Source: Candidatus Bathyarchaeia archaeon (lineage in GTDB: Archaea > Thermoproteota > Bathyarchaeia > Bathyarchaeales > Bathyarchaeaceae). Taken from it: a stretch of DNA of 64,000 nucleotides. This document shows positions 1 to 64,000 of this stretch, piece after piece. The position numbers and the translations under genes were made by a program. A model generated the notes under the pieces. That model made no database searches, was not told where the DNA came from, and worked only from the letters and a program-made list of their open reading frames with translations. The stretch is from positions 842-64,841 of the forward strand of contig DATETJ010000003.1 of assembly GCA_035283685.1 (NCBI GenBank), read 5' to 3'. The number at the start of each line of letters is the position of its first letter. The first letter of the stretch is position 1.

Positions 1-192
1 GGTCGAGTCGAGTTTAAGATCGGAAAGATCCAGTTTAAGGGCAACGCTCGAATTGCTAAAGGTGGGGAGGCTTTTGAATTGGGAAAACATGCTCTCTACC
101 TTAAATATTATGGCAATGCAGACGAAGACACAATTAACGACTGGTTCTCAGAGTCAACAATAATTGAGATTTCAACGATTGATATGCTGTAA
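1..192 (+). CDS. hypothetical protein, 3' fragment (ORF enters from upstream of window)
   Basis: Frame 1 is open from base 1 to TAA 190-192 (...KYYGNADEDTINDWFSESTIIEISTIDML*). It is absent from the ORF track because it has no start in the window. No family recognised. Confidence 0.3.
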   Translation, partial: GRVEFKIGKIQFKGNARIAKGGEAFELGKHALYLKYYGNADEDTINDWFSESTIIEISTIDML

Positions 193-299
193 AGGTGAGA
201 TTCACTACGAATCCCCTACTAGAATTTCTATCCCAAACCCAAACAGAAGGCGCGCGCTTGCAAAGTTTTCGCTAGTTAGCTAAAAATAGAAAGACCTGG

Positions 300-560
300 T
301 CAAATTTTGCGCTGTTTGGTAACCTTATCTGACTCGGAAATTTCCTCTTCTCTCAACAGGGTCTCGCTTAATAATCTAATTAGCTCACTTACGATTTTTT
401 TCAATACAGGTTTATCACACGTTTCAAGATCAAAAGTTCCATCCGGCGTCTTAGCTTGCGCATAGTTTTGCATGATGAACTGCTGTATTATTCTTTCAAT
501 ATAACCCGATTTTTCCTGTTTAATTTCCTCTCTTATATCTCCTAAATCTATTCTACTCAT
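300..560 (-). CDS. hypothetical small acidic protein
   Basis: 86-aa track ORF with no competing ORF and no recognisable motif. Confidence 0.4.
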   Translation of the reverse strand: MSRIDLGDIREEIKQEKSGYIERIIQQFIMQNYAQAKTPDGTFDLETCDKPVLKKIVSELIRLLSETLLREEEISESDKVTKQRKI

Positions 561-630
561 TTTTCTTCACACCTATGAATTCATAACGCACCAGCAATAA
601 AACTAACGCTAGCTAGCTTTTTTTGTGTCT

Positions 631-779
631 CCGTCGTCGTTATTTTGCGTCGTCGTCGTCTCGTCGTCGTTTCCCCTGTGTGTGTGATCGAAATTCTATG
701 CACACACACAGTTTGACTGACTATCTGACTGACACTCTCTCTGAGTCACGTAGAGAGTGACACACAGAGAGAGACACAC
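631..779. repeat. low-complexity tri-/dinucleotide tracts with nested inverted repeats
   Basis: (CGT)n runs at 631-670. CTGTGTGTGTG 676-686 is complementary to CACACACACAG 701-711. GACTGAC occurs twice. CACTCTCT 733-740 pairs with AGAGAGTG 752-759. (AG)n/(AC)n runs continue to 779. The cluster lies in a divergent intergenic region. Confidence 0.8.
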
Positions 780-862
780 GCAAGATAGACAAAAATATAT
801 GAGCAACAGATGAAGAAAGCTGTTTAGAGCCGAACTCTAGGAAATAGACCAAGTGAAGCAAA

Positions 863-1279
863 TTGGCTGAAGATAGGTTAAACAGACTTAATCTATTTGA
901 AGCGGTGGTTTTTGCCCTCTATGGTAATTGGCTGATTTCTCTCCTTGTTGACAAAATAAGTTTTTCAAAATTCCCAGCTTCTTTCAACGTGTTTGGAGAG
1001 TGGTATCAGGCTGTCTGTGTTGGGCTTGCATTTTTCTGTCTGATAATTCTTTTTGCATTTTCAATATTTGCACCTAATTCCGTGAGAAATTGGTCTGTTT
1101 TTGTTATATATACTGGTCACGTTGTTGGGATATATGCAGCGTTCTCCGTTGAGGGTTGGACTCGTTCCAATTTAGTTTTCTTTTTTATTGGTCTTGCCCT
1201 CTTTTGGACAACCTTTGTCATCGAACTTAGAAGGATACGACTGAGTAGGGAAAGAGTCAATGCTCCCCCGCCTACCTGA
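863..1279 (+). CDS. small integral membrane protein (hypothetical)
   Basis: 138-aa ORF with a TTG start and about 4 hydrophobic helices (LFEAVVFALYGNWLISLLV, VCVGLAFFCLIILFAFSIF, VFVIYTGHVVGIYAAF, LVFFFIGLALFWTTFVI). Confidence 0.5.
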   Translation: MAEDRLNRLNLFEAVVFALYGNWLISLLVDKISFSKFPASFNVFGEWYQAVCVGLAFFCLIILFAFSIFAPNSVRNWSVFVIYTGHVVGIYAAFSVEGWTRSNLVFFFIGLALFWTTFVIELRRIRLSRERVNAPPPT

Positions 1280-1441
1280 GAACTTCGACTTTTTTCTCAA
1301 CCCAGAATTTTTGTCTTAATGTGGAGCGCCACAGAAAAAGACAAAATCGAAGCAGGCAGAGGTTGATTTCGGGAAGTGGAAAGGCAAGTTATGAGTTCTT
1401 TAGGTGTGAAGACCTAACTTCCCCATGGCGTGTGTGAGAAG

Positions 1442-2152
1442 TCAGACCAAAATAGATACTTTTTTGACATAATTGTTCCAGACAAATGTTATTACGAGAC
1501 TCAGGTAGAAAGAAAATCCATGAGCAACAACGTTGACTCCAACGCCAACGCTCAAGAATATTTCAGGTGAAAGAAAAATCTGAACAAGTAGCGAAATCAA
1601 AACTAAAAGATTGAATAGGACCATGAGTTTCGTGGATTTTTCTTGGGTTTTGAATTTTTCCCAATTCAAAATACTTAGACCATTGATAAGTGAGAACCCC
1701 AATAAGACTCCCTGAACAGCATAAACAACCCCAGAAGCTCCAAGTGATGGTTGAGAAGTCAAGAAGACCCAAAAGATATTTGATGCAACTGCTGACCCAA
1801 AAGCGCAGACCAAGAAAAATGACTGGATTCTTCTTTTAGTTTCGGATGTCAGACTGCTGTTGCAGACCGCGAACAGAAGCGTATATGCGAAAAGCCCGAC
1901 CATGTTATAAGCAAGATGTATCGGACTCGAATGAACAAAAATAGAAGTCACGATGCCCCAAGGTGTTGCTCGGGACAACTCGAGAATGGAATTTGTAGGA
2001 GGATAAATTGAAAAGCTTATGTAAAGTGCTATACTGGAGACTAGGAGAAAAATACACGCTGAGAGAATTCTTCTGAAATCAAAAACAGTTCTCGAAAATG
2101 CCTGAATGCTCACTCTCAATTTCAGATTATTCTTTTTCACGATTGCAATCAC
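1442..2152 (-). CDS. rhomboid-family intramembrane serine protease
   Basis: Has the TM2 H..N motif (IFVHSSPIHLAYNMVGLF), the catalytic GxSG (LGASGVVYAVQG) and the TM6 His (VVAHGFSFYL). Multi-TM throughout. Confidence 0.75.
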   Translation of the reverse strand: MIAIVKKNNLKLRVSIQAFSRTVFDFRRILSACIFLLVSSIALYISFSIYPPTNSILELSRATPWGIVTSIFVHSSPIHLAYNMVGLFAYTLLFAVCNSSLTSETKRRIQSFFLVCAFGSAVASNIFWVFLTSQPSLGASGVVYAVQGVLLGFSLINGLSILNWEKFKTQEKSTKLMVLFNLLVLISLLVQIFLSPEIFLSVGVGVNVVAHGFSFYLSLVITFVWNNYVKKVSILV

Positions 2153-2226
2153 ATTGTTTGTAGATTTATTCTTTTAGAGCGCGCTAGGTAAACTGAGGAT
2201 TATCTGTCGGATTCAACTGAGAGAGA

Positions 2227-3258
2227 TTAGTCTTTATGCTTTTGTATCTCAGAAAGAGAGTTGATAGTTTCTTTTCGCAATGCAGCCTCAATAAATTCTG
2301 ACTTTACTATTCCCAGAATATCCAAGTTATCTTGAAAGAGTCTCTTTTGGGCATCCTTGAGTTTTTGAAGGTCTTTTTTCTCTTCTTTTGTTTCTTTCGG
2401 TTCTTTCGTTTTCTTCTCGCTGATGCGTGCATGAGACAAACGATGTCTTATTTCCGAAAAGCGCTTTTGTCGGTCTTTGTTTTCTGGAAGCACGAAAATT
2501 GCTTCGAATGCTTTGCCATTCAAATCAAAAGCGATTTTGTAGGCATTCATAAAGCTGTCATCGAAATTGCCCTCGACAAAAGAATCAAGAGATAAACGAA
2601 GATAATGCATAAGCAAGTCAACATCGTTGCGGGTATTTTCATCCGAAATCCTCTTTAGAAATTCATCCTTGATATTTCGTATGAATTTTCCTCTATCACT
2701 TATTCCGAGTTCTCTGTGTAGAATTAGAGTCCTCCATGACATGTTTGAGCCAATTATTGATGTGATACTGAAGAGGAGCATCGTTAATCCGAAAAACATG
2801 TCTGAAGTACGTCCCTCTACCGTTTGCGACAATCCCAATGTCAAAAGCAAGCCAACGAAAAAGATCGAGAAAGTTGGAATCATTGGAAAGTCTCCAAGTC
2901 TTTTTCTTGTGAATAAGTGAACCACTAAAGGTATGGAAACCAAGGAAGCAGCACCCAACCCATACACTGCAAGGTAAACATCAGTAATAGGCACATGTCG
3001 AGCTACCCAATACAACAATGATATTGCTTGGACAGAAAAACACGAAAACATGTAGAAGACATATGTGATGCTCAATGTAGTAGTTAACAGCATTTGCCCT
3101 ATCAACATCATGCAGACAGTAATGGCAATAGAAATGAACAGTAGGTCAAATCTAAAAATCAGCAAAACATTCACTACAATGAACGCTACTGAAAACAAGG
3201 CGAGGTAAGCGTTTACGTTATTGAGAAGGTTTTTTCTTAGACGGGTGAACACATCCAA
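2227..3258 (-). CDS. polytopic membrane protein with C-terminal helical HEPN-like domain
   Basis: The N-terminal ~175 aa hold 5-6 TM helices. The C-terminal soluble part is all-helical and carries an Rx4H string (EIRHRLSHA), followed by a Lys/Glu-rich tail. Confidence 0.45.
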   Translation of the reverse strand: MDVFTRLRKNLLNNVNAYLALFSVAFIVVNVLLIFRFDLLFISIAITVCMMLIGQMLLTTTLSITYVFYMFSCFSVQAISLLYWVARHVPITDVYLAVYGLGAASLVSIPLVVHLFTRKRLGDFPMIPTFSIFFVGLLLTLGLSQTVEGRTSDMFFGLTMLLFSITSIIGSNMSWRTLILHRELGISDRGKFIRNIKDEFLKRISDENTRNDVDLLMHYLRLSLDSFVEGNFDDSFMNAYKIAFDLNGKAFEAIFVLPENKDRQKRFSEIRHRLSHARISEKKTKEPKETKEEKKDLQKLKDAQKRLFQDNLDILGIVKSEFIEAALRKETINSLSEIQKHKD

Positions 3259-3431
3259 TTCATTTTTCCCTCAGGCTATAAGCGTATTAGCTTAGACTAT
3301 CGGATTCGTTCCAGCTCCTGAACCCAAAACGAATCTCGATTGAATACTACCTGCCTGTTCTTTGTGTCAACATAAGGTTTTCCACGAGTCATCATACAAT
3401 TCCCCAAACAGACCTATGCATAATGCCGGAA

Positions 3432-3680
3432 GCTTGTTGTTGACACCTAGAGTAGTTGGGCATCAGCATCCATACAGTCAGGAGTCCGCAAACATGGAAG
3501 TAGTAGTCAACGTACACGCGGCGCAGACTACTACTTCTAAACCTGAAGCACCTCGGCATTACTACAATTTCTATGCAGAAGCTAACGACTCGTAAAAATT
3601 CAGATCGCTATAAACAGTCTGCGCCTGCAAGTTCAACTACAACGGTCCAAGCACAGCCAGCAACACAACCATGTCGGCTT
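3432..3680 (+). repeat. noncoding dispersed repeat, copy A
   Basis: Colinear with 5887-6130. It contains a 51-nt block (3491-3541) identical to 5946-5996, with a 12-bp-stem hairpin at 3497-3537. Confidence 0.8.
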
Positions 3681-4688
3681 TCACGCTATCGCGGCTCTTC
3701 TCAGCACTGCTAAGTCGCCCTCCTCAGGTGAAAGGTCGGTGGGAACAAACAAGTGCCCATTGTAGTAATCCATGCTGCTTATTTCAGGTAAATTGAGCCT
3801 AAACGGATCTTTCTCTTCAGGCTTGTTGCTGACGCCCTTAACGCTATGGTAGTTTCCAGCAATCGTTCTTATCGTGCCTGACTTCCTGTAAATCATTCTC
3901 ACGACGTGATTCATCCGGTCCCCCACGAAGATATTTCCTTCCTCGTCAAGCGACAGGGATATTGGTCCGTCGAATCGCGCCGCTGGATCACTGCCAAAGG
4001 TAGCTTTCAGGGCGTCTCCATCGTCTCCTTCATAACCTGCCTTTCCGGTTCCTGCTAAGGTATTGACCACACGACGTTTCAGGTCAATCAACCTAACCGC
4101 GAAATTCCTGCTATCCAGAACGTAGATGTTACCACCAGGTCCTCTCCTTATGTCGTAGATCCAGCTGAATTTTGCTTCACCAAAATCTACTGCGCCAGAC
4201 TGGAAACCAGATGTGCCATCACCAAGGGTTAACACAGGCTTACCTGTGCCGTCAAACCTCCAAATCTTGCAACCTTTGACCTCGTTCACCCACACTAAGC
4301 ATTCATCGTCCACCACACAGTTGCCAGCATCTTTCATCCCTAATCTGGAACCATCAACGAACAATTCGGCTTTCTTTCTTTCAACATCAATGCGATAAAG
4401 GCGGGCGTCGCCGAAGTTTGAGACTGTAAGGGTGCCATCGGGCAGATTGTCTATGTACATGGGATAATTCAGTTCTGCAACGATGTTAGGCGTGCCCTCA
4501 AAAACTTGACGCGCCGCCACTGTCCACTCGAGTCGATCATCTTCTCCTATGAGACCTAGGAAGTGCTTTTGATGAAAAATTGCATAGTGATTTCCAGCCC
4601 TGTCATGAAAACCGAAATGCGGCAACCCATCCTTCAAGAAGTCCCCTGCTCCGAAGTGAACTATCCTTTCAACGACCCAGTCAGCCAA
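3681..4688 (-). CDS. NHL-repeat beta-propeller protein
   Basis: Shows recurrent NHL-like blades (GNIYVLDSRNFAVRLID, GNIFVGDRMNHVVRMI, GTLTVSNFGDARLYRID). Confidence 0.7.
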   Translation of the reverse strand: MADWVVERIVHFGAGDFLKDGLPHFGFHDRAGNHYAIFHQKHFLGLIGEDDRLEWTVAARQVFEGTPNIVAELNYPMYIDNLPDGTLTVSNFGDARLYRIDVERKKAELFVDGSRLGMKDAGNCVVDDECLVWVNEVKGCKIWRFDGTGKPVLTLGDGTSGFQSGAVDFGEAKFSWIYDIRRGPGGNIYVLDSRNFAVRLIDLKRRVVNTLAGTGKAGYEGDDGDALKATFGSDPAARFDGPISLSLDEEGNIFVGDRMNHVVRMIYRKSGTIRTIAGNYHSVKGVSNKPEEKDPFRLNLPEISSMDYYNGHLFVPTDLSPEEGDLAVLRRAAIA

Positions 4689-4744
4689 AACCGCATCTCC
4701 AAGCCCTCATTAATCCACGCCAGCATATTTAGTTTGATGAACAT

Positions 4745-4935
4745 TACTCCTTCGGACGCCCTCAAACATGAGGCGCAAACCACTGCTTCCAAACAGAAAC
4801 CACTTCAGTGTAATCACCTGACCTAAGCGAAAGTTAATAACATCTGAAACACTCAGACCCGCATTCCAACATCCAAGAAGTTGCTGTAACAAAGCACTAC
4901 ACCAGTCAACACCGCTGAAAAACACAAAACAGCGC
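4745..4935 (+). repeat. noncoding dispersed repeat, copy B (degenerate; lacks the 5' half of the hairpin)
   Basis: Aligns with 5990-6140. The shared 19-nt core AAGTTAATAACATCTGAAA sits at 4830-4848. Confidence 0.7.
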
Positions 4936-4995
4936 CTGTTTCTTTCTGGAAAACTTTATTTCAGTTGAAGCATAAACTGCATTTAGGTTCAAGCA

Positions 4996-5220
4996 ATGGT
5001 CGAAGTCAAGAATCTGAAACTCACAGTTGTCTTAAGGAAAGAAGAAGAGGGAGGTTACTCAGCCCAGTGCCTGGAGCTCCCAGGAGCCATCAGCCAGGGA
5101 GAAACAAGAAAAGAAACCCTCACCAACATCCGAGAAGCCATAGAAGGCTACTTGGAAGCATTCCCAGAAGAGCTGGAACATCTCAAGCGAAAGAGAGAGT
5201 TGGTGCAAATAACTGTCTGA
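4996..5220 (+). CDS. hicB: HicB-family antitoxin (UPF0150-type)
   Basis: 74 aa. The string EEGGYSAQCLELPGAISQGETRKETLTNIREAIEGYLE is typical of the HicB N-terminal fold. An adjacent hicA-like ORF overlaps its stop codon. Confidence 0.8.
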   Translation: MVEVKNLKLTVVLRKEEEGGYSAQCLELPGAISQGETRKETLTNIREAIEGYLEAFPEELEHLKRKRELVQITV

Positions 5221-5440
5221 GAAGCTACCAACCCTTTCTTGGCGAAAAATAATCAAGGCACTCAACAAAGCTGATTTCAAGGTCGTTCATCAAAGAGGCA
5301 GCCACATATTTCTGACGGATGGTAAGCACAAGGTCACAGTTCCACGACATGAAGCAGTAAAGAAAGGTACCCTTCTTTCGATAATGGCTCAAGCAGGACT
5401 AACAAAAGAAGAATTTCTGAAACTTTTGAGAAAAAAGTGA
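5213..5440 (+). CDS. hicA: HicA-family mRNA interferase toxin; no ATG/GTG/TTG start (possible CTG 5213, or an inactivated gene)
   Basis: Not in the ORF track. The frame is open from the stop at 5210-5212 to TGA 5438-5440 and translates as LSEKLPTLSWRKIIKALNKADFKVVHQRGSHIFLTDGKHKVTVPRHEAVKKGTLLSIMAQAGLTKEEFLKLLRKK. This carries the HicA hallmark GSH...VP.H...KGTL. Confidence 0.65.
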   Translation: MSEKLPTLSWRKIIKALNKADFKVVHQRGSHIFLTDGKHKVTVPRHEAVKKGTLLSIMAQAGLTKEEFLKLLRKK

Positions 5441-5528
5441 ACCAAAAAGAAAACTGACCTCTCCCGTAATATTGAAAGATTGGATTCATAACATCCGACT
5501 TGGATAGAATACTCAAGAGGGAAATCCT

Positions 5529-5744
5529 GTGGAGGCAACAGTAGAAAACATAGAAAAACTCGACGTAACATACGACAAAGAACGAGACATACTCTACATA
5601 AGCTTCGGCAAACCAACAGAAGCCGACGAATCCAAACTAACCCAAAACGACATAGTAGTAAGATACAAACACGGAAAAGTCATAGGCCTCACAGTCATAA
5701 GCTTCTCAAAAAGACTACCCTCAGAACACCAAACAGCGCAGTAA
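5529..5744 (+). CDS. DUF2283-family small protein
   Basis: GTG start. The motif LDVTYDKERDILYISFG is characteristic of DUF2283. Confidence 0.65.
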   Translation: MEATVENIEKLDVTYDKERDILYISFGKPTEADESKLTQNDIVVRYKHGKVIGLTVISFSKRLPSEHQTAQ

Positions 5745-5886
5745 ACGAAACCACGTCTCCAAGCAACCTTCTCCTAACCAATAAGGAACGAACCCTACTT
5801 CAAGAAATAAGCAGTCTACTTGAGGAAATCATCAAAACCATAGACCATAAAAGAACCCAAACAGACCACCAGAGAAAAGCGCTCAA

Positions 5887-6525
5887 ACTTTGTTGATGAC
5901 ACTAAGAGCAGTTGGGCATCAACGCCCACACAGCCAGCCGCCTACAACATGGAAGTAGTAGTCAACGTACACGCGGCGCAGACTACTACTTCTAAAGCAG
6001 AAACCCACCTCGGTGTTATTACTGATTCTAAGCGGAAGTTAATAACATCTGAAAAGAAACCCACCTCCGACATCGAAGAAGTTGTTGTGGCAAACCCTTC
6101 AACGTCAACAACAACTTCAAAACAGCCACAGCCCTTAACACATGACATTGGGAGGCGTTGATGTCACCCGGAACACACTGATGATGACGTCCGTACAGCT
6201 TCAGCCACACCCATACGTGATGATGATGAAACCATAGCGAAAGTCAACTTCATCACGCACACAATCACAACACTGGCAGAAGAAGGCCTTAAGGGTATGT
6301 CACCTTCTTCTTCGACACAGTCTTCACAGCCGCAGCGCTCAACATACTCAAAGCCACGCATACCAACATTAAACGTCACGCATGCCAACATTGAACGTCA
6401 CGCTAAAACACGAGCCAACAGTGCCAGAAACACCATACAGAACCATGAACAGGGCCTAAAAAGCAAACTGAAAAGTGGAACTTTCACGCTGAAAAAAATT
6501 TTCAGCACTCATACTAATAGACCCC
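5887..6525 (+). repeat. noncoding dispersed repeat, copy C (longest; left arm of the inverted pair)
   Basis: Hairpins at 5952-5992 and 6078-6120. Core motif at 6036-6054. A 22-bp tandem unit is present about 2.5 times at 6355-6423. It is colinear with the reverse complement of 16431-16905. Confidence 0.85.
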
Positions 6526-6547
6526 AACCCTGACGCCATGAATCCGC

Positions 6548-7687
6548 CTACGCCTCACGCTTAAGCAGATGCCCCAACATAACCGCGAACTCATCCAAAC
6601 GGTCTATGCTAATATTCTCACCTATCACGTGACCCACATGCCCAGGACCCATAATCACAGTCTTGATGCCAGCCATATGATACAGGTACATGGAATCAGT
6701 TCTTCCCAAACCAATACGCAGTTGAGGTTGATACCCAACAACGCGTTCACACGACTTCACAGCCAGCTTAACCACGTCTTCCTCTTTATCAACGAGGTAA
6801 GGCAACTGCACATTTGAACTGAACTCACATTTCACTTTGACATCCTGCAAGTTCTCAAGCGCGGACCGAATCGTCTGAATTATCGCCTGAGGATCCTCAT
6901 TTGGCAGAATCCTTCTCTCACAAGTTATCCTGCACTCGCTTGGAACAATGTTTATGGCTCTGCCGCCTTCGATCAGAGCCACGTTAACAGGCATTTCTCC
7001 CACAAAATCACCCATCTTAAATTTGCCCAACGGAATCTGCCTCAACGCCGCTATTACATTGACCATGTCGTAAATGGCGTTCTTTCCTTGATGCGGCGTC
7101 GACGAATGCGCTTCTTTTCCAATCGTCGTAACTGTGAAAGAGACTCGCCCAGTGCATCCGAGGCTCACTGTCCACTTGTCGTTCCGAACTGTGGGCTCAA
7201 TGTTTACGCCATAGTCAGCAGTAAACCCACGATTATTAGAGAGAAAATACGGCATACCCAGCAGTCTCTTTCCACCTAGTTGGATTCCATTATCCTCGTA
7301 GTTCACGAACTGAACAATCAACTTGGCAAACCGCGAACTGTCCAAACACGAAAGCGCAGCCAAAGTAGCAGCAATCCCTCCCTTCGCATCAGAGGCTCCA
7401 AGCCCAATCAGCCGAGTGCCTTTCCGCTTGGGCACCAACGCGTCACCCCATTCAATCGAGGGCGGCACAGTGTCAAAATGCGTGTTCAAGAGGAAGACTT
7501 TATCTCCATTGAACGTTCTTTCAGCTGTAACGTTGAAAAGATCGTCAAGCGTAACCTGAAAGCCCAGCGCCTCAAGCTGTGCAGACAGGAAATGGGCGCA
7601 GTCTTGCATGCCCTTTTCAACTTTGTCCAACGTGACTTGATATGTGGGAAACTCGATCAGTTGCTTCAAAATTTCAACAGCGTTCAT
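6548..7687 (-). CDS. M20-family metallohydrolase (ArgE/DapE/LysK-like deacylase)
   Basis: 379 aa with LLNTHFDTVP (metal His/Asp), GLGASDAKGG and a C-terminal HVIGENISI. Confidence 0.75.
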   Translation of the reverse strand: MNAVEILKQLIEFPTYQVTLDKVEKGMQDCAHFLSAQLEALGFQVTLDDLFNVTAERTFNGDKVFLLNTHFDTVPPSIEWGDALVPKRKGTRLIGLGASDAKGGIAATLAALSCLDSSRFAKLIVQFVNYEDNGIQLGGKRLLGMPYFLSNNRGFTADYGVNIEPTVRNDKWTVSLGCTGRVSFTVTTIGKEAHSSTPHQGKNAIYDMVNVIAALRQIPLGKFKMGDFVGEMPVNVALIEGGRAINIVPSECRITCERRILPNEDPQAIIQTIRSALENLQDVKVKCEFSSNVQLPYLVDKEEDVVKLAVKSCERVVGYQPQLRIGLGRTDSMYLYHMAGIKTVIMGPGHVGHVIGENISIDRLDEFAVMLGHLLKREA

Positions 7688-7840
7688 ATTCTTGGCAACC
7701 TACTCGTGGCTTTGAACTTCAGAGGTATCCTGTTGAGTGCAGATAAAATCTTGCAATGGGATGCCGAACCCGTCTGGAATGATTTTAATATGGGATCAGC
7801 CATATCATCTGCTTCCAAATTCATGGGAGCATGCACATTC

Positions 7841-9013
7841 ATGTCTGGAAAACCTCTAGTCTCAATTGTTACAGCGGGCATGTCCAAGTTTGGGCGATTC
7901 GACGGCGTTTACGGCAGAGAACTCTTTGTTGAAGCGGCGAAGGACGCCTATGAAAAATGTCCAAATCTCGATCCAAAAAGAGACATCAAAGCGTTGATTG
8001 TGGGCCAAATGGGCGAATCTTTTGAGCATCAAGGGCACACGGGTCCAACTGTGGCAGACTGGATTGGGTTGACGCCGATCCCCACAATGAGAACTGAAGC
8101 TGCCTGCAGTTCATCTGCAGTTGCCATACGAGCAGGAGTCATGGCAGTCATGTCAGGCCTTTACGACGTGGTGATGGTAGGCGGCGTCGAAAAAATGACC
8201 CACAGGAAAACCTCAGATGTCACTGAGTATCTCGCCATGGCTTGCGACTTCCCATTTGAGCAGTGGCAAGGCGCAACTTTTCCAGGTTTATTCGCTATGG
8301 TTGGCCAAGCGCACATGCACAAGTATGGCACAACTGAAAAGCAGATGGCGTTAGTCGCCGTTAAGAATCATCGCCACGGCGCAATGAACCCAAAAGCACA
8401 CATGCAAAAAGAAATCTGCCTGGAAGACGCATTGTCTTCAAGGGTTGTGGCTTGGCCTCTGAAACTGTACGACTGTTCACTCATAACCGACGGAGCCAGC
8501 TGCCTAGTCTTGACCAAGCCTGAAATAGCGAAGAGATTCACTGACACGCCAGTTCACATAATCGGCTCAGGACACGCCAGCGACACGATTGGCTTGTATG
8601 AACGCGAGAACCTAACAAACCTTGACGCCGGTCGACTAGCTGGAGAGGAAGCCTACAAAATGGCAGGCATCAAGCCCGAAGACATTGACGTAGCCGAAGT
8701 TCACGACTGCTTCACAATCGCTGAGATCGTCGCGTACGAAGACCTAGGCTTCTGCCCGCGCGGCAAAGGCGGATGCCTAGTCGAGGACGGACAAACAGGG
8801 TTAGATGGCAAGGTTGCAGTTAACACGAGCGGTGGACTAAAAGCTAAAGGGCATCCTGTGGGCGCAACGGGCACGGCGCAAGCCTACGAAATCTACCTAC
8901 AATTAACCGAGCAAGCGGGGAAACGACAGGTGAAAGGAGCTGAAATCGGCTTAACCCACAACATCGGAGGCTTGGGCGCAACGGGAGTAGTTAACGTTTA
9001 CAAGAGGGGATGA
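7841..9013 (+). CDS. thiolase (acetyl-CoA C-acetyltransferase, archaeal type)
   Basis: The track ORF starts at 7280, but its first ~187 codons lie antisense to the M20 gene. In-frame ATGs at 7823 and 7841 give MSGKPLVSIVTAGMSKFGR. The protein has a catalytic-Cys context (RTEAACSSSAVAI) and C-terminal GHPVGATG and NIGGLG motifs. Confidence 0.8.
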   Translation: MSGKPLVSIVTAGMSKFGRFDGVYGRELFVEAAKDAYEKCPNLDPKRDIKALIVGQMGESFEHQGHTGPTVADWIGLTPIPTMRTEAACSSSAVAIRAGVMAVMSGLYDVVMVGGVEKMTHRKTSDVTEYLAMACDFPFEQWQGATFPGLFAMVGQAHMHKYGTTEKQMALVAVKNHRHGAMNPKAHMQKEICLEDALSSRVVAWPLKLYDCSLITDGASCLVLTKPEIAKRFTDTPVHIIGSGHASDTIGLYERENLTNLDAGRLAGEEAYKMAGIKPEDIDVAEVHDCFTIAEIVAYEDLGFCPRGKGGCLVEDGQTGLDGKVAVNTSGGLKAKGHPVGATGTAQAYEIYLQLTEQAGKRQVKGAEIGLTHNIGGLGATGVVNVYKRG

Positions 9014-9020
9014 AAAGCAG

Positions 9021-9446
9021 ATGTCTGAAGTTCGACCTTTCACGATAGAGAGCTTCTACAAGTTTGTGGGCGAAGGCAAACTGATGGCAGCCAAATGCAT
9101 CAATTGCGGAGCCGTGACTCTGCCGCCCCGACCCGCATGCTCAAAATGCTTGTCCCAAAATTTGAAATGGATTCCCGTGGACGAAGAGTGCAAACTGTTA
9201 ACATACACCATGATTCACGTGTCGCCCAAAGAATTCGAATCAAAGGTTCCCTATGCCCTCGGCATCGTCAAGTTCGATGACGGAAGTCAGCTCCTAGGCA
9301 TGATTCGAGACATCGAACCGAACAAGATTCAAATCGGCATGACACTCAAAGTGGACTTCGAAAAGACTTCGACATCGCCCTCAGCCCCTGCACAAACACA
9401 ACCGCAATGGCCACAATGGCCAAGGTACTTTTTCAAACCAGCGTAA
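9021..9446 (+). CDS. DUF35 OB-fold/zinc-ribbon protein (thiolase/HMG-CoA synthase scaffold family)
   Basis: Zinc ribbon CINCGAVTLPPRPACSKCLS followed by an OB-fold region. It lies immediately downstream of the thiolase. Confidence 0.8.
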   Translation: MSEVRPFTIESFYKFVGEGKLMAAKCINCGAVTLPPRPACSKCLSQNLKWIPVDEECKLLTYTMIHVSPKEFESKVPYALGIVKFDDGSQLLGMIRDIEPNKIQIGMTLKVDFEKTSTSPSAPAQTQPQWPQWPRYFFKPA

Positions 9447-9545
9447 ACAACAGTGGCATTCGGAGAAACACCACAAACTATATTATGCTGTTGGCATTCC
9501 TCTGTGCCGCAGAAATGCTTCGCGTCTGAAAAGCGGTGAAATGCA

Positions 9546-10241
9546 GTGAACGTAAAAGCCGTGGTGTTTGACCTTGACGGCACAATCGTCAGCTTCAACT
9601 TAGACTACAAATCAGCACGCGCAGACGTAATACAATTCTTCACTAGCCAGGGATTTCCGCAGTCAATTTTCTCGATGAACGAAAGCGTGTTTGAAATGCT
9701 GAAGAAAGCCGAAATCTACTTGCAGAACCACCGTGTAGGCGCTAAGGACCTTTCGAAGCTTAAAAAAGACGTTTGGAGTATCATGGAAAAGTACGAGATG
9801 GAAAGCGCCAAATCCACACAGCTGTTGCCTGGGATAATTGAAACGCTTCAGGCTTTGAAAAAAATGAGGCTTAAGCTGGGGCTCTTCACTGTAAACAGCC
9901 AGAGAGCAACTGAACACATTTTGTCAACGTTTCGGTTGAAGCCTTTCTTCCGAACAGTTGTAACCCGAGATTCAGTGGACTTTGTGAAGCCTAACCCGAT
10001 TCACTTAGAGACTGTCTTGAAAGCATTGAAAGTCAAGCCAGAAGAAACCATAGTTATAGGCGACAGTGTACTCGACATGAAGGCAGCACAAGGACTCGAT
10101 GTTTTCGCCGTTGGTACGTCAACAGGCTTTGCTACGCCAGAGCAACTGACCCGGGCAGGAGCCAACTGCCTGATCTCATCGCCGCTAGATATCATCCCTC
10201 TTGTGGAAAAACTCGACCAAACTGAATCAGCAACAGACTGA
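9546..10241 (+). CDS. HAD-superfamily phosphatase
   Basis: HAD motif I VVFDLDGTIV, motif II LGLFTVNS and motif IV VIGDSVLDM. Confidence 0.75.
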   Translation: MNVKAVVFDLDGTIVSFNLDYKSARADVIQFFTSQGFPQSIFSMNESVFEMLKKAEIYLQNHRVGAKDLSKLKKDVWSIMEKYEMESAKSTQLLPGIIETLQALKKMRLKLGLFTVNSQRATEHILSTFRLKPFFRTVVTRDSVDFVKPNPIHLETVLKALKVKPEETIVIGDSVLDMKAAQGLDVFAVGTSTGFATPEQLTRAGANCLISSPLDIIPLVEKLDQTESATD

Positions 10242-10262
10242 CTCCATACCTAGTGATGGATT

Positions 10263-10961
10263 TTGAAGCTGTACCTGCTCTGTGATGGATTCGTCACTTT
10301 AGACAAGAGTTTCCTAGTTTACATGAAGTACATGGCACAGCCTTACGAGGCAGCCATAAAATCCCTCCTTATTATGGCTGAAAGTGAAAACATACTAGTT
10401 GACACTGGAATAGGCGAGCCGCCAGAAAAGTACCGAAAATTCTATGCAGTAAAAAGGGAGCCTGAGCACAACCTGAAAGCCCAACTAGCCCAGCAAAAGA
10501 TGAAACCTGAAGACATAGGCATTGTGATAAACACGCATCTTCATTTTGACCATTGCGGCAATAACGCCCTTTTTCCGAACGCCAAATTCATTGTTCAAGC
10601 CGACGAATTCAGGTATGCTCAACAGCCGGAGAGATTTCAAGAAGCAGCTTACATCAAAGAGCTTTTCAACATCAAAGCCCATTACAGACTCGTTCAAGGC
10701 GGGCTTAATGTCACAGAGGACGTCTTCTTGCTTCCAACTCCAGGTCATTCTATTGGACACCAGTCAGTTGTCGTCAAGTCGGGTGAAAGGAACTATGTTT
10801 TCTGCGGCGACGCCGCGCCCGTTAAAGAAAGTCTGGAGAAGAGGAACATACCCGGCGTGCTCTACTCTTCCCATGAAGCCCTCATGTCAATTGACCGCTT
10901 GAAGGCAATAAGCAATTCAATGTACATTTACTCTCACGACAACGAACAACTAATGCTTTAG
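10263..10961 (+). CDS. MBL-fold metallohydrolase (lactonase-like)
   Basis: HLHFDHCGN zinc motif and TPGHSIGH. The N-terminus MKLYLLCDG is typical of AHL-lactonase-like proteins. TTG start. Confidence 0.7.
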   Translation: MKLYLLCDGFVTLDKSFLVYMKYMAQPYEAAIKSLLIMAESENILVDTGIGEPPEKYRKFYAVKREPEHNLKAQLAQQKMKPEDIGIVINTHLHFDHCGNNALFPNAKFIVQADEFRYAQQPERFQEAAYIKELFNIKAHYRLVQGGLNVTEDVFLLPTPGHSIGHQSVVVKSGERNYVFCGDAAPVKESLEKRNIPGVLYSSHEALMSIDRLKAISNSMYIYSHDNEQLML

Positions 10962-10964
10962 AAA

Positions 10965-11056
10965 TGGAGCCCCGGGCGGGATTCGAACCCGCGACCTACA
11001 GCTTTCTTGAGCCTATGTATACAAGGCTATTGCTCTACCGGCTGAGCTACCGAGGC
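10965..11056 (-). tRNA. tRNA-Thr(TGT) with a 16-nt canonical (37/38) intron
   Basis: The reverse complement reads GCCTCGG-TA-GCTCAGCCGGTAGAGC-A-ATAGC-CTTGTA[TACATAGGCTCAAGAA]A-GCTGT-AGGTC-GCGGGTTCGAATCCCGC-CCGGGGC-T-CCA. A CTTG/CAAG 4-bp helix flanked by 3-nt bulges gives a BHB. Confidence 0.85.
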
Positions 11057-11119
11057 ACACTCATCAACAACAAGCAACCTAATATTTTAAAATTTGGTGA
11101 CGAGAAAAAAACAAGTTCT

Positions 11120-11225
11120 TGGTGCCGGGGGCGGGATTCGAGCCCGCGACTTCTGGACTGGGCGTTTGCCCCTTTGTTCTCCAGATTATGAGTCTGGCGC
11201 CCAAACCAAGCTAGGCTACCCCGGC
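11120..11225 (-). tRNA. tRNA-Met(CAT), elongator-type or Ile2-type, with a ~28-nt non-canonical intron 3' of the anticodon stem
   Basis: The reverse complement reads GCCGGGG-TA-GCCT..GGGC-G-CCAGA-CTCATAA-TCTGG-[33 nt where 5 are expected]-GCGGGCTCGAATCCCGC-CCCCGGC-A-CCA. G1-C72 argues against an initiator. Confidence 0.65.
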
Positions 11226-11378
11226 AAACGTGCCATAGCTCTAGCGCGAGCGTTAATTTGAGGCTTTCTAATGCCGCCTAGGTTATATTTTGGTTTTGGA
11301 CTGCGTGTAGTTTGTCTTCATTCACACACGCTTATTATCAGCGACAGAAGAAAGACGCATCAGAATGGTGATTCGAAC

Positions 11379-11843
11379 ATGGAAATAGAAGACATAATGA
11401 TAAACAAAGTGGTTACGATAGATCCAAACGCCACTATTAGAGATGCTGCCAAACTCATGAACAAGCATGAAATTGGGTGCCTTATAGCGATCAAGAAGGG
11501 AAAAGCCTTGGGCATAATGACTGAAAGAGACTTGCTGAAGAGAATTGTGGAACAAGGCTTGAACCCACAAAAAACTAAGGTTCACCAGATAATGTCCAAA
11601 CGCCTAGTCGTAGGCGCACCGCATATGGAGATTGCAGACGCCGTTAGACTGATGCTGCAGAAGAAAATCAAGAAACTGCCCATCGTCGAAGAGGGCACGA
11701 TAATCGGTTTGATAACACTGACTGACATCGCGCGGACAGCGCGCATTGAACCTCAAATGGTAGGCGTCATCAAAGAACTTCAAAAGTCAGGTTGGCTGCC
11801 ACCCAAGCACATGAAAAAAGTATTAGACTTCTATGTAGTTTAA
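11379..11843 (+). CDS. CBS-domain pair protein
   Basis: The in-frame ATG at 11379 gives MEIEDIMINKVVTIDPNATIRDAAKLMNKHEIGCLIAI...GIMTERDLLKRIV plus a second CBS repeat (KKLPIVEEGTIIGLITLTDI). The upstream part of the track ORF (from 11271) looks noncoding. Confidence 0.7.
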   Translation: MEIEDIMINKVVTIDPNATIRDAAKLMNKHEIGCLIAIKKGKALGIMTERDLLKRIVEQGLNPQKTKVHQIMSKRLVVGAPHMEIADAVRLMLQKKIKKLPIVEEGTIIGLITLTDIARTARIEPQMVGVIKELQKSGWLPPKHMKKVLDFYVV

Positions 11844-11846
11844 GAA

Positions 11847-12560
11847 TCAGTGTTTTTCAAGCCGTTTAACTGTGTCACGTGTTCCAACGTACACCACGTC
11901 AGCAAGGCCTATGAACAATCCAGTTTCAACTACGCCAGAAACACACTTAAGCCTAGTGTCAAGCTCCTTTGGATCCTCGATTTTCTTCATCCACACATCC
12001 AAAAGAAAATTCCCATTGTCAGTCACAACGGGTCCGACTTTGCCCGTTCCCATGCGGAGAACAGGTTTACCTCTAAACTCGCGAATCTTTGACATGACCG
12101 TAGCTACGGCGAATGGTAAGACTTCAACCGGCACAGGATGATTAACTCCAAGACGCTTGACAAGCTTGGTTTCATCAATAACTATCACCTTCTGCTTGGA
12201 AGCCAAGGCGACTATTTTCTCTCTCGCCAAAGCGCCGCCCATACCTTTTATCATGTTCAAGTCTGGGTCAACTTGGTCAGCTCCATCTATCGTTAGATCA
12301 AGTTGCGGATGCTCATCCAAAGTTGTTACTTGTATGCCGCAGTCCACAGCCAGTGAGAATGCTTGATGCGACGTTGGCACTCCGAGAATGCACCATTTCC
12401 TTTGACGAACAAGCTTGCCTATTTCATGTATAGCATAGGCTGCAGTGCTTCCGCTGCCAAGTCCAATGACCTGATTATTCTTGACGTGTTTAACGGCTTC
12501 TCTGGCAGCGCGCTTCTTGGCATCTTCAACCCAACCTGTGCTGCTAGCTTTCGCCTTCAA
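11847..12560 (-). CDS. rpiA: ribose-5-phosphate isomerase A
   Basis: GLGSGSTAAYAI, TIDGADQVD and IKGMGGALAREKIVA. Confidence 0.85.
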   Translation of the reverse strand: MKAKASSTGWVEDAKKRAAREAVKHVKNNQVIGLGSGSTAAYAIHEIGKLVRQRKWCILGVPTSHQAFSLAVDCGIQVTTLDEHPQLDLTIDGADQVDPDLNMIKGMGGALAREKIVALASKQKVIVIDETKLVKRLGVNHPVPVEVLPFAVATVMSKIREFRGKPVLRMGTGKVGPVVTDNGNFLLDVWMKKIEDPKELDTRLKCVSGVVETGLFIGLADVVYVGTRDTVKRLEKH

Positions 12561-13272
12561 CTTCCATCTGTCCTAGTCTTTCAAGAACCTTCTCAACTTC
12601 AGCCCTAATCTCTTCAATTCGTTTTTGAGCGTCGCTCCTAGGCGTTGGCGCTAGTGTAGGCTTTTTGCGAGGCTTCTTCTTATCTTTCTCCTTTTCTTTC
12701 TCGGGTTCTTCCATCGATTCCAAGCCACGCGTTGGCAGTTCAACTTTGGTAGTTGCAGCCTCTTCCTCAGCCGCCTTTATTTCCAACCGCGTTCTAAGTT
12801 CATCCACCTTCTGACCTAGCTCATCGAAGCGCTCGCTGAACAGCTTAACCAAGTCGTCCTGCATCGATTCAAGTTCATGCAATGCCACAACAGATTCGCT
12901 CTTTGAAATGCTGTCCCGAATAGTAAGCATTCGATCTTTGTAGTGTTCGCCGATTTTCTCCCTTTCTTCCTCCGTTATCTTGCCTTCAGCTTGGGCTTCA
13001 TACAAACGTCGAATGGCAAAGCTCAATATCTCTCGCTCAAGGTCAAGCATCTTGAGCTTTTCCTTAGCCTCTTTAGCTTCCTCTGTTGTGACTGTGTGCT
13101 GCGACGTTAGTGAAAATCGCTTTGTCCACGCTTCTGTCGGGGAAACAGCTGCTGGCTCAGGCGCAACTTTCTTTTTGGCTTTTCCCATTCTCGTGGCATA
13201 AAACACGACGAGAGCGGTTGCAACTGCTCCACCCACTGCTAGAGCATAAAATAGCCACTCGGAATCTGCCAC
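12544..13272 (-). CDS. membrane-anchored coiled-coil protein (hypothetical)
   Basis: An N-terminal TM helix (WLFYALAVGGAVATALVVFYA) is followed by Glu/Lys-rich heptad-like sequence. Confidence 0.5.
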   Translation of the reverse strand: MADSEWLFYALAVGGAVATALVVFYATRMGKAKKKVAPEPAAVSPTEAWTKRFSLTSQHTVTTEEAKEAKEKLKMLDLEREILSFAIRRLYEAQAEGKITEEEREKIGEHYKDRMLTIRDSISKSESVVALHELESMQDDLVKLFSERFDELGQKVDELRTRLEIKAAEEEAATTKVELPTRGLESMEEPEKEKEKDKKKPRKKPTLAPTPRSDAQKRIEEIRAEVEKVLERLGQMEVEGES

Positions 13273-13329
13273 GAGGTTCCCTCAACTGACATCAACGTTT
13301 TTCATCGTAGGTGGTATATAAAATTGATA

Positions 13330-14091
13330 TCACGCTTTCAACGTGGCGACAAACAACTCAGCAGAGCGACCTGAACTCGAGCAGCAGATTCCAGGCAAGT
13401 GCTCAACCTTAACTTTTGAAAACGCTTTCTTGGTTGCTTGCTCAATCTGTTTAGAGTCAAAACCTAGGTGGACGTCGCCCATCTCGTCTCTGAATTCGGC
13501 GAAAGTGTGAGTGCATAGGTCAACTATCACAGCTTTTCCAGCCTTGTTCAGGACTTGCCGAACACTCTTGAAAACCTTGTTTATGTCTGGGCAGTGGTGC
13601 AGCATAAGGGTCGAGAACACAGCGTCGAATCGCTTTGGAATTGTCGCGTATTTCCGAGCCATGTCCGTGCTTCCTTGGATGTTTTCAGCTATTCCAAAAA
13701 ATGGGATGATATGCTCTTTTTTCTTTTTTAGAGCCAATAGCATGGCAGGTGTGGGGTCCATGGCGTAGAACGAGGCATGAGGCATAAGCTTCCTGACTTT
13801 TGAAGCCAATTTTACTGTGAAGAAGCCTGAGCCAGCTCCCATGTCCAGAATCTGGGCGGTTGGCTTGAGTTTTGGAGTGGAGTTTAGGCGAGTTACGATG
13901 GAGTCCACTATCCTTTCAATCCCTTCCTTGCCGAAGTATCCTAGAACGATTTTGTCTCTTCTTTCAGCCTCTTTCTCGGTAAAATGGCCGATCTCTTGAA
14001 CAAGAATGCTGACGTTTTCGGCATTTAGTTCACGCAACAGATCAGTCAGTTTAGCTGTGTGTAGGTATTGTTCAAGAGTGAGCTGAGGCAT
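13330..14091 (-). CDS. class I SAM-dependent methyltransferase
   Basis: Motif I ILDMGAGSGFFT, with a downstream FDAVFSTLMLHH. Confidence 0.7.
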   Translation of the reverse strand: MPQLTLEQYLHTAKLTDLLRELNAENVSILVQEIGHFTEKEAERRDKIVLGYFGKEGIERIVDSIVTRLNSTPKLKPTAQILDMGAGSGFFTVKLASKVRKLMPHASFYAMDPTPAMLLALKKKKEHIIPFFGIAENIQGSTDMARKYATIPKRFDAVFSTLMLHHCPDINKVFKSVRQVLNKAGKAVIVDLCTHTFAEFRDEMGDVHLGFDSKQIEQATKKAFSKVKVEHLPGICCSSSGRSAELFVATLKA

Positions 14092-14093
14092 GG

Positions 14094-15389
14094 TTACTCC
14101 TCTCTAGGTTTCTTTCTGCCCAGTCGAATCTTGGCGGTCAATATCTTCTCTGTGGCAAACAGCCTAGCGGCTACGAAGAGTATCACGACTGTGAATATAG
14201 CCACGTATCCAATGCCTAAGGCAGCAGTGAAATAATCACCTGTTATGGTTGCTCGAGCTGCCAACATTGGGTGCGTGAACGGTAACGCTAGCAGAAATAT
14301 TCTGAATCCTAGAGGAAGTGTGTTGATGTCGGCAAACATTAGCACTAGCATGGGAATGAGCAGCGGGGTGTACACGAAGCCAAGCAAGGATTGAGCTCCA
14401 CGCACATCTTCGGCGAAGACTGAAACCACAACAGCTAATGCCAGCGCTGCGAGCAGTGCAACGAAAACCGAGAGCCCAAGAATAATATAGCTTAGAAGAC
14501 TAGGTGCCATGCCAACTGCGGCGAGGTCGATGGGCTGCTGTGCTACTGCTCCGAAAGTGAATGAACCCATGTAATAAATTACGCCCAGAACTGTGGTTAC
14601 AGCGCCGATTGCTGCAACAACCGTTGATCCTGCAAGCTTCCCCATCAGCAACGTGAAGCGACTCAGGGGCAAACTCATCAGCGTTTCCAAGGTTTTTTCT
14701 TCTTTCTCGGTTGCCACCGATGTTGCTGCCAACTGCATGGCCAAGATGATTAACATGAACAGAGCTAGAGGCAATCCTAATGACTGCGATTGAGCAAATG
14801 CGAACAGAGCTGATGGGTTCACGTCGGCTGGTTTTCCTTTGATAATGGAGTTTTCTGATACATTGATGGGGTCCAGGACAGTCTGTGGGTTGGAGAACTC
14901 TTTCTGAACAATTTCGTGTATCAGTTTCTGTTCAAATGAGTCTACCAAGCTCTGGGTAATCGTGAGAGTGAGCGACTCGGTGATTCCGCCTCCTCTGAAG
15001 ACCCCGTAGACTCTCAAAAAGCCTTGCTCGCCTTCAGTGATGTTTTTGCTAAAGCCGTCCGGGATGATCAGCACTGAGGTTACATTCGATGCTTGAGCCG
15101 CTTCGGCAATCTCGTCCATGTTTCGCGCTTCAATAGACTCAACTTTCACGTTTGGTATCGATCTCAAGAAGTCTGTCAAATTCCGGGCTACAGGCCCTTC
15201 GTCGAAGTCTGCAACTGCGATTGGCACAGTTCGTATGCTTTCTTGCATGGCTTCGGTTGAGGTGCGCAGCATAAACCCCATTAGTGGGAAGATGAGAAGA
15301 GGAGCCAAAACCATGCCTAGCAGTATTCGTGGGTCGCGCACCATCTCTTTGACTTCTTTCAAGATTATGTTGACCAATGCGCTAGGCAA
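14094..15389 (-). CDS. ABC-2 type transporter permease
   Basis: Has an N-terminal TM helix, a large extracytoplasmic loop and a C-terminal 5-TM bundle. The track ORF (to 15470) overlaps the ATPase by 89 nt. The in-frame TTG at 15389 gives LPSALVNIILKEVKEMVRDPRIL and overlaps the ATPase stop by only 8 nt. Confidence 0.7.
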   Translation of the reverse strand: MPSALVNIILKEVKEMVRDPRILLGMVLAPLLIFPLMGFMLRTSTEAMQESIRTVPIAVADFDEGPVARNLTDFLRSIPNVKVESIEARNMDEIAEAAQASNVTSVLIIPDGFSKNITEGEQGFLRVYGVFRGGGITESLTLTITQSLVDSFEQKLIHEIVQKEFSNPQTVLDPINVSENSIIKGKPADVNPSALFAFAQSQSLGLPLALFMLIILAMQLAATSVATEKEEKTLETLMSLPLSRFTLLMGKLAGSTVVAAIGAVTTVLGVIYYMGSFTFGAVAQQPIDLAAVGMAPSLLSYIILGLSVFVALLAALALAVVVSVFAEDVRGAQSLLGFVYTPLLIPMLVLMFADINTLPLGFRIFLLALPFTHPMLAARATITGDYFTAALGIGYVAIFTVVILFVAARLFATEKILTAKIRLGRKKPREE

Positions 15390-16113
15390 GACCTGCCACC
15401 TCCACAAACACTTCCTCCAAATTCGCCGCCTTATGCTTAGATTTGAGCTCCGATGGCGAACCTTCGACAATGATTTTGCCCTTGTTCACCAGTGCCACTT
15501 GATCGCAGAGCTGTTCAACCTCGAGCATGTTGTGGCTGGAAAGCAGAACTGTGACCTTGTGCTCCTTGGAGTATCGTTTGATTATTTCTCGAACGTGGTA
15601 AGCGTGTAACACGTCCAAGCCGCCGGTCGGCTCATCCAACATGGCAAGTTTGGGTTTGTTCATTAATGCACGTGCTACGAGTAGTCGTCGCTTCATGCCT
15701 TTGCTGTAAGTTTTCACTCTATCCTTTAACCTGTCTCCGAGACCTGAGATCTTAGCTGCATCTTCAACCATTCGCGTCAGATCATCATTGCTCTGACTGT
15801 TGAATTTGCCCATGAACTGCAGGTACTCGTAACCTGAAAGGTTCTTGTAAGCACCAGCCTCCTCAGGCAAATAAGTAATGAGCTTTCGAACTTCAGAAGC
15901 TTCGTGAACAACGTCTCGACCAAAGACTCGTGCTGAGCCGTGAGTTGGCAAAATCAGCGTCGAAATAATCCTGAGCGCAGTTGTTTTTCCTGCGCCGTTT
16001 GGTCCAATCAACCCGTATATTCTGCCTTCTTCAACCCGGAATGTCAAACTGTCTAGTGCGAGGATGTCTCCGAGGCGTTTTGTCAAGCCGGAGGCTTCGA
16101 CAGCGTTAGTCAT
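15382..16113 (-). CDS. ABC transporter ATP-binding protein
   Basis: Walker A GPNGAGKTT, signature-like YSKGMKRR, Walker B LAMLDEPTGGLD and H-loop SSH. Confidence 0.85.
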   Translation of the reverse strand: MTNAVEASGLTKRLGDILALDSLTFRVEEGRIYGLIGPNGAGKTTALRIISTLILPTHGSARVFGRDVVHEASEVRKLITYLPEEAGAYKNLSGYEYLQFMGKFNSQSNDDLTRMVEDAAKISGLGDRLKDRVKTYSKGMKRRLLVARALMNKPKLAMLDEPTGGLDVLHAYHVREIIKRYSKEHKVTVLLSSHNMLEVEQLCDQVALVNKGKIIVEGSPSELKSKHKAANLEEVFVEVAGLA

Positions 16114-16214
16114 GTCTTATTCCACTTTTCTCGAAAGAAACTCCTCGAGGCTTATAGGATTTTGCCAAACAGGCATGATGTTAGTCTATTTAGGGCTGAG
16201 TTGCTCTTCGCGTG

Positions 16215-16372
16215 TGGTGGGGCCGGCAGGAGTTGAACCTGCGACCTACGGGTTTCTCCTTTTTTTGACCGCTCCAGAACTTCTTCATTCTCACGGTCGT
16301 GAGTCCGCAAACCCGTATTCTTGTGGCTTGCTTTCTGGAGCCCGTCGTCATCCCTGGCTAGACTACGACCCC
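16215..16372 (-). tRNA. tRNA-Trp(CCA) with an 81-nt intron at 37/38 (intron 16254-16334)
   Basis: The reverse complement reads GGGGTCG-TA-GTCT..-G-ACGGG-CTCCAG[81 nt]A-CCCGT-AGGTC-GCAGGTTCAACTCCTGC-CGGCCCC-A-CCA. A CTCC/GGAG helix with AGA and AAA bulges gives a BHB. Confidence 0.85.
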
Positions 16373-16430
16373 ACCATTGGCTAGCCACCTTCAAGACAAG
16401 GCATGATCAAAATATAACCATTGTTCTCTG

Positions 16431-16905
16431 CTGGTCTATTAGTATGAGCTGGAGAAAAAATTTTTGAGGTTAGGGTTGAGCCTGTTCTGTTTGTGTTTTG
16501 GGCTGGGTTTTGTTTTCAGTTGGTGTCTTGTGCTCTGTTTTTCGTGGTTTAGCGTGTGTTTCTATGTTGGTTAGCGTGGAGTTGCAACATAGTTAGCGTG
16601 AAGTTAGCGATGTTGTTGATGTATAGTCTTTGGTGGGGGTGCGGCTGAAGCTGTGTGGACATCGTCGTCAGAGTGTTCCGGGTGACATCAACAAGGTTTG
16701 AGCGTTGTTTCTATGGGTCTGTTTGGGTTTTTGTATGGTGGTCTTGGCTCTGTTCGATCCTTGTTTTGCGTCAGGTTTAGGTATGGCTTCGTCAACGGTG
16801 GCGTTGTGGAGCTGGTTTCTGTTTCAGATGTTATTAACTTCCTGTTAGAGCAGTTAATAATAATGTATGTGGGCGTTGTGTTTTGGGTTCTGTTATGTGT
16901 TGTCT
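16431..16905 (-). repeat. noncoding dispersed repeat, copy D (right arm, inverted relative to copy C)
   Basis: Identical islands: 16822-16842 is the reverse complement of 6034-6054; 16673-16692 of 6157-6176; 16433-16448 of 6508-6523. The TTAGCGTG motif sits at 16549, 16571, 16593 and 16604 (22/22/11-bp spacing). Confidence 0.85.
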
Positions 16906-17110
16906 AGCTTGGAGTTTCATGTTGGTTAGCGCACTTTTCAACATATCTTAACGCACTTTTCCATGTTGGTTTCCGTGTTGTTTGTGGTGATCTAACGATG
17001 AACCTAACGAGGGTTTTTCCATAGGTGGTGCGGGGGAGGGGTGGGACTTGGGCCACCGATGTTTTCGTTCGAGGATTTCGCAAAGTGGAAGCTTCTCTTT
17101 CGGTTTAGCG

Positions 17111-17122
17111 AAAAGTATATTT
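17111..17122 (+). promoter_or_regulatory. TATA box of the 5S rRNA gene
   Basis: AAAAGTATATTT is centred about 26 nt upstream of the predicted 5S 5' end. Confidence 0.55.
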
Positions 17123-17142
17123 GCTTATTCCAAGCTGCTTAG

Positions 17143-17271
17143 GTGGGGTTGCCGGCCATAGGGCGTGGGACCCACCCGATCCCTTTCCGAACTCGGCAGT
17201 TAAACCGCGCTCCGTTTTCGGTTCTAGTGTGGTCTTCGGCCATGCGAAGCCGAGAAAGCTGGCTGCCCCAC
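17143..17271 (+). rRNA. 5S ribosomal RNA (stand-alone)
   Basis: Terminal helix GTGGGGTTGCCGGC pairs with GCTGGCTGCCCCAC. Internal CCCACCCGATCCCTTTCCGAACTCGGCAGTTAAAC and GCGAAGCCGAG match conserved 5S loop/helix strings. Confidence 0.8.
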
Positions 17272-17415
17272 TCAATCTAGGCTAGGCCTCCGTGGAATCA
17301 CGAAACATTTTAATTGCTCTTCACCGTCTTTTCAGCATCTAACATCAAAAAGACTGAGGGAAAATCCTCAAGATTTATTACAAAGAACGTGCAGTTCAAA
17401 AGGAGTGAAACCTGA

Positions 17416-18543
17416 TTGATATCGCTTCCATCATTAGCCCTCCAATTGGGGCTTCCTCAGGATCTCGCTGGCTGGATTTTTCAATTCGTATTCATGGCCA
17501 TATTCGTAGTCTTCATGTTCTATGGACAGCGCATCCAAATGATGATCATGGTGCGCGAGGTCGAAGGCTCACTTTTCAAACTTAAATTCATGCGAGACGA
17601 AGCTCGAAAAACCGCCATAACCAACATCAAAGAGATAGGCAAACTTGAAGGAGATCCAACCGGGCAGATTGACAGATTCCTCGAATACTTCGCCATCCCG
17701 CCAGTAGACCTTGATCCTTCAGGCGTCATTTGGCGGCTTGAACACATGCTCGACGTCCGAGACGTTCGTTTCAAAGACGACGTGAAACTAATGGCGCCAA
17801 AAGCTGTTGAAACGGAGATCAACAACCTTGAAATGATGCTTGAAGCTGCACTCGCCTTGAACATCATCTACCGAGTAATTCGCCACTTCTATCTGCTGGG
17901 CAAGAAAACACTAAGCCTCTACGTCATAATGCAGCTCCAAATGGTTCTACCACTTATCATGCGCGAAGCAGAAGCCTACGCCGCCGCTCAAAAAGCCTTC
18001 ATGCTCGGACAGCCAATAGGTGACGGTGCAGGCGCCCTAGTCGCCGCCAAGCTCATGCAAGGCTACGAAAAGACCAAAGTGGAAAAAGACATGATACTAG
18101 CTCAAGTGCCGATTGAAGGACGAAACGCCTATGTGCTAAAGGCTGAAGGCCCAGGCGGAAACGTAGGCAAACCAGGCGAAGCAATTAAACAAGTGATCGA
18201 GCAGAACGAGGGCAAGATCAGCCTAGCCATCCTCATCGACGCAGGCTTGAAGCTTGAAGGCGAAAAAACAGGCGAGGTCGCTGAAGGAATCGGCGCGGCT
18301 ATCGGTGGTCCAGAAGTTGACAAATACAAGGTGGAAGAAGCAGCGCTGAAGCACAAGGTGCCAGTGAACGCAATAATAATCAGGGAAGATATAGGTGATG
18401 CGGTTTCCCCTATGAGAAAGGAAATCGTTGACGCTATTGATGGCGCCATTGAACGTGTAAAACGGCTTCTGTTGGAGCGAACGAAACCCGGTGACTCAGT
18501 TATAATTGCTGGAATTGGCAACACAATCGGTATCGGTCAATAA
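17416..18543 (+). CDS. conserved archaeal membrane-anchored protein (DUF1512-like)
   Basis: 375 aa. An N-terminal TM helix (WIFQFVFMAIFVVFMFYG) is followed by a soluble domain. The resemblance to DUF1512 is from memory only. Confidence 0.4.
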   Translation: MISLPSLALQLGLPQDLAGWIFQFVFMAIFVVFMFYGQRIQMMIMVREVEGSLFKLKFMRDEARKTAITNIKEIGKLEGDPTGQIDRFLEYFAIPPVDLDPSGVIWRLEHMLDVRDVRFKDDVKLMAPKAVETEINNLEMMLEAALALNIIYRVIRHFYLLGKKTLSLYVIMQLQMVLPLIMREAEAYAAAQKAFMLGQPIGDGAGALVAAKLMQGYEKTKVEKDMILAQVPIEGRNAYVLKAEGPGGNVGKPGEAIKQVIEQNEGKISLAILIDAGLKLEGEKTGEVAEGIGAAIGGPEVDKYKVEEAALKHKVPVNAIIIREDIGDAVSPMRKEIVDAIDGAIERVKRLLLERTKPGDSVIIAGIGNTIGIGQ

Positions 18544-18556
18544 TGAGGAAGGAATC

Positions 18557-18976
18557 ATGAATCAAGCAGTTTCTCCGACAAGAAGGCTTTCGCCTGCTCT
18601 GATTGCAGTCGTCATGATCGCGCTACTGCTGTCACTGGTGTCAATTTACCTAGGATTAAATGAGTATTTGGTTGGCGATTCGAGCACAGCCAGCTTCTAC
18701 ATGAGCATTGGAATGGTGACATTGGCACTAAGCACTTACATGCTGTACCAGACTCGAAGACGCATGATTAGACTCATCAGCTTGGAAATGCAGCCTCTAT
18801 CCTCCACCGTGCAGTGTCAAAAATGCGGTTTCAAAAACGTGCGCGAGTTTCAGCGAGGCGACTTCGTGTTCAAGGAAACCGAAGAAAAATGCCCCAAAGA
18901 CGAAACGAAGATGAAGATCTCTTCGATTTACCGCGAAGTTAAGGACAAGGAAAAAGCCAAGGAATCAAGCTATTAA
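18557..18976 (+). CDS. membrane protein with C-terminal zinc-ribbon-like motif
   Basis: ATG at 18557 is preceded by GAGGAAGGA. Two TM helices are followed by CQKCGFKN...CPKDETKM. The track start at 18506 overlaps the upstream gene. Confidence 0.5.
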   Translation: MNQAVSPTRRLSPALIAVVMIALLLSLVSIYLGLNEYLVGDSSTASFYMSIGMVTLALSTYMLYQTRRRMIRLISLEMQPLSSTVQCQKCGFKNVREFQRGDFVFKETEEKCPKDETKMKISSIYREVKDKEKAKESSY

Positions 18977-19890
18977 GTCAAAACCTCGCATCCGTTCTTT
19001 GTAACTAGAACAGTGTGCTCTGCTTGAGCCACTGGTTTTCCGCTAACTTCAATGAACACTGGATAGGCCATCAGCGTTTTCGAGGCCAAAAGCTCGGAGA
19101 AAGCCGACTTGTGCTTGTCCAGCGGCACTACGCTCTGGAGCCAACGCTCAGCAAAAGGCAGGGTGCGAAAATTCTCTAGAATAAAGTCGCAGAGCTTCTT
19201 GGCAAATTCACTCTTGAGTTTTTTCTGCTTCACAAAGCGAAATATGTGGGCTTCCTTGCCGGTTTCAACTCTTCCAGCCGCGCTTTTCACGGTGACGAAT
19301 GGTTCAATGGCGTAGACTTCGTTAGATGCGATTCGGCTTGTTGAAATATGAGTGACATTAGGCAATGACCGCCCAGCATGTATCAGATACCGCGCCACTT
19401 GATGCCCAGTCAAGTTGGCAATTGGCTTGAGTCCATGGGATTCTATGTTCCTCTGGATTGCGCTCCCAAACTGCGAAGTAAACAGTCCGGGGCGAATTGT
19501 TTTGACACCCGTGTCTAACGCGTCTTCAGCAGCTGATACAAGATTGTCGAATTCGCGGTTGAAGCACACTGTTACCGCTGTGTCTGCGATGTAGCCGTCC
19601 ACGTGGACGCCTATGTCAACTTTTACCAACGAGCCTAGCGGCACGGTTCGCTTGTCATTTGGGGGAGATGTGTAATGAGCTGCGAGTTCGTTTATGGAAA
19701 CGTTGCATGGGAAAGCTGGTTTTCCACCTTTTTCTCGTATAGAAGCTTCAGTTTTCTCGCATATGCTAATGATGGGCATGCCTTCCCTGACCGCGTGTCT
19801 CATGAGTTCTCGGACTTCTGCGGCGATTTTCCCAGCTTGACGGTATTTCGCTATTACCTCTGCTGAGAGACTCATGACTTCACGACGCAT
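18973..19890 (-). CDS. map: methionine aminopeptidase, type 2 (archaeal)
   Basis: About 300 aa with a pita-bread fold pattern: VKVDIGVHVDGYIADTAVTV, LTGHQVARY, AIEPFVT and a C-terminal AQAEHTVLVT. Confidence 0.85.
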   Translation of the reverse strand: MRREVMSLSAEVIAKYRQAGKIAAEVRELMRHAVREGMPIISICEKTEASIREKGGKPAFPCNVSINELAAHYTSPPNDKRTVPLGSLVKVDIGVHVDGYIADTAVTVCFNREFDNLVSAAEDALDTGVKTIRPGLFTSQFGSAIQRNIESHGLKPIANLTGHQVARYLIHAGRSLPNVTHISTSRIASNEVYAIEPFVTVKSAAGRVETGKEAHIFRFVKQKKLKSEFAKKLCDFILENFRTLPFAERWLQSVVPLDKHKSAFSELLASKTLMAYPVFIEVSGKPVAQAEHTVLVTKNGCEVLT

Positions 19891-19933
19891 GCATCATAAG
19901 CTTAGCTTGAGATAAAAAACTTGCACTTTCGCC

Positions 19934-20515
19934 TCAAGTTTCTGGCTTTTTGGGACGCGGCGGAGAAACAATTTCCGAAGCAACAGTTGCGAAGTCGTCT
20001 CCGCCCATGTGAAAGACAGGTTTGACTTTTTCGACATCGAATGTTTCGGTGAAAATTCCCTTGTTGACGTATGCGGATATGACTTCGCCCACGAATAAGG
20101 TGTGGTCTCCTGTCTTGATTTTTTCAACTACCTTGCATTCCAAGTGTGCCACGCATTCCTTGATTATTGGTGATCGCACCCTCTTGGCTGGGAGGGGCGT
20201 CAGTGGCGCCTCTTTGAATTTGTCACAAGCGCTTCCAGAGATGCGTCCGCAGAACAAGGTTTCTTTCACAATGTCCATGGTGGGCACATTAACCACAAAC
20301 TCTCCCGTCTCCTCGATCATTTTATGCGAGAAACGCCGTGGCGCAATGCTGATGACCACCATGGGCGGCTTGAAAGAGGTAGGCGTGGACCAAGCCAAGG
20401 TTATAATGTTTGCTTTTCCCGCTTTGTTCGAACACGTCACAAGTACCGTGTGCCGCGGATGCAGAAGCCGACATGCATAATCAAAATCAACTTCAACTTT
20501 TCTGGGTTCAGGCAT
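19934..20515 (-). CDS. flavin reductase-like (FMN-binding split-barrel) protein
   Basis: HPRHTVLVTCSNKAGKANIITLAWSTPTSFKPPMVVISI...GEFVVNVP. Confidence 0.7.
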   Translation of the reverse strand: MPEPRKVEVDFDYACRLLHPRHTVLVTCSNKAGKANIITLAWSTPTSFKPPMVVISIAPRRFSHKMIEETGEFVVNVPTMDIVKETLFCGRISGSACDKFKEAPLTPLPAKRVRSPIIKECVAHLECKVVEKIKTGDHTLFVGEVISAYVNKGIFTETFDVEKVKPVFHMGGDDFATVASEIVSPPRPKKPET

Positions 20516-20761
20516 GTTACCTCACCATGAGGAAGCTTTAGGTTTCCTGACTTCAGTATTTAAGATTCGCCGTAAACAAAATTTAAGTACAAGCCATCGT
20601 CATGGATTTGCATGGTGACTGCCCTGGACTGGCGTTAGTTACGGCAGGAATTCGCAACGCTCTGGCAGCAGTCGCCGTCAGCGTTTATTCACTCAACAAG
20701 GATAGTTTTTTCAACTCAACCCTTATATCAACTTCAACCGATTTGGAGGCAGAATGAAAAT

Positions 20762-21877
20762 ATGGCACCTGATCCATTAGCCAAGACCATAATTGATCCT
20801 TTTGGCACAACTGTAATCGAAGATTACGAGCGACTCTACGAAGAATTCGGCATCAAACCGCTCAAGCCATTATTGAACCAAATTCAGGATCCAAGCGCTG
20901 GAATGCGCAGAGGCGTAATCTTTGGACACAGAGATTTCGAACGCATTTTGGACGCGATGAGGAATGGTCAAGAATTTGCGGTTATGAGCGGCATAAAACC
21001 CACGGGCGAATTTCACTTGGGCACATTGCAGACCGCGCGTGAAGTCATATATTTTCAGCAGCACGGCGCCAAGGCTTTCTACTGCATTGCAGACATTGAA
21101 GCCTACGAGGACAACCGCATACCGTTTGAACGCAGCCAAAAATACGCCGTGGGCAATGTAGCCGACCTGCTGGCTCTTGGTTTCGACCCGAAAAAAGGAT
21201 TCATCTACCAGCAGTCTAAGGAGCAACGCGTAAAGGATCTTGCCATAACCTTCGGAAGAGGCGTCACTCTGGCCACTATGAAGGCAATCTACGGCGAACG
21301 CCATATGGGTCTGTATCTCTCCGCGCTTATCCAAGCTGGCGACATCTTGCTGCCCCAGTTGAAGGATTTCGGCGGACCTAAACCCACAGTTGTGCCCGTG
21401 GGCGTTGATCAAGATCCACATTTACGTTTGACTCGAGACCTAGCCTTCAAATTCCGTCGCAGACACAACTTCGTCATGCCATCTTCAACCTATCACAAGT
21501 TGATCAAGGCGTTAGACGGTTCACCCAAGATGAGCAAGCGCAGCCCTATGACGTATTTTACCTTGGAGGAAAGTCTAGAAGTCATATCAAGGAAGATTTC
21601 AATGTCGTTTACAGGTGGACGACCAACTGCCGAGGAACAAAGGCGGCTGGGTGCAAACCCTGACATCTGCCCCATATACGACTTGTACCTGTTTCACTTT
21701 TTTGAACGCGACGAGGATGTTGCCAGACTCTACAATCAAGAGTGCAAAGGTGGCAAGATTCTGTGCGGCGAGAACAAGCAGCGACTCATGAAGTTGATCA
21801 CTGACTTCGTAAAAGAGCACCAACGCAAGAGGCGACAGTACATAGACAAGGCTAGAGAAATCTTGAATGTTGAATAA
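20762..21877 (+). CDS. trpS: tryptophan--tRNA ligase (archaeal type)
   Basis: Class I motifs GIKPTGEFHLGT (HIGH-like) and KMSKRSP (KMSKS), plus VPVGVDQDPHLRLTRD. Confidence 0.85.
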   Translation: MAPDPLAKTIIDPFGTTVIEDYERLYEEFGIKPLKPLLNQIQDPSAGMRRGVIFGHRDFERILDAMRNGQEFAVMSGIKPTGEFHLGTLQTAREVIYFQQHGAKAFYCIADIEAYEDNRIPFERSQKYAVGNVADLLALGFDPKKGFIYQQSKEQRVKDLAITFGRGVTLATMKAIYGERHMGLYLSALIQAGDILLPQLKDFGGPKPTVVPVGVDQDPHLRLTRDLAFKFRRRHNFVMPSSTYHKLIKALDGSPKMSKRSPMTYFTLEESLEVISRKISMSFTGGRPTAEEQRRLGANPDICPIYDLYLFHFFERDEDVARLYNQECKGGKILCGENKQRLMKLITDFVKEHQRKRRQYIDKAREILNVE

Positions 21878-22093
21878 GTATTGCCGAATGGGTAAGAATA
21901 AATAAGCTGGCTACGTTACTGATCTGATGTGACAGTGATGCCCTGCCAATTTCCCGTGTAAATTCTGTTCTGGTTAGCTTGGGGCATCCCTCAGCGGTAG
22001 AAACTTCTATACGATGTCGTCACATCACTATACTGCGTTATCACATTTCAACGTCCACAGTAGACAGATCAAGATTATGGAGCGAAACAAGCG

Positions 22094-23602
22094 ATGGTTG
22101 AGCTTAGAGAAAATGAGCAAAAGACATTGCTGGCTTTACAGAAGCTGAATGGAAAAGCAAGCGTTGATCGCACAATAGAGGTCAGCGGGTTAGCCCACGC
22201 CGCCGTAATGCGAGCCGCGCTAACTCTCAGCGAAAAGAAACTTGTTAAAGTGCATGAACAGAAGCAGAAGGTCGTTGAACTTACAGAAGAAGGAAAACAA
22301 CATGCGCAATATGGACTGCCCGAACGCCGCATAATCAACGCGATAATCGAATCAAACGGAACGGCGCCGATCGGGAATATTGCCCAGAAGGCGCAGCTTG
22401 ACGAGAAACTAGTGCCAATAGCGCTTGGATGGCTGCATCGAAAAGGCTGGGCAACTGTCGAAGGAAAACAAACCCTGAAAACACAGAAGAAGGACATCCC
22501 CCGAGAAGCTGATGAAAAGCTTCTTTCCATGCTAAGAGACAAAACCTCGGTGACAGTTGACGAACTGCATAGGGACATGCAAGACGCTGTCTCCGTCTTG
22601 AAGGGACGGAAGCTGCTGGAAGTTCCTGAAACAACCGTGCGGCAACTCGAACTCACCAACGCTGGGCGGCAACTGGTCAGAAAAGGAGTGGAGCTGATTT
22701 CGGAGGTTAGCCAACTCACGCCTGAACTCATCATTAGCCAAAAGTGGCGAGAAGTCAAACTTAGAAAGTTCGATGTTTCGGCAGCTGGACCCGAACTCTA
22801 TCCAGCCAAGGCTCATCCGCTACAACAGGTAATTCAGAAAGCGCGGGAGATCTTTCTTGAACTGGGTTTCACTGAAATCCGTGGACCGCTTGTGGAGACG
22901 GCATTCTGGAACTTCGACGCCTTGTTCCAGCCGCAAGATCATCCAGCCCGCGAGATGATGGACACATTCTATTTGGCAAACCCCAAAGCAGGCGCGTTAC
23001 CGAAGAAAAGCGTCGTTAACGCAGTCGCTAGAACTCATGAAAACGGTTGGACGACAGGATCGAAAGGCTGGGGCTACAAGTGGAGTCCAGAAGAGGCAAA
23101 GCGACTAGTGATGAGGACGCATACGACAGCTGAGACAATTAAGTATCTCTCGAAGCACAAGAAACCGCCTATCAAAGTCTTCTCAGTAGACAGAGTCTAC
23201 CGTAACGAACAACTGACCTTCAAGAACACGGCTGAATTCCACCAGATCGAGGGCATAGTGGTCGATAAAGGCGTGACCTTACGCGACCTGATGGGCACCT
23301 TGAAAACGTTCTACTCCAGATTCGGCTTGAAGAAAGTCAGGTTCTGGCCTTGTTACTTTCCATACACAGAACCTTCAGCAGAGGCAACGGTTTTCGTTCC
23401 AAAACTGAAGCGCTGGATCGAGCTTTGCGGCATGGGCATGTTCCGCCCTGAAGTGCTGGCGCCAATGGGCATTAAATACCCTGTGTTGGCTTGGGGAGGC
23501 GGCTTGGAACGACTCGCAATGCTTGAGTTAGGCATCGAAGACATACGGCAACTATATGGCAATAATCTCAGTTGGATTAGGAGGACACCGTTATGCCAGT
23601 GA
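22094..23602 (+). CDS. pheS: phenylalanine--tRNA ligase alpha subunit (archaeal/eukaryal type)
   Basis: N-terminal winged-helix repeats followed by a class II core: FQPQDHPAREMMDTFY, RTHTTA and GMGMFRPEVL...AWGGGLERL. Confidence 0.9.
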   Translation: MVELRENEQKTLLALQKLNGKASVDRTIEVSGLAHAAVMRAALTLSEKKLVKVHEQKQKVVELTEEGKQHAQYGLPERRIINAIIESNGTAPIGNIAQKAQLDEKLVPIALGWLHRKGWATVEGKQTLKTQKKDIPREADEKLLSMLRDKTSVTVDELHRDMQDAVSVLKGRKLLEVPETTVRQLELTNAGRQLVRKGVELISEVSQLTPELIISQKWREVKLRKFDVSAAGPELYPAKAHPLQQVIQKAREIFLELGFTEIRGPLVETAFWNFDALFQPQDHPAREMMDTFYLANPKAGALPKKSVVNAVARTHENGWTTGSKGWGYKWSPEEAKRLVMRTHTTAETIKYLSKHKKPPIKVFSVDRVYRNEQLTFKNTAEFHQIEGIVVDKGVTLRDLMGTLKTFYSRFGLKKVRFWPCYFPYTEPSAEATVFVPKLKRWIELCGMGMFRPEVLAPMGIKYPVLAWGGGLERLAMLELGIEDIRQLYGNNLSWIRRTPLCQ

Positions 23603-25248
23603 TTACATTGCAGCGTGAAAGGTTCAGCAAATTCGTTGGACGAGACGTCACAGTTGAAAAAATGACTGAATGGTTACCTTGGGTTGGCTTTGACTTGGAA
23701 GACGTGGGCTCAGAATACGTGAAAGTTGAGTTCAACCCTAACAGGATCGATCTCTGCAGTTACGCTGGAGTTGCCCGAGCCTTCAAAGGCCTGATGGGAT
23801 GGGAAACTGGTCTGCCCAAATACAAGATTCTCGACGGAAAGATCAAGTTGACAGTTTCCAAAGCTGTGGGCAAAGTTCGACCTTACATGTTGGCTGCGGT
23901 TGTTCGCAACATACGACTTGATGAGGAAGCTGTCGTCGATCTTATGGAAATGCAGGAAGACTTGCATTGGGGCATTGGCAGAAATCGTAAAAAAGCCTCA
24001 ATTGGCGTGCACAACTTGGACGTTGTCAACCCACCCTTCAAGTATACAGCTGTCAAACCGGACAAGGCGAAGTTCGTGCCTCTGGATCACAGAGAAGAGA
24101 TGGCTTTGAGAGACATCTTGGAGAAACATGAGAAGGGCATGGCCTATAAGCATCTTGTCGACTGGGCGCCCAAGTATCCCCTGCTTATCGATAAGGAAGG
24201 AAAGGTTCTATCCATGCCGCCGGTAATCAACGGTGAGCTAACACGCGTTACGAACAAGACAACAAATCTGTTCCTAGATGTGACTGGCACGGACTACGCC
24301 GCTGTAGAACGTAGCCTAAACATCCTAGCCACTGCCTTGTCAGACATGGGCGGAACCTTGGAAAAGGTTCACGTAAAGTGTCCAGACCGCACCATTGTTT
24401 CACCTAGCTTAGCTCCTCAACGAATGAAGCTCAGAGTGGATTATGCAAACCAGCTTCTAGGACTTGCATTGTCTGAGGCAGAGGTTATCGAGAGTTTAAG
24501 AAAATGCAGGTTGGATGCTAGAGTCGCAGGCAAAGGGGTCGTGGAAGTCGCTGTCCCAGCGTATCGAATCGACGTGTTGCATGAAGTGGACTTGGTTGAG
24601 GAAGTGGCCATCGGGTATGGTTACTACAGACTGAAGCCAACAATTCCGGAAAGATTGACTATTGGCGAGCAGCATCCGGTCCATCGAACCGCAGGTATTG
24701 TGCGGCAGATCATGATTGGTTTGGGATTCACGGAAGTTATGAATTTCACTTTGACGAATGAAGTGGTTCATTATGAGAAAATGCGCCTAGAAGCCGGCAA
24801 TGTGATTAAACTTGCCAATCCAGTTTCGCTGGAATGCACGATATTGCGCCAGAGCCTACTGCCCAACTTGATGAAAAATCTCATGGATAATAAGCATGAG
24901 AGCTTCCCTCAGCGTCTGTTCGAAGTCTCAGACGTTGGACAGATAAACCAACGTGCAGAAACCAGAGTTGAGAGAAGGCTCCACATTGCTGGAGTTTCAT
25001 CGCATTCAACGGCCAACTTCACGGAAATCAAGTCCACGGTTGAAGCCCTGCTACACAATATGGGAGTGAAGCGCTGGGAAATCAAGCCGACAAACCACCC
25101 CAGCTTCATAGAGGGCAGAACAGCCATCATCCAGCTAAAACGTAGGGCGATGGGCATACTGGGCGAGATACACCCCGCGGTGTTAAACAACTTCGAACTG
25201 GAGAAACCAACAAATGCCTTCGAAATCGACCTTGAAGCACTGTTCTAA
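23593..25248 (+). CDS. pheT: phenylalanine--tRNA ligase beta subunit (archaeal type)
   Basis: 551 aa. It overlaps pheS by 10 nt and has the B3/4 and B5 pattern (YRIDVLHEVDLVEEVAIGYGY). Confidence 0.9.
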   Translation: MPVITLQRERFSKFVGRDVTVEKMTEWLPWVGFDLEDVGSEYVKVEFNPNRIDLCSYAGVARAFKGLMGWETGLPKYKILDGKIKLTVSKAVGKVRPYMLAAVVRNIRLDEEAVVDLMEMQEDLHWGIGRNRKKASIGVHNLDVVNPPFKYTAVKPDKAKFVPLDHREEMALRDILEKHEKGMAYKHLVDWAPKYPLLIDKEGKVLSMPPVINGELTRVTNKTTNLFLDVTGTDYAAVERSLNILATALSDMGGTLEKVHVKCPDRTIVSPSLAPQRMKLRVDYANQLLGLALSEAEVIESLRKCRLDARVAGKGVVEVAVPAYRIDVLHEVDLVEEVAIGYGYYRLKPTIPERLTIGEQHPVHRTAGIVRQIMIGLGFTEVMNFTLTNEVVHYEKMRLEAGNVIKLANPVSLECTILRQSLLPNLMKNLMDNKHESFPQRLFEVSDVGQINQRAETRVERRLHIAGVSSHSTANFTEIKSTVEALLHNMGVKRWEIKPTNHPSFIEGRTAIIQLKRRAMGILGEIHPAVLNNFELEKPTNAFEIDLEALF

Positions 25249-25990
25249 AGAAGGGTCAAACGTAAAACCTGAAGAAGATGCCGTCGGTCAAGCGATGCTA
25301 GCCTTCTATGAGAAGAGAAAAAGCTTCGAGGTCATAGAAAGAGAGGACGGTTACTTTGAAGTAACCAACACAAGAATGTATTTCGAGGATTTTGAACACT
25401 GGGCGGAACATGAAAAGAAAGCAATGAACTGGGTTAGAGGCAGAGTGCTTGACATCGGCTGCGGGGCTGGCAGGCACTCACTGCACCTTCAAAGCAAGGG
25501 TCTAAACGTGGTCGCAATCGACAGGTCGCCCTTGGCTATAAAGGTCAGCCAGCTTAGAGGTGTGAAAAAAGCAAAGGTCATGGCGCTTGAAGATATAGAA
25601 TTCAAGCCCAACGCTTTTGAAACGGTTCTTATGCTGGGAGGCAACTTCGCCCTGTTGGGCAATCCCAAAAAAGCGCTCAGAGTACTCAGGAAGCTTCATC
25701 GGATGACTTCTGACGATGCTGTAATCATTGCTGAAGCCGTCGACCCATATGTCACAGACAATCCTGCACAACTGAAGTATTATGCTTTGAACAAGAGGAG
25801 GGGGAAACTGCCAGGACAATGGAGAATACGTATAAGATTCCACAATTTTGTGACGAAATGGTTTGACCTACTGCACAACTCCAAGAAGGAGATGGAAGAA
25901 ATACTCAGCGACACTGGATGGACGATTAAGTGGTTCATCGATTCAGGCAACCCGTATATTGCTATAATCGAAAAAGTGAAGAAAAAATAG
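25214..25990 (+). CDS. class I SAM-dependent methyltransferase
   Basis: VLDIGCGAGRHSL motif I. The start is uncertain because the track start overlaps pheT by 35 nt. Confidence 0.65.
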   Translation: MPSKSTLKHCSKEGSNVKPEEDAVGQAMLAFYEKRKSFEVIEREDGYFEVTNTRMYFEDFEHWAEHEKKAMNWVRGRVLDIGCGAGRHSLHLQSKGLNVVAIDRSPLAIKVSQLRGVKKAKVMALEDIEFKPNAFETVLMLGGNFALLGNPKKALRVLRKLHRMTSDDAVIIAEAVDPYVTDNPAQLKYYALNKRRGKLPGQWRIRIRFHNFVTKWFDLLHNSKKEMEEILSDTGWTIKWFIDSGNPYIAIIEKVKKK

Positions 25991-26026
25991 CCCAAATCAT
26001 AAGAATCGTCAAAAGAGGCGTTGTCA

Positions 26027-26848
26027 ATGGAGCTCCCTGAATTAACTGTTCTGAGCCTGCAAATGGCAAAAGAAACCGTGGGAAGACGAATTGCAGAAGT
26101 CGAGATAGCGAATCCCAAGTGCTTGAACATGCCCTTAGAGCAGTTTAAGAAAACTGTAGTTGGGAAAGTCATTAAATCGGTTGAGAGTAGAGGCAAGTGG
26201 CTTTTCATCAAACTTAGCGCTGATCACGTTCTCCTGTTTAACCCTGGAATGGGTGCAGACGTGATTCACTTTAAGCCAGCCGACAAGTTGCCTGAGAAAT
26301 ATCAGATAAAACTCGTGTTGATTGACAAGACAGGCTTTACCATACGTGTCTGGTGGTTCTGTTACCTGCACCTTATGCGCGAGGATAAGCTCGGTGAACA
26401 CAAACTGGCTGGAAAACTGGGCGTGAACCCTCTTGACAAGAGTTTCACACTAGACTATTTCAAACAATTACTGGCGAAGAAAGGTGGCAATATCAAGACT
26501 TTCCTGCTCGACCAAAAGAATATTGCGGGCATCGGAAACGTCTACGTTCAAGACATGCTTTTCGAAGCAAGGCTACATCCTCAACGAAAGACTTCGTCAC
26601 TGACCAGCAAAGAGACAGAGGCCTTGTACAAGTCAATGAGATCTGAGCTTAACGGGAGCATCAGAATGGGCGGATTAGCCTATGAAAAAGACTTTTACGG
26701 CAAAAAAGGCCGTTACGGCGCAGATCAGTTCAAAATTGCATACAAATCAGGGAAGCCGTGCCCTGTTTGCCACACGACGATTCAGAAGATAAAGACGGGT
26801 TCAACCAGCACTTTCATTTGTCCAAAATGCCAACCTTTAGGCAAGTAA
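26027..26848 (+). CDS. Fpg/Nei-family DNA glycosylase/AP lyase
   Basis: MELPELTV N-terminus (family consensus PELPEV), an H2TH region (NIAGIGNVYVQDMLFEARLHP) and a C-terminal zinc finger CPVCHTTIQKIKTGSTSTFICPKCQ. An alternative TTG start lies at 26021. Confidence 0.8.
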   Translation: MELPELTVLSLQMAKETVGRRIAEVEIANPKCLNMPLEQFKKTVVGKVIKSVESRGKWLFIKLSADHVLLFNPGMGADVIHFKPADKLPEKYQIKLVLIDKTGFTIRVWWFCYLHLMREDKLGEHKLAGKLGVNPLDKSFTLDYFKQLLAKKGGNIKTFLLDQKNIAGIGNVYVQDMLFEARLHPQRKTSSLTSKETEALYKSMRSELNGSIRMGGLAYEKDFYGKKGRYGADQFKIAYKSGKPCPVCHTTIQKIKTGSTSTFICPKCQPLGK

Positions 26849-26875
26849 CATAAGGGCAATGTGCACTCAGCCTTC

Positions 26876-27156
26876 AAAAATCTTATTTCCCGGTTTTCGC
26901 TCTTGTTTTTCCAGCGATGACCTTCTGGTGAGCTATCCCACCGCCACCTCGATGCGAGGACTCATGCAAACGGACCCAACCGAAGCCGGATAGTCCCACA
27001 AAGCTATCCTTTGCTCGTGACGAAGGGCTTACCCAGACATGAGACACGGTGGGCGCGGGCGCGAAAATTCCCGTGTCAGAGAGAGCTCAGCAGAGAGGGG
27101 CGCATCGCTCCAACAATGAAGTTGAGTGTTAGTTTCACGGGAAACAACGCCCGCGA
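26876..27156 (-). ncRNA. unclassified GC-rich structured RNA (~280 nt)
   Basis: No ORF of 60 aa or more. Nested perfect helices: 27054-61/27148-55 (CGCGGGCG), 27070-75/27136-41, and 26937-43/27047-53 (CCCACCG/CGGTGGG). The hairpin at 26976-26989 is CCGGC-UUCG-GUUGG on the minus strand only, because on the plus strand its G.U pairs become A.C. On the minus strand, TATAAAAG sits about 25 nt upstream and a T5 run at 26876-80. Confidence 0.55.
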
Positions 27157-27234
27157 CAGAAAAGAGAACTTTTATAGTTAGCCCCAATGCAACTGTAGGA
27201 AGGCAGGCGTTTCACCTTGGACTTGGAGAAACGA

Positions 27235-28302
27235 ATGGATCTTGTGGCAGGGAACACTCAGGAAGTTGTTACCCTGGAAGAGCTACGCGAACTGCTTAAG
27301 AGTGAGGCTAAGCCGAGAGCCTACTGGGGTTACGAAGCAAGTGGACTCATGCACATTGGCATGGGCTTGGTCTGCGGCTCCAAGATCAAAGAGATGGTGA
27401 AGGCAGGCTTCGACTTCACGATTTTCTTGGCTGACTGGCACTCGTGGATAAACAACAAACTGGGCGGCAACATGGACAACATACGCCTTTGCGGCGAATA
27501 CTTCAAAGAATGCTTCACAGCTTTAGGCATTAAACCCGAAAGTGTACGTTACACATGGACTTCAGACTTGGCCAAAAACATTGAATACTGGGAAAAAGTG
27601 GTAAGAATAGCTAAGAGCGCATCCTTGCAGAGAACTTGGCGCGCCCTCCCTATCATGGGTCGTGAGACAAGCCTAACTGACATGGAAACCGCTTGGTTGT
27701 TTTACCCCTGCCTACAAGCAGCAGACATCTTTCAGATGGAACTCCACGTTGCCTGCGCAAGCATCGACCAACGCAAAGCCCACATGCTGGCTCGAGACGC
27801 AGCAGAAAAGCTCGGGTGGAGAAAACCCGTATGTGTGCACACGCCACTCCTCGTAAGCTTGCAGGGCCTGCAGAAAACAGATAAGCAGTTTGATGAGAGC
27901 GCTGAGATCAACGTTAGGATCGGCTCAAAAATGTCCAAAAGCGTTCCCGAGGGCTGCATTTTCGTGCACGATTCGCCCGAAGAAATCGAGACAAAACTCA
28001 AGGCAGCGTTTTGTCCGCCGAAGCAGGCGGAAGGCAATCCGGTTATGGAAATCGCAAAACTCACCATATTCCCGGAAAAGGGAAGCCTAACAGTAACTCG
28101 TCCATCAAAATATGGCGGTTCGGAGACTTTCAACAGCTATGAAAACTTGGAGAAAGCCTACGTTGAAAGAAAAGTGCACCCTCTTGACCTCAAGAAAGGA
28201 GTCGCGGATTCACTAGTAGAAATTCTCAGCCCGGTTAGAGAATACTTCCGAAAACACCCCAAGAATCTCGAAAGAATGAGGCAGATAGAAGTCTCAAGGT
28301 AG
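27235..28302 (+). CDS. tyrS: tyrosine--tRNA ligase (archaeal type)
   Basis: Colinear with remembered M. jannaschii TyrRS: GYEASGLMHIGMG, FLADWHSWIN, DQRKAHMLARD, KMSKS, GNPVMEIAK and HPLDLKKGVADSL. ATG at 27235 is preferred to the track TTG at 27217. Confidence 0.9.
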   Translation: MDLVAGNTQEVVTLEELRELLKSEAKPRAYWGYEASGLMHIGMGLVCGSKIKEMVKAGFDFTIFLADWHSWINNKLGGNMDNIRLCGEYFKECFTALGIKPESVRYTWTSDLAKNIEYWEKVVRIAKSASLQRTWRALPIMGRETSLTDMETAWLFYPCLQAADIFQMELHVACASIDQRKAHMLARDAAEKLGWRKPVCVHTPLLVSLQGLQKTDKQFDESAEINVRIGSKMSKSVPEGCIFVHDSPEEIETKLKAAFCPPKQAEGNPVMEIAKLTIFPEKGSLTVTRPSKYGGSETFNSYENLEKAYVERKVHPLDLKKGVADSLVEILSPVREYFRKHPKNLERMRQIEVSR

Positions 28303-28309
28303 AAAAAGC

Positions 28310-28732
28310 TTGCCAACCGCTTTAGAAAGAAAAGCAGAGATGCTCACCGAACTCATACAGAAACTTGCAGTCGAATCAACTAAAGGCGTGCCCATAATCG
28401 TAGAGGGACAAAAAGACGTCGGCGCACTGCGACAACTGAACATTGAAGGTAAGATTGTCTCTTCAAAGACATCAGGTAAATCCTTCCTGGACATACTGAC
28501 CGAAATTGAGAACCTCAAAGTCAAAGAAGTTGTTCTTCTGTTGGACTTTGACAGACGTGGGGTCGAGTGGACGCATCGCTTGAAGCAGCATTTGGAGAAA
28601 ACGAGAATCAAACCTAACCTAAACTTCTGGAACCAGCTTTATGGGCTCGTGGGACGCGACCTAAAGGACATTGAAGGCTTACCTGCTTACTTGGGTACGC
28701 TCGAAAACAAGAAAGGAAGCCAGAAACGGTGA
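28310..28732 (+). CDS. small Toprim-domain protein (RNase M5/primase-like)
   Basis: VPIIVEGQKDVGAL (Toprim Glu) and VVLLLDFDRRG (DxD). Confidence 0.6.
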   Translation: MPTALERKAEMLTELIQKLAVESTKGVPIIVEGQKDVGALRQLNIEGKIVSSKTSGKSFLDILTEIENLKVKEVVLLLDFDRRGVEWTHRLKQHLEKTRIKPNLNFWNQLYGLVGRDLKDIEGLPAYLGTLENKKGSQKR

Positions 28733-28738
28733 GAGTCT

Positions 28739-29518
28739 CTAGGTGAAAACGCGTCTCATGGTTTCGATGCTTTCAAGCACGTGACTCACTGATTCGCATA
28801 TGACAACGCCCTTGTAGTTGATGCGTTTGAGGGCTTTCGCCACAGCCTCCCAATCGATTTTGCCGTAGCCTACGCCTTTATGTTGATCGTATTTTCCTTC
28901 GTTGTCACTTACGTGCACGTGGACTATTCTGGCTCCGAATTGATCTATGAAGCCGAAGATTTCCTTAGTTGTGTTGGCGTGGCCCACATCAAAAGCTATG
29001 CCCAGATCAGTGTCCCCGCCCAATTCGCTGTAGAACAATGCAACATCCCGCATGCGCTTAACTAGGAAATGGAAAGGCTCCGGCGTGTTCTCCATGGCTA
29101 TGTCGACGCCAAGCTTCTTGCTAACTGCCATTAGACTTCTTACTGAGCGAAGGTTGAGTTGCCAATCAAGATCAGGATAAAACTCGCTTACACCTGACTT
29201 CCAGCCAGAATGAAAAACCCATTGTTTACACTTCAACTGGCGAGCATGGCCTAACGACTTCTCAAGTCTTTTGAGCATTACGCGGCGAAGCACTGGACTG
29301 GGAGAGGCAATGTTGATGTCAACGAAAGGCGCGTGAACCGCAAACTCGAGACCTGTGTCTCGTTGAATCCTGTTCAACGCGTTAACTCGTTTCTGATTAA
29401 GGGAGTGAAGGCCCTCGTCAACTAGCTCTACGCATCGCACATCAAATTCTGTCAAATGCGTAAGCATTGTGGAAAATGGTTCGCCTAAACAAAAGAGCAT
29501 TGACAAGCCAATGTCCAA
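28739..29518 (-). CDS. sugar phosphate isomerase/epimerase (xylose-isomerase-like TIM barrel)
   Basis: AVHAPF, MENTPEP, FDVGHAN and HVHVSDN. Confidence 0.7.
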   Translation of the reverse strand: MDIGLSMLFCLGEPFSTMLTHLTEFDVRCVELVDEGLHSLNQKRVNALNRIQRDTGLEFAVHAPFVDINIASPSPVLRRVMLKRLEKSLGHARQLKCKQWVFHSGWKSGVSEFYPDLDWQLNLRSVRSLMAVSKKLGVDIAMENTPEPFHFLVKRMRDVALFYSELGGDTDLGIAFDVGHANTTKEIFGFIDQFGARIVHVHVSDNEGKYDQHKGVGYGKIDWEAVAKALKRINYKGVVICESVSHVLESIETMRRVFT

Positions 29519-29597
29519 GCAAGGGCACTCCGGAATAAGTGAGAATGCAGTGCTTGCTTTTATTTTTTTGACTCGCTGGCTGCATGGAGCATGAGGC

Positions 29598-29903
29598 TCA
29601 TATCAGTTTCAGTATTCTTGTCTTGCCTGGAAGGCTAGTTTCGTCTTCTAGCTCGTCAAGCTCCATATTCTTGCGGATTGTTTGCTCTATAATCATGGCA
29701 CCTGAACCCAAGCACTCCCGCAAGGCAACATTGAAAGAATCCATCTCCTGCGCAATTTGTTGTTTTTGAACTGCGTGCGTGTTCTCTAGATGGTGGTAGA
29801 TAGTCTTGGTGGCTTCGCGTCCGAGCATTCGAATGAGCACGTTGTCTATGATTATGTTTCGCCTTTCGTTGCTTGTGCCTTGACCAAGTTGGCGGTGAAC
29901 CAT
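29598..29903 (-). CDS. hypothetical protein
   Basis: 101-aa track ORF with no family recognised. Confidence 0.4.
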   Translation of the reverse strand: MVHRQLGQGTSNERRNIIIDNVLIRMLGREATKTIYHHLENTHAVQKQQIAQEMDSFNVALRECLGSGAMIIEQTIRKNMELDELEDETSLPGKTRILKLI

Positions 29904-30013
29904 GCGTTATCGCTCGTGAGTGGGGATACTCAAAGAAAACCGAGTGTATTACGATTTAATAAACCCCTACGTGTCAACGTTCAACACAAATACATCAATT
30001 CATGCAGCAGCCC

Positions 30014-30415
30014 TTAGATCATCTTGGGAGCCAGCCAATTGATGACCTGCACTGGATCTTCACATTGAATCTCTACTTTGATGGGGCCAAGAGGAGACTC
30101 GCCGAAGGGCTGTGAAAACGAAACATGACCAGCGTAGGCAACCTGTTTATTCAGGTAGAACACGATTGAACGCTCACTTGACCCTTTGAACAGTACAACT
30201 CTTGCTGCTGCTCGAATTCGTTCTCGCTTTAGCACGTTGTGGAGTTTAGTCAACCCATCGGTGCCACTTGTTCCAGCGGTTAACAGACTCCCACGCTTTA
30301 GAGGCTTCAAAGCAAACTGCACATTGCTGAACATGTTCTCTACTGCTCGTTTCACTTTAGCTTCGTCTTCAGTTGGGTTAACTTCCACTTCGATTTGGAC
30401 TTCTATTTTCTCCAT
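30014..30415 (-). CDS. UPF0201-like predicted RNA-binding protein
   Basis: 133 aa with N-terminus IEVQIEVEVNPTEDEAKVKRAVENMF. It overlaps the adjacent kinase-like gene, as in the conserved archaeal UPF0200/UPF0201 pair (from memory). Confidence 0.45.
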   Translation of the reverse strand: MEKIEVQIEVEVNPTEDEAKVKRAVENMFSNVQFALKPLKRGSLLTAGTSGTDGLTKLHNVLKRERIRAAARVVLFKGSSERSIVFYLNKQVAYAGHVSFSQPFGESPLGPIKVEIQCEDPVQVINWLAPKMI

Positions 30416-30966
30416 TTTTGAAATGCTGCCTCCACAACCTCGCCAACTTTGGCTTTGAATTCCTCATAGGTTCGCTCATTCACAATCATCCAATCGGCTA
30501 AAGCGATAACGTCGCCTTGACCCACGCTTAATTCGCGCAGGTCACGCTCGCAGAAGACATCCCAGCCTTTGGGATCGTCGCTTCGTTTTCTTCTTGAGAG
30601 ACGTTGAAACCTTGTTTCAGGCGAAGAATGAACTGCAATGAGATTGACGCTCGCAAAATGTTTCTTAAACTCGTTGACTTCATCGAGGCTACGCACGCCA
30701 TCAACAAACACGATTCGGGTCTTGGCGTTTTGGATTTTGGCAATGCATCTTTTCGCAACTGCTGTCGGGCCTTCTTCTTCTCGCATTTTGAGCATGATTT
30801 GGCCAATGTTTTCGGGTGTGGGTTCCAAGCCGCGCTTCTTGGTTTCTTCCCTTATCTCGTCGCCCATTATCACAACTGCGTATGCCTTGCTCTCTGCGAT
30901 GTTTCTGACGGTAGCCTTCCCCGCGCCTGGCATTCCCACTACCCCAATGATGTGTTTCTTATCCAT
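30403..30966 (-). CDS. P-loop nucleotide kinase-like protein (UPF0200/dephospho-CoA-kinase-related)
   Basis: The internal ATG at 30966 gives MDKKHIIGVVGMPGAGKATV (Walker A). The track start is at 31029. Confidence 0.6.
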   Translation of the reverse strand: MDKKHIIGVVGMPGAGKATVRNIAESKAYAVVIMGDEIREETKKRGLEPTPENIGQIMLKMREEEGPTAVAKRCIAKIQNAKTRIVFVDGVRSLDEVNEFKKHFASVNLIAVHSSPETRFQRLSRRKRSDDPKGWDVFCERDLRELSVGQGDVIALADWMIVNERTYEEFKAKVGEVVEAAFQKWRK

Positions 30967-31086
30967 TTGCACCAAGACTCGTAGACCCATATCGCCAATG
31001 AGATTTTTAAAGCCACTTGTGAGGTTCAAGACTGAGACACGTTTAAAAGCAGTGGGAAAGTAAAAGGGAAAGAGGGCTACAATTTC

Positions 31087-31650
31087 ATGTCGGAAATGAT
31101 TCGCTGCTTTATAGCTTTCGACATCAACAATCCATCAGTGCTAACGAAGTTCACCGAAGTTCAAGACCTACTTGCCAAAACGGGTGCCGATTTGAAGCTT
31201 GTTGAACCTCAGAACGTTCACATAACGGTTCGTTTTCTAGGCGACATCCACGGAGACATGGTTGACCAGGTTCATGAAGGTATGAAACAAATTACTTTCT
31301 CAGCCTTCGACTGTGACATCCACGGCTTAGGCGCCTTTCCAAACATGCATCACGCGCGTGTCGTCTGGGCAGGAATGGGAAAAGGATCAGATGAACTCAG
31401 AAGCGTGACAAGTCAACTGGAATCGAAGCTTCGAAGTTTGGGATTCAGACCGGATCCGAAAGGGTTCAGCCCTCACTTGACACTGGCAAGAGTGAAAACC
31501 GGACGCAACAAGAATGAACTCGCCCGAAGTGTACAGGAGCTGACGGACTTTGATTTCGGCGTAGTAAGAGCAGATTGCCTAAAGTTGAAGAAGAGTGTTC
31601 TCACGCCTAGAGGTCCGATTTATTCAACATTGCGCGATGTCTGCCACTAA
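31087..31650 (+). CDS. thpR: RNA 2',3'-cyclic phosphodiesterase (2H family; ThpR/LigT)
   Basis: Two HxT motifs: HITVRFLG and HLTLARV. Confidence 0.85.
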   Translation: MSEMIRCFIAFDINNPSVLTKFTEVQDLLAKTGADLKLVEPQNVHITVRFLGDIHGDMVDQVHEGMKQITFSAFDCDIHGLGAFPNMHHARVVWAGMGKGSDELRSVTSQLESKLRSLGFRPDPKGFSPHLTLARVKTGRNKNELARSVQELTDFDFGVVRADCLKLKKSVLTPRGPIYSTLRDVCH

Positions 31651-31660
31651 AGGGTTGGAA

Positions 31661-33103
31661 ATGGCTTCAGCTTCAATCATTGAAAGAGTCCTAGCTGACA
31701 TAGCGAAGAGGATAACACCTTCGGAGAACGAGAGAAGAAAAGTTTTGTCCTTAGCGGATACTCTTGTAAGACGCGTTAAGACAGCGGCTGATAAGGCAAA
31801 GGTTGAAGCCCGTGTGAGAATTGAAGGCTCAGTTGCGAAGGACACTTGGCTTAGAGATGAGCCTGACATCGACATTTTCATGCAACTGCCCACCTCGACG
31901 CCTCGGAAGGCTCTTGGAACAGTGTGTTTAAACATCGCCAAAGAGGCAACAAAAGGCTCGAAGCAGGTTGAACGTTTTGCCGAGCATCCCTACCTTGAAG
32001 CCTTCGTTGATTCAATCCGTGTAAACATAGTTCCCTGCTATGAAGCAAAACCCGGCGAATGGCTGAGCGCAACCGATCGCACGCCTTATCACACCGATTT
32101 TGTGAAACCTCGGTTGAATAACGAGTTGCGGCGTGAAATCCGTTTAGTGAAGCGGTTTATGAAGGGCGTCGGCGCCTACGGTGCAGAAATCAAGGTTGGA
32201 GGTTTCAGCGGCTATTTATGCGAGCTTCTAACACTTCATTACAGCACCTTTGCCAACGTCTTGAAAACTGCGGCAAATTGGAGAAAGCCATGGGTAGTCG
32301 ATTACCAAAGTTACTACAAGGGAAAGGAAGAGGATCTTCCAAAGATCTTCATGGAGCCGTTGATTGTTGTCGACCCCGTTGATAAGGGGAGAAACGTTGC
32401 ATCTGCAGTTCGCCTCGAGCGACTAATCGAGTTTGTTACGGCTAGTCGACAGTTTCTTCAGCATCCTACTAGGGAGTTTTTCCTCCCAAAACCCATGAAA
32501 CCTCTGGGTGAAAAGCAGCTTGTCGCAAGGATGAAACAAAGCGCCACGGCACTTGTGTTCGTGGGAATTGGCGAGGTCGGAGCGGTTCCAGACATTCTGT
32601 GGGGTCAGCTCTACAAGACGCAACGATCACTTCGCAAAATGCTTGAACAGAACGATTTCCACGTGATCAACGATGCAGTTTGGAGCAACGAAGCCAGCTT
32701 GAGCGTTCTGCTGTTTGAGGTGGAACATCGCTTTCTGCCGCTGACGAGGAAGCATTTGGGACCGCCAGTGGAGAAGAGAGTTGAATGCGAACGTTTTCTG
32801 CAAAAACATCTTGGACGGTCGACAACAGTTTCTGGACCCCGTTTAGAAGATGAGCGATGGGTTGTCGAGATCAAACGAAAGCACACTGACATCGTCAAAC
32901 TGTTGGAAACGGAACTGAGACAAGGTGGAAGGCATGTGGGAGTGGCAGAACTGGTTTCAAAGGCAGTTGCGAAAAAAGTCAACATCTTCGTGAATCAAGA
33001 AATCGTAGACACGTACAGAAGGAACGGCGACTTCGCTGAGTTCCTGACTCAGCATGTTGATGGAAAACCTGGATGGCTCGTTGAAGCTGGAAAGAATCAG
33101 TAG
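31661..33103 (+). CDS. cca: CCA-adding tRNA nucleotidyltransferase (archaeal class I)
   Basis: RIEGSVAKDTWLRDEPDIDIF (GS...DxD) and AEIKVGGFSGYLCELL. An alternative ATG lies at 31637; the track start at 31595 overlaps thpR. Confidence 0.85.
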   Translation: MASASIIERVLADIAKRITPSENERRKVLSLADTLVRRVKTAADKAKVEARVRIEGSVAKDTWLRDEPDIDIFMQLPTSTPRKALGTVCLNIAKEATKGSKQVERFAEHPYLEAFVDSIRVNIVPCYEAKPGEWLSATDRTPYHTDFVKPRLNNELRREIRLVKRFMKGVGAYGAEIKVGGFSGYLCELLTLHYSTFANVLKTAANWRKPWVVDYQSYYKGKEEDLPKIFMEPLIVVDPVDKGRNVASAVRLERLIEFVTASRQFLQHPTREFFLPKPMKPLGEKQLVARMKQSATALVFVGIGEVGAVPDILWGQLYKTQRSLRKMLEQNDFHVINDAVWSNEASLSVLLFEVEHRFLPLTRKHLGPPVEKRVECERFLQKHLGRSTTVSGPRLEDERWVVEIKRKHTDIVKLLETELRQGGRHVGVAELVSKAVAKKVNIFVNQEIVDTYRRNGDFAEFLTQHVDGKPGWLVEAGKNQ

Positions 33104-33150
33104 ATATTGCATAATGCCAAGTTTTGCTCTCTTGTCAAGGAGTTGGATAG

Positions 33151-33924
33151 GTGAAAACGCGGTACAATCTTCCCGAAGGCATGCGATATGCCACATTACA
33201 CGAAAGAAAGATGTTCTATCAAAACGAGTTCGACGTTGTCAAGTTAAGTGGATGGTTTAAGACATGGAGTCCTGAAGACAGTGTTGAGTTTGCAGTGATT
33301 ATTGGAAGGCATACGCGCATTTTTCCCAAGGAATTCGAGGAAGATGCTTCCACAACGATAATTATCGACGAATACAGGGACCTAGCAGATGTCAAAAAGC
33401 AGATTTTGGAGTTTCTTCCCGAATCTGCCTATTATGACAGAAATGTCTATGGCAAGACGAAGCGCATCATGGGACAGGAACTAGCGTTCGATCTGGATCC
33501 AGAAAACCTCACCTGTCCGGTTCATGGAACCTTAGCTGAGAAAATGAAGAGGCGTCAAGGTTTAGCCTTCTGCGAAATCGAGTTGAATATGGTGAAGGAA
33601 GAGGCAATCAAGCTGTACGAAGAATTGGCAAAGCAGTTCTCGCAGATGCGCATGATTTATTCGGGCAGAGGATTCCACATACACGTGTTTGACGTTGAAA
33701 CCTTCACATGGACGCGTCGTCGGAGACGAGCTTTGGCCTTGAGACTTAAGGAAAAGGGGTTCTTGATTGACGAGTGGGTTACCACTGGTGGCATGCGGTT
33801 GATACGGTTACCTTACAGCCTGCATGGCATGGTTTCTAGGATTGTGATTCCCGTTGACGTTGACGAGTTGAGCGGATTTAACCCGGTCAGCGATCAACGA
33901 TGTCTGCCCAAGTTTCTCGGGTAG
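33151..33924 (+). CDS. priS: DNA primase small (catalytic) subunit, AEP family
   Basis: AEP motif I LAFDLDPEN, motif II YSGRGFHIHV and motif III region MRLIRLPYSLHG. GTG start. At 257 aa it is short for PriS. Confidence 0.75.
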   Translation: MKTRYNLPEGMRYATLHERKMFYQNEFDVVKLSGWFKTWSPEDSVEFAVIIGRHTRIFPKEFEEDASTTIIIDEYRDLADVKKQILEFLPESAYYDRNVYGKTKRIMGQELAFDLDPENLTCPVHGTLAEKMKRRQGLAFCEIELNMVKEEAIKLYEELAKQFSQMRMIYSGRGFHIHVFDVETFTWTRRRRRALALRLKEKGFLIDEWVTTGGMRLIRLPYSLHGMVSRIVIPVDVDELSGFNPVSDQRCLPKFLG

Positions 33925-33928
33925 CTGT

Positions 33929-34024
33929 TCACTTTTTCTTTTTGGCTGCTTTTTTCTTTACTTCCTTAGCTGTTTTCTCCTTCTTTTTGTAGTAATAGTA
34001 TTTCTTCTTTTTCTGTTCTGCCAT
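33929..34024 (-). CDS. possible 31-aa Lys/Tyr-rich micro-protein
   Basis: ATG at 34024 to TGA at 33929-31 encodes MAEQKKKKYYYYKKKEKTAKEVKKKAAKKKK. It is below the track cutoff and lies 51 nt downstream of the MFS gene on the same strand. Confidence 0.2.
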   Translation of the reverse strand: MAEQKKKKYYYYKKKEKTAKEVKKKAAKKKK

Positions 34025-34075
34025 GGTTTTCACTCTGATTGCTCTATTTCTGAAATCGAGTGGATAAGAAACTTG

Positions 34076-35278
34076 CTATCCAGCCAAGATTTCGGCTTTT
34101 GGGCGTTTTTCTTTGAATGGTTTTGTCAAGGCTGCGAGGGAAAGGAGAGGTGAAGCTACAATGATCACGTAGAATGGTACAACTAGTGACTGCTCATATA
34201 GCACGCCGCCGATGTATGGGGCAATTGCTGCGGAGAGTGTAGCTGACATTTGAGCTAGCGAGATCCATCTGCCTCTGGAAGCCTGAGGTGCAATTGAGCC
34301 CACGGATGCGCCCATGAGCGACCAGAGCATGTATGATGCACCGTTTAGGAAAGATGCAAATGCTAAAGCGAAAAAATTGGTGAAATATATGAATAAGCCG
34401 AATGAGAAGCCTCCAATGAGCAGTGCGACTGCGGCGGCCACCATCTTGCCCAGCTTGTCGCCGGCTTTACCTAGAAGAATTGAGAAGAGAGCTGAACCTA
34501 GGAACGCAACGGAGCCCATCACTCCTATTTCAAAGCTTTCAAGAGCATAAACATCTTGAAAAAATTGCACCACAAGAGGTCTGACTAGGTTTAGAAAGAA
34601 AAAAACGAGTCCAAAGAACATCGACAAGAGAGTTATTCTTCGGGCGTGAGAAGAGCCGAAGTTGATCTGTTCCTGCTGAGTTGAGGATCGTTCTGCGCGT
34701 TGGCTGCGGATGAAGAGAAGGATTATTGTTGCGGCAGCGTAGAGAGCGAAAGACAGGGTTAGCACAGTTGAGATTCCCACGGTTGTCGAAAGGTATCCGC
34801 CTAGTCCTGGAGAGAAGATAAAGCCTGTCGACCATGATGCGCTCATCAAAGTGTATGTGAGTGTCACTCTGTCTTTTCTTGCAGAGGTCATGACGTAGGC
34901 GCTTGTTGCGGGTCCGCTGAGGAAGAAGCCGTACAATCCCATGACTGGGATAAGTTGAGTCCAGTGGGTTGCGGCTGAGAACATTAGTGGGACTGGTACC
35001 CAGAGGAGCCAGCCTAGAAACATGACTTTTTTTCGGTCGTAGCGGTCTGCTAGAATGCCTCCTGGGATTATGGTCAATGCAGTGCTCAGGATGAAAATTG
35101 AGAAAAGAAAGCCAACATCGGTTGAAGAAGCGCCTAAGCCTCGGATATAAATGGGCAGAATGTAAGCGTATAGGCCGTCGCCGACGGCGCCTACAAAGTT
35201 TGAGACAAAGATCAGTTTTAGGTCTCGACTAAGCGTTCCTGACGGCAAAGCGAGGCTGTAGACGATGGATCGAATCAT
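34076..35278 (-). CDS. MFS transporter
   Basis: 400 aa with about 12 TM helices and the loop 2-3 signature GGILADRYDRKKV. Confidence 0.8.
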   Translation of the reverse strand: MIRSIVYSLALPSGTLSRDLKLIFVSNFVGAVGDGLYAYILPIYIRGLGASSTDVGFLFSIFILSTALTIIPGGILADRYDRKKVMFLGWLLWVPVPLMFSAATHWTQLIPVMGLYGFFLSGPATSAYVMTSARKDRVTLTYTLMSASWSTGFIFSPGLGGYLSTTVGISTVLTLSFALYAAATIILLFIRSQRAERSSTQQEQINFGSSHARRITLLSMFFGLVFFFLNLVRPLVVQFFQDVYALESFEIGVMGSVAFLGSALFSILLGKAGDKLGKMVAAAVALLIGGFSFGLFIYFTNFFALAFASFLNGASYMLWSLMGASVGSIAPQASRGRWISLAQMSATLSAAIAPYIGGVLYEQSLVVPFYVIIVASPLLSLAALTKPFKEKRPKAEILAG

Positions 35279-35407
35279 TCAATGCACTTGCGGCTAAACT
35301 AGAAAGGCAACTTATAGTTAAGTGTCTCTAGCCTGGAGAGCGGTCTGCTGATCTCCTTCTTGGTTCATGTTTTCGAAGCAGTTTTTTTGGGTTCTTTGAA
35401 TTCGCAG

Positions 35408-35887
35408 CTAAAGTCCTTTCCAGCCCATGGAGGGTGGTTCAATGCCCATCTGCCAAAGGAGCGCTATCAATTCGCCTCTGTGATGAACTTCCTCTTCGAA
35501 TACGTGAATTAGAATGTCTTCCGCTGTCACCTTGACTGTTCCGTCGTCGCCTTTGAGCGTGTACTTCTTGTTGAGCCCGTCATCCGGCAGTGAGTAAAAG
35601 TAATCCGCAACTCGTTTTTCCACAAATTCCATGTAAGCTCTGACTTCCTCAAAGGACCTATATTCGCTGAACTTCTTCTTGGAATGAAGGGATTTTTTCT
35701 GCAGGCAATCTAGCCAGTAGTCTATCGCGCCCAAAGTATGGATGAAAATATTTCTGATTGAGTGAAAGCTCGCTTCTCTGTTCATGGTGAACTCTTTCCA
35801 AGACAGCCTAGTTAACGTCTCAAAATATCTGTGTCTCACGCTCTCATTGTATTCGAAAAGTTTTCTCATGTCAACCACTATATACAC
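35408..35887 (-). CDS. DinB-superfamily protein
   Basis: Helical-bundle His pattern: IRNIFIHTLGAIDYW and EEEVHHRGELIALLWQMG. Confidence 0.65.
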   Translation of the reverse strand: MYIVVDMRKLFEYNESVRHRYFETLTRLSWKEFTMNREASFHSIRNIFIHTLGAIDYWLDCLQKKSLHSKKKFSEYRSFEEVRAYMEFVEKRVADYFYSLPDDGLNKKYTLKGDDGTVKVTAEDILIHVFEEEVHHRGELIALLWQMGIEPPSMGWKGL

Positions 35888-36243
35888 CCCAACTATGGAT
35901 TAGGATGGGCGGGTGTTAAAAAGCGCTTTCTCAAGCGGGCAGTCTTAGCATGATCTAATGAGAAAGAGATGCCGTTCAAAAAGCATCGACGCTGGCTTCT
36001 GCTATTGTCGCTGCAAGTGGCTTTGGCAGCAATCTCCGCGTGTCTGTAAGTGTGTGCCTTTTCTTTACTTCGATGTGAGTTCATTAGAGTTGCGCCAGAG
36101 CCTATCCCGTTTTGTGCTCGCTTTGGTTGTGAACGATTTTGTGGTGGTGTCGCAGCGGTTTGGGGTTTTGGCGACTAGTTCCGAAAGTCGTATAAACAGG
36201 ATGGCGCAGAATCTTCGAGATATCCCAAGAGAGAGGAGAGAGA

Positions 36244-36720
36244 ATGTCAAAAAGCAATTCTTCGAGTTTCTTTGTCGGGTCATTGATAACTAGTCTTGTG
36301 GGCGCTTTTCTGCTGGTTCTTGAAGATTTTGCGGGTTGGTATAACTATGGATACTACGCGGAAAGTTGGGGTTGGATCGGTCTGAGTATTGACACGCCAT
36401 TAGCCGTTGCATTAATACTTGTCGTTGTTCTAGCTTTGCTTTACACTTCCTTTATCTCGGTTAAAGGATTGCAGTTAAAGGGAGAGATCAACAAGCGAAC
36501 AATTAGATCTGGCTTAATAGCTTCTTCACTTGCGTTTGTAATCGTCTTGGTAGGAGCCATTACGTTTGTAGTGAGCATCCTAGAAAGCGAACCTTCCGAA
36601 TGGTGGTTTGGAGCCGGATTCTACGGTGGCTTGTTAGGCTCAGGACTCACTGCCCTGCTGTTTTTCTTTCAACATCGATCCCCAGTTGAAGCTAATGCCA
36701 GTGGCTCAACACGGCCGTAA
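36244..36720 (+). CDS. integral membrane protein (hypothetical)
   Basis: 158 aa with 4 hydrophobic helices. Confidence 0.5.
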   Translation: MSKSNSSSFFVGSLITSLVGAFLLVLEDFAGWYNYGYYAESWGWIGLSIDTPLAVALILVVVLALLYTSFISVKGLQLKGEINKRTIRSGLIASSLAFVIVLVGAITFVVSILESEPSEWWFGAGFYGGLLGSGLTALLFFFQHRSPVEANASGSTRP

Positions 36721-36828
36721 ATGACGAAACGGATCACTCAATGCACTTGCAGCCAAACTGGAAAACCGCCCTAAAGTTAATCTTCTCTGCTCTGTGAGAC
36801 CGGCTGATGTCTGCTGATTTCTCTTTTG

Positions 36829-37605
36829 TCAGAGTTTACCTTTGGCTTGCATGGTGCGCAAAGCCATGAAGTATGCGAAGGCGCCCAATAGGGCAAAGGG
36901 GATGCTTGCAAGCAACATATTTGCCAAGAACCAAGGTTGCACAGGTAAACCGCCAAAAGCGAATTGACGGATGGCTTCTGCTGCTAGGCTGAGCGGATTT
37001 GCAGCGGCTAAGCTCACAAGCACGGGTGGCAAGTAATTCTGGATCACGTCGATTGGGTAGAAAACAGTGCTGAAAGTCAGTAGCGATGCTTGAACGATTT
37101 GTTGGAAGGCGAAGAAGTATTCTCCATGAGTGGATGCAAAAGCTGCTAGTGTAGCTGCAATGCCGGCGAGTCCCATGGCAAGGACAAAGAGAAACGGTAG
37201 CAGAATGAATATGGTTGACACTGCTTGTGCTGGAAGGACAAGAAGGGCGATTATGAGGAGTGAGCTGGAGTAGACTAGAGCGGCGAGTCCTCCTGCAAGT
37301 AGGTAAGCTATGACTAGTCCTTGGGTGCTTATGGGCAGAGACAGGTAGTATTGGATTACGTTTTCTCTCATGGCTAACCATATGCGTCTGCCCGTGTCTA
37401 GGGAAGCGGCGAACAGTCCCATAACGACGACTGCTGGAACGAAGAATTCGAAATAGTTGAAGTCCATTAATCTTCGGTAAACCAGAGCTACAACGAGCAT
37501 GTCTGATAAGTTAAGGCTTAGCAGTATAGCCATCAGCCATTTTGTTCTGAAGAAGTAGGAGAAGTCGTTGCGCGCAACCTGCAGTATGCGTTGGATTTCG
37601 CTCAT
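36829..37605 (-). CDS. ABC-2 type transporter permease
   Basis: 258 aa with 6 TM helices. It is coupled by a 4-nt overlap to the upstream permease. Confidence 0.75.
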   Translation of the reverse strand: MSEIQRILQVARNDFSYFFRTKWLMAILLSLNLSDMLVVALVYRRLMDFNYFEFFVPAVVVMGLFAASLDTGRRIWLAMRENVIQYYLSLPISTQGLVIAYLLAGGLAALVYSSSLLIIALLVLPAQAVSTIFILLPFLFVLAMGLAGIAATLAAFASTHGEYFFAFQQIVQASLLTFSTVFYPIDVIQNYLPPVLVSLAAANPLSLAAEAIRQFAFGGLPVQPWFLANMLLASIPFALLGAFAYFMALRTMQAKGKL

Positions 37606-38363
37606 CCGCTTTTGACGCCCTCAACAAGTCGTTGAAGTAGAAATGCACCTAAGCCGAGAGTGCTGACTGCTAGAGCTGTGAGCACGGCTGCCGCGTACAC
37701 TGGGTTTAGCAGTAGACTGGGGTCGAATCCTAGGAAAAGCCGCACCAAGTCGGCTCCGTAGGTGAGCGGACTTAGCAGGGCGGCGGTGGCATATTGCGGG
37801 GGCAGAAAGATGAGGGGATACAGCACGGTGCTGAAACGAATTATTAGGGCACCTACCGCAGCTGTGATTGCAGCATAGATGTCGGCTGAGCGAAAAGCTA
37901 TGAAGGACAGAGCGAGCATTAGTCCTGCCACGCCGAAGCCTAGCCAAAACAATGTTGCCACAACGGCTACCGCTGAAATCGCTGTAAAGTTTCCAATTAG
38001 CAACAAAGTCACTAAAAGGGGAACCGACAGCAACAGGGCTAGTTCCACTCCGCCTTGAAAAGTTATTGCTAGAAATAACGTGCGGCGCGGGATGGGGAGA
38101 CTGAGCAAGTAGGGCAATCGTCCCTCATGAGCGTGCTCGACAAAGTGGCGACCAGTGTGTGATCCGATTTCAAATGTCATCATGACCACAAAGCCAACGG
38201 CGTAGAACTGGAGATAGTTAGTTATTCCAGTGACTAGCCTCGAGATTAACGCGCCGTACACGGCAAGCTGCAAGCCGAAGAGCAACCACTCGATAATTAT
38301 CCATACGGGAGGATTCAACTCATGTTTCAAGTCGAACCAGATTATACGTGTGACGTTACCCAA
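37602..38363 (-). CDS. ABC-2 type transporter permease
   Basis: 253 aa with 6 TM helices. It overlaps the ATPase gene by 8 nt. Confidence 0.75.
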   Translation of the reverse strand: MGNVTRIIWFDLKHELNPPVWIIIEWLLFGLQLAVYGALISRLVTGITNYLQFYAVGFVVMMTFEIGSHTGRHFVEHAHEGRLPYLLSLPIPRRTLFLAITFQGGVELALLLSVPLLVTLLLIGNFTAISAVAVVATLFWLGFGVAGLMLALSFIAFRSADIYAAITAAVGALIIRFSTVLYPLIFLPPQYATAALLSPLTYGADLVRLFLGFDPSLLLNPVYAAAVLTALAVSTLGLGAFLLQRLVEGVKSG

Positions 38364-39312
38364 CTGTTGGTGTTGCCTCCAGAGCGCGACCTGTGAAGTG
38401 CAGAAAGACGTCGTCTAGGGATGGTTCGGTCACTCTTACCGACACTACGCGTACGTTCTTTTTGTAGCATAGTCTGGTCATTTTTGGGACCCACGACTCT
38501 GCCATTGACACGTAGGCGCGAAACTGATTCTCTTCGGTGGACGCAACTTTCACCGTGCCTTCTATTTTCTCCAGCGCTTCTAGCAAGCCAGTTTTGTCTG
38601 AGGCTTCAACTTGCAGTTCAACTATGTCGCCCCCGGCAATCTTGTCTTTCAAGCTACGTACGGTGTCGCATACAACGCTTTTTCCCTGATCCAGAACTGT
38701 GACTCGGTCGGCTAGGTATTCTGCTTCGCGGACTTCGTTTGTGGCTACGAGTATGGTTGTGCCTTCTTCCCTTAGTTTTCGTATGTGCTCCCATATTGTG
38801 CGCTTGCCACGGAGGTCGACTTGGCTGCTTGGTTCATCGAAAATGGCGAATGGCGGACGTTGAATCAACACTTTGGCAACTTCCAATCGTTTTCCTTGTC
38901 CACCTGACAAATGCATGAAAAGCTTGTTTCGCGCATCCCATAGTTCCAATTCCTTCAGAATTTGTTCGATCATGGGTTCTCGTTTGCTCTTTGGAACTCC
39001 GCATATGGTGGCGTGAAATCGCAGTATTTCTGGTGGTTTGTGGCGCCAAAAACCACGAGCCTCTTGAAAAGAGATGCCTAGGATTTGGCGGACACGAGTT
39101 GGCTGCGTTATAACGTCCAAGCCCTTGACGCGTGCCACGCCTGACGTTGGCTTGAGCACCGTGGCTAGAATGAGAAGAAGAGTGGTCTTTCCTGAACCGT
39201 TTGGACCTAGCAGAACCATGATTTCTTTTTCGTCGACAGTGAAGTCTAACCCTTTGAGTGCCGTTGCTTTGCCGTACTTTTTCACGAGGTTCTCTGTCTC
39301 TACTGCAAGCAT
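38356..39312 (-). CDS. ABC transporter ATP-binding protein (DrrA-like)
   Basis: Walker A GPNGSGKTT, signature LSGGQGKR, Walker B FAIFDEPSSQVD and a C-terminal accessory domain. Confidence 0.85.
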   Translation of the reverse strand: MLAVETENLVKKYGKATALKGLDFTVDEKEIMVLLGPNGSGKTTLLLILATVLKPTSGVARVKGLDVITQPTRVRQILGISFQEARGFWRHKPPEILRFHATICGVPKSKREPMIEQILKELELWDARNKLFMHLSGGQGKRLEVAKVLIQRPPFAIFDEPSSQVDLRGKRTIWEHIRKLREEGTTILVATNEVREAEYLADRVTVLDQGKSVVCDTVRSLKDKIAGGDIVELQVEASDKTGLLEALEKIEGTVKVASTEENQFRAYVSMAESWVPKMTRLCYKKNVRVVSVRVTEPSLDDVFLHFTGRALEATPTVG

Positions 39313-39536
39313 TAGTTGAGGCTCCAGTTCAAGATGCAGTCTCCATAGGTATGCAGACTAATATAAAAACCGTAAGACAGAATCCTCGTGGATGGGGCGT
39401 ACTATAGAGAATTGTTACATTAGCTTATTATAGAAGATGTGTTCAGAACCAAGTGTGCGGGCTGAAGCAAGACTCAATGCTTATCCATTGACTTCCTCTC
39501 ACAATTTCACCCTACCCGACCCGCACACTATGCAAG

Positions 39537-39875
39537 TTACATTCTTCGGGGCGGATGAGCCAGAGCGTAACGCCACTTTGCAGCATCCCTAGCCATCAAG
39601 AACCCTCTCGACGTCAGCCTGTATCTCGCCAACTCTTGGCTCTCCACGGGGCTTGTGGCTCTAATGGCACCAGAAACCACCAAATGGTGCAGATACTTGT
39701 TTACTTGGTCAAGGCTTAGGTTGGCGTCTCGCATGATGCGGGTTTTAGTTTTTCCTTTAGGGTCACTGTTTATCGAATCAAAAATATCGCTGATAATGCT
39801 GGTTCTATCCCGATACTTGAAGCCTGAGAGAAGCATCTTTCCAAAGAGCCAGTTAAAAGTTGAGCAGGCGTACAT
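39537..39875 (-). CDS. winged-helix DNA-binding protein
   Basis: DRTSIISDIFDSINSDPKGKTKTRIMRDANLSLDQVNKYLHHLVVSGAI resembles small archaeal wHTH regulators. The start is uncertain. Confidence 0.5.
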   Translation of the reverse strand: MYACSTFNWLFGKMLLSGFKYRDRTSIISDIFDSINSDPKGKTKTRIMRDANLSLDQVNKYLHHLVVSGAIRATSPVESQELARYRLTSRGFLMARDAAKWRYALAHPPRRM

Positions 39876-40211
39876 ACCTATCGCTTTCCTATATCTGTAG
39901 CACTAGGAAAATAATTCTTTCGATAACTGCTCATCGCGAAAGCGCCTATGCATGATTCGTCTATAGAGAATTCCATCATCAAGGTTTTATAGAACCTTGC
40001 CAGCCGCTGACATTGGCGTGGGCAAAGTCTATCATGAGAGTGCCGGTTCGGCAGGCGTTATTTCTCTCTCACTCGATGAAGCTGCTCGATGAAAAATCAA
40101 AGTGATTGAGTAATCTGATAGACGCCCAGAACGCCATGAGGTCGCTGAGATCAGCCTAGGCAGGCGAAGATATCTCCCGCTATCCCGAATTTCTTTCGGA
40201 TGCAGATATCC

Positions 40212-40220
40212 TTTTATATT
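40212..40220 (+). promoter_or_regulatory. TATA box upstream of the integrase
   Basis: TTTTATATT lies about 35 nt upstream of ATG 40253. Confidence 0.45.
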
Positions 40221-40252
40221 CAGAGGGAACTAAAGAGTTAGCCGATTAAGAG

Positions 40253-41434
40253 ATGAGTGCTCAAGAGTTTCTGGATTACATTGCGAAAAGCAAGGCCAAG
40301 AACACTAACAAGTCCTATCGGAATGCTGTCAGAAAATTTGCAGAGTGGTATAAAGGCACGTACTCGGTTGAGCAGCTAAATGAGATTCTGCAAGAGAGAA
40401 AAGACTCAATGCAGGGCAAGGGTCCCCAAGAAAAACGAAGATTCGAAAGGCTAGTCGAGGAATGGCACAGAACACAGCTCAACAGCGGGGCCAGCATCAA
40501 CTCCGCAAGAAACCGCTACGTTGCTGTAACACAGTTTTTCAAGTTCTTTGATCTAGACCTGAACACAGCTGTTATCCCGAGCGAGGTAAAGAAAACCATG
40601 ATCTCAGAGAAAGATTATCCGCTTACGGTTGAAGACCTCAGGGCGATGCATAAAGTTGCTGACCTTCGGGGCAGAACCATTCTGCTTATGGCAAAAGATC
40701 TGGGACAGCGCCTTAGCGACTTCAAAATGATCAAGGTTGAACAGCTGCCGAACTTGGACTCTGAACCGCCAATTCCGTTCAGCATCGAAACGGGTAAAGA
40801 GCATGTTCAGACGAAGGGCTTCTTGTCCGCAGAGACCGTTCAAGCTCTAAAAACCTATCTCGAGACACTACGGAAGAGAAAGAAGCCTTCCCCGTTTCTT
40901 TGGCCGTCGAATGGAAAACACCCGCTTGATGAGGACAGCTTTGGAGTATGGCTGAAGAATTTGGCTGAAAAGGCTGGAATCAAGACCGGTAATCAGAAGT
41001 TGACTTTTCACTGTTTCAGACGTTTGCTCATGCGGGCCGCTATCGAAACAGGCGTTGGCTTAACAGCGGCCAAATTGATGGTTGGAAAAGCTGTTGAAAA
41101 AAGTGACGAAACATACATTGCGAAAGCTAGGCTGGATAAGGTATTCACAAAACTCAGCAAATACCTCAACGTAACGGGTACAGTCGAAGAGAGAAAACCA
41201 CTGCAAGACTTGATAGTTCAACAAGAGAAAGAAATATCGAGCCTCCGGAAACGTATCGAGGCAATTGTGGAGCAAATAAAGGAATACGAAGAGACCTTTG
41301 ATTCAGTTGTAAGAGAATTCGCAACTCTGATTTTGGTGCTTGCTGAACGACTTGGTGATGAAACAACGCTCCGAATGCTGCATGAGGCAAAAGAAAGGCT
41401 TGACCAGAAACTTGTGGAGAAAGTGCAAGAGTGA
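40253..41434 (+). CDS. tyrosine recombinase/integrase with a ~100-aa C-terminal coiled-coil extension
   Basis: N-terminal SAM-like domain (NTNKSYRNAVRKFAEWY). Catalytic pattern: Arg in DLGQRLSDF, HxxR in FHCFRRLL, and Tyr in SDETYIAKA. A heptad-rich tail follows (QEKEISSLRKRIEAIVEQIKEYEE...). Confidence 0.8.
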   Translation: MSAQEFLDYIAKSKAKNTNKSYRNAVRKFAEWYKGTYSVEQLNEILQERKDSMQGKGPQEKRRFERLVEEWHRTQLNSGASINSARNRYVAVTQFFKFFDLDLNTAVIPSEVKKTMISEKDYPLTVEDLRAMHKVADLRGRTILLMAKDLGQRLSDFKMIKVEQLPNLDSEPPIPFSIETGKEHVQTKGFLSAETVQALKTYLETLRKRKKPSPFLWPSNGKHPLDEDSFGVWLKNLAEKAGIKTGNQKLTFHCFRRLLMRAAIETGVGLTAAKLMVGKAVEKSDETYIAKARLDKVFTKLSKYLNVTGTVEERKPLQDLIVQQEKEISSLRKRIEAIVEQIKEYEETFDSVVREFATLILVLAERLGDETTLRMLHEAKERLDQKLVEKVQE

Positions 41435-41578
41435 TTTTGCCAATATGAAGCACGGCTACGAATAGTCCTGATAGAAGAGTACAGAATATTTGATGGCAAG
41501 CTTTATCGCCGCTAGCAATAGCGACGATGGTCGAGCTAAAAGAGAACTCGAAAATCCCTTCAAACTGCAGTATCTGGA

Positions 41579-42007
41579 GTGGGAGTGATTGGAAACGTGA
41601 CGCTTGAGATGACTTGCGAATGGTCGGAAAAGGGTGCCAGCGTCTTAGACTTGGATATGCGCTATTCAAATGTGGAATGGGGCGGCCTAGTCAAAGACTG
41701 CTACCAGCTGACACTCACCAGTTTTGGCGCCACAAAAGAGCGCATCAACCAGATTAAGCAACTCCAAGTCTACGATAATATAGTCTTGGGCAGCCCGTGT
41801 ATGCTACCGTTCAAAGACGAATGCTTTGATCTGGTCTTTGCTATGAACGCGGCTTTGCCATCTGACACAAAAGGCACATGGGCCATGATAAATGAGTGCA
41901 GGCGGGTTGCGATAGAAAAATACTATGCGCGGTCTCCATACCCATCGCTTGCAGTCATCGTCGGCTTCGTCAAAACAAGAAAATGCAGGATAATTTCAAT
42001 ATCATAG
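41579..42007 (+). pseudogene. possible SAM-methyltransferase remnant
   Basis: GTG-start ORF with LGSPCMLPFKDECFDLVFAMNA (post-motif II/III-like) but no intact GxGxG. The upstream frames are broken. Confidence 0.25.
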
Positions 42008-42533
42008 ACGAACGAGATGACGGTTAGGGACATGCATGGTATTGAGATGGGAGTGGCGAAGCCATCGCCACAACGTACAGGAAGATGAAGCTGCATGAAT
42101 TTCAGAGATTCACTAGATAGAGTTTTGGACAAATTGCTTTGTGGGAATTGCGGACCAGAATATGAAAGAATCGCAGGCCTATTCTGCCCTATGTGGTGCT
42201 ATCGGCGACGATTCAGAAATGAGATGTATTGGGCTCTTCATTTGAACGTGATTGTAGCGTTTCTCCTAAGATTCTGAATTCTGGGAGATGAACAAAGCTC
42301 TTCTTAGCTAGCTATGTTAATGCTAGCGCTCGTGCATGCGGTTCTCTGCTGGAGTCATCTAGCCGGAGTTACGAATGAAGGTCAAGTCTACTGTCGCAAA
42401 CACGGAGGCACGTGGATTCAAGGTCTGAAATGCTACAGTTGCCCAGATAATCAGCTTCGCAAGAAAGGAGGCGGTAAAGAGGTCCATTAGAGATGGTGCG
42501 GGCTCAGGGGTGGATTAGCTCGCGCTTAGCACA

Positions 42534-42542
42534 ACTTATAAG
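42534..42542 (+). promoter_or_regulatory. TATA box ACTTATAAG upstream of hsdR
   Basis: The same 9-mer as at 45334-45342. It lies about 30 nt upstream of ATG 42569. Confidence 0.5.
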
Positions 42543-42568
42543 ATCATAAGAGTTCTATCGTTTACTTA

Positions 42569-45307
42569 ATGTCAAACGAGGAATTCTCAGGTTCAATGGG
42601 CGAAAAACGCACCAGAGAAAAATACATTGATCCTGAGATATCGAAGAGAAAATGGATTCCAAAATACGTTGAAGAAGAAGTCAATTCCGTCAAGTCCGAT
42701 TTTGTCGACAAAAAACTTGTGTTCTATGATGGCCACCCTGAGAAAGGTGTTGACAGATTCATAGACTATGTATTGCTCGATGAAGATTATTCGGTTTTAG
42801 CCATCATCGAAGCAAAAGATTTTTCCAAAAATGAGGAAAAGGGACGAATTCAAGCTAGAACATACGCAAAAGACATTGAAAAACAAACCACTAAGAAAGT
42901 GCCTATTTTTCTTACGAATGGCAAAATCTGGCGTTTCATTGATGAAGATGGAATAGAGCGCAAGGTCAGTGGTGTCTTTAGTCAAGAGGATCTCAGGCGA
43001 AGAGGAGATCTCTATGGCAAAAAGAGAAATCCATCTGACGCAAAATTTGAATCACGGATAATTGATCGATCTAAGAACAGATACTTGGTTCAGAAGTTAA
43101 GTGAACACTTCTCAGAAGGACATAGAAAAGCTCTTGTTGAGATGGCCACGGGCACTGGGAAAACAAGAGTTGCGATGGCGATTATTGATCGCCTTATAAA
43201 TTCCAATATGGTTCGAAACGCTTTGTTCATTGCCGATCGAACTGCTCTTGTGAACCAGGCAGAATCAAGCGGATTTCAACAGTTTTTTACCGAGCCAGTT
43301 GTAGATCTTCGTAAGGGTTTTTCTACTACTGGGAGATTGTATGTTTCCACAGTGCAAACACTGATGAGTGGCAAGCCAAGGCTAGCTGAACAGTTTAGTC
43401 CTGGTTTTTTTGACATAATTGTTTTTGATGAAGCTCATAGATCCTATTATGACAAGAATAATTTCATTGACGAATATTTCGATGCCATCAAAATAGGACT
43501 TACTGCCACACCTAGAGAACACGAAACAAAAAACACTTACGACCTATTTGGGTGTGAGCAAGGTAAGCCAACAGTAGAGTATTCCTATGATGAAGCCATT
43601 ATCGACAAGATTCTAGTTCCGTACAAAGCGGAAATAATAGACACTGAGAGATTGTCTCTCGGCATCAAAGGCTCGACATTGACGGAAGCTTTGAAGGATC
43701 AACTCAGACGGCAGGAAGTCAATCCAGAGCAAGCCGAATATGCTGGTTCAGATTTTGATCGGGTGTTCATGGACGACAAGACCAATGAAGTGATAATTAG
43801 AGAATTTATGAATAGTTGTTACAAATCTGATGAAGGCAAGCCTTGTAAATCTATATTCTTTTGTGCGAGTCAGAGACACGCCCAACACATGAAAAGAATC
43901 TTTGGAATCATTGTTCCGAATCTCAGCAATGACGTTCAGGTTATTACGTCTGAAATGTATCGGGCAGACGATGAGGTAAAACGGTTTGGCTTAACATCTG
44001 AGCCAAGGATTGCTTTGTCTGTTGGCATGCTAGATACGGGCATAGATGTTCCAGAAGTGTGCAACCTAGTCTTCGTTAAGCCAGTTTTTTCCCATATCCG
44101 GTTCTGGCAAATGGTAGGAAGAGGAACAAGAAACCGAGAAGCCTGTAAGCATCCTATTTGGTTGCCGAATAGAGAGAAGAATGATTTTCTAATTCTTGAT
44201 TTCAAGATAGGAGGGCATTCTAATGTCTATTATCATCAGTTCGAAGAAACAAAAGAAAAATCCGCTGCTAAAGATGTTATTACTCGGATATTCGAAAACA
44301 GAGTGAAACTCTTACAAAAATCCCTTGATGAAGATCAAAAGAAAATCATCTCAAACAAGATTATAGCATCTATAGACGAGTTGGATAAAGAATCCTTCAT
44401 TCTGCGGGAGAAACTGCCAACACTTGAAAAAATAAAAGGAGAATCATTTAATCTCCAGAATTATGTCAATGAACTAATGAGAGAGATAGCACCTCTAATG
44501 ATCTTTAATCAGGGCAGGAATGCGAATATTTCCTCTTTCATACTTCAGACAGAAAAACTGTTTGGCTATGTTTTAGACAGAAAGAAAGACCTGATAGAAA
44601 ACGTCAGACACTATGTTCAGGAGATGTGCGAGAATATTCTCCGAAAAGATAATCTAACGGAAATAAGGAAAAACAGAGACATTATAATACGTGTACTGCA
44701 AGAGGATTTCTGGGAAGACCTAACATTCAATGACGTTGAGTTCTTAGTGGTACAAATCGCACCATTAATGAAATATTATGAACCAGAGCCAACGAAAATC
44801 GTCCAGGTGGATGCTCCTGACATTGTCTTGCTCAGAGAAAAATACCTAATGGAAATCAAGGAAGATGAAGAGTTGAAGAAATTCCTGAACGTAAATCCTA
44901 TTATCAGGAAGATTCGTGATGGTGAAGGAATAACGCCACCTGAATTGGCGGAATTGGAGTTCGAGCTGTCTTCATTGAGACCTGGTCTCACAGTTGATAA
45001 TGTTCAAAAGTATCAGAATATTGATTTTCTGTCGTTTCTGCATAAAATAATGGGTCTTACAGAGAAATCCGATCCAAAAGAACTAATCGAATATGAGTTT
45101 GACCAATATGTCCTTGCCAAAACAGAATACAATTCTAAGCAATTGGCATTTCTAGCCGTGTTGAAAAAGGTCTTTGCCAATAGAAAACGCATCGGACTCC
45201 CGGATCTGGCAAATCCACCTTTATCCAATGAGCGTCCTCTTGATTTTTTCAAGATAGAGGAATTGAAACTCATTATTGAAAAATGTAATCGAATCAAGAT
45301 GCGATAA
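42569..45307 (+). CDS. hsdR: Type I restriction enzyme R subunit (COG4096/EcoEI-like)
   Basis: N-terminal PD-(D/E)xK (IDYVLLDEDYSVLAIIEAKD). SF2 motifs MATGTGKTRVAM, FDEAHRS and LTATP. C-terminal EcoEI-R-like tail. Confidence 0.85.
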   Translation: MSNEEFSGSMGEKRTREKYIDPEISKRKWIPKYVEEEVNSVKSDFVDKKLVFYDGHPEKGVDRFIDYVLLDEDYSVLAIIEAKDFSKNEEKGRIQARTYAKDIEKQTTKKVPIFLTNGKIWRFIDEDGIERKVSGVFSQEDLRRRGDLYGKKRNPSDAKFESRIIDRSKNRYLVQKLSEHFSEGHRKALVEMATGTGKTRVAMAIIDRLINSNMVRNALFIADRTALVNQAESSGFQQFFTEPVVDLRKGFSTTGRLYVSTVQTLMSGKPRLAEQFSPGFFDIIVFDEAHRSYYDKNNFIDEYFDAIKIGLTATPREHETKNTYDLFGCEQGKPTVEYSYDEAIIDKILVPYKAEIIDTERLSLGIKGSTLTEALKDQLRRQEVNPEQAEYAGSDFDRVFMDDKTNEVIIREFMNSCYKSDEGKPCKSIFFCASQRHAQHMKRIFGIIVPNLSNDVQVITSEMYRADDEVKRFGLTSEPRIALSVGMLDTGIDVPEVCNLVFVKPVFSHIRFWQMVGRGTRNREACKHPIWLPNREKNDFLILDFKIGGHSNVYYHQFEETKEKSAAKDVITRIFENRVKLLQKSLDEDQKKIISNKIIASIDELDKESFILREKLPTLEKIKGESFNLQNYVNELMREIAPLMIFNQGRNANISSFILQTEKLFGYVLDRKKDLIENVRHYVQEMCENILRKDNLTEIRKNRDIIIRVLQEDFWEDLTFNDVEFLVVQIAPLMKYYEPEPTKIVQVDAPDIVLLREKYLMEIKEDEELKKFLNVNPIIRKIRDGEGITPPELAELEFELSSLRPGLTVDNVQKYQNIDFLSFLHKIMGLTEKSDPKELIEYEFDQYVLAKTEYNSKQLAFLAVLKKVFANRKRIGLPDLANPPLSNERPLDFFKIEELKLIIEKCNRIKMR

Positions 45308-45308
45308 T

Positions 45309-45330
45309 TATGTAAACCTTGGTTTACATA
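45309..45330. promoter_or_regulatory. perfect 10-bp inverted repeat (putative operator)
   Basis: TATGTAAACC-tt-GGTTTACATA, sitting 3 nt upstream of TATA ACTTATAAG (45334-45342) and about 36 nt upstream of the RHH gene ATG. Confidence 0.5.
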
Positions 45331-45365
45331 AATACTTATAAGTTGAGCTGCACTTAGGCTTACGC

Positions 45366-45743
45366 ATGGAATATCGAACAGTCTCTGCTAAACTTCCGAG
45401 TAATGAACTTACCTTATTCAGAGCACATTGTGAAAAGAAGGGGGTGTCTCCAGCTTACCTGATCAGGGAGTTAATCCTGAAAGAAATGAGAATCACAGTT
45501 CCACATGCGGTCGCAGGCAGAAACATAATCAATTACGATAGAAACAAAGATTCCTTTACATGGTCCGTTGAACTTGACACTGGAAAAACTGTCGAGGTTC
45601 TGAGAAACGTTTCACCAGTTTTTGTTGAAAATCTGAATGACATTATCACACTCGGCATGGGAGAAAGAACGTCTTTTCTTCGAAAGAAGAGAGAAGATTC
45701 TGTCCCTGTTCCAAGTAATATTCTAAGGAGAAAAAGACAATGA
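45366..45743 (+). CDS. ribbon-helix-helix (CopG/Arc-like) protein embedded in the R-M locus
   Basis: VSAKLPSNELTLFRAHCEKKGVSPAYLIRELILKEM follows the beta-alpha-alpha RHH pattern. Its stop overlaps the hsdS start (ATGA). Confidence 0.6.
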   Translation: MEYRTVSAKLPSNELTLFRAHCEKKGVSPAYLIRELILKEMRITVPHAVAGRNIINYDRNKDSFTWSVELDTGKTVEVLRNVSPVFVENLNDIITLGMGERTSFLRKKREDSVPVPSNILRRKRQ

Positions 45744-46930
45744 AACTGCCAAACGGGGGGCAAGAGGTAAAGATCCAAGAAATTGCAAGGGTTGATTCAG
45801 GTCAAGGAGCCCCACAAGGCGAAGAATGGTACGTTGGAAATGAAGTCTTCGTGAAAGCAGGTGATCTGAATTCTCTAACTGAAGGTAAATACGTGGGAGA
45901 GCACTGCAAAAGGGTGAACGATAACGCAGTTACCCAGTACAAGTTAAGAAAATATCCTAAGAACTCTATAGTATTTCCAAAGAGTGGAATGTCTGTTAAA
46001 ACTGACAATATTGCACTACTGAAATATGACTCATATGTAGTCAATCATCTTGCGATAATACAGGTGAACGGCAATGATGAAGATCTGGTAAAATATCTTT
46101 ACTATTCACTGAAAGAGGCCAAAATATCGAAACTATCCCTAAATGATAGCTACCCGTCAATTAGACTTAGCGACATAAAGAGATACAGGGTTGTTATTCC
46201 ACCTCATCCTCAATTGAGAAAAATGGTTGCAATTCTTGAAAGGGCAGATCAACTGAAACAATGGAGAAAGGAATCTGATAAGTTATCTGAGGATTATCCC
46301 AATAGTGTTTTCTTGGAGATGTTTGGAGATCCAAAGAACAATCCAAAACACTGGGATGTTATCAAGATTAACGATGCCATTGAATATTCCCAGTATGGGA
46401 CCTCAGTCAAATCTAATTCAGATGGAAGAGGTTATCCAGTTGTTGGAATGGGCAACATTACATATGATGGTCGTCTTGATCTTTCAAATCACTCTTATGT
46501 AGAACTACCAAGGGAAGAATTCGAGAAACTAAAACTCCACAAGGATGATGTAATTTTCAATAGGACAAATTCCACTGAACTAGTTGGCAAAACTGCATGT
46601 TGGGATATGGATCTTGACGCAGTCCTGGCGTCTTATCTTGTGAAGCTGAAACTAAGAGAGAACATAAACCCTGTATTCTTTACACACTTGCTGAATACCC
46701 GATTCTTCAAGCAACTATTCTCTATACGCTGTAGAAAGGCCGTAAACCAGTCAAATATCAGTCCAACTCTCTTGAAGAAATTCAGTATGTATTTGCCCCC
46801 TGTTGAGCTTCAGAACAAGTTTGCTTCCACAGCCAACCAAGTTGAACAAATGAGAGCTCATCAAAGAAAATCACAAAAACAGATTGATAACCTATTCAAT
46901 GCTTTGGTGCAAAAAGTGTTTAGAGGTTAG
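45740..46930 (+). CDS. hsdS: Type I R-M specificity subunit
   Basis: Two target-recognition halves are separated by conserved helical spacers (LRKMVAILERADQLKQ...; LQNKFASTANQVEQMRAHQRKSQKQIDNLFNALVQKVF). Confidence 0.85.
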   Translation: MKLPNGGQEVKIQEIARVDSGQGAPQGEEWYVGNEVFVKAGDLNSLTEGKYVGEHCKRVNDNAVTQYKLRKYPKNSIVFPKSGMSVKTDNIALLKYDSYVVNHLAIIQVNGNDEDLVKYLYYSLKEAKISKLSLNDSYPSIRLSDIKRYRVVIPPHPQLRKMVAILERADQLKQWRKESDKLSEDYPNSVFLEMFGDPKNNPKHWDVIKINDAIEYSQYGTSVKSNSDGRGYPVVGMGNITYDGRLDLSNHSYVELPREEFEKLKLHKDDVIFNRTNSTELVGKTACWDMDLDAVLASYLVKLKLRENINPVFFTHLLNTRFFKQLFSIRCRKAVNQSNISPTLLKKFSMYLPPVELQNKFASTANQVEQMRAHQRKSQKQIDNLFNALVQKVFRG

Positions 46931-46935
46931 TTAGC

Positions 46936-48423
46936 ATGCTAGATACAGAACTGAAATCGAAAATAAACCAATTATGGGATAAATTTTGGAGCGGAGGAAT
47001 ATCGGATCCTCTTGTTGCCATTACTCAGATGTCGTATCTGATTTTCATGAGGAGACTGGAAGATGAAGATATCGGCAGGGAACAAAATGCTCAACTAAGC
47101 GGAGAGCATTATGAATCCGTCTTCAAGGTTAATGATGATTGCAGGTGGTCGGAATGGACGAATCTTCCTTCTAACCAAATCTTAGACCATGTTAGAGACA
47201 AAGTGTTTCCATTCCTTAGAACACTTGGTGGAGAAGACTCCCTATATGCTCAATATATGAAACATGCTGTGTTCACTATCCCAACGCCTTCCCTTCTTAT
47301 TGAAGCTGTGAAAATAATCAATGATATGCATATCAAGGAACAAAACAGGGATGCAAAAGGAGATCTATACGAATATCTACTTTCAGAATTGAAAACCGCC
47401 GGAAAAAACGGGCAGTTCAGAACACCGAGACACATAATAAAGATGATGGTTTCCCTAGTAGATCCAGAGATCGGCGATAGTATTTGCGATCCTGCTTGTG
47501 GAACTGCGGGTTTCTTGATTGTTGCTTATGAACATATCCTGAGAAATAACACTTCAAAGGAATTCATCAAAACAGATGAGTTAGGAAACGAATACGGGTC
47601 TAAAGGAGATAAACTGGAAAAAAGACAGTGGAATCTGCTGTTAGAACATACTTTCTATGGATATGATTTTGACACGACAATGCTAAGAATATCACTTATG
47701 AACATGATGATGCATGGAATTGAAAGACCTAACATAAGAGAACAGAACACGCTTTCCAGTAGATATAACCAAGAAAAGAATCGCTATGACGTAGTTTTGG
47801 CGAATCCACCATTCAAGGGAAGTATCAACGAATCGGAGATTAGTAGAGAATTTTCAATCACAACTAAGAAGACAGAGATTCTTTTCCTTGAACTGATGTA
47901 CAACATCCTCTCAGGTGGCGGAAGATGTGCAGTTATTGTGCCAGACGGAGTGTTATTCGGTAATTCTAGAGCACACAAAAAGATTAAGGGAAAATTACTT
48001 GAGGAATGTCGCATGGATGCAGTCATATCAATGCCTTCAGGCGTATTCAAACCCTATGCAGGGGTATCTACGGCGGTTCTAGTCTTTACAAAAGGAGAAC
48101 CCACTAAGAGAGTGTGGTTCTATGATATGAAAGCTGACGGCTACAGTCTTGATGATAAGAGAACTTTCCTAGACGGAAAGGGCGATATTCCCGATATATT
48201 GAGTAAATTCAGCAAAAGAGATCTCGAGCGATTCGAAGATAGAAAAGCCAGCTGCTTCTTTGTTCCCATTGAAGAAATAAAGGAAAATGGTTATGACCTA
48301 AGCGTTTCAAGATACAGAGAACTTGAGTACGAAGAAGTTGTCTACGAAAACCCTGAAGTAATCAAACAGAAAATTCTAGAGCTGGAAAACAAGATTGTTG
48401 AAACCTTACGAACCATTTCTTGA
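46936..48423 (+). CDS. hsdM: Type I R-M N6-adenine DNA methyltransferase subunit
   Basis: FRTPRHI, DPACGTAGFL (motif I) and LANPPFKG (motif IV). Confidence 0.9.
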   Translation: MLDTELKSKINQLWDKFWSGGISDPLVAITQMSYLIFMRRLEDEDIGREQNAQLSGEHYESVFKVNDDCRWSEWTNLPSNQILDHVRDKVFPFLRTLGGEDSLYAQYMKHAVFTIPTPSLLIEAVKIINDMHIKEQNRDAKGDLYEYLLSELKTAGKNGQFRTPRHIIKMMVSLVDPEIGDSICDPACGTAGFLIVAYEHILRNNTSKEFIKTDELGNEYGSKGDKLEKRQWNLLLEHTFYGYDFDTTMLRISLMNMMMHGIERPNIREQNTLSSRYNQEKNRYDVVLANPPFKGSINESEISREFSITTKKTEILFLELMYNILSGGGRCAVIVPDGVLFGNSRAHKKIKGKLLEECRMDAVISMPSGVFKPYAGVSTAVLVFTKGEPTKRVWFYDMKADGYSLDDKRTFLDGKGDIPDILSKFSKRDLERFEDRKASCFFVPIEEIKENGYDLSVSRYRELEYEEVVYENPEVIKQKILELENKIVETLRTIS

Positions 48424-48623
48424 GCAGTCTCGGGCGCATTTCCCATTGACCTTATGATTTAAGGAATAAGCACTTTCTTGTTTGTGGCTTGGTCCTGCTG
48501 TTACGCCTGTTGGCTTCATCGAAGGCTCGATTTGCCCAGTCACCCCAGCTTTCACTATTTCCTGGCAAAGATTCTCGAATTGCTGATTTTGTCAAGTCTT
48601 TCGACCTGGATTATTGAAAGCAA

Positions 48624-49346
48624 TCATATATCTCTGACATGTTTAAAATCTATACAATTTTTATGATAGTAACTATTTATGGTCGACTTTATTGCGGGAG
48701 AACTTGTCAAAATATGAACTGAATCAGAAGTGCAGAATATCGTACTATCATACCCAGTTGCCCATAAAACTGCATCAGCAACAATTTGTCTATCGTCCTC
48801 GTCTTCGATGCAGACAAGCGAGTCAATAAAGCCTTGATCTTTTGATATGGGTATAAGAGGTTTCTGCGTTTTTGTCTCCAAGACAGCACCTATTTTGGAT
48901 TCTACTTCTCTTCTGGTTGCACGATATTCACTTACAATAACTTCTTCATTTCGTGTTATCACGATTTCAAGGAACTGTTTAATGAAAATCCCTTGGTTTT
49001 CATTATACCCTTGAAACATGGCTTCACGGAATTTTCTAAGGTCTTTTATTTTGTTCCTGCTTAGCACAATGTTCAAGTCTCTGCCAAATTCGGACATAAA
49101 GCTCTTGAAATTCTCAATTTCTGAAATAACACTTTCGCTTGTGTGCCTCATGTGAGATGCATTGAAAATGCGAACGCAATCATTATGAAAAAAATCAAAG
49201 TGCACACCATAATTGATATAGACGCATGTGTCAAGAAAGCAAATCCTACTTGCAGGGTTTTTTGTAGGATTTCCAGACATTCGAAATTGTCCCCAAAAAG
49301 TCTTCTTCTTTCCCGTAGACTGTTCTGAAAAATTGCGACCTTTCAT
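48624..49346 (-). CDS. PIN-like nuclease domain protein (putative toxin)
   Basis: Acidic quartet pattern: CFLDTCVYI, SESVISEIE, DEDDRQIVADAVLWA and IFCTSDSVHIL. An alternative start at 49280 gives MSGNPTK. Confidence 0.5.
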   Translation of the reverse strand: MKGRNFSEQSTGKKKTFWGQFRMSGNPTKNPASRICFLDTCVYINYGVHFDFFHNDCVRIFNASHMRHTSESVISEIENFKSFMSEFGRDLNIVLSRNKIKDLRKFREAMFQGYNENQGIFIKQFLEIVITRNEEVIVSEYRATRREVESKIGAVLETKTQKPLIPISKDQGFIDSLVCIEDEDDRQIVADAVLWATGYDSTIFCTSDSVHILTSSPAIKSTINSYYHKNCIDFKHVRDI

Positions 49347-50367
49347 GAGGCGTTAGCAGCAACCCATTTTTTGCGAGCGTCTCATACAAGCTATCCAAGC
49401 AATTGCTAATCCATGAATCCGCATTTGAAAGAATAGCCTCTTGTTTTTTTCTTACTTTATCTGCGCATACGCCTGTTAAGGTTTTCAATGAAATCTTAAG
49501 AGCAATGGGTTTCCAGACTGCTTTTTCATACATGTCCTTCAAGAGCTTCAAGCAATTCAAAAACCATGCTCTCTCAAGATCCACTTTAACCAGATAATCC
49601 TCTAACAAATCGATATATCGATTAGTATAATCATAAAAACATGAAAAATCTGACGAATCAGCAATTTCAAGAACTAACCTAGAAAGGTTTTTTGCGAAGT
49701 GTCTGTAATGGCTAAATTCATTTGTTTCTAGACTGAATTTCAGAAGTGTCTGTTGAATAATGCCTTTTGTTTTGGGTTCAAATTTCTTGACTAACTCGAA
49801 ATTTCTTTCTATTGCGAGGTTGTTGTAGTAGAGCGGCTTATACTTTTCAGGTGCTCTTGTTCGGTAGAATTCCTCAAGAAAGGTGTTGAGCTTTGTATAA
49901 AAGATCTTTCTAACAGTTTCATCCATGATTCTCGAATATTTCGATTGTACGGGAGCGAATAATTTCTCTGCGTTCTTAATTTGGTCGCAAGTTGGTTCTG
50001 ATGAGAAGGTCATCTCATTTATTGGGATTGTAGTATCTGCGTTATGAACATACCCACCATAGAGATACCAGCTTCTTGTTAGGGGTATATCAAGTTCCTC
50101 AGCAACAATGAAAATTATTTTTTGCAGTTTCACTCTATTTTGAGAAAAATCTTGCTGAGAACTTGTATGTAAAATCCTCAAAATATCCCTCAGGATCATT
50201 TTAATTATAGCTGCCTCATCCTGAGGTTCTATTTTCAAAGCTGCCACCAAAATTCTTACTTGACTTATATGGATACTATATAAAAGAGTTTTCTGAAGTG
50301 CAAATACGTCTCTGGGCAAAGAGCAAAACCATATCTGAGACCTTGATGTTGCGATGATAAAGTACAA
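49246..50367 (-). CDS. hypothetical protein with a Panacea/DUF4065-like N-terminal region (putative antitoxin/sensor)
   Basis: RVKLQKIIFIVAEELDIPLTRSWYLYGGYVH resembles the KLQKLLY...GP core of SocA/Panacea domains. The remaining ~250 aa are unassigned and the start is uncertain. Confidence 0.4.
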   Translation of the reverse strand: MYFIIATSRSQIWFCSLPRDVFALQKTLLYSIHISQVRILVAALKIEPQDEAAIIKMILRDILRILHTSSQQDFSQNRVKLQKIIFIVAEELDIPLTRSWYLYGGYVHNADTTIPINEMTFSSEPTCDQIKNAEKLFAPVQSKYSRIMDETVRKIFYTKLNTFLEEFYRTRAPEKYKPLYYNNLAIERNFELVKKFEPKTKGIIQQTLLKFSLETNEFSHYRHFAKNLSRLVLEIADSSDFSCFYDYTNRYIDLLEDYLVKVDLERAWFLNCLKLLKDMYEKAVWKPIALKISLKTLTGVCADKVRKKQEAILSNADSWISNCLDSLYETLAKNGLLLTPHERSQFFRTVYGKEEDFLGTISNVWKSYKKPCK

Positions 50368-50564
50368 AGAAGGAAAATTGATTCTTCATTTTGTCAAGAG
50401 ATGGAAGAAGCGACCTGAGTGCAATACTGAGTAGCTTCCATGTGACTACTGGCTCATTATGTAGGCTAAGTCCACTGAAGCACGCGTAACTGAAACAATA
50501 GTACGCGCTTGACGAACCTGCCCTCGGAAGCCTCGGTCGGCGCGGGCGACGTGCATCGTTGCGT

Positions 50565-50768
50565 TTATCCTCTGTGAGCAGAGCCACGTTGATCCGTGCC
50601 TCTTTCTACGATTTTCACCCCAAAATCCGGTTCTGACGTTGGAGCGTTATTGACGATTGTCTTGGAAATGACTCCGCCACAGTGCGGACAAAAGCCCTTG
50701 GATGCTGGTGGGCAGTTTGGGTACGGAATGCTATTCCCGCACTTGGGACAATTCATTGATCTTGTCAC
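50565..50768 (-). CDS. zinc-ribbon protein
   Basis: CPKCGNSIPYPNC...CPHCGG. Confidence 0.45.
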   Translation of the reverse strand: MTRSMNCPKCGNSIPYPNCPPASKGFCPHCGGVISKTIVNNAPTSEPDFGVKIVERGTDQRGSAHRG

Positions 50769-50938
50769 CTCCTCACTTCAATCAAATCAGTTGTCTGAGC
50801 ATTTAAGCCTTTTTTAGAGTTATTTCACCAAAATAAAGCATATTTGTTAATAAAATTTAACAACAATGGAAAATTAAGCCGCGTTCGACTCTTAAGCCTT
50901 AAATTCCAAAAATAACAAATATTCCTTGGTGTCTGGAT

Positions 50939-51493
50939 GTGAAACCGAAAAATATTGCTGCGCTGTTCGCGGTGAGTCTTTCACGAAAAACGGGTTCGGT
51001 TTCAAGAGAGCTGTGGCCAGTCAGACTCATGCCGGGAATAAAGGGCGACGTCAGAATAGAGCCGAAGAACGGCGCCCGAGGCACGAGAAAGCACCAAGAC
51101 GGCTTGAAAGCGCGAACCAAAGTCATCTATGTTCAGGATAGAAAAGCAGGACTAAACGCGATCATGAAAAGTGCGCTCACTCACTATGGACAGACAAGTA
51201 GACTCGTTCTAGGAGCCCAGTTAATTGTCGAAGGCAAGACAGTTCAAACCTGGCTTCAGCCATGGACCAGTGATTTCGTGAAGAATTTCAGTGCATTAGA
51301 GAAAACCACAGCACAATTGTCAATGCTTAGAAATAATGGGGGCTCAAGATCGCAGCTTGCCTTTTTTGAAAAACTCCAGGGAATGTACGACGTCGATCTC
51401 TCGATGAAAACCGCTGTCAAGACCCGAGCCACCTACGCCATGATGCACGATGAATTTAAGAACTTTGCACGCGGCTTTGACGTCTGGCTTTAG
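50939..51493 (+). CDS. hypothetical protein
   Basis: 184-aa track ORF with a GTG start. The real start may be ATG at about 51029 or 51163. No family recognised. Confidence 0.35.
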   Translation: MKPKNIAALFAVSLSRKTGSVSRELWPVRLMPGIKGDVRIEPKNGARGTRKHQDGLKARTKVIYVQDRKAGLNAIMKSALTHYGQTSRLVLGAQLIVEGKTVQTWLQPWTSDFVKNFSALEKTTAQLSMLRNNGGSRSQLAFFEKLQGMYDVDLSMKTAVKTRATYAMMHDEFKNFARGFDVWL

Positions 51494-51550
51494 ATTCTCT
51501 TTTTCTCAAAGACCCTTACTACGAGGCTAGCTCCGTAGTTACTGCTGACG

Positions 51551-52900
51551 ATGGTCTTAAAATCTCTGCACTCCTTATTAGTGCGTAGCGGACGTCCGTT
51601 GGCGAGTGGATTCATGACAGTTGTTGATGAGCGAACTCAAAAGAAACTCCAAGAAATACTTGAAGCCATAGATAAGCGCAAAGAGACTTTCGAGAGTGCT
51701 ATCATAGGGCTAGCTCTGTCCAAAAACAAGGAAAATGAATGGCGAGTATGCTTCGGAATAATAGATTTTCAAAGAAAAGGCGAGACTCCGATACACGAGA
51801 CAAAATATGACTATGGGGAGTTCGTCCTCATAAGGAAGACGGAAAAGATACAAGCTGCTCTTGACCTTGCTAGCTCGATCTTCGAGAAGCAAACACTGAA
51901 GTTTGGCGACTATCCAGAGATTCCTTTAAAAGCTTCCATGGGCGAAGTGAGGTTTCTTTCAAGCCGTACCCGATATGGCCGATTTTCAAGCGAATGGCCG
52001 ATGCTCTATGCCTACGCTCGCATAGATGATAGTGCAAAGGGAGCAATGCCTTCTGATTCCTTGTCGAAATTAGGGTTACCTTTATTTCCAAGCGGTGTGG
52101 AGGCAGTAGACTCACTCCTAGAGTTGAACCTTCCAGAAGACTGGCACACCATAGAAAGCGAAATCGAGTTTCGAGTACCAGATTACCGAGCGCGTATAAG
52201 GTATTTGCGACTCGCCGGGAAGAAAATAACTCTGGAAGTAGAGACTGGAAGTATCGCTCAGACCGACTTGCGAGCAAAGTTCTACTGTAAGGGCATAGAC
52301 CGAAGCTATACTTCAGATGACATCCCCATAGAAAACGGACAAGCTGTATTCACGGCAGATGAAGAACCCTTTCTCGTTGAGGCTCACATTCTCTCAGCCC
52401 AAGAGGGAGATAGCATAGATGGCAAGAAGTTCGACTACAGATATCCGTCAAGGGAAGAACAGGTAGTAATAGAGGATAGCGAGGAACGACTTCTTGACAT
52501 GATCAGCAGAGGAGAAAACGAACACGTAGAGTTCAAGAAAGAACTCGACTCCAGAGAGTTCTTGGAAACAGTAGCAGCATTTGCCAACACGTATGGTGGA
52601 TCCATTTTCCTTGGAGTTGATGACAATTGCCGGATCTGCGGTTTCAAGGAAGACGCTGAAGACAAGATTGTGGACATGATAGCTGATAGTTGTGATCCTT
52701 CGATCGATGTGCAGATTCACCAAGAAGTTCTACACGAAATACCCGTCACTATCGTGGAGATTCCTGAGGGTACAAACAAGCCCTACGTTTTGAACAACAG
52801 GGGAATATTCATTAGAAGAGGAGCTTCGGACAGACAGATTAAGAGAACCGAGTTGGACGATGTCTACGCGAAGAAGCAACAGCGACCTTCGTCTTGGTGA
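51551..52900 (+). CDS. protein with a C-terminal AlbA_2 (Schlafen-type) domain and an unassigned ~300-aa N-terminal region
   Basis: GENEHVEFKKELDS...VAAFANTYGGSIFLGVDDNCRICG...PVTIVEIPEGTNKPYVL is the AlbA_2 signature. Confidence 0.6.
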   Translation: MVLKSLHSLLVRSGRPLASGFMTVVDERTQKKLQEILEAIDKRKETFESAIIGLALSKNKENEWRVCFGIIDFQRKGETPIHETKYDYGEFVLIRKTEKIQAALDLASSIFEKQTLKFGDYPEIPLKASMGEVRFLSSRTRYGRFSSEWPMLYAYARIDDSAKGAMPSDSLSKLGLPLFPSGVEAVDSLLELNLPEDWHTIESEIEFRVPDYRARIRYLRLAGKKITLEVETGSIAQTDLRAKFYCKGIDRSYTSDDIPIENGQAVFTADEEPFLVEAHILSAQEGDSIDGKKFDYRYPSREEQVVIEDSEERLLDMISRGENEHVEFKKELDSREFLETVAAFANTYGGSIFLGVDDNCRICGFKEDAEDKIVDMIADSCDPSIDVQIHQEVLHEIPVTIVEIPEGTNKPYVLNNRGIFIRRGASDRQIKRTELDDVYAKKQQRPSSW

Positions 52901-53236
52901 AAATGGGTCAAAACCTAGGCTGAGGACGGGAGAAAAGCGTTCCTTAAAGGATCAAGAAGTAGCTTCAAGGCGAGCTTAAAGGCTCCATTGCTACCTTTAA
53001 AAGGGACTTGCTAGGGAGCGAAAAGCAGCACAAAGAGGCTTTCATTTTTGCAATGAACGCAGCAAATCGTGGCGTTTTAAAATGAACTCGGCAATTGTGT
53101 AAGCCCCATGGACGTCTTGGCTGAAGGCTTTGGTTTTTGTTATAACCAAAGCAAAAAATGGAAGCTCATAGCACAATTTTTGTCATGGAGTTGCTAACCA
53201 TATCGTCATTAATTTGTTTGACCATATTCCATTTAC

Positions 53237-53599
53237 ATGGAATCCATGGAATCGGAGTTTAAGCTCTTCGAATTGAATGTTCAGAAGGTCGGCACGATTT
53301 ACTTCCCATCGCGTGTCCGGCGCGCTTTTGGCTGCAAGGTCAACTGTTTGACGAATGGTTCTGTGGCTGTGATTTTTTCTCAGGACTTGGAACAGGGCGA
53401 AGTTATTTCAAGCATTGAGGTAATTTTGGCAAATCTTCGACTGATGAAGAGGAAAAGTCAAACACAGAAGATGCTTGAAGGGGAGATTTGGAACTTGTTC
53501 AACGAATATAACATGGTAGCGAAAGCGGAAGACCTGTCACGATTGATTTTAACTCTAAACGAGACTTCAAAAGAAAAGAGAGGGCTAACTAAAACTTGA
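53237..53599 (+). CDS. AbrB/SpoVT-like DNA-binding protein
   Basis: VGTIYFPSRVRRAFGCKVNCLTNGSVAVIF is a swapped-hairpin-like motif. Confidence 0.4.
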   Translation: MESMESEFKLFELNVQKVGTIYFPSRVRRAFGCKVNCLTNGSVAVIFSQDLEQGEVISSIEVILANLRLMKRKSQTQKMLEGEIWNLFNEYNMVAKAEDLSRLILTLNETSKEKRGLTKT

Positions 53600-53735
53600 C
53601 AGAAAAAATGGGCCGCCCGCTGGCGCCCACAACAGACGACAACCCTCCCGTTCTCAAGAGAGCTTTTAGGGGTCTGCGGTCTTCTCTCTGTTCTTTCTCC
53701 AAAAAAGATTTTCGGTTAACCTGAAGGAGAAGACC

Positions 53736-53987
53736 ATGACTAGCCTGCACGAACTTCATTTCGGAGATTGGCGCCGGTTCCCGAAACATTTTGAGGCTCA
53801 CTTAAGTCACCCCAGGTTTGGCGTTGGCACAGCGTTTGCAGCGTACTGGACATTTGCCGACCTGGTTCCATGCCTCAAAAGAGAGGTCCAAAACAACGGT
53901 GGCAAACTCGAGCTCGAGGGCTGGACCATTAGATTTGGAAATCCACCGATGTTCATCCACAAAATTCGGTACGAGGCTAGGAGGTAA
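53736..53987 (+). CDS. hypothetical protein (first gene of the replication operon)
   Basis: 83-aa ORF. AGGAGG lies just before the downstream GTG. Confidence 0.4.
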   Translation: MTSLHELHFGDWRRFPKHFEAHLSHPRFGVGTAFAAYWTFADLVPCLKREVQNNGGKLELEGWTIRFGNPPMFIHKIRYEARR

Positions 53988-53991
53988 AGAG

Positions 53992-54495
53992 GTGAGTCGA
54001 AACGCAGCCGGTGACAAGAAAGACGCAAAAACGCCTCAAGTTGACGTTTCGAAGCTATCAGATTTTGAGATTTCAGTGTTAATTATCGACAGAGACACAG
54101 CCCAGTTCAGGATGAATGCGATTGATGAGTTGCTCGCTAAGGTAGGAGAGGCTAAGGGCTTCACGGAAGCCGCAAAGAAGGAGCTCAATGCGTTGTACAA
54201 AGGTAGCAGGTTGCTCGCAAGGGTTGTTGAAGAATCGAATAGGCTTACCATCCTTCCTGTACAGACATTACAAATCAAAGTCGACGTTCAACCGATCAAG
54301 AATTTTCTAGAACCGAGAATTCTTCAGCCGCTCAAACAAAAGCACGGCATAAACTATCGCCTTGAAGCAAAGGAGGGCTTCCTTTATGCCATTGTCCTTG
54401 AGGGTCAAGTTGATGCCAAAATGAAAGATGAACTTACAGCTCCCGTTTTGTGGGCACTTGAAAAGGCCAGCGAGAAAACCACGCAAAAACAGTGA
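53992..54495 (+). CDS. hypothetical protein
   Basis: The in-frame GTG at 53992 is preceded by AGGAGGTAAAGAG. The track start at 53818 overlaps the previous ORF. The stop overlaps the replicase start (GTGA). Confidence 0.45.
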   Translation: MSRNAAGDKKDAKTPQVDVSKLSDFEISVLIIDRDTAQFRMNAIDELLAKVGEAKGFTEAAKKELNALYKGSRLLARVVEESNRLTILPVQTLQIKVDVQPIKNFLEPRILQPLKQKHGINYRLEAKEGFLYAIVLEGQVDAKMKDELTAPVLWALEKASEKTTQKQ

Positions 54496-57257
54496 GGATT
54501 GCCATGAACACAGAGCGGCAGGCTGAACGAGATATCAAGGGGGTTGCCAGTGAGTATTGGCGACTCGGCTTGAACATTGTGCCGGTCAAAGGAAAAACGC
54601 CTCTAATCAAGTGGGCAGAGCTTCAGTCTTCTCAGCAGTCAAGTGATGATTTCATTAATCTGCCATGGAATCAAGCTGACGGCTTTGCTCTAATAGGTGG
54701 CGCCAAGAGGATTGACGGACTGTACCTGGGTGCCATTGATTACGACGTCAAGAATGTTTCTGAGAATGCGAAGGAGTTGGGAAAGAAGTTCCTGAAAGAC
54801 CTTCTAGCCACAAGGATTGAGAAGACGCCTTCAGGTGGCGAGCACTGGGTTTTCTATTCGAGAAAGCAGCCCGGCACAGTGAGCAGTTTTCACGATTCAC
54901 TAGCTCTCGAGCTTTTAGGGAAGGACAAGCTCATCGTCATGGCTCCCAGCAATGGTTATACTCGTATGAACGACAATGAGCCGACCGTTTTAGAGGACCT
55001 TGAGAGCACGTTTTACGACGGGTTGTACCACATCGGTGTTGGGAAATCGCGAGAGGCTACAAAAACCGCAGCACCTAGGAAAAGGCGCCGGAAAACCAAG
55101 GCGCGCATGTGCTGTGAAGTGGCTCTAGAGAAGGATCGCCGCATTTCTCATTTGATGCGACTGGCCATTGCCAGCGAATACAAGCGGCTCGGTTTGTCTG
55201 AGGTCGATGTTGTTGAGCTTTTTGGACATCAGGCTGACTTTGACCGGGACAAGTGCTTGACGCAAGTGGCAAGCGCGAATCCTGCCAGGACCGCTTCATG
55301 CGTTTCTATCAAGAGTTGGGGTTATTGTCTCCCTGAATGCCCCAAGACGCCCGGCGTTGGAGGTGGCACGAAGGGCGACGAAGAGGGCAGAGAAAGCCAA
55401 GCAGACGCTATGATCAAACTTGCCCAAGCCGAAAGTGTCTCACTGTTTCACGATGAGAGGCGAGAGCCCTACATCCGGATCCGAAAGGGCGAGGCGCTGG
55501 TCACCATGAGGCTTCGAAGCAAGGAGACGAAGACCTGGCTGAGTAGCCTTCTTTGGCGAGACAGAGAGAAAGCGCCCAGCGGCGAGGCATTATCATCAGC
55601 TCTCAACGTCCTTGAAGCTTTGGCAAACGATGGGGAGAAGCATCAGCTTTACAACCGAGTAGCACCAGGAGAAGACGGAAGCATATGGCTAGATCTCTGC
55701 GATGATCAATGGCGTGCAATCCACGTCACTAGGGCAGGCTGGGAGGTCGTGAATCACCCGCCTATCCTCTTCCGCCGCTACAGCCACCAGCAACCAATCC
55801 CCATTCCAATACACGGATCGCTGAAGCATATAGGAAGCATCTTGGACTATGCCAACATCAAGCATTTAGGAGACCAGCTTCTCTATGTCGTGGCTGTCAT
55901 CACAAATCTTATTCCAGGCATCCCGCATGTGGTGATAATTCTTTTCGGACCCCAAGGCAGCGGCAAGACGTGGGCGTTACGGATCATTCGGCTCCTCATC
56001 GACCCTAGCCAACTCGATCTTCTCTCGCTTCCAACGCGGTATGTTGAGCTTGTCCAGAACCTGGACCATAGCTGGTGTTCGTTTTTCGATAACATCGGGA
56101 GCCTTCCACCATGGCAGAGCAACGTGTTCTGTCGAGCCGTCACCGGAGGAGGAGTCAGCAAACGCCAACTCTACACCGATGACGATGACATAATCTACCA
56201 GTACCACCGTTGTGTTGGGCTAACCGACATCAATATCGCCGCGGAGCGAGGAGACCTCCTTCAGCGCAGCGTTCTACTAGGCCTCGAGGCTATACCCAAA
56301 GACCATCGCAAGACGGAGAGCGAGCTCAGAGCCAGGTTCGCCCAAGATCAACCGAAGATTCTTGCAGGTATGTTAGACGTGTTGGTTAAGGCTTTGAATC
56401 TTTATCCCACGGTCAAACTTGAATCACTCAATAGAATGGCGGACTACACTATCTGGGGACACGCGATAACCCAGGCGTTGGGTCTCAAGCCGGAGTGCTT
56501 CATCAATGCATACGAAGAGAATATCAACGCTCAAAATCTGGAAGCCGTTCGCGCCAACCCAATATCTGATGCCCTCATTAGTCTGATGGAGACGAACAAG
56601 CTGACGGGTTGGAGCGGAACCGTTTCCCAACTTTTCAGCGAGCTCGAGGAGAAGGCAAAAGATCTCAAGATTAGCACTCGACAGAAAGCTTGGCCCAAGA
56701 AACCGCACGTGCTGTCGCGAATTCTGAATGAGTTGGCCCCGTCCCTGTCCGCAGTGGGCCTGGAGATTGAAAGAGATAGAACTGGGAGCGCCAGATTAAT
56801 TCACATAAATGCCGTACCAGGCGTCACAAGCGTCGCAAGACAGTCCGACTGGGGCAAGGGCAGTGACTTGAAGGCTTACTTGAGTGACGCTAGTGACGCT
56901 TCGGCAGGTAGTTTTGAAAGTTTATCTGGCAATCAGGTAGAGATGCCAACTCAGCCCAAAAACAAAGAACCGGAAAAACTCGCACAAACACCGTCACAAG
57001 CGTCACAAGCGTCATCGGTCCGAGAATTCTTCGCTTGGCTGCAATCAGAGTTTCAGAAAGGCAACAACCCGATTCTGAGCCTCGTGCCGCTGGACCCAGT
57101 TCAAAAGGGGACTTGCCCTCTTTGCCAGAAGCATGACGTCAATTTGGTTTGGCAGCTTCAGTTTGTTGACGGAAGCCGCTATGATGGACTCTGCGTCGAC
57201 TGTGGGGGCCGAATTCAAGATCTGGTCAGAGAATTCGAGGAGAGAAGTAATGCATGA
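54492..57257 (+). CDS. bifunctional primase-polymerase / SF3-type helicase replicase (pRN1 ORF904-like)
   Basis: Prim-pol N-domain (NIVPVKGKTPLIKWAELQ, AIDYDVK, PSGGEHWVFYS), Walker A ILFGPQGSGKTW and C-terminal Cys pairs (CPLCQKH...CVDCGG). 921 aa. Confidence 0.8.
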   Translation: MRIAMNTERQAERDIKGVASEYWRLGLNIVPVKGKTPLIKWAELQSSQQSSDDFINLPWNQADGFALIGGAKRIDGLYLGAIDYDVKNVSENAKELGKKFLKDLLATRIEKTPSGGEHWVFYSRKQPGTVSSFHDSLALELLGKDKLIVMAPSNGYTRMNDNEPTVLEDLESTFYDGLYHIGVGKSREATKTAAPRKRRRKTKARMCCEVALEKDRRISHLMRLAIASEYKRLGLSEVDVVELFGHQADFDRDKCLTQVASANPARTASCVSIKSWGYCLPECPKTPGVGGGTKGDEEGRESQADAMIKLAQAESVSLFHDERREPYIRIRKGEALVTMRLRSKETKTWLSSLLWRDREKAPSGEALSSALNVLEALANDGEKHQLYNRVAPGEDGSIWLDLCDDQWRAIHVTRAGWEVVNHPPILFRRYSHQQPIPIPIHGSLKHIGSILDYANIKHLGDQLLYVVAVITNLIPGIPHVVIILFGPQGSGKTWALRIIRLLIDPSQLDLLSLPTRYVELVQNLDHSWCSFFDNIGSLPPWQSNVFCRAVTGGGVSKRQLYTDDDDIIYQYHRCVGLTDINIAAERGDLLQRSVLLGLEAIPKDHRKTESELRARFAQDQPKILAGMLDVLVKALNLYPTVKLESLNRMADYTIWGHAITQALGLKPECFINAYEENINAQNLEAVRANPISDALISLMETNKLTGWSGTVSQLFSELEEKAKDLKISTRQKAWPKKPHVLSRILNELAPSLSAVGLEIERDRTGSARLIHINAVPGVTSVARQSDWGKGSDLKAYLSDASDASAGSFESLSGNQVEMPTQPKNKEPEKLAQTPSQASQASSVREFFAWLQSEFQKGNNPILSLVPLDPVQKGTCPLCQKHDVNLVWQLQFVDGSRYDGLCVDCGGRIQDLVREFEERSNA

Positions 57258-57496
57258 ATGAACGAACCCGAAGGATGTTGGAAACTGAGAAACCTAGAAC
57301 CTATGGAAAGTGCCCAATATGCAGCACAGACCTGCCAAGCGGGGACGTATTTCGCACAGCAGTTCTGCAAGGCACACTCATCATTTCCAATGGCAGAATA
57401 TTCCACGCTGCCTGTCTTGAGCATGAAATGGGTCCTGACAGAATGAGAGAGCTACGTCGACGCTTGAGTCTACCTGAACAGGATGTGGGAAAATGA
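57254..57496 (+). CDS. small zinc-binding protein
   Basis: CPICSTD...HAACLEHE. Its ATG overlaps the replicase stop (ATGA). Confidence 0.45.
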   Translation: MNERTRRMLETEKPRTYGKCPICSTDLPSGDVFRTAVLQGTLIISNGRIFHAACLEHEMGPDRMRELRRRLSLPEQDVGK

Positions 57497-57786
57497 AGGT
57501 CAAAAGCAAAGCAGAGATGGCCGCAGATCTCAACCGATTTCTGCTAGTCGAAAACGTGTCCTGGGAGAAATTGCCGAAAAAGGACCTAGCCGAGCAGCTG
57601 AATCGTTTCCTCTTGATCCAAGTGTCTTGGGAACGGTTGTCGCAAAAAGACTTGATCAAGGTCTGCTCGGCGTTTCAGCGGCTTCGGCAAGACGTTGACG
57701 AAATTCTCGCGCTACTGGATCAGGCGCCCTTTTCGACTGAGAGTCCTCAAAAAACAATAGAGAAGATGGTTCAATATGTTATTTAA
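57493..57786 (+). CDS. hypothetical protein with an internal ~21-aa duplication
   Basis: AADLNRFLLVENVSWEKLPKKDL is repeated as AEQLNRFLLIQVSWERLSQKDL. It has an ATGA overlap with the previous gene. Confidence 0.45.
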   Translation: MKVKSKAEMAADLNRFLLVENVSWEKLPKKDLAEQLNRFLLIQVSWERLSQKDLIKVCSAFQRLRQDVDEILALLDQAPFSTESPQKTIEKMVQYVI

Positions 57787-58045
57787 TCGCGTACATACGT
57801 CAAAAGCAGGGTCTCTAGACAACCGATTTGAGACCAAAAGCTCAGCTCTAGCGAGATTAAAAATCTTGACTCTGCATGAACCAAGGCTTGAGAAGGTTCA
57901 TTCATGTTTTTTTTATAGTCATGGAGATGGTAAAACTTGCCAGAAAGTCAGAAAGTAGAGGAGTGTATGAATTCATACACTTTGTCTGAGGAACACGCTA
58001 AACGACTCCTTAAACCCAACGGCAGTAGAAAAAATTGGAGTCTCG

Positions 58046-58270
58046 GTGCTTTGCCGAGTCTCTACTAAAGGCGGCGCTGGAACATACCTCTATCTTCCAC
58101 ACATTTTCTCTGAAACCTACAACATTCTCCCAGGGAGCGTTGTCGAAGTCTACTTCAGAAGGGTTTTCAAAAAGGTCTGGACTGATGAGGAAGAACCAAA
58201 GACGGACATCATAGACCTATCGAAGGAGCGCGGTCGTCCTAGAAAGAAGAAGGGAAAAGAGAATGAATGA
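58046..58270 (+). CDS. AbrB/SpoVT-like small DNA-binding protein
   Basis: GAGTYLYLPHIFSETYNILPGSVVEVYF followed by a basic tail RGRPRKKKGK. GTG start. Confidence 0.4.
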   Translation: MLCRVSTKGGAGTYLYLPHIFSETYNILPGSVVEVYFRRVFKKVWTDEEEPKTDIIDLSKERGRPRKKKGKENE

Positions 58271-58540
58271 ATTTGTTGAGAGTGTCTGAATAAATGCAGA
58301 CGTCACAAGTTGCCCTAAGAAAACAGAAGGAAAAAAGCGATATCCTCGCTGCCCTGGAGCTCAAAGAAGGGCTCAAAGGCTCAGTGGTTTGGGATCGAGT
58401 AAACTGTGGAAAGCATTGCTGCTAGAGATATTGGGAATTCAATGACACTTGGAAACCATTAGACTTTCAAAAGACATTTCTTTCTACTGGTATAGCAAAC
58501 CATAAACCCATTGAAAGAGTAAGTCTGAAAAGGAGTCAGA

Positions 58541-58990
58541 ATGACAAATACTGAAAACTTACATGAATGCTTTCTCAAGGAATGTGAAATTGCTCAAGAC
58601 ATTATTTCAAGAATGGCAAGCAATTCTTTCTTGATAAAGGGATGGGCGATTACGTTGGTTGTAGCATCTCTGCTTATTCAGGGAGTTTCTTATCATCACT
58701 ATGTTGCATTCTTGCCTTGGATTATTTTCTGGATTTATGATGCCTATTTTCTCAGAATGGAAAGACTGTATCGAAAGCTGTATGGTTGGTTGATAAAGAA
58801 CAGAGCTAGTAACAATGATGAATTTTTGTTAGACATGTCTAAAGATAGCTTGGAGAAGAGATTTGGAAAGGAAGTTCCTCATACAGTTCGAGTCATGTTC
58901 TTTAAAACACTTATTGCTTTCTATGGACTGTTGCTAATAATCATTGTTGTTTCGATATATGTTGACCTTAGTGCCATTCAATTTAAGTAA
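58541..58990 (+). CDS. small 3-TM membrane protein (candidate effector partner of the TIR-like gene)
   Basis: TM helices FLIKGWAITLVVASLLIQGV, YVAFLPWIIFWIYDAYFL and TLIAFYGLLLIIIVVSIYV. AAAGGAG lies upstream of the ATG. Confidence 0.6.
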   Translation: MTNTENLHECFLKECEIAQDIISRMASNSFLIKGWAITLVVASLLIQGVSYHHYVAFLPWIIFWIYDAYFLRMERLYRKLYGWLIKNRASNNDEFLLDMSKDSLEKRFGKEVPHTVRVMFFKTLIAFYGLLLIIIVVSIYVDLSAIQFK

Positions 58991-59023
58991 GACTTGAGAC
59001 TGATATTTGAGAAAGTGATATAG

Positions 59024-59515
59024 ATGGTTAGAAGAGTTTTCTTCAGTTTTCATTATGAGAGAGACATTTGGAGAGTTAGTCAGGTCAGAAATAGCTGGGT
59101 AACCAAACCCGACATAGAAGAAGCTGGTTATATCGATAAAGCTGGTTGGGAAAGCCTAGAGAGAGAAGGAGAAGAAGCAATAAAACGTTGGATTATGAGA
59201 CAGTTAGACGGTACTTCGGTTACTGTGGTTCTGATAGGAGGAGAGACATCCAAAAGACGATGGGTGGGTTATGAAATAGACCAGAGTTCTCGCAAAGGAA
59301 ATGGGATGCTTGGAATATACATTCACAACGTAAAAGACCAGAATAGTCTCACAGACACTAAGGGTAGCAATCCATTCGATAATCGGTATATAGAACAGAA
59401 TGGTCAGAAAACATACTTGTCACAATTGTATCCAACATATGATTGGGTCAATGATAATGGCTATGATAACTTTGGTGATTGGGTAGAGAAAGCTGCTCAA
59501 AAGGCTGGAAGATAG
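59024..59515 (+). CDS. TIR-like domain protein (MTH538/DUF1863, ThsB-type)
   Basis: MVRRVFFSFHYERDIWRVSQVRNSW, TSVTVVLIGGETSKRRWVGYEIDQS and GMLGIYIHNVKD are family-typical strings. Confidence 0.75.
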   Translation: MVRRVFFSFHYERDIWRVSQVRNSWVTKPDIEEAGYIDKAGWESLEREGEEAIKRWIMRQLDGTSVTVVLIGGETSKRRWVGYEIDQSSRKGNGMLGIYIHNVKDQNSLTDTKGSNPFDNRYIEQNGQKTYLSQLYPTYDWVNDNGYDNFGDWVEKAAQKAGR

Positions 59516-59662
59516 AAAAAAGAAAGGATTAGAGTTTATTTCTTCTTTATCAAGACTACTTTACCATCTACGCTGGGTGAACTGATGAGCTACTCAAAGC
59601 AAGAGCTGGAGACTATGCTTCGCAAGGTTGACGCTGAAATCTTGGGACAAGAAGACGCCAAG

Positions 59663-59893
59663 GGCGAGTCTTTTTCCACTTCACGGAGAGTATCCTCGTA
59701 GTAAACGACTCGGCGCGCCTCACAGCCTTAGCCCCCTTGGCGGTACATTGCCAACTTGCTTTTAAACAACCTGGCAGCGCGTTGCCAGTGGCCAGCGCCG
59801 GATCCAGACTGAAATCAATGAGTCAGCAGAGACCTGCACGTCGACGTGGCAAGTGATTCATACCGGATTACTACGAGTATCCCAAGACTCGCC
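59663..59893. repeat. large imperfect inverted repeat enclosing short palindromes
   Basis: GGCGAGTCTT 59663-72 pairs with AAGACTCGCC 59884-93. CTCGTAGTA 59695-703 pairs with TACTACGAG 59869-77. Internal palindromes: CTGGCA..TGCCAG 59771-88 and CACGTCGACGTG 59837-48. Confidence 0.75.
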
Positions 59894-60139
59894 TTGAAAC
59901 GTTTCAACAACCCTAAAGCGAGTCCCTCGAGTTCCGCAAACAGGCCCTGATTGGCGCCCCTCAAACGGGTCCTACGAAGCCTTTTGAGGCTCGAATCAGC
60001 AGCAGCGGGATCCTCATAGTAGTTTGGAGGCGCCCTTCCTCTCTCTCCATAGTCCCTGAAGTCTCTGGGCGCTTAACCGCTTTGTGAATGATTGTTCTGG
60101 AAGAATCTTCTATGGACCCGGAAGACTCGTGCCCAGCGA

Positions 60140-60470
60140 GTCCTCAGAGCTTTTGCAAAGCCATTGAAAGCATTTCTAAAGCTTACAAGAGACCTCTTTG
60201 CGGCTTTAGAGTGCCTTTTTCCCTTTTGTGCGGCGTTCACCCTTTATGCAAAGCTTTTCAAAGCTTGGTCGTTTTTGATAGGCAATGGAAGGCTAGAATG
60301 AGCAACAAGACTCTTTGAAAGCCCTTTAAAGCCTTTAGTAGCTTTTGATAGGCAGGTTTCTAATCAACCTTTCAAAACCCTTTAATGTCCTTCAAGGGCG
60401 CCCTTTCGTAGCCTTTGCGCTGACCTTTCAAAGAGCCTTTGTCCTCCTTTGCAGAAGTCTTTAATTGCTT
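60140..60470. repeat. helically phased CCTTT/CTTT(N)AAAG iteron array
   Basis: At least 18 (G/C)CTTT motifs, many spaced 9-12 bp apart (for example 60311, 60322, 60331, 60341; 60401, 60411, 60423, 60435, 60446, 60457). TTTTGATAGGCA occurs twice (60273, 60343). Confidence 0.8.
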
Positions 60471-60578
60471 ATTCCTAACCTAGACTCAGGGCGTTGTCGG
60501 GAGTCGCCGACGAAAAACTAGGGAGTCTCTTGAGTTTCATGGGAAATCTAGGATCTCTCAGTCCCATCAGATACTTAA

Positions 60579-60627
60579 ACAAATTACCGTAATTTGTGCT
60601 ATTATTTGTTAAACCTAATTAACAAAT
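60579..60627. promoter_or_regulatory. two adjacent perfect 9-bp palindromes sharing an ACAAAT half-site, in an AT-rich tract
   Basis: ACAAATTAC-c-GTAATTTGT at 60579-97, and ATTTGTTAA-acctaa-TTAACAAAT at 60604-27. Confidence 0.7.
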
Positions 60628-61088
60628 ATCTTCATATATTTTTTATGTTGATGGTCTTGTGCTGACATTATGAATCTTAACCCATGTAAGACTATGGCAT
60701 TAAGACCATAATGCTAGTTGAGGGATACCACGCTAAACGCCTTTTGGTATTGACCTTAAGTCATGTTGTTATGGCTAGACTGTGCATGACAACAGCTTAA
60801 CGCTGTGCATAAGCGAGACGTTATGGTTAGCGTAGCGTCTCAGAGACGCTGTTAAGAGGCGGTTGAAGCGAAATAAAGCGTCTAGAATTTACCATAGTAG
60901 CGACTCGTTTCTGTTGTCGTGCATACGCACTATAAAGTCTGTCAGCTATCCTAGTAGCGACACAGACAGTTCTACCGAGAAGGCTTTTTGTGTGAAAGGG
61001 TGAACGGATAGCAGAACCGACACAACAGAACGAACTGTGAAAACTGCCGATTGCAGTAATAGGCTTCTCAAACCAACTGCCCCAAGAA

Positions 61089-61388
61089 GTGGGACAAATG
61101 CACTACGTTTCAAGCTGCAAACTATGCGACTACATGATGGATTCTGAGAACGTGCAGTCGATCAAGACCAAGATTCTAGACCACCTGTCCAAGAGCCACA
61201 ATGAAGACGTTGTGGACTTTGCAACAGAGATAACCCTTAATGAATTGTCTGTTTGGGCAACAACGACAAGACTGACAGGCGGAGACGCTGAGATGTTCAG
61301 GCTGCTCAAGCAAGACAAACACTATTATCACGCTATACGCCACAGAAACCAGACCATCAAGAGTCGCCAATCCCCTGTTTTTGGATAG
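61089..61388 (+). CDS. hypothetical protein
   Basis: 99-aa ORF with a GTG start. Contains a CKLCDY...H..SH possible zinc motif. Confidence 0.4.
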   Translation: MGQMHYVSSCKLCDYMMDSENVQSIKTKILDHLSKSHNEDVVDFATEITLNELSVWATTTRLTGGDAEMFRLLKQDKHYYHAIRHRNQTIKSRQSPVFG

Positions 61389-61471
61389 GCAGTTGGGAGA
61401 ATATGCCGTATTCTGCATACAGCGAAATCAGCACACAGAGTTAGACTCCCAAAAGAAAATGGTGATACATT

Positions 61472-61963
61472 TTGGTTCAGCAAACCAAGGCAGTTAAAGC
61501 CGTTGCTCAAACTGAGACTGTTCAGGTGGTTCCTGAAGAGCTGACCCTTCTGCGTGGATTCCGAGATATTGTCCACGAAAGATGGGCTTACATGCTCGGC
61601 AGGAAACTCAAGCAATCAGAGATGACAGAGAAAACAGAGAAAGAGCGCAAGGTCGTTGCGACAGCACGCAAAGACCTTAAAGACAGCATTACGAAGATCA
61701 TTGAGAACGCCGACATGAAAGGCTACGTTGCGAAACAGGAAAGCATCAAGAAAGCAAACGAAGCCCTAGCCGAAGTGGCTAAGCCACTACGTGAGCCAAT
61801 CAGCGTATTGGCGAAGGGTGTCAAATACATGGACACAGTTGCAATTCCTGACGCTCTCAACGAGCTGGGTAAACCTGTTCAGCCGAAGTTCTCTCTGGGC
61901 AAATGGCTTGACGACGCCTTAGTAGCGCAGAAAAACGAGAAGAAAAAGAAGAGGGCTGCATAA
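61472..61963 (+). CDS. hypothetical Lys-rich helical protein
   Basis: 163-aa ORF with a basic tail KNEKKKKRAA. Confidence 0.45.
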   Translation: MVQQTKAVKAVAQTETVQVVPEELTLLRGFRDIVHERWAYMLGRKLKQSEMTEKTEKERKVVATARKDLKDSITKIIENADMKGYVAKQESIKKANEALAEVAKPLREPISVLAKGVKYMDTVAIPDALNELGKPVQPKFSLGKWLDDALVAQKNEKKKKRAA

Positions 61964-61997
61964 GCTCTCTTCTCACAGGTCTTCTTATCATCACCCA

Positions 61998-62038
61998 TTT
62001 TTTCCTTTTGCCATAGTCAGTCGGTTTGCCCGACTGAC
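61998..62038 (+). terminator. oligo-T run plus 9-bp-stem hairpin
   Basis: T6 at 61998-62003, then GTCAGTCGG-tttgc-CCGACTGAC at 62016-38, about 35-75 nt after the stop at 61963. Confidence 0.4.
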
Positions 62039-62130
62039 GGCCTAGGGGAAAGGCTACTCTGCGGTTAGCTGTTCAATTCGCTGGCAGTTAAAGTACGGGT
62101 TTGAGAAAAAGAAAGTGGGCTTCTCCGTAA

Positions 62131-62255
62131 CTTGAGAGCAACATCTCTAATCCATTTCGAAGTGGGGTTGAGAAACTCCAGCAGTTATCTACCGCATCGA
62201 GTATGGATTTTAGATTCGATGTGTTGCCTCTCAAGTGGAGACAAGCCTTTTTTTT
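62131..62255 (+). ncRNA. ~105-nt extended imperfect hairpin followed by a T8 run (candidate small RNA or DNA cruciform)
   Basis: CTTGAGAGCAACA 62131-43 pairs with TGTTGC(C)TCTCAAG 62222-35. Inner pairs: AATCCAT/ATGGATT, TCGA/TCGA and TGGGG/CTCCA. T8 at 62248-55. Confidence 0.4.
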
Positions 62256-62746
62256 AAACCCTTATGGCGTTTGCCAGCGGGAGCACTGAATCGAAGTGCA
62301 AAGAAAAGGGCGAGAAAGCCCGTTTTAGCCTATACAATGAAACCTACTCACAAGAGGGTTTCGATGACGTAGCAAGTCGCATGTTTCTAGGATAACAAGT
62401 CCAACCGCAAGGTTGGATGGAAACACCCCAGCGACGCAGAGATAAGACGATACCCGCAGAATTTTACAGAAGCCTGGCTACACCACTACTCTTCCTTGCA
62501 GGCTTATGCCTGCTCAATAGAGCAAGATGGCGGGAAACTACGCTGAGGATACATTACAGTGAAGCGTAGGCTAGGAAGCTCAGGCCACTACGAAACCCTC
62601 TAGAACTACACTGTTTCACCTGTGGGATGGTAGGCGGCGAATGCAGCGAGCCCGCTGCAGCCGAACCCCAGCGTTCTCGGGCACGAGAGCTTGAGCCGAC
62701 CTTGCCCACAGGGCAGTAGGAAATCTGGGGTGCGTGAACTTGTGGT

Positions 62747-63418
62747 TTGAAAGATACTCACGTTTTCCCTCTTTCTTCTTTTGGGGGTGTAAAATTGGCT
62801 GAACTACAGTTATTGCTGGATCGCATTAAACCGAAACCGCAGAGAAAAATCAGGTACAAGCGAAGCAACGACGAGCCTGGTCCAGAAATGATGGCTCTTC
62901 TAACAAGGATGAATGACCGCAGGTGGAAAGCTGAAGCACTTGAGTTGCTGCGGGATTTCATACGCGTTACTGCATGGGACGTTTGGATGGCTCGACACAT
63001 CAGAGAATGCGAGCTATGCTACGCAGAAACCACGATTTCAATAGAAAGATACCGTTCAAGAGGGCTGCCTTGGTTTCTTTTCCAAGATGATGAATGGGAA
63101 GACGAAGACGACAGCCCTCTAGAAAGCCCTCTAGAAGTCCACCAACGATTCAAAGAATTCCCACGGATCAGAGATTACTACATTCCTTCGTACTGGGAAG
63201 AAGCAGAAGCTTTCAGAGCAGGACGACCAATATCCCACTCGGGCACAGATGACTTCATCAAAGCAAGGCTGGCATGGGGAGAAAGAATCAGTAGGCAAAA
63301 CTTGGTTCTCGCCTGCAACTTCTACAAACGACTGAATTCATGGAACCTGACCGGTGGTCGACCAAGCTACGATTTCGAAGAATGGTTTTTTCCAGGAGCG
63401 CCAATAATGCCAATCTAG
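62747..63418 (+). CDS. hypothetical protein
   Basis: 223-aa ORF with a TTG start. An internal MMALLTRMND start is possible. Confidence 0.45.
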   Translation: MKDTHVFPLSSFGGVKLAELQLLLDRIKPKPQRKIRYKRSNDEPGPEMMALLTRMNDRRWKAEALELLRDFIRVTAWDVWMARHIRECELCYAETTISIERYRSRGLPWFLFQDDEWEDEDDSPLESPLEVHQRFKEFPRIRDYYIPSYWEEAEAFRAGRPISHSGTDDFIKARLAWGERISRQNLVLACNFYKRLNSWNLTGGRPSYDFEEWFFPGAPIMPI

Positions 63419-63473
63419 TTCCTTTCTTTTTCGGGGTGAATTCCAACTGAATCATCTGGAACGAAGGCAGCTT

Positions 63474-63758
63474 TTGAAAATCTGCGATAAATACGAGATA
63501 GACCCACAGGAAATCGATAATGAAATTTCATACTGGGAGAACAAAAGCCACCTAATGAGCATAGTCAGAGAGTTGCGGCTAAGCGGCGACGTGTTTGCGA
63601 TAGAAAATTGGGCAGAAAGATACAATCAATACCGAGAGCAGCATCCTATCGAGTATTATCTATCAAGCCAAACAGCTCTGCCCAAGCCCTCAGAAATTGC
63701 ACCAGTGACAGATGGAAAATTCTCGCTCAGGGAATTTATAGCTCGTCAAGCAGGCTGA
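63474..63758 (+). CDS. hypothetical protein
   Basis: 94-aa ORF with a TTG start. Confidence 0.4.
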   Translation: MKICDKYEIDPQEIDNEISYWENKSHLMSIVRELRLSGDVFAIENWAERYNQYREQHPIEYYLSSQTALPKPSEIAPVTDGKFSLREFIARQAG

Positions 63759-63763
63759 ACCCG

Positions 63764-64000
63764 ATGACAGAAGAAATACCAGAAACAATAGTCTTCATCA
63801 TCAAGCATTCCAGAAGAATGCTTTTGGAGGCTTTTTCAGAATGGCTGGAAACCAACAAGGAAGCCATAGGCGAGAAATCGTACGACAGCTTGAACAGCAC
63901 TCGCCGCGGGGGCGATTGGAGAGATTGCGACACGATAGGCGGAATCATGGGCACCGCAATGTGGCTGTTCAACATGGTAGCCAATCTGGGAGTGCTTGCT
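63764..64000 (+). CDS. hypothetical protein, 5' fragment (runs off the window)
   Basis: ATG at 63764, 5 nt after the previous stop. The frame is open to the window end (MTEEIPETIVFIIKHSRRMLLEAFSEWLETNKEAIGEK...). Preferred over the antisense track ORF 63736..63984. Confidence 0.4.
   Translation, partial: MTEEIPETIVFIIKHSRRMLLEAFSEWLETNKEAIGEKSYDSLNSTRRGGDWRDCDTIGGIMGTAMWLFNMVANLGVLA

Follow-up and report, generated by a model that had tools for sequence, protein, structure and literature searches.

The minus strand of the window (the whole 64,000-nt stretch of bathyarchaeial DNA that was analysed) carries three co-oriented ORFs, at 48624-49346, 49246-50367 and 50565-50768. An earlier note, made from the sequence alone, had described all three, and each string that it quoted (FLDTCV, SEIE, DEDDRQIVADA, CTSDS and KLQKIIFIVAEELDIPLTRSWYLYGGYV) is found in the ORF translations, but it read two of them too long. 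The ORF given as 373 aa has its true start at MKIEPQDE, a TTG at 50238, according to both its homologues and the NCBI gene call (HKZ93681.1), yielding a 330-aa protein encoded at 49246..50238 whose homologues carry PF26400/DUF8098. The ORF given as 240 aa is likewise shortened, to 218 aa (48624..49280); its homologues begin with MSGNPT, corresponding to the ATG at 49280, and carry PF26507/DUF8169. With these corrected starts the two genes, termed here DUF8098 and DUF8169, overlap by 35 nt (49246..49280) rather than by 100 nt. Sequence comparison indicates that both are real genes, with homologues at 28-47% identity, membership of the two Pfam families, and conserved synteny.

The overlap, read here from the sequence, is itself conserved. 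In a nucleotide alignment of seven loci, a 21-nt block at the DUF8098/DUF8169 overlap, AATGTCTGGAAATCCTACAAA, hardly varies among relatives, and the overlap spans 8-35 nt wherever both start and stop were read. By its sequence the region is dual coding and is probably a translational-coupling junction. Direct reading of the segment ahead of the pair (50239..50300, minus strand) found a TATA-like TTTTATATAG about 45 nt ahead of the DUF8098 TTG start and a GGTGG 6 nt ahead of it; we propose these as putative promoter and ribosome-binding signals of the pair. A palindrome search revealed no palindromic operator in the region or promoter, and an Rfam scan of both gave no match.

The pairing noted in the window recurs elsewhere. 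At all 15 related loci with room for both genes, DUF8098 is followed by an adjacent, co-oriented DUF8169, with the gene ends overlapping or abutting. They belong to Bathyarchaeia, to Methanosuratincola and to metagenome contigs without assignment, and a relative of the DUF8169 protein was also found in a Methanomethylicaceae MAG (protein match only); in current sequence data the pair appears limited to Thermoproteota archaea. The flanking genes differ from locus to locus and are unrelated. From these comparisons, DUF8098-DUF8169 is a conserved, mobile two-gene pair. Our search for the pair on viral contigs found none, nor did we find convincing att-like direct repeats bounding the island. Neither family was mentioned in the literature that we searched.

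The third ORF (50565..50768) encodes 67 aa, or 63 aa from an internal ATG that is preceded at 8 nt by a good Shine-Dalgarno-like motif, GGAGGTGA. Its two CxxC knuckles (CPKC...CPHC) and its weak, sub-threshold Pfam matches make a small zinc-ribbon protein plausible. The suggestion that this protein is a regulator or third component of a three-gene cassette draws on that Shine-Dalgarno-like motif, the knuckles, the shared orientation, and the Zn-binding domains known in some PanA antitoxins (PMC10440598); we consider it very improbable, and as a module member the zinc ribbon is largely refuted by synteny. It co-occurs with the pair in none of the 15 loci, tblastn found no relative of it in 17 related loci, and at other loci unrelated genes, many of them on the opposite strand, lie 5' of the pair. 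After start correction it lies ~326 nt upstream of the pair, not ~200 nt as had been claimed, and this gap contains the pair's own promoter-like signals. Trying either start, we found no gene call for it in the JGI annotation or in any assembly of the region, and no such protein in the protein collection. A single viral-contig "hit" proved spurious, matching a GC-rich tape-measure gene in antisense, and was rejected.

The pair counts as a defence-island resident, recurring beside known defence genes in unrelated contexts; the earlier note had already placed it next to a restriction-modification (R-M) locus. The window also holds a type I R-M system, an integrase, a Schlafen/AlbA_2 protein, a primase-like protein and a ThsB-TIR, and GC content falls to 0.385 at the pair locus from ~0.48 in the rest of the window. 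DNA methyltransferase or R-M genes lie within ~5 kb of the pair in about six of 10 distinct contexts: the window itself and, elsewhere, loci with MmeI-type R-M (locus L002), type III R-M (L030-32), MTase-Mrr fusions plus integrase (L008, L009) and an N6_N4 MTase (L005). No R-M or MTase gene occurs within ~5 kb at L001, L010, L011/12 or L029, and at the first three of these the pair sits among housekeeping or signalling genes. Neither protein was recognised by PADLOC, a collection of models for proteins of defence systems. This result, the loci lacking R-M and the failure to find the pair on viral contigs were all counted against a toxin-antitoxin or defence reading.

The acidic pattern and helical insert that had suggested a PIN domain in the distal protein were confirmed by structural and profile searches, which recovered a PIN fold for the 218-aa protein. 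Its AlphaFold2 (AF2) model (pLDDT 81.7, pTM 0.78) has the order b1-a-a-b2-a...b3-a-b4-a-b5. The top PDB matches by Foldseek were VapC2 (3zvk), PAE0151 (2fe1), AF0591 (1o4w) and VapC20 (5wz4); VapC/PIN proteins took ranks 1-3, 5, 9 and 18, with probabilities of at most 0.93 and target-normalised TM values of 0.48-0.56 (0.52-0.56 for the best matches). E-values for these PIN matches were weak (0.09-1.5), because of the helical insert. Searches found 65 relatives at E<=1e-3, and among 56 of the relatives E54 and D163 are invariant, with D17, D169 and D186 at least 90% conserved. D17 lies in FLDT, E54 in TSxxVxxE, D163 opens the helix at 161-174, and D186 lies in a T-x-D following the strand at 180-184. 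This placement of D17, E54, D163 and D186 matches the published PIN definition, which calls for an acidic residue following each of S1, S2 and S4 and another at the H4 N-terminus (PMC5499597). We predict, from sequence and model, that these four residues together with D169 are catalytic.

At the sequence level, the DUF8169 protein of the window alone had no match to the Pfam PIN family; the family consensus, built from 56 members, passes for PF01850 (29.3 bits, cutoff 23.6) and for PIN_4 (22.5 bits, cutoff 21.9). Twelve weak PIN-clan Pfam matches were found among the relatives, in distant members. The motifs bearing D17, E54, D163, D169 and D186 align co-linearly between the family profile and VapC26 (5x3t). 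PDB sequence searches with narrow family profiles yielded nothing useful, and hhalign of the PIN family against a single Shigella VapC sequence aligned the first motif only, a comparison superseded by the consensus test against Pfam. The 1152-aa repetitive protein P0018, which appeared among the profile matches, was set aside as an unrelated repeat artefact. DUF8169 is thus predicted to be a nuclease of the VapC group within the PIN domain-like superfamily.

The larger partner is harder to place. The AF2 model of DUF8098 (pLDDT 79.5, pTM 0.79) is all-alpha except for one small beta-hairpin (residues 57-67). Foldseek searches with it returned noise only, both from the PDB and from BFVD, a set of predicted structures of viral proteins. 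The window proteins were scanned with Pfam, PADLOC, PHROGs and NCBIfam: no informative match emerged for the cassette proteins, and none for any domain of DUF8098, which by those scans lacks a recognisable DNA-binding or known antitoxin domain (AbrB, RHH, HTH, Phd). Its C-terminal tail (ER..FF...YG..KEF) is conserved and predicted with low confidence in the model; on the model of VapB tails we regard it as a candidate neutralising element.

The closest points of reference are VapBC and the DUF4935 proteins. As in VapBC (compared here through Shigella VapC 3TND, Rickettsia VapBC2 3ZVK and M. tuberculosis VapC26 5X3T), the pair is bicistronic with the non-nuclease gene first, the genes overlap, the distribution is patchy and mobile, and the four canonical acidic residues sit in a PIN fold. 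The unusual architecture remarked on earlier is nonetheless real, 330 aa plus 218 aa being atypical for VapBC: DUF8098 is all-helical and of no recognised fold, whereas the VapBC antitoxin is a 70-90-aa DNA-binding protein, DUF8169 differs by its long helical insert after strand 2, and the system as a whole occurs, in current data, in Thermoproteota only. Among the usual marks of type II toxin-antitoxin systems, the pair shows the linked, overlapping two-gene operon but not the small antitoxin with a recognised domain. A partner so much larger than classical VapB was counted against a toxin-antitoxin reading. The DUF4935 proteins belong to the VapC group of PIN-like proteins and have a long helical insert following S2 (Matelska et al. 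2017, PMC5499597); they are bacterial and usually monocistronic, and at ~350 aa they carry an additional C-terminal region (PMC5499597). DUF8169 resembles them in its PIN core, conserved acidic residues and post-S2 helical insert, and its consensus aligns to positions 1-170 of the 172 in PF16289 (DUF4935/PIN_12), although at 20.6 bits, below the cutoff of 32. It differs in being archaeal, 218 aa long and always paired with DUF8098.

Most likely the pair is a new archaeal form of toxin-antitoxin or defence module. In the reading that we favour, with a probability of about 0.6, it is a translationally coupled archaeal PIN-effector module whose novel large partner inhibits or senses. The module, DUF8098 then DUF8169, would be autonomous and horizontally mobile, and DUF8169 would be a catalytically intact VapC-group PIN nuclease with its core interrupted after strand 2 by the long helical insert. 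Since the end of DUF8098 runs 8-35 nt past the PIN start, the two proteins are probably made in fixed proportion through coupled translation. A conserved gene pair, a PIN fold carrying active-site residues, and a location tied to R-M and mobile islands are what the analysis shows; a physical interaction of the two proteins, inhibition, toxicity, an RNA target and a trigger we infer. DUF8098 would most likely bind the PIN protein and hold it inactive in the manner of an antitoxin or sensor. Loss of the partner, or an event such as virus infection, would free the nuclease, which would cut cellular or viral RNA; the resulting growth arrest would stabilise the island or abort the infection.

A more specific proposal takes up the claim that the DUF8098 N-terminus is Panacea-like. 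The pair would then be a PanA-PanT system, in which the N-terminal ~140 residues are a highly diverged Panacea (SocA/DUF4065) domain, a ~190-aa C-terminal region is accessory, and the toxin is of PIN type. We regard this as possible but doubtful: the motif resemblance is reproducible, but it is statistically weak and homology is not demonstrated. Hhalign repeatedly picks the same order of helix, KLQK helix, PL and W.YG(G/P)(Y/V)V. The beta-hairpin of the AF2 model falls exactly on PLTRS...GYV; in published PanA models beta2 adjoins the YGPV motif (PMC10440598). The ~93 residues from KLQK to RAPE.YK in DUF8098 equal the span from KLQK to TH..PW in PanA. As in PanAT, the Panacea-like gene lies upstream of a toxin-like gene and overlaps it (PMC8832971, PMC10440598), and DUF8098 likewise suits the notion that a large, multidomain "antitoxin" can serve as sensor. 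Against this, PanA is defined by a match to the PF13274 HMM (PMC8832971), which ten of ten verified PanA proteins pass as a control, and we found no such match at E<=10 in seven DUF8098 members, while the family consensus gave none at E<=1; our own 44-sequence Panacea HMM, with filters off, gave only about 0-2 bits against the family. In profile-profile comparison only a ~45-residue KLQK...PL...W.YG motif aligns, with three gaps required. For the N-terminal part alone the hhalign probability is 4.8% (P = 0.008) against 10 PanA sequences and 1-2% (P = 0.024-0.053) against a deeper profile of 44, falling to 0.5-1% for full-length DUF8098; in favour of the resemblance, only one of 200 column shuffles reached the real score, but these P-values are optimistic since the hypothesis was picked after the motif had been seen. 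DUF8098 moreover lacks the Panacea invariants GPV and TH..PW, is twice the typical PanA size, and drew nothing from BFVD, which should hold phage PanA models.

A rather unlikely alternative makes the pair a two-subunit nuclease, with DUF8098 as a targeting or scaffold subunit steering the PIN protein to nucleic acid and the PIN protein non-toxic by itself; the nuclease might act on invading DNA or RNA, or on a substrate tied to the neighbouring R-M. Such an arrangement would suit a partner that exceeds the nuclease in size and folds well (pTM 0.79), unlike typical labile antitoxins, as well as the strict co-occurrence and coupling of the genes, the MTase or R-M genes that repeatedly adjoin them, and the failure of PADLOC, whose models include toxin-antitoxin and abortive-infection types, to match. 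The flanking R-M systems vary, however, in type (I, IIG, III, MTase-Mrr) and in orientation, being convergent with the pair in the window, and thus offer no fixed functional partner; at some loci R-M is wholly missing. Furthermore, a stand-alone VapC-group PIN protein encoded in a bicistronic operon is in the overwhelming majority of cases a toxin (PMC5499597). Improbable, in our estimation, is the narrower proposal of a so far uncharacterised, Thermoproteota-specific anti-virus or abortive-infection system, in which a large sensor with an extremely diverged Panacea-like N-terminus would restrain a DUF4935-type PIN RNase and free it upon infection.

Toxin-antitoxin and defence systems of archaea are little charted, above all in uncultured lineages such as Bathyarchaeia. 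The present work supplies, from sequence and structural modelling, a predicted fold and probable catalytic site for the Pfam family DUF8169, shows its strict coupling to DUF8098, a protein without recognisable fold, and locates both genes in islands of R-M and mobile elements. Should DUF8098 act as inhibitor or sensor, it would represent a new class of protein controlling PIN nucleases. Should its N-terminus truly be Panacea-like, that hyperpromiscuous domain would reach further than HMM-based surveys show, and if the reading as a diverged Panacea sensor is true, the Panacea "sensor" concept would extend to archaea and to PIN effectors.

The minus-strand cassette that the earlier note read as three co-oriented genes does exist as open reading frames at 48624-49346, 49246-50367 and 50565-50768, and every peptide string quoted from it is found in the translations; two of the gene models need trimming, however, and the module comprises two genes. 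Homologues of the middle protein start M-x-I-x-P-Q-D-E, and NCBI calls the identical protein (HKZ93681.1) at 330 aa; we therefore place its start at the TTG at 50238, with GGTGG six bases and a TATA-like TTTTATATAG about 45 nt in front of it. For the distal protein, homologues start MSGNPT, corresponding to the ATG at 49280 and a protein of 218 aa. With the corrected starts the two genes (49246-50238 and 48624-49280) overlap by 35 nt, and about 326 nt separate them from the end of the 67-aa zinc-ribbon ORF upstream. Both proteins are annotated as hypothetical in the source Bathyarchaeia genome. Among 5.8 billion clustered proteins, a search matched only five to six clusters for each, all of them belonging to recently introduced Pfam families, PF26400 (DUF8098, the middle protein) and PF26507 (DUF8169, the distal protein), neither of which is mentioned in the literature searched.

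Related loci were gathered through exact-protein look-up and by scanning genomes and metagenomes with patterns. At all 15 loci with room for both genes, DUF8169 comes immediately after DUF8098 on the same strand (two further loci, truncated, are outside this count), and wherever start and stop were read, the DUF8098 stop overlaps the DUF8169 start by 8-35 nt. In the subfamily closest to the window (window 49246-49280 and the related loci L001, L002, L006 and L008-L010), a 21-nt junction block, AATGTCTGGAAATCCTACAAA, is nearly invariant in nucleotides at loci whose proteins are only 36-47% identical. Read in its two frames, the block gives ..NVWKSYK and MSGNPTK, and its near-invariance is as expected for a putative dual-coding coupling site. 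At L002, ACG replaces the ATG and the PIN gene start lies further upstream. The organism-named loci belong to Bathyarchaeia and Methanosuratincola, a PIN-family relative, examined as a protein only, occurs in a Methanomethylicaceae MAG, and a search of viral contigs did not find the pair, which is so far confined to Thermoproteota archaea.

The zinc ribbon, proposed as a third member of the cassette, is another matter: it has no relative at any of the related loci; there, unrelated genes occupy the upstream position, often on the other strand. No assembly of the region calls the ORF at either of the starts tried. Its two CxxC knuckles and a GGAGGTGA motif 8 nt before an internal ATG make it quite possible that it is a genuine small zinc-ribbon protein, but the module does not include it. 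The spacer of about 326 nt between it and the pair (50239-50564) has no Rfam match and no significant palindrome; it includes a locally GC-rich stretch, CGTCGCCCGCGCCGACCGAGGCTTCCGAGGGCAGG, and a probably spurious 103-aa ORF (50276-50587).

No Pfam PIN model matched the window DUF8169 protein alone. Its AlphaFold2 model (pLDDT 81.7, pTM 0.78) has the PIN order of strands and helices, and the best Foldseek PDB matches were Rickettsia VapC2 (probability 0.93), PAE0151, AF0591 and VapC20. Their target-normalised TM-scores were 0.48-0.56; the E-values (0.09-1.5) are weak because the insert makes up about half of the query. An exhaustive profile search yielded 65 representatives at E ≤ 1e-3, nearly all of 190-235 aa; in an alignment of 56 of these, every sequence keeps E54 and D163, and each of D17, D169 and D186 is retained in at least 90%. 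PIN-clan Pfam models weakly match 12 of these members, competing families at most one each. The 56-member consensus passes the curated PF01850 threshold (29.3 versus 23.6 bits) and that of PIN_4, and aligns end to end with PIN_12 (PF16289, positions 1-170 of 172); the family profile aligns to M. tuberculosis VapC26 at the acidic-residue motifs. The PIN domain is defined by an Asp after S1 and acidic residues after S2, at the N-terminus of H4 and after S4 (PMC5499597), and the DUF8169 positions agree. A long helical insert following S2, which the model places in helices 49-74, 78-88, 94-107 and 112-135, is a likeness to DUF4935, for which the feature has been described (PMC5499597). Since structure model, conserved residues, Pfam PIN models and solved relatives converge independently, and the residue positions fit the published definition, we regard the PIN nuclease predicted in the earlier note, insert included, as confirmed at the level of sequence and model.

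The proposal that the middle protein is Panacea-like fared less well. As reference we took 10 PanA proteins from phage genomes, all of which pass PF13274, and added 34 more from viral contigs. PF13274 matched none of seven DUF8098 members at E ≤ 10, nor the family consensus at E ≤ 1; with all filters off, the 44-sequence Panacea HMM scored the family at about 0-2 bits, and full-length hhalign gave a probability of 0.5-1%. Restricted to the N-terminal 150 residues, hhalign aligned exactly the motif originally noticed (helix, KLQK helix, PL, W.YG(G/P)(Y/V)V) with P = 0.008 and a probability of 4.8%; 1 of 200 column shuffles reached the real score, and a deeper Panacea profile returned the same alignment (P = 0.024-0.053). 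The modelled DUF8098 hairpin coincides with the location of beta1 and beta2 in published PanA models; the PDB holds no Panacea structure. The alignment needs three gaps, misses the GPV and TH..PW invariants, and concerns a motif selected post hoc. Our reading of these profile comparisons is that the resemblance is reproducible yet motif-sized and does not place DUF8098 in Panacea; remote homology is less likely than not, though a real possibility.

The pair lies in a low-GC stretch of the window (0.385 versus about 0.48 elsewhere, dropping at 44-50 kb). A tyrosine integrase (40253-41434) and a type I R-M operon, hsdR-(RHH-like)-hsdS-hsdM (42569-48423), lie at lower coordinates, the operon convergent with the pair. 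Between hsdR and hsdS, overlapping the hsdS start, a 125-aa plus-strand ORF (45366-45743; 99 aa in the NCBI call) weakly matches RHH_1 (E 0.016) and could be a controller-like regulator. Beyond the zinc-ribbon ORF comes a 184-aa plus-strand ORF divergent from the pair (50939-51493; 154 aa in the JGI call), whose match to a PHROG 'transcriptional regulator' is weak (E 0.0013). A Schlafen/AlbA_2 protein (51551-52900) follows, then a primase-like protein of 921 aa weakly similar to PriL and phage primases (54492-57257). Further on, a 149-aa protein matching phrog_19896 (E 9e-27, no function annotated) precedes a TIR protein of the ThsB type (59024-59515). The whole (40253-59515) resembles an integrated mobile or defence island; neither att-like repeats flanking it nor a tRNA beside it were found. 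ARAGORN reports one 'tRNA-Tyr' (anticodon ATA, 10965-11056, minus strand) of unusual length, 92 nt, perhaps an archaeal tRNA with an intron, perhaps a miscall.

Elsewhere the pair adjoins an MmeI-type R-M system with DUF3800, a type III R-M system, an N6_N4 methylase or, at further loci, MTase-Mrr fusions, an Eco57I-type enzyme and an integrase; at some loci it sits among housekeeping, TFIIB or histidine-kinase genes. Upstream of the pair at the metagenome locus L008 (2389-4187), a 354-aa ParB_N-HTH_ParB-DUF488 fusion is followed by a Cys-rich 243-aa protein assigned to no family, perhaps another island-borne system. Because R-M types and orientations near the pair vary from locus to locus, it is a mobile unit in its own right, with a tendency to land in defence islands, and no accessory of one system.

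The mechanism we favour, at a probability of about 0.6, is that DUF8098 and DUF8169 would be made by co-translation and DUF8098 would bind and silence the PIN nuclease; once released by partner loss or an infection cue, the nuclease would cleave RNA and arrest growth. Its gene pair, fold, active-site conservation and context are observed here, and we infer the other steps from the biology of VapBC and PanAT systems. The main rival, in which the pair forms a non-toxic two-subunit nuclease with DUF8098 as targeting subunit, would suit the large, firmly folded DUF8098, but it sits poorly with the variable neighbours and with how bicistronic VapC-group PINs generally behave, and we judge it unlikely. 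A toxin-antitoxin or defence-like role built on a PIN protein, as the earlier note envisaged, is plausible, with the zinc ribbon excluded and Panacea unproven. What is new is a PIN-effector module with a novel large partner.

Follow-up and report, generated by a model that had tools for sequence, protein, structure and literature searches.

The gene pair at positions 58541-59515 of the window, by which we mean the whole 64,000-nucleotide stretch of Candidatus Bathyarchaeia DNA that was analysed, is very probably a type V Thoeris operon (thsF-thsB) carried as cargo of an integrated mobile element. Judged from its sequence, the pair is a real antiviral module made of a TIR enzyme and a small membrane protein. 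The system has been described before, and what is found here is a copy of it in an archaeon and not a new kind of defence. Type V Thoeris, validated so far only in Bacillus, would by this assignment also be carried on an integrated element in the Bathyarchaeia, an uncultured archaeal lineage. A single gene family would then stand behind three labels, namely PADLOC PDC-M50A, 'ThsF/DUF2270' and the 'hypothetical protein' label given to thousands of genes, among them genes of more than 70 E. coli and Klebsiella plasmids. The value of the assignment lies in annotation and in the choice of archaeal test cases, and it opens no new question.

The gene pair and its family

The features of the pair were as follows.

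58528..58535, + strand: Shine-Dalgarno-like AAAAGGAG, 5 nt 5' of the thsF-like ATG (read from the sequence)
58541..58990, + strand: thsF-like effector gene (PADLOC PDC-M50A), 149-aa ORF
59024..59515, + strand: thsB gene for a ThsB-type TIR protein, predicted sensor and signal synthase, 163-aa ORF
59273..59275, + strand: GAA codon of Glu84, the predicted catalytic glutamate (motif RRWVGYEI), from alignment with BcThsB E85
59535..59548, + strand: T-rich stretch TTTATTTCTTCTTT, 20 nt 3' of the thsB stop (read from the sequence)

The two genes were on the same strand with an intergenic gap of 33 nt, and the ORF coordinates, gap and peptide strings quoted in an earlier note on this DNA were all found in the sequence. 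The effector gene preceded the TIR gene here, and either order was found across the effector family. From its position AAAAGGAG would function as a ribosome-binding site, and TTTATTTCTTCTTT could terminate the operon of two genes as an archaeal oligo-T signal. A scan for bacterial-type terminators gave none at the TTTATTTCTTCTTT site in this archaeal host; bacterial promoter and terminator scans were uninformative in general, the models being bacterial and the host archaeal. An Rfam search of 58200-61300 returned no family.

The 163-aa protein matched Pfam PF08937 (ThsB_TIR, E=6e-25, residues 6-104) and the PADLOC models ThsB (PDLC00431, 5e-69) and PDC-M50B (PDLC04688, 1.9e-65, full length). 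A phmmer search against the PDB returned ThsB of B. cereus MSX-D12 (6LHY, 9B7D) at E=1e-34, entry 9B7D being titled 'cyclic ADP-D-ribose synthase ThsB1', and Glu84 of the window TIR aligned with Glu85 of this protein. The residues E84, Y83 and R22 were invariant in 37 of the 37 TIR relatives aligned from the loci studied, and the E85Q substitution in ThsB has been reported to abolish Thoeris defence (bioRxiv 10.1101/2021.01.06.425286). The earlier identification of a ThsB-type TIR with a candidate catalytic Glu was borne out by the Pfam match, the alignment with BcThsB and the invariance of E84.

An AlphaFold2 model of the 149-aa protein, made with 37 homologues (pLDDT 84, pTM 0.72), consisted of helices at residues 3-45 (an N-terminal helix running into TM1), 52-88 (TM2 and a cytoplasmic extension) and 122-148 (TM3), with two short helices within the 89-121 loop. 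The transmembrane helices lay at approximately 31-47, 54-71 and 122-141 and the N-terminal helix was amphipathic, in agreement with the three hydrophobic helices, amphipathic N-terminus and soluble loop of about 50 aa described previously. Since the 72-121 loop contained 11 K/R, the N-terminus and the loop are predicted to be cytoplasmic. Residues E14, R24, K33, D67, E74, Y77, W83, N87 and R88 were invariant in the effector family alignment.

The 149-aa protein matched PADLOC PDC-M50A over its full length (PDLC04686, E=3.3e-35) and no family in Pfam or NCBIfam. The exact protein was present in a Candidatus Bathyarchaeia MAG, where its sole annotation was 'hypothetical protein', and cluster look-ups for family members gave the same label and no other. 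The family comprised 4,416 clusters at 50% identity (E<=1e-3), and its matches extended to more than 511 bacterial and archaeal species genomes. Extra domains in the C-terminal extensions of some family members were considered and rejected, the extensions being low-complexity tails.

The linkage of this family to TIR genes was followed through 80 species-level loci, which include methanogens, ANME-1, Asgard archaea (Borrarchaeum), Thaumarchaeota and haloarchaea. A close homologue of the window TIR was found directly downstream on the same strand in 43 of the 80, typically after a gap of 17-80 nt, and divergent TIRs (Pfam ThsB_TIR or TIR_2) took the same position in other loci. When a panel of 26 TIR seeds was used and complete TIR ORFs within 600 nt were counted, 45 loci had such an ORF at 600 nt or less from the effector gene, and four further loci had TIR copies cut by contig ends or frameshifts. 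Effector and TIR were therefore adjacent in 49 of 76 informative loci, divergent and truncated TIR copies included and a TIR within 600 nt being taken as adjacent, and chance can hardly account for the pairing. The effector stood without an adjacent TIR in 24 of the 76 (about 32%).

The partner TIRs came from at least four unrelated subfamilies and many loci held two different TIR genes. The combination of one effector family with several TIR subfamilies is the mark of a shared effector with interchangeable sensor-synthases, and the most plausible role for the 149-aa protein, as the conserved operon partner of TIR genes, is that of a minimal membrane effector.

Several arrangements within this set of loci were recorded. 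Two TIR genes of different subfamilies flanked one ThsF-like gene, as multi-sensor arrays, in L010, L012, L033, L040, L050, L051, L061, L035, L073 and L029, of which L061 (Sporomusa rhizae) had TIR genes on both sides of the ThsF-like gene and a third TIR protein of 635 aa. Orphan ThsF-like genes with no TIR in the fetched flanks included L002, L005, L024, L031, L074, L079 and L092, among others, and orphans adjoined housekeeping-looking genes (DnaK, GPI, pilin, UvrA-like, DnaJ); such orphans may act in trans, answer to other signals or be relics. A ThsB-like remnant of the first ~20 codons lay 3' of the ThsF-like gene in L042 (6430-6489) and L066 (3752-3811) and was followed in both by unrelated ORFs, and these two loci appear from their sequence to be degraded or interrupted systems.

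The same operon was present on plasmids of Halorhabdus (pHTIA, L081), E. coli and Campylobacter. A wider count placed the ThsF-like and TIR operon on at least 127 plasmids, including 40 from Klebsiella and 36 from E. coli, many of them conjugative (for example L082, CP091408.1, 9588-10865), and the plasmid effector was labelled 'hypothetical protein' or occasionally 'DUF3899'.

Relation to type V Thoeris and PDC-M50

Thoeris types V-XI have been defined by Yirmiya et al. (bioRxiv 10.64898/2025.12.03.692087), with type V consisting of ThsB and ThsF. Briefly, ThsF was annotated there as 'DUF2270' with three TM helices and was modelled with AF3 as a channel of seven identical protomers, with positively charged pockets between them. 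Type V systems of B. thuringiensis DAR 81934 and Bacillus sp. 1NLA3E protected B. subtilis, and both validated ThsBs made 3'cADPR. In the B. thuringiensis (Bt) system 3'cADPR alone led to effector-dependent toxicity, while added 3'cADPR failed to activate one of the two validated systems (all from bioRxiv 10.64898/2025.12.03.692087), and the signal is for this reason not certain. The features of type V found in the window were a ThsB-type TIR with its Glu, an adjacent effector gene and a small effector with three TM helices.

The adjacent genes also matched the paired PADLOC-DB v2 models PDC-M50A and PDC-M50B, as PDC-M50 is defined. PDC-M entries are multi-gene 'phage defence candidates' that were obtained from RefSeq genomes by guilt by embedding and are untested, and the one mention of PDC-M50 found in the text and supplements assigns it to a cassette and gives no mechanism (Payne et al., bioRxiv 10.1101/2024.01.29.577857). 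The earlier note had proposed signalling from a TIR to a minimal membrane effector in a novel two-gene system. The first part is well supported by the present results. The second does not hold, since the pair already matches PDC-M50A (3e-35) and PDC-M50B (2e-65), and the module also very probably corresponds to type V, validated in Bacillus (bioRxiv 10.64898/2025.12.03.692087).

The equation with ThsF rests on the neighbours of the relatives of the validated ThsBs (the validated ThsF being IMG 2624526260 of B. thuringiensis DAR 81934 and IMG 2506742001 of Bacillus sp. 1NLA3E). A tblastn search of plasmids with the validated Bt and 1NLA3E ThsBs gave relatives whose organism distribution mirrored that of the membrane-protein family. 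When the effectors of the validated strains themselves were sought, Bacillus sp. 1NLA3E was not named among the 120 best matches, and P0501 proved to be a metagenome genome with no relation to them and with an orphan copy. ThsB relatives adjoined members of the effector family on Priestia plasmids (L085, L087) and in a B. thuringiensis genome (L089), the relatives concerned being 48.6% identical to the DAR 81934 ThsB and 66.7% and 75% identical to the 1NLA3E ThsB. The effectors beside these ThsB relatives were linked to the window family by BLASTP (8e-24). An hhalign comparison of the window clade (A1) with the Bacillus-type group (A3) gave 100% probability and E=2.6e-40, PADLOC PDLC04686 was matched by both groups with Bacillus/Priestia members at about 1e-50, and the window clade was ~35% identical to the Bacillus-type effectors. 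The window TIR was in addition 67% identical (E=1e-80) to IMG 2711338702, which is labelled 'DUF2270 - Type V' in Table S1 (bioRxiv 10.64898/2025.12.03.692087). On these alignments and neighbourhoods PDC-M50A, ThsF and the window 149-aa protein are very probably one family.

Direct membership in Pfam DUF2270 (PF10028) was rejected at threshold, and only remote signals were seen. The 149-aa protein had no match to PF10028 at E<=1, and among 75 relatives in the window clade there was one match (E=0.06) and none at the gathering threshold. In the Bacillus-type subgroup 12 of 50 members matched PF10028 below threshold (best E=0.0024), and the ThsF-like neighbours of the validated-type ThsBs were likewise below the gathering threshold. 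A Foldseek search against BFVD, a set of viral structures, gave a 'DUF2270 domain-containing protein' as the match of highest TM score (TMq 0.60). The relation of the effector family to DUF2270 is at most remote. The TIR clusters in the preprint were defined with hhsearch against Pfam v32 (bioRxiv 10.64898/2025.12.03.692087, methods), and its DUF2270 label would be explained if the effector clusters were labelled likewise. In the A3 alignment 15 of 50 members also matched Pfam DUF3278 below threshold (best E=7e-4), and small 3-TM proteins may on this sign form a broader superfamily.

About a third of the effector genes lacked a TIR neighbour and the window clade was not recognisably DUF2270, and for these reasons the ThsF-like family might be broader than the type V effector, with the archaeal module forming a distinct Thoeris subtype with its own ligand; we regard this as rather improbable. 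The orphan ThsF-like genes could in such a case be effectors that take their signal in trans, from distant TIRs or from synthases other than TIRs, and the ligand of the window clade, whose membrane is built of archaeal ether lipids, may be another ADPR derivative. Were a distinct subtype confirmed, the channel mechanism would be independent of membrane chemistry.

Three other explanations compete with type V, each of them unlikely. The first keeps the signalling from TIR to membrane effector and assigns the 149-aa protein to a separate, unvalidated '3TM' class or to a family unrelated to DUF2270, so that the pair would be a Thoeris-like type that is predicted only (PDC-M50) and never tested. 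The absence of any window-clade member at the Pfam DUF2270 threshold fits this assignment, as do the distinct and untested '3TM' effector label in Table S1 and the authors' own description of the effector labels, taken from cluster representatives, as noisy (bioRxiv 10.64898/2025.12.03.692087), and the link to validated ThsF runs via the ThsB neighbours. However, the 3TM rows examined in Table S1 go with other TIR clusters (2734565194, 2556961318), and TIRs 67% identical to the window TIR carry the 'DUF2270 - Type V' label. Unambiguous members of the effector family moreover adjoin the closest relatives that were found for both validated ThsBs, and the Bacillus-type subgroup gives recurrent DUF2270 matches below threshold. 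A separate class is unlikely and type V remains the preferred assignment.

The second explanation reverses the roles or removes the signalling, with the TIR as an NAD+-depleting effector and the membrane protein as its sensor, anchor or regulator, or with the pair as a toxin-antitoxin-like addiction module. Some bacterial TIR proteins are indeed NADase effectors in CBASS, Pycsar and pAgo contexts (bioRxiv 10.64898/2025.12.03.692087), the pair sits on a mobile element, and added 3'cADPR drew no response from one validated type V system. Against this, the window TIR falls in the ThsB clade, the solved member of which is a signal synthase (PDB 9B7D), and at least four unrelated TIR subfamilies supply partners for the membrane protein, which often has two TIR genes beside it, a pattern typical of one effector served by several sensors. 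The toxicity of 3'cADPR alone in the validated Bt system depends on the effector, and reversed roles are very unlikely when set beside a type V operon in which ThsB signals to ThsF.

The mobile element around the pair

The recognisable genes on the 5' side of the pair were as follows.

40253..41434, + strand: tyrosine recombinase (Phage_integrase, PF00589, E=2.5e-11)
42569..48423, + strand: type I restriction-modification system in a low-GC block (PADLOC and Pfam)
42569-45307, + strand: HsdR (PADLOC REase_I, 2.5e-105)
45740-46930, + strand: HsdS (PADLOC Specificity_I, 2.7e-70)
46936-48423, + strand: HsdM (PADLOC MTase_I, 5.9e-177)

One boundary of the integrated element on which the pair is carried may lie at the tyrosine recombinase. 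The type I restriction-modification block had a GC content of 36-41% and included a 125-aa ORF between HsdR and HsdS; with HsdR, HsdS and HsdM all present at 42569-48423 it is the complete R-M system that had been placed on the same element. Two minus-strand ORFs (48624-50367) in the low-GC block 3' of the R-M genes had no family match.

A 449-aa protein (51551-52900) had a C-terminal Schlafen/AlbA_2 domain (PF04326, 3e-24) and no PADLOC match. The Schlafen/AlbA_2 domain is common in defence islands. The 921-aa ORF at 54492-57257 had no family match; by eye it contained a P-loop (GPQGSGKT) and a primase-polymerase-like N-terminus and looks primase/helicase-like. The 74-aa ORF upstream of the pair (58046-58270) had been called AbrB, a label that could not be confirmed, the ORF having no AbrB or other Pfam or PADLOC match. 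Almost none of the ORFs around the pair (50939-64000) had a Pfam match, and the element may be an uncharacterised archaeal plasmid or provirus.

Within the ORF-poor interval 59516-61088, positions 60150-60450 contained degenerate direct repeats of the form CTTTnAAAGC / CCTTTAAAGCC, ~10 nt apart, in two families (D1 and D2) of 4-5 copies each, as well as a 25-nt inverted repeat (60297-60321 / 60425-60449) with no Rfam match. The repeat cluster looks iteron-like and could be an origin or a regulator-binding array of the mobile element. The same element was seen in several groundwater or sediment metagenomes (loci L093-L096).

The GC content of the pair was 35-40% against 45-55% in the flanks, both ORFs were intact with every invariant residue kept, and at least four metagenome contigs had an identical copy of the pair amid the same neighbouring genes. 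The third explanation, a chance adjacency or decaying cargo with no current function in the Bathyarchaeia archaeon, could draw on the atypically low GC and on L042 and L066, where only a 20-aa TIR remnant is left, but is most improbable given two intact ORFs with all invariant residues, identical copies on at least four contigs from different metagenomes and neighbours kept in 49 of 76 loci.

Predicted mechanism and comparison with known Thoeris systems

In the mechanism that we propose for this thsF-thsB pair, ThsB would sense virus infection, as is expected from its family, and its Glu84 would convert NAD+ into a cADPR isomer. This is most likely 3'cADPR because the protein is close to BcThsB, which makes 3'cADPR, and because of the data on type V ThsBs. 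The signal would then bind the cytoplasmic face of the ThsF-like protein, formed by the N-terminal helix and the K/R-rich loop between TM2 and TM3. Residues R24, K33, R78, N87, R88 and R107 were conserved on this predicted face, and R24, K33, R78, R88 and R107 would fit positively charged pockets between protomers. The ThsF-like protein is predicted to form a homo-oligomeric ring or channel, through which the ligand would open or disrupt the membrane, and the infected cell would be arrested or killed before virus release. The present analysis established the gene structure, domain identity, catalytic residue, family membership, TIR adjacency and mobile-element context, and the ring or channel and its toxicity are drawn from AF3 models and toxicity assays of the Bacillus homologues (bioRxiv 10.64898/2025.12.03.692087).

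Of the other Thoeris types, type I is defined by a SIR2-SLOG effector, and no SIR2/SLOG gene was found among the ORFs scanned in 38.3-63.4 kb. The scan covered ORFs of at least 100 aa and three shorter ones and returned no SIR2, SLOG, Macro or SLATT domain, in line with the earlier statement that no SIR2, SLOG or Macro gene is nearby. The type II effector combines TM helices with a Macro domain; the 149-aa protein had no Macro match and is too short to hold a Macro domain besides its three TM helices. Having neither SIR2-SLOG nor Macro, the system belongs to neither type I nor type II, as the earlier note had argued.

In comparison with type I of B. cereus MSX-D12, the TIR here is closely related to BcThsB (E=1e-34), shares its catalytic Glu and probably makes the same class of signal (3'cADPR). 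The effectors differ, being a SIR2-SLOG ThsA there and a 149-aa membrane protein here, and for this reason the outcome here would be membrane damage rather than the NAD+ depletion of type I.

Types II (TIR and 2TM-Macro ThsC) and VII (TIR and SLATT ThsH) share with the pair the logic of a TIR signal acting on an oligomerising membrane effector. Their signals are His-ADPR and canonical cADPR, and the effector here differs from theirs in having no Macro or significant SLATT match and three TM helices, not two. SLATT membership, which had been suggested for the effector, was rejected for the 149-aa protein on its lack of a SLATT match and its three TM helices. A single one of 37 relatives matched SLATT_5, at E=0.004, no other SLATT Pfam match was seen, and the combination of TIR and SLATT is a separate type VII.

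Type V has in common with the pair a two-gene operon of a ThsB TIR and a ~135-150-aa protein with three TM helices, and both occur in defence or mobile contexts in bacteria and archaea. They differ in host, which is an uncultured member of the Bathyarchaeia here, whereas type V was validated with Bacillus systems in B. subtilis. The window clade also differs in having no DUF2270 Pfam match and is known here from its genes and a monomer model. PDC-M50 is the same pair of gene families, its A and B models being matched over their full length by the two adjacent genes of the window.

Follow-up and report, generated by a model that had tools for sequence, protein, structure and literature searches.

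Few ribozymes are universal, and RNase P RNA is among them; to our knowledge, all natural examples have their ends in helix P1 and are encoded by chromosomal (or organellar) housekeeping genes. Its P4 helix carries a conserved bulged U and is flanked by conserved nucleotides, AGGAAA..UC in CR I and ACAGAA..GG.UUA in CR V. The circularly permuted RNase P RNAs and self-cleaving pre-tRNA-RNase P conjugates made in the laboratory in the 1990s tolerated joined ends and new ends, and in the engineered conjugates a tethered substrate could be cut in cis. Permuted-tRNA probes of a related kind are cited in PMC3579882 and PMC11143913. A rearranged gene order with a functional fold is also found in nature, as in the two-piece tmRNA that derives from permuted ssrA genes. 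The same is true of permuted tRNA genes (PMC3978253). The regions universally conserved in RNase P RNA are the P4 stem, the P2/P4 joiner, and the P15/P2 joiner (PMC3579882). Type T RNase P RNA of the Thermoproteaceae keeps the catalytic domain, has a radically different specificity domain, and escaped the standard covariance model (PMC3579882). In bacteria, the GGU of L15 binds the 3' RCCA of tRNA (PMC11143913).

Here we describe an RNA, RNA-B, encoded at positions 62343 to 62720 of a 64,000-nt window from a Candidatus Bathyarchaeia archaeon (all features given below are on the plus strand). The gene lies downstream of a protein-coding gene, upA, and a second structured RNA, RNA-A, and the series upA, RNA-A, RNA-B is a conserved module on integrative elements of Bathyarchaeia. 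RNA-B has a conserved structure and is homologous to the core of RNase P RNA, and we consider it likely to be an RNase P RNA homologue with ribozyme function, produced from a circularly permuted gene that is carried by a mobile element. The engineered permuted RNase P RNAs are artificial, whereas RNA-B represents a natural gene family; permuted tRNA and ssrA genes differ from it in concerning other RNA classes, in which processing restores or splits the RNA. Type T is a precedent for the divergence of RNA-B, but type T is collinear, chromosomal, and the cell's only RNase P, whereas RNA-B is permuted and element-borne. We found no prior description in the literature of a mobile-element-borne, circularly permuted RNase P-like RNA.

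The gap between upA and the downstream gene spans ~830 nt, given the likely start of the latter at TTG 62795. A preliminary description, made from the sequence alone, had presented the gap as a hairpin-dense region of balanced composition, free of ORFs of 60 aa or more, that might encode one or more structured RNAs. The longest ORF in 61964-62746 is indeed only 51 aa, the GC content of the gap is 0.49, and all of the hairpins and T-runs that had been listed are present, each displaced by no more than 1 nt. The gap is also more stably folded than shuffled sequence, with a minimum free energy of -301.7 kcal/mol compared with -244.7 +/- 8.4 kcal/mol for dinucleotide shuffles (z = -6.8 on the plus strand and -5.7 on the minus strand). 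RNA-B by itself gave z = -5.9, a value equaled by 0 of 100 shuffles, and RNA-A gave z = -4.6, equaled by 0 of 200, while in a sliding scan the adjoining coding windows had z values mostly between -1.5 and +2, with an extreme of ~-2.8 within upA. The gap is kept 3' of upA in every related contig with sufficient upstream sequence, and it contains two structured RNA domains, RNA-A (~62010-62255) and RNA-B (~62343-62720).

The upA gene (61472-61963) is an ORF for an all-helical protein of 163 aa with a basic C-terminal tail. It is always directly upstream of the RNA module, in 22 of the 22 family loci with enough upstream sequence, and its homologues there are 34 to 76% identical, so that the linkage holds even at 34% protein identity. 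UpA had no matches in Pfam, PHROG, or the PDB, and its AlphaFold2 model was of low confidence (pLDDT 53) and too poor for a fold search. A T6 run follows the gene at 61998-62003, with a T-run at the same position in nearly all relatives, and may serve as an archaeal terminator. On the other side of the gap, the downstream gene (62795-63418; 207 aa) has its most probable start codon at TTG 62795, preceded by the Shine-Dalgarno sequence GGGGGTG (62783-62789), and its product had no match in Pfam, PHROG, or the PDB.

RNA-A (62010-62255) is kept in 13 aligned relatives, among which 10 of its 30 predicted pairs show compensatory changes. It contains a 9-bp hairpin, h1 (GTCAGTCGG/CCGACTGAC, 62016-62038), followed by the conserved block GGGGAAAGGCTAC (62045-62057). 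A closing helix formed by GGGCTTCTCC (62117-62126) and GGAGACAAGCC (62237-62247) encloses an extended hairpin (62131-62235) that runs from CTTGAGAG (62131-62138) to CTCTCAAG (62228-62235) and has GGGGTTGAGAAACTCC at its apex. This 105-nt hairpin and the T8 run at 62248-62255 were both noticed earlier and belong to RNA-A, a conserved domain separate from RNA-B; the T8 run is plausibly an archaeal terminator, as was then proposed. Overlapping its 3' end is a TATA-box-like TTTTAAA (62252-62258), a putative promoter element that would place transcription initiation near 62278-62282, inside the conserved sequence GCCAGCGGGAGCAC. Relatives have TTTTTTTATTTTT as the equivalent of TTTTAAA, followed by the conserved GGTCAGCGGTAGCAC. 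The leader of RNA-B (62266-62342) contains three small hairpins, at 62266-62275, at 62283-62299, and at 62308-62321, the last being GGGC-gagaaa-GCCC followed by GTTTT, and equivalents of these occur in relatives (e.g., GGGCUGGGAAAGAAGCCC).

RNA-B is closed by helix X, in which CCTACT (62343-62348) pairs with AGTAGG (62715-62720) and which covaries, for example, as CCUGCUU/AAGCAGG in one relative (L042). Inside it, GAGGGTTTC (62354-62362) and GAAACCCTC (62592-62600) form a P5-like helix, and a linker, GATGACGTAGCAA (62363-62375; compare GCAA of bacterial J5/15), leads into a P15-like helix of GTCGC (62376-62380) with GCGAC (62431-62435). GGATAACAAG lies between the 5' strand of this helix and a P16-like hairpin with a GCAA loop (62399-62418), within 62363-62435, and TGGAAACACCCC (62418-62429) follows in the same region between P5 and the P15/P2 joiner; the names P15 and P16 reflect position only. 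The P15/P2 joining region, the CR IV-like GCAGAGATAAGACGATAC, starts the segment 62436-62471, which includes the 3' strand of P2 (CCCGC, 62453-62457) and J2/4, the latter ending in ACAGAA (62466-62471) directly 5' of P4. In P4, the 3' strand GCCTG+GCT (62472-62479) pairs with AGC (62577-62579) and CAGGC (62581-62585), leaving U62580 as the bulged U. Between the P4 strands are the equivalent of P1, a closed extended hairpin (62481-62529), the 5' strand of P2 (GCGGG, 62530-62534), which pairs with CCCGC so that P2 crosses P4, the P3 hairpin (CTACGC, 62538-62543, with GCGTAG, 62564-62569), and the CR I-like GCTAGGAAGC-T-CAGGC (62570-62585), which extends through the 5' strand of P4. In the place of the specificity domain is a 3' domain (62619-62712; helices 9 to 13 of the family alignment), built on helices of CCTGTGGG (62619-62626) with CCCACAGG (62705-62712) and of AGGCGGC (62632-62638) with GCCG-A-CCT (62695-62702), with the invariant GAACCCCAG (62663-71) and two hairpins. 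Most of the hairpins that had been listed separately in the preliminary description are thus helices of one large RNA: TCCAACC-GCAA-GGTTGGA (62400-62417) is the P16-like hairpin, GCAGGC-ttat-GCCTGC (62498-62513) is the tip of P1, and TGCAGCG-agcc-CGCTGCA (62642-62659) and TCTCG-ggca-CGAGA (62675-62688) are the two hairpins of the 3' domain.

The family of RNA-B comprises at least 30 divergent, full-length metagenomic variants in which all helices are kept through compensatory changes; the seed pattern of the metagenome scan was taken from the 3' domain. In an unguided MAFFT alignment of 22 variants, 59 to 76% identical to the window, 90.8% of the cells were paired, compared with 37 to 49% in controls with slid partners, and 51 of 80 pairs had changed on both sides. 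The covariation score was 0.381, against 0.06 to 0.09 with slid partners, and none of 500 shuffles reached the observed values. P4 was paired in 100% of the cells of the 22 sequences, with double changes at five of its eight pairs, and P2 was paired in 96.4%, with four of five pairs covarying. The corresponding figures were 99.2% for P3, 97.5% for the P5-like helix (three pairs with double changes), and 94 to 96% for the P15-like and P16-like helices, where 12 of 13 pairs had double changes.

These results bear out the earlier suggestion of a structured RNA encoded on the plus strand of the element, but they lend no support to the functions proposed with it, namely, a replication primer, an antisense regulator, an antitoxin RNA, or a guide RNA, or to the alternative that the hairpins are DNA cruciforms or an origin. 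Such roles would suit a hairpin-dense stretch on a replicating element that encodes a primase-helicase, and the minus strand folds well too, as noted above. However, G-U cells outnumber A-C cells by 96 to 46, the long-range helices and the pseudoknot covary, which DNA cruciforms would not need, and neither a complementary target nor a toxin gene, nuclease gene, or repeat array lies nearby. The homology points instead to RNase P. We regard all of these options as scarcely credible.

The homology was examined with a covariance model, R1, that had two sources, E. coli M1 RNA and the Rfam RF00010 consensus, and no others. Each of these was cut and reconnected to give the order CR IV, P2', J2/4, P4', P1 (closed), P2, P3, CR I. 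In a 10-kb search with filters off and a shortened E-value calibration, R1 aligned end to end with 62437-62588 on the plus strand (22.1 bits, E = 3.6e-4), and the next-best match scored 4.5 bits. It also matched the homologous place in ~20 relatives, at up to 36.5 bits (E = 1.7e-6 with the shortened calibration), whereas background matches did not exceed 12 bits; its matches were on the plus strand only, the strand also indicated by the excess of G-U over A-C cells. With default filters, R1 gave no match over the whole window. The alignment identifies P3, the CR I-like block, and both strands of P4 and matches 62436-62471 with the bacterial CCUAGAUGAAUG...ACAGAA. Within that segment the CR IV-like GCAGAGAUAAGACGAUAC (62436-62453) is aligned with CCUAGAUGAAUG, with AGAU and the A's matching; this block is longer than the reference type AGAUGAAUG and diverges in some members (AGAUUAAUAU, AGAUGGUAAG). 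ACAGAA varies within the family to GUGGAA, ACUGAA, and GUAGAA, only GAA being fixed.

The Rfam check advised in the preliminary description was negative, with no Rfam model matching the region at either the gathering score or E <= 10; at these thresholds the RNase P models matched neither the window nor a relative, L107. We attribute this failure to the permutation, and membership in the RNase P family thus rests on our own model. It could be argued that RNA-B is a large structured noncoding RNA of unrelated origin that resembles RNase P RNA by coincidence, and besides the silent Rfam models, no counterpart could be shown for the peripheral parts, which are RNA-A, the GAUAACAA/ACACCCC module, and the 3' domain. 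For the 3' domain in particular, no similarity to the canonical specificity domain (P7-P12, CR II, CR III) could be demonstrated in sequence or structure and there were no local Rfam matches, and this we count against an RNase P RNA. A chance resemblance is nevertheless very improbable, in that a model built from bacterial RNase P alone aligned over its full length where predicted, both in the window and in ~20 relatives, and the geometry of P4, its flanking motifs, the P2/P4 pseudoknot, and the position of P3 are all those of the canonical core.

RNA-B keeps the universally conserved P4 stem, with its bulged U, and P2/P4 joiner, with ACAGAA, and has a putative P15/P2 joiner; it also keeps the P2/P4 pseudoknot, AGGAAA, P2, and P3. 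What has changed is the order. In the collinear arrangement, P1-P2-P3-P4 ... P4'-P1', the two ends pair in P1, whereas the ends of RNA-B do not, and helix X bounds the conserved RNA. P1 is a closed hairpin in every member, from 16 to ~150 nt in length, so that the natural termini of RNase P RNA have been joined by a loop; in compact relatives it is reduced to CUUCUC-UUUU-GAGAGG, which R1 aligns with P1 of the permuted E. coli sequence, where the ends are joined. The putative P15/P2 joiner, P2, J2/4 with ACAGAA, P4 with the bulged U, P3, and the AGGAAA block stand in canonical adjacency, and the new helix X, of 6 to 7 bp, sits between the P5 strand and the 3' domain.

Compared with archaeal type A RNase P RNA (RF00373; e.g., the RNA of Methanothermobacter thermautotrophicus), RNA-B is alike in the bulged U of P4 flanked by AGGAAA and ACAGAA, in P2 (5 bp in RNA-B and ~6 in archaea), P3, and the P2/P4 pseudoknot, in a putative AGAU-type joiner that passes from the P15-like helix straight into P2 with no P18, and in a P5 helix that leads into the second domain. 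It differs in being permuted, with a capped P1 and with its ends moved to a new helix located between P5 and the second domain, in lacking a recognizable P8, P9, or P12, in being missed by RF00373 even at E <= 10, and in residing on a mobile element beside a conserved protein gene and a second structured RNA. The linker between P5 and P15 is 13 nt long, rather than the usual ~3 nt, which also counts against an RNase P RNA. The core aligns statistically with that of bacterial type A (E. coli M1 RNA, RF00010) once M1 is permuted, and the arrangement of 3 bp, a bulged U, and 5 bp right after ACAGAA is identical to that in M1 RNA. In contrast to the bacterial RNA, RNA-B is permuted in order, is without P18, P13, and P14, and has UGGAAACACCCC in place of the L15 GGU.

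Other assignments were considered and set aside. An ORF-less group II intron with domain V at the 3' end was rejected, the hairpin that resembled D5 by eye being one strand of a covarying long-range helix, and no group II intron model in Rfam matched the region. A reading of GAUAACAA and GGAAACACCCC as CR II and CR III of a specificity domain was also dropped, since their position is that of the internal loop of P15/16 or, among type 2 members, of the P1 extension. A pairing of GGCUAC in RNA-A with GUAGC of the P5/P15 linker was unsupported in three relatives (L086, L104, and L109), a GCAG-CUGC pairing around CR IV gave way to P2, which covaries instead, and no bulge-helix-bulge motif was seen at helix X.

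Some copies of RNA-B are damaged: L007 is without P1 through P5, and L052 and L059 are without the 5' half. Such truncated copies are what would be expected if the locus were a decaying pseudogene or a captured, functionless fragment of a host rnpB gene. Yet more than 30 divergent full-length variants keep their helices by compensatory changes and retain the core motifs, the synteny with upA is constant, and decay does not yield a reordered gene in which P1 is neatly capped, so we give this explanation almost no credence.

The implications of a permuted RNase P RNA would be several. If the assignment is correct, the RNase P fold tolerates rewiring in nature, and a permuted RNase P RNA is undergoing diversification on mobile elements in a class of archaea that is abundant and uncultured; selfish elements would have recruited the ribozyme for a job other than, or beyond, bulk tRNA maturation. 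Standard covariance models would be blind to permuted variants, and others may be hidden. The more than 30 covarying sequences and the linked protein UpA are ready for biochemical and structural work.

The 3' boundary of RNA-B bears on a further alternative. An SD-like GGGGTG (62727-62732) follows helix X at a distance of 6 nt and, in most relatives, marks the place where the downstream gene starts; the transcript apparently runs directly into a Shine-Dalgarno sequence and so resembles a cis-regulatory leader, an observation that we count against a permuted ribozyme. RNA-B might accordingly be a noncatalytic leader derived from RNase P RNA, a platform that binds tRNA, an RNase P protein, or its own 3' trailer and hides or exposes the Shine-Dalgarno sequence of the downstream gene. 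In keeping with this, GGGGUG occurs 1 to 6 nt after helix X in most members with the gene start a few nucleotides on, the interval between RNA and gene is without a terminator, and the invariant CACCCC of the P15/16 loop is complementary to the Shine-Dalgarno sequence after helix X, with a match that extends for 8 nt in the window (CUGGGGUG/CACCCCAG) and for 9 nt in L011. At the GGGGTG site itself, CTGGGGTG is complementary to CACCCCAG at 62424-62431, and their pairing can be offered only as a hypothesis. However, this Shine-Dalgarno sequence is the general one of neighboring genes (e.g., at 63432), so that the complementarity could be incidental and cannot covary. In addition, the downstream gene differs among members, a 60-nt spacer and a second Shine-Dalgarno sequence intervene in the window, and in type 2 members it is the P1 extension that carries the CACCCC module. 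The strict conservation of P4, its bulged U, and the J2/4 core exceeds the needs of a binding scaffold, and we consider a noncatalytic leader unlikely.

Returning to the permuted ribozyme, the sequence suggests that RNA-B folds into an RNase P-like active site and acts as a Mg2+-dependent endonuclease; it is probably a ribozyme and probably works as a ribonucleoprotein with host RNase P proteins, UpA, or both. Two modes of action appear about equally likely. In trans, RNA-B would cleave tRNA-like substrates; no tRNA gene was found on the element, which also counts against an RNase P function. In cis, it would cleave the transcript that carries it, at the 5' edge of helix X. Helix X would then mimic an acceptor stem, and pairing of the GGGGUG trailer with CACCCC of the P15/16 loop would correspond to that of the tRNA 3' CCA with GGU in bacterial RNase P. 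A more elaborate proposal, possible but doubtful, makes the upA/RNA-A/RNA-B module a mobile and self-contained ribonucleoprotein, derived from RNase P, whose substrate is its own transcript. The role of the tRNA acceptor stem would fall to helix X, covalently tethered to the ribozyme, and GGGGUG, a Shine-Dalgarno sequence, would dock on CACCCC of the P15/16 loop in the manner of a tRNA 3' CCA on GGU. A cut at the 5' edge of helix X would release the downstream message from the upA message and RNA-A and thereby control translation of the downstream message, UpA would be a new kind of RNase P protein cofactor, and RNA-A would be a detached or fused accessory domain, one-piece and two-piece forms both existing.

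Relatives were also sought more widely. The models of ROOL, GOLLD, OLE, HEARO, and other large phage or element noncoding RNAs in Rfam 15 did not match the region, blastn detected no similarity to phage genomes, and viral contigs scanned with the flanking proteins and with the RNA pattern contained no relatives. To RGAACCCCAGM, a pattern of little weight here because it does not admit the variant present in the window (with C before GAACCCC), the genome collection gave a single match, in a Pseudomonadota MAG.

The gene-free stretch that follows upA (61472-61963, + strand) and precedes a 207-aa gene, whose likely TTG start codon at 62795 is preceded by GGGGGTG, lies within an integrated element. 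The preliminary description held this gap to be ORF free, balanced in base composition by eye and dense in hairpins and T-runs; its longest ORF is at most 51 aa, its GC content is 0.49, and every hairpin and T-run was found no more than 1 nt from the position assigned to it. The fold-energy test proposed at that time showed that the gap folds far better than dinucleotide-shuffled sequence (z = −6.8 on the + strand and −5.7 on the − strand), with z values of −4.6 for its 5′ structured domain, RNA-A (62008-62256), and −5.9 for its 3′ structured domain, RNA-B (62337-62722). In a sliding scan, the surrounding coding sequence mostly gave z values of −1.5 to +2, falling to about −2.8 within upA. The Rfam search proposed alongside (Rfam 15) returned no match in the gap, either at the gathering score or at an E value of ≤10.

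Relatives of the two flanking proteins are few and come from metagenomes only. In every case where the contig continued, the upA relative was directly followed by a gene-free gap of 700 to 1,000 nt, homologous to that of the window. We then scanned metagenome contigs with a pattern that combined three blocks invariant in the 3′ part of the gap (TAGGCGGC..GAACCCCAG..GCCGA), which matched 119 stretches, about one-third of them also carrying the other conserved blocks, and yielded >30 distinct full-length RNA variants. These are 59 to 76% identical to the window RNA, and in each of the 22 loci reaching far enough, upA lay 260 to 610 nt 5′ of the RNA, even at 34% protein identity. The 1.94-Mb contig carrying one family member has a gene for a Bathyarchaeia-like PheT as well.

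To assess covariation in RNA-B, we aligned 22 variants with MAFFT, unguided, and assigned 13 helices, including one pseudoknot; as controls, the 3′ partners were slid by 1 to 3 columns, and 500 shuffles were made. Standard pairs filled 90.8% of the cells (37 to 49% with slid partners), 51 of 80 pairs had changed on both sides (10 to 22 of 80), and the covariation score was 0.381 (0.06 to 0.09); none of the 500 shuffles reached any observed value. For example, the closing helix X, CCUACUC/GAGUAGG in the window, is CCUGCUU/AAGCAGG in locus L042. The alignment held 96 G-U cells versus 46 A-C cells, indicating that the RNA is read from the + strand.

RNA-B opens with the 5′ strand of helix X (62343-62348, CCTACT), which returns as AGTAGG at 62715-62720. 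Next comes a P5-like strand (62354-62362, GAGGGTTTC), which forms a 9-bp helix with a second P5 strand (62592-62600, GAAACCCTC), and a linker (62363-62375) ending in GCAA. A P15-like helix (62376-62380 with 62431-62435) encloses an internal loop, along with a P16-like hairpin; both names, P15 and P16, were assigned from position and from the GCAA that precedes the helix. The joiner GCAGAGAUAAGACGAUAC (62436-62453) leads to the P2 3′ strand (62453-62457, CCCGC), to J2/4, which ends in ACAGAA (62466-62471), and to the P4 3′ strand (62472-62479, GCCUG-GCU). The P1 hairpin follows (62481-62529; CUUCUC-UUUU-GAGAGG in compact members), and then the P2 5′ strand (62530-62534, GCGGG), the P3 hairpin (62538-62569), a CR I-like block with the P4 5′ strand (62570-62585, GCUAGGA and then AGC-U-CAGGC) and, beyond the second P5 strand, a 3′ domain (62619-62712).

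In its core, RNA-B has the RNase P RNA catalytic domain, whose canonical neighbor relations are kept. The P4 stem and the P2/P4 and P15/P2 joiners are universally conserved parts of RNase P RNA (PMC3579882). P4 has the geometry of the E. coli RNA, with 3 bp, a bulged U and 5 bp, right after ACAGAA, and, as in canonical RNase P RNA, P2 crosses P4 and P3 lies between P2 and P4. Whereas P1 holds both ends of the canonical RNA, it is capped in RNA-B and the ends lie elsewhere. The ACAGAA block differs in a few members, GAA alone being invariant. The 3′ domain occupies the position of the specificity domain, to which we found no demonstrable similarity.

As an independent check beyond resemblance by eye, we built a covariance model, R1, solely from two sequences, M1 RNA and the RF00010 consensus (E. 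coli rnpB having been aligned to RF00010 by Rfam), permuted by making cuts ahead of CR IV and past P4 and by linking the natural 5′ and 3′ ends. The P4, P1 and P3 pairs were specified. With filters off, R1 gave a full-length match to 62437-62588 on the + strand (22.1 bits, E = 3.6e-4 over 10 kb; about 2e-3 scaled to the whole window), the next-best match scoring 4.5 bits. With default filters, the match was lost. Across 27 family loci (84 kb), about 20 were matched at the homologous place, with scores reaching 36.5 bits (E = 1.7e-6), and all other matches scored ≤12 bits. The alignments put CR IV, ACAGAA, P4 and its bulge, P1, P3 and AGGAAA at the predicted places. The E values of this tool are approximate, yet the signal stands far above the background. 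We conclude that RNA-B is conserved, linked to upA and built around an RNase P-type core whose order is permuted. Full-text literature searches, including mobile elements, proviruses and Bathyarchaeia, found no natural RNase P RNA described as permuted, the only permuted forms being laboratory probes cited in reviews.

RNA-B is predicted to form an RNase P-like active site and to cleave RNA, and action in trans or in cis appears about equally likely. In trans, it would be an element-encoded RNase P variant using host RNase P proteins, UpA or both. In cis, helix X (6 to 7 bp) would mimic an acceptor stem, and the trailer GGGGUG would pair with the invariant, complementary CACCCC, which lies in the P15/16 loop on its 3′ side. 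CACCCC occupies the same place as the GGU of bacterial RNase P, which pairs with the tRNA 3′ RCCA (PMC11143913). GGGGUG doubles as the next gene's Shine-Dalgarno sequence, and a regulatory, noncatalytic role for RNA-B is therefore the main rival to cleavage.

Members vary in architecture. In type 2 members (L024, L042, L049, L053, L073, L079, L129, L131 and L008), P15 has shrunk to a short GNRA hairpin and the conserved GNAACACCCC..GAUAACAA module is found in the P1 extension rather than in the P15/16 internal loop, implying that the module is transplantable within RNA-B. The P3 apex (62541-62566, GCUGAGGAUACAUUACAGUGAAGC; CUGA..11 nt..GAUGA in most relatives) looks by eye like an archaeal K-loop (C′/D′-like) and, if so, might bind L7Ae. 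L007:182-403 has the same flanks as L008 and is about 135 nt shorter, lacking the P1 extension, a P2 strand, P3, CR I and a P5 strand, and in L052 and L059 the RNA is kept only from CR IV on and comes after the end of a protein-coding gene; all three are deleted or recombined copies.

RNA-A is also conserved. A hairpin after a T-run is followed by the block AUGGAAAGGCUAC, a second hairpin, CAGACAAAAGGCU and a closed domain, in which GGGCUUCUCC pairs with GGAGA..AGCCC around a long hairpin with the apex GGGGUUGUGAAACUCC; compensatory changes are seen in 10 of the 30 pairs predicted. A T7-8 run ends the closed domain in most members. In the window (at 62010-62720) and most other members, this run and a small hairpin, which resembles a second copy of the RNA-A closing helix, separate RNA-A from RNA-B, whereas in L086 (624-1187), L109 and L012/L132 the two are joined directly without a T-run. 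Thus, the upA-linked module exists in a one-piece form and probably also in a two-piece form. The T8 run may both end RNA-A and, as TTTTAAA, act as the TATA box of RNA-B.

The setting is an archaeal chromosome, with 5S rRNA, three intron-containing tRNA genes, archaeal PheRS, TrpRS and TyrRS and a CCA-adding enzyme; the PheT protein has 100% identity to that of an NCBI MAG labeled Candidatus Bathyarchaeia archaeon. The tRNA genes lie at 10968-11225 and 16218-16372, one intron is 155 nt long, and ARAGORN with bacterial settings detects just one of the three. The element, on which no tRNA genes were found, starts about 40.2 kb into the window and encodes a tyrosine recombinase, a type I restriction-modification system, a 921-aa primase-polymerase/helicase and a ThsB-TIR-like protein. 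HsdR (42569-45307), HsdS (45740-46930) and HsdM (46936-48423) lie, together with two reverse-strand genes, in a low-GC island (42569-50600; GC, 0.37 to 0.41 versus 0.47 to 0.49 around it) that appears to be cargo. The ThsB-like gene (59024-59515; PF08937 in the JGI annotation of identical contigs) has a small membrane-protein gene (58541-58990) 5′ of it and is possibly a Thoeris-like defense gene, with no obvious ThsA. Between it and an ORF at 61089-61388, a second strongly structured stretch (60560-61000; z = −5.9, none of 100 shuffles folding as well) lies in the gene-poor gap 59516-61088, and AT-rich inverted repeats mark its 5′ end. It shares just 46- to 51-nt pieces with L009 and L010 and could be the replication origin of the element or another RNA. 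In the relative locus L001, the N-terminal domain of arginyl-tRNA synthetase, which binds tRNA, has a subthreshold match (20.6 bits, cutoff 21.5; E = 7e-4) in a 411-aa element protein encoded downstream of the RNA (10245-11480), and an ASCH-domain protein lies nearby, both weak hints of RNA-related cargo.
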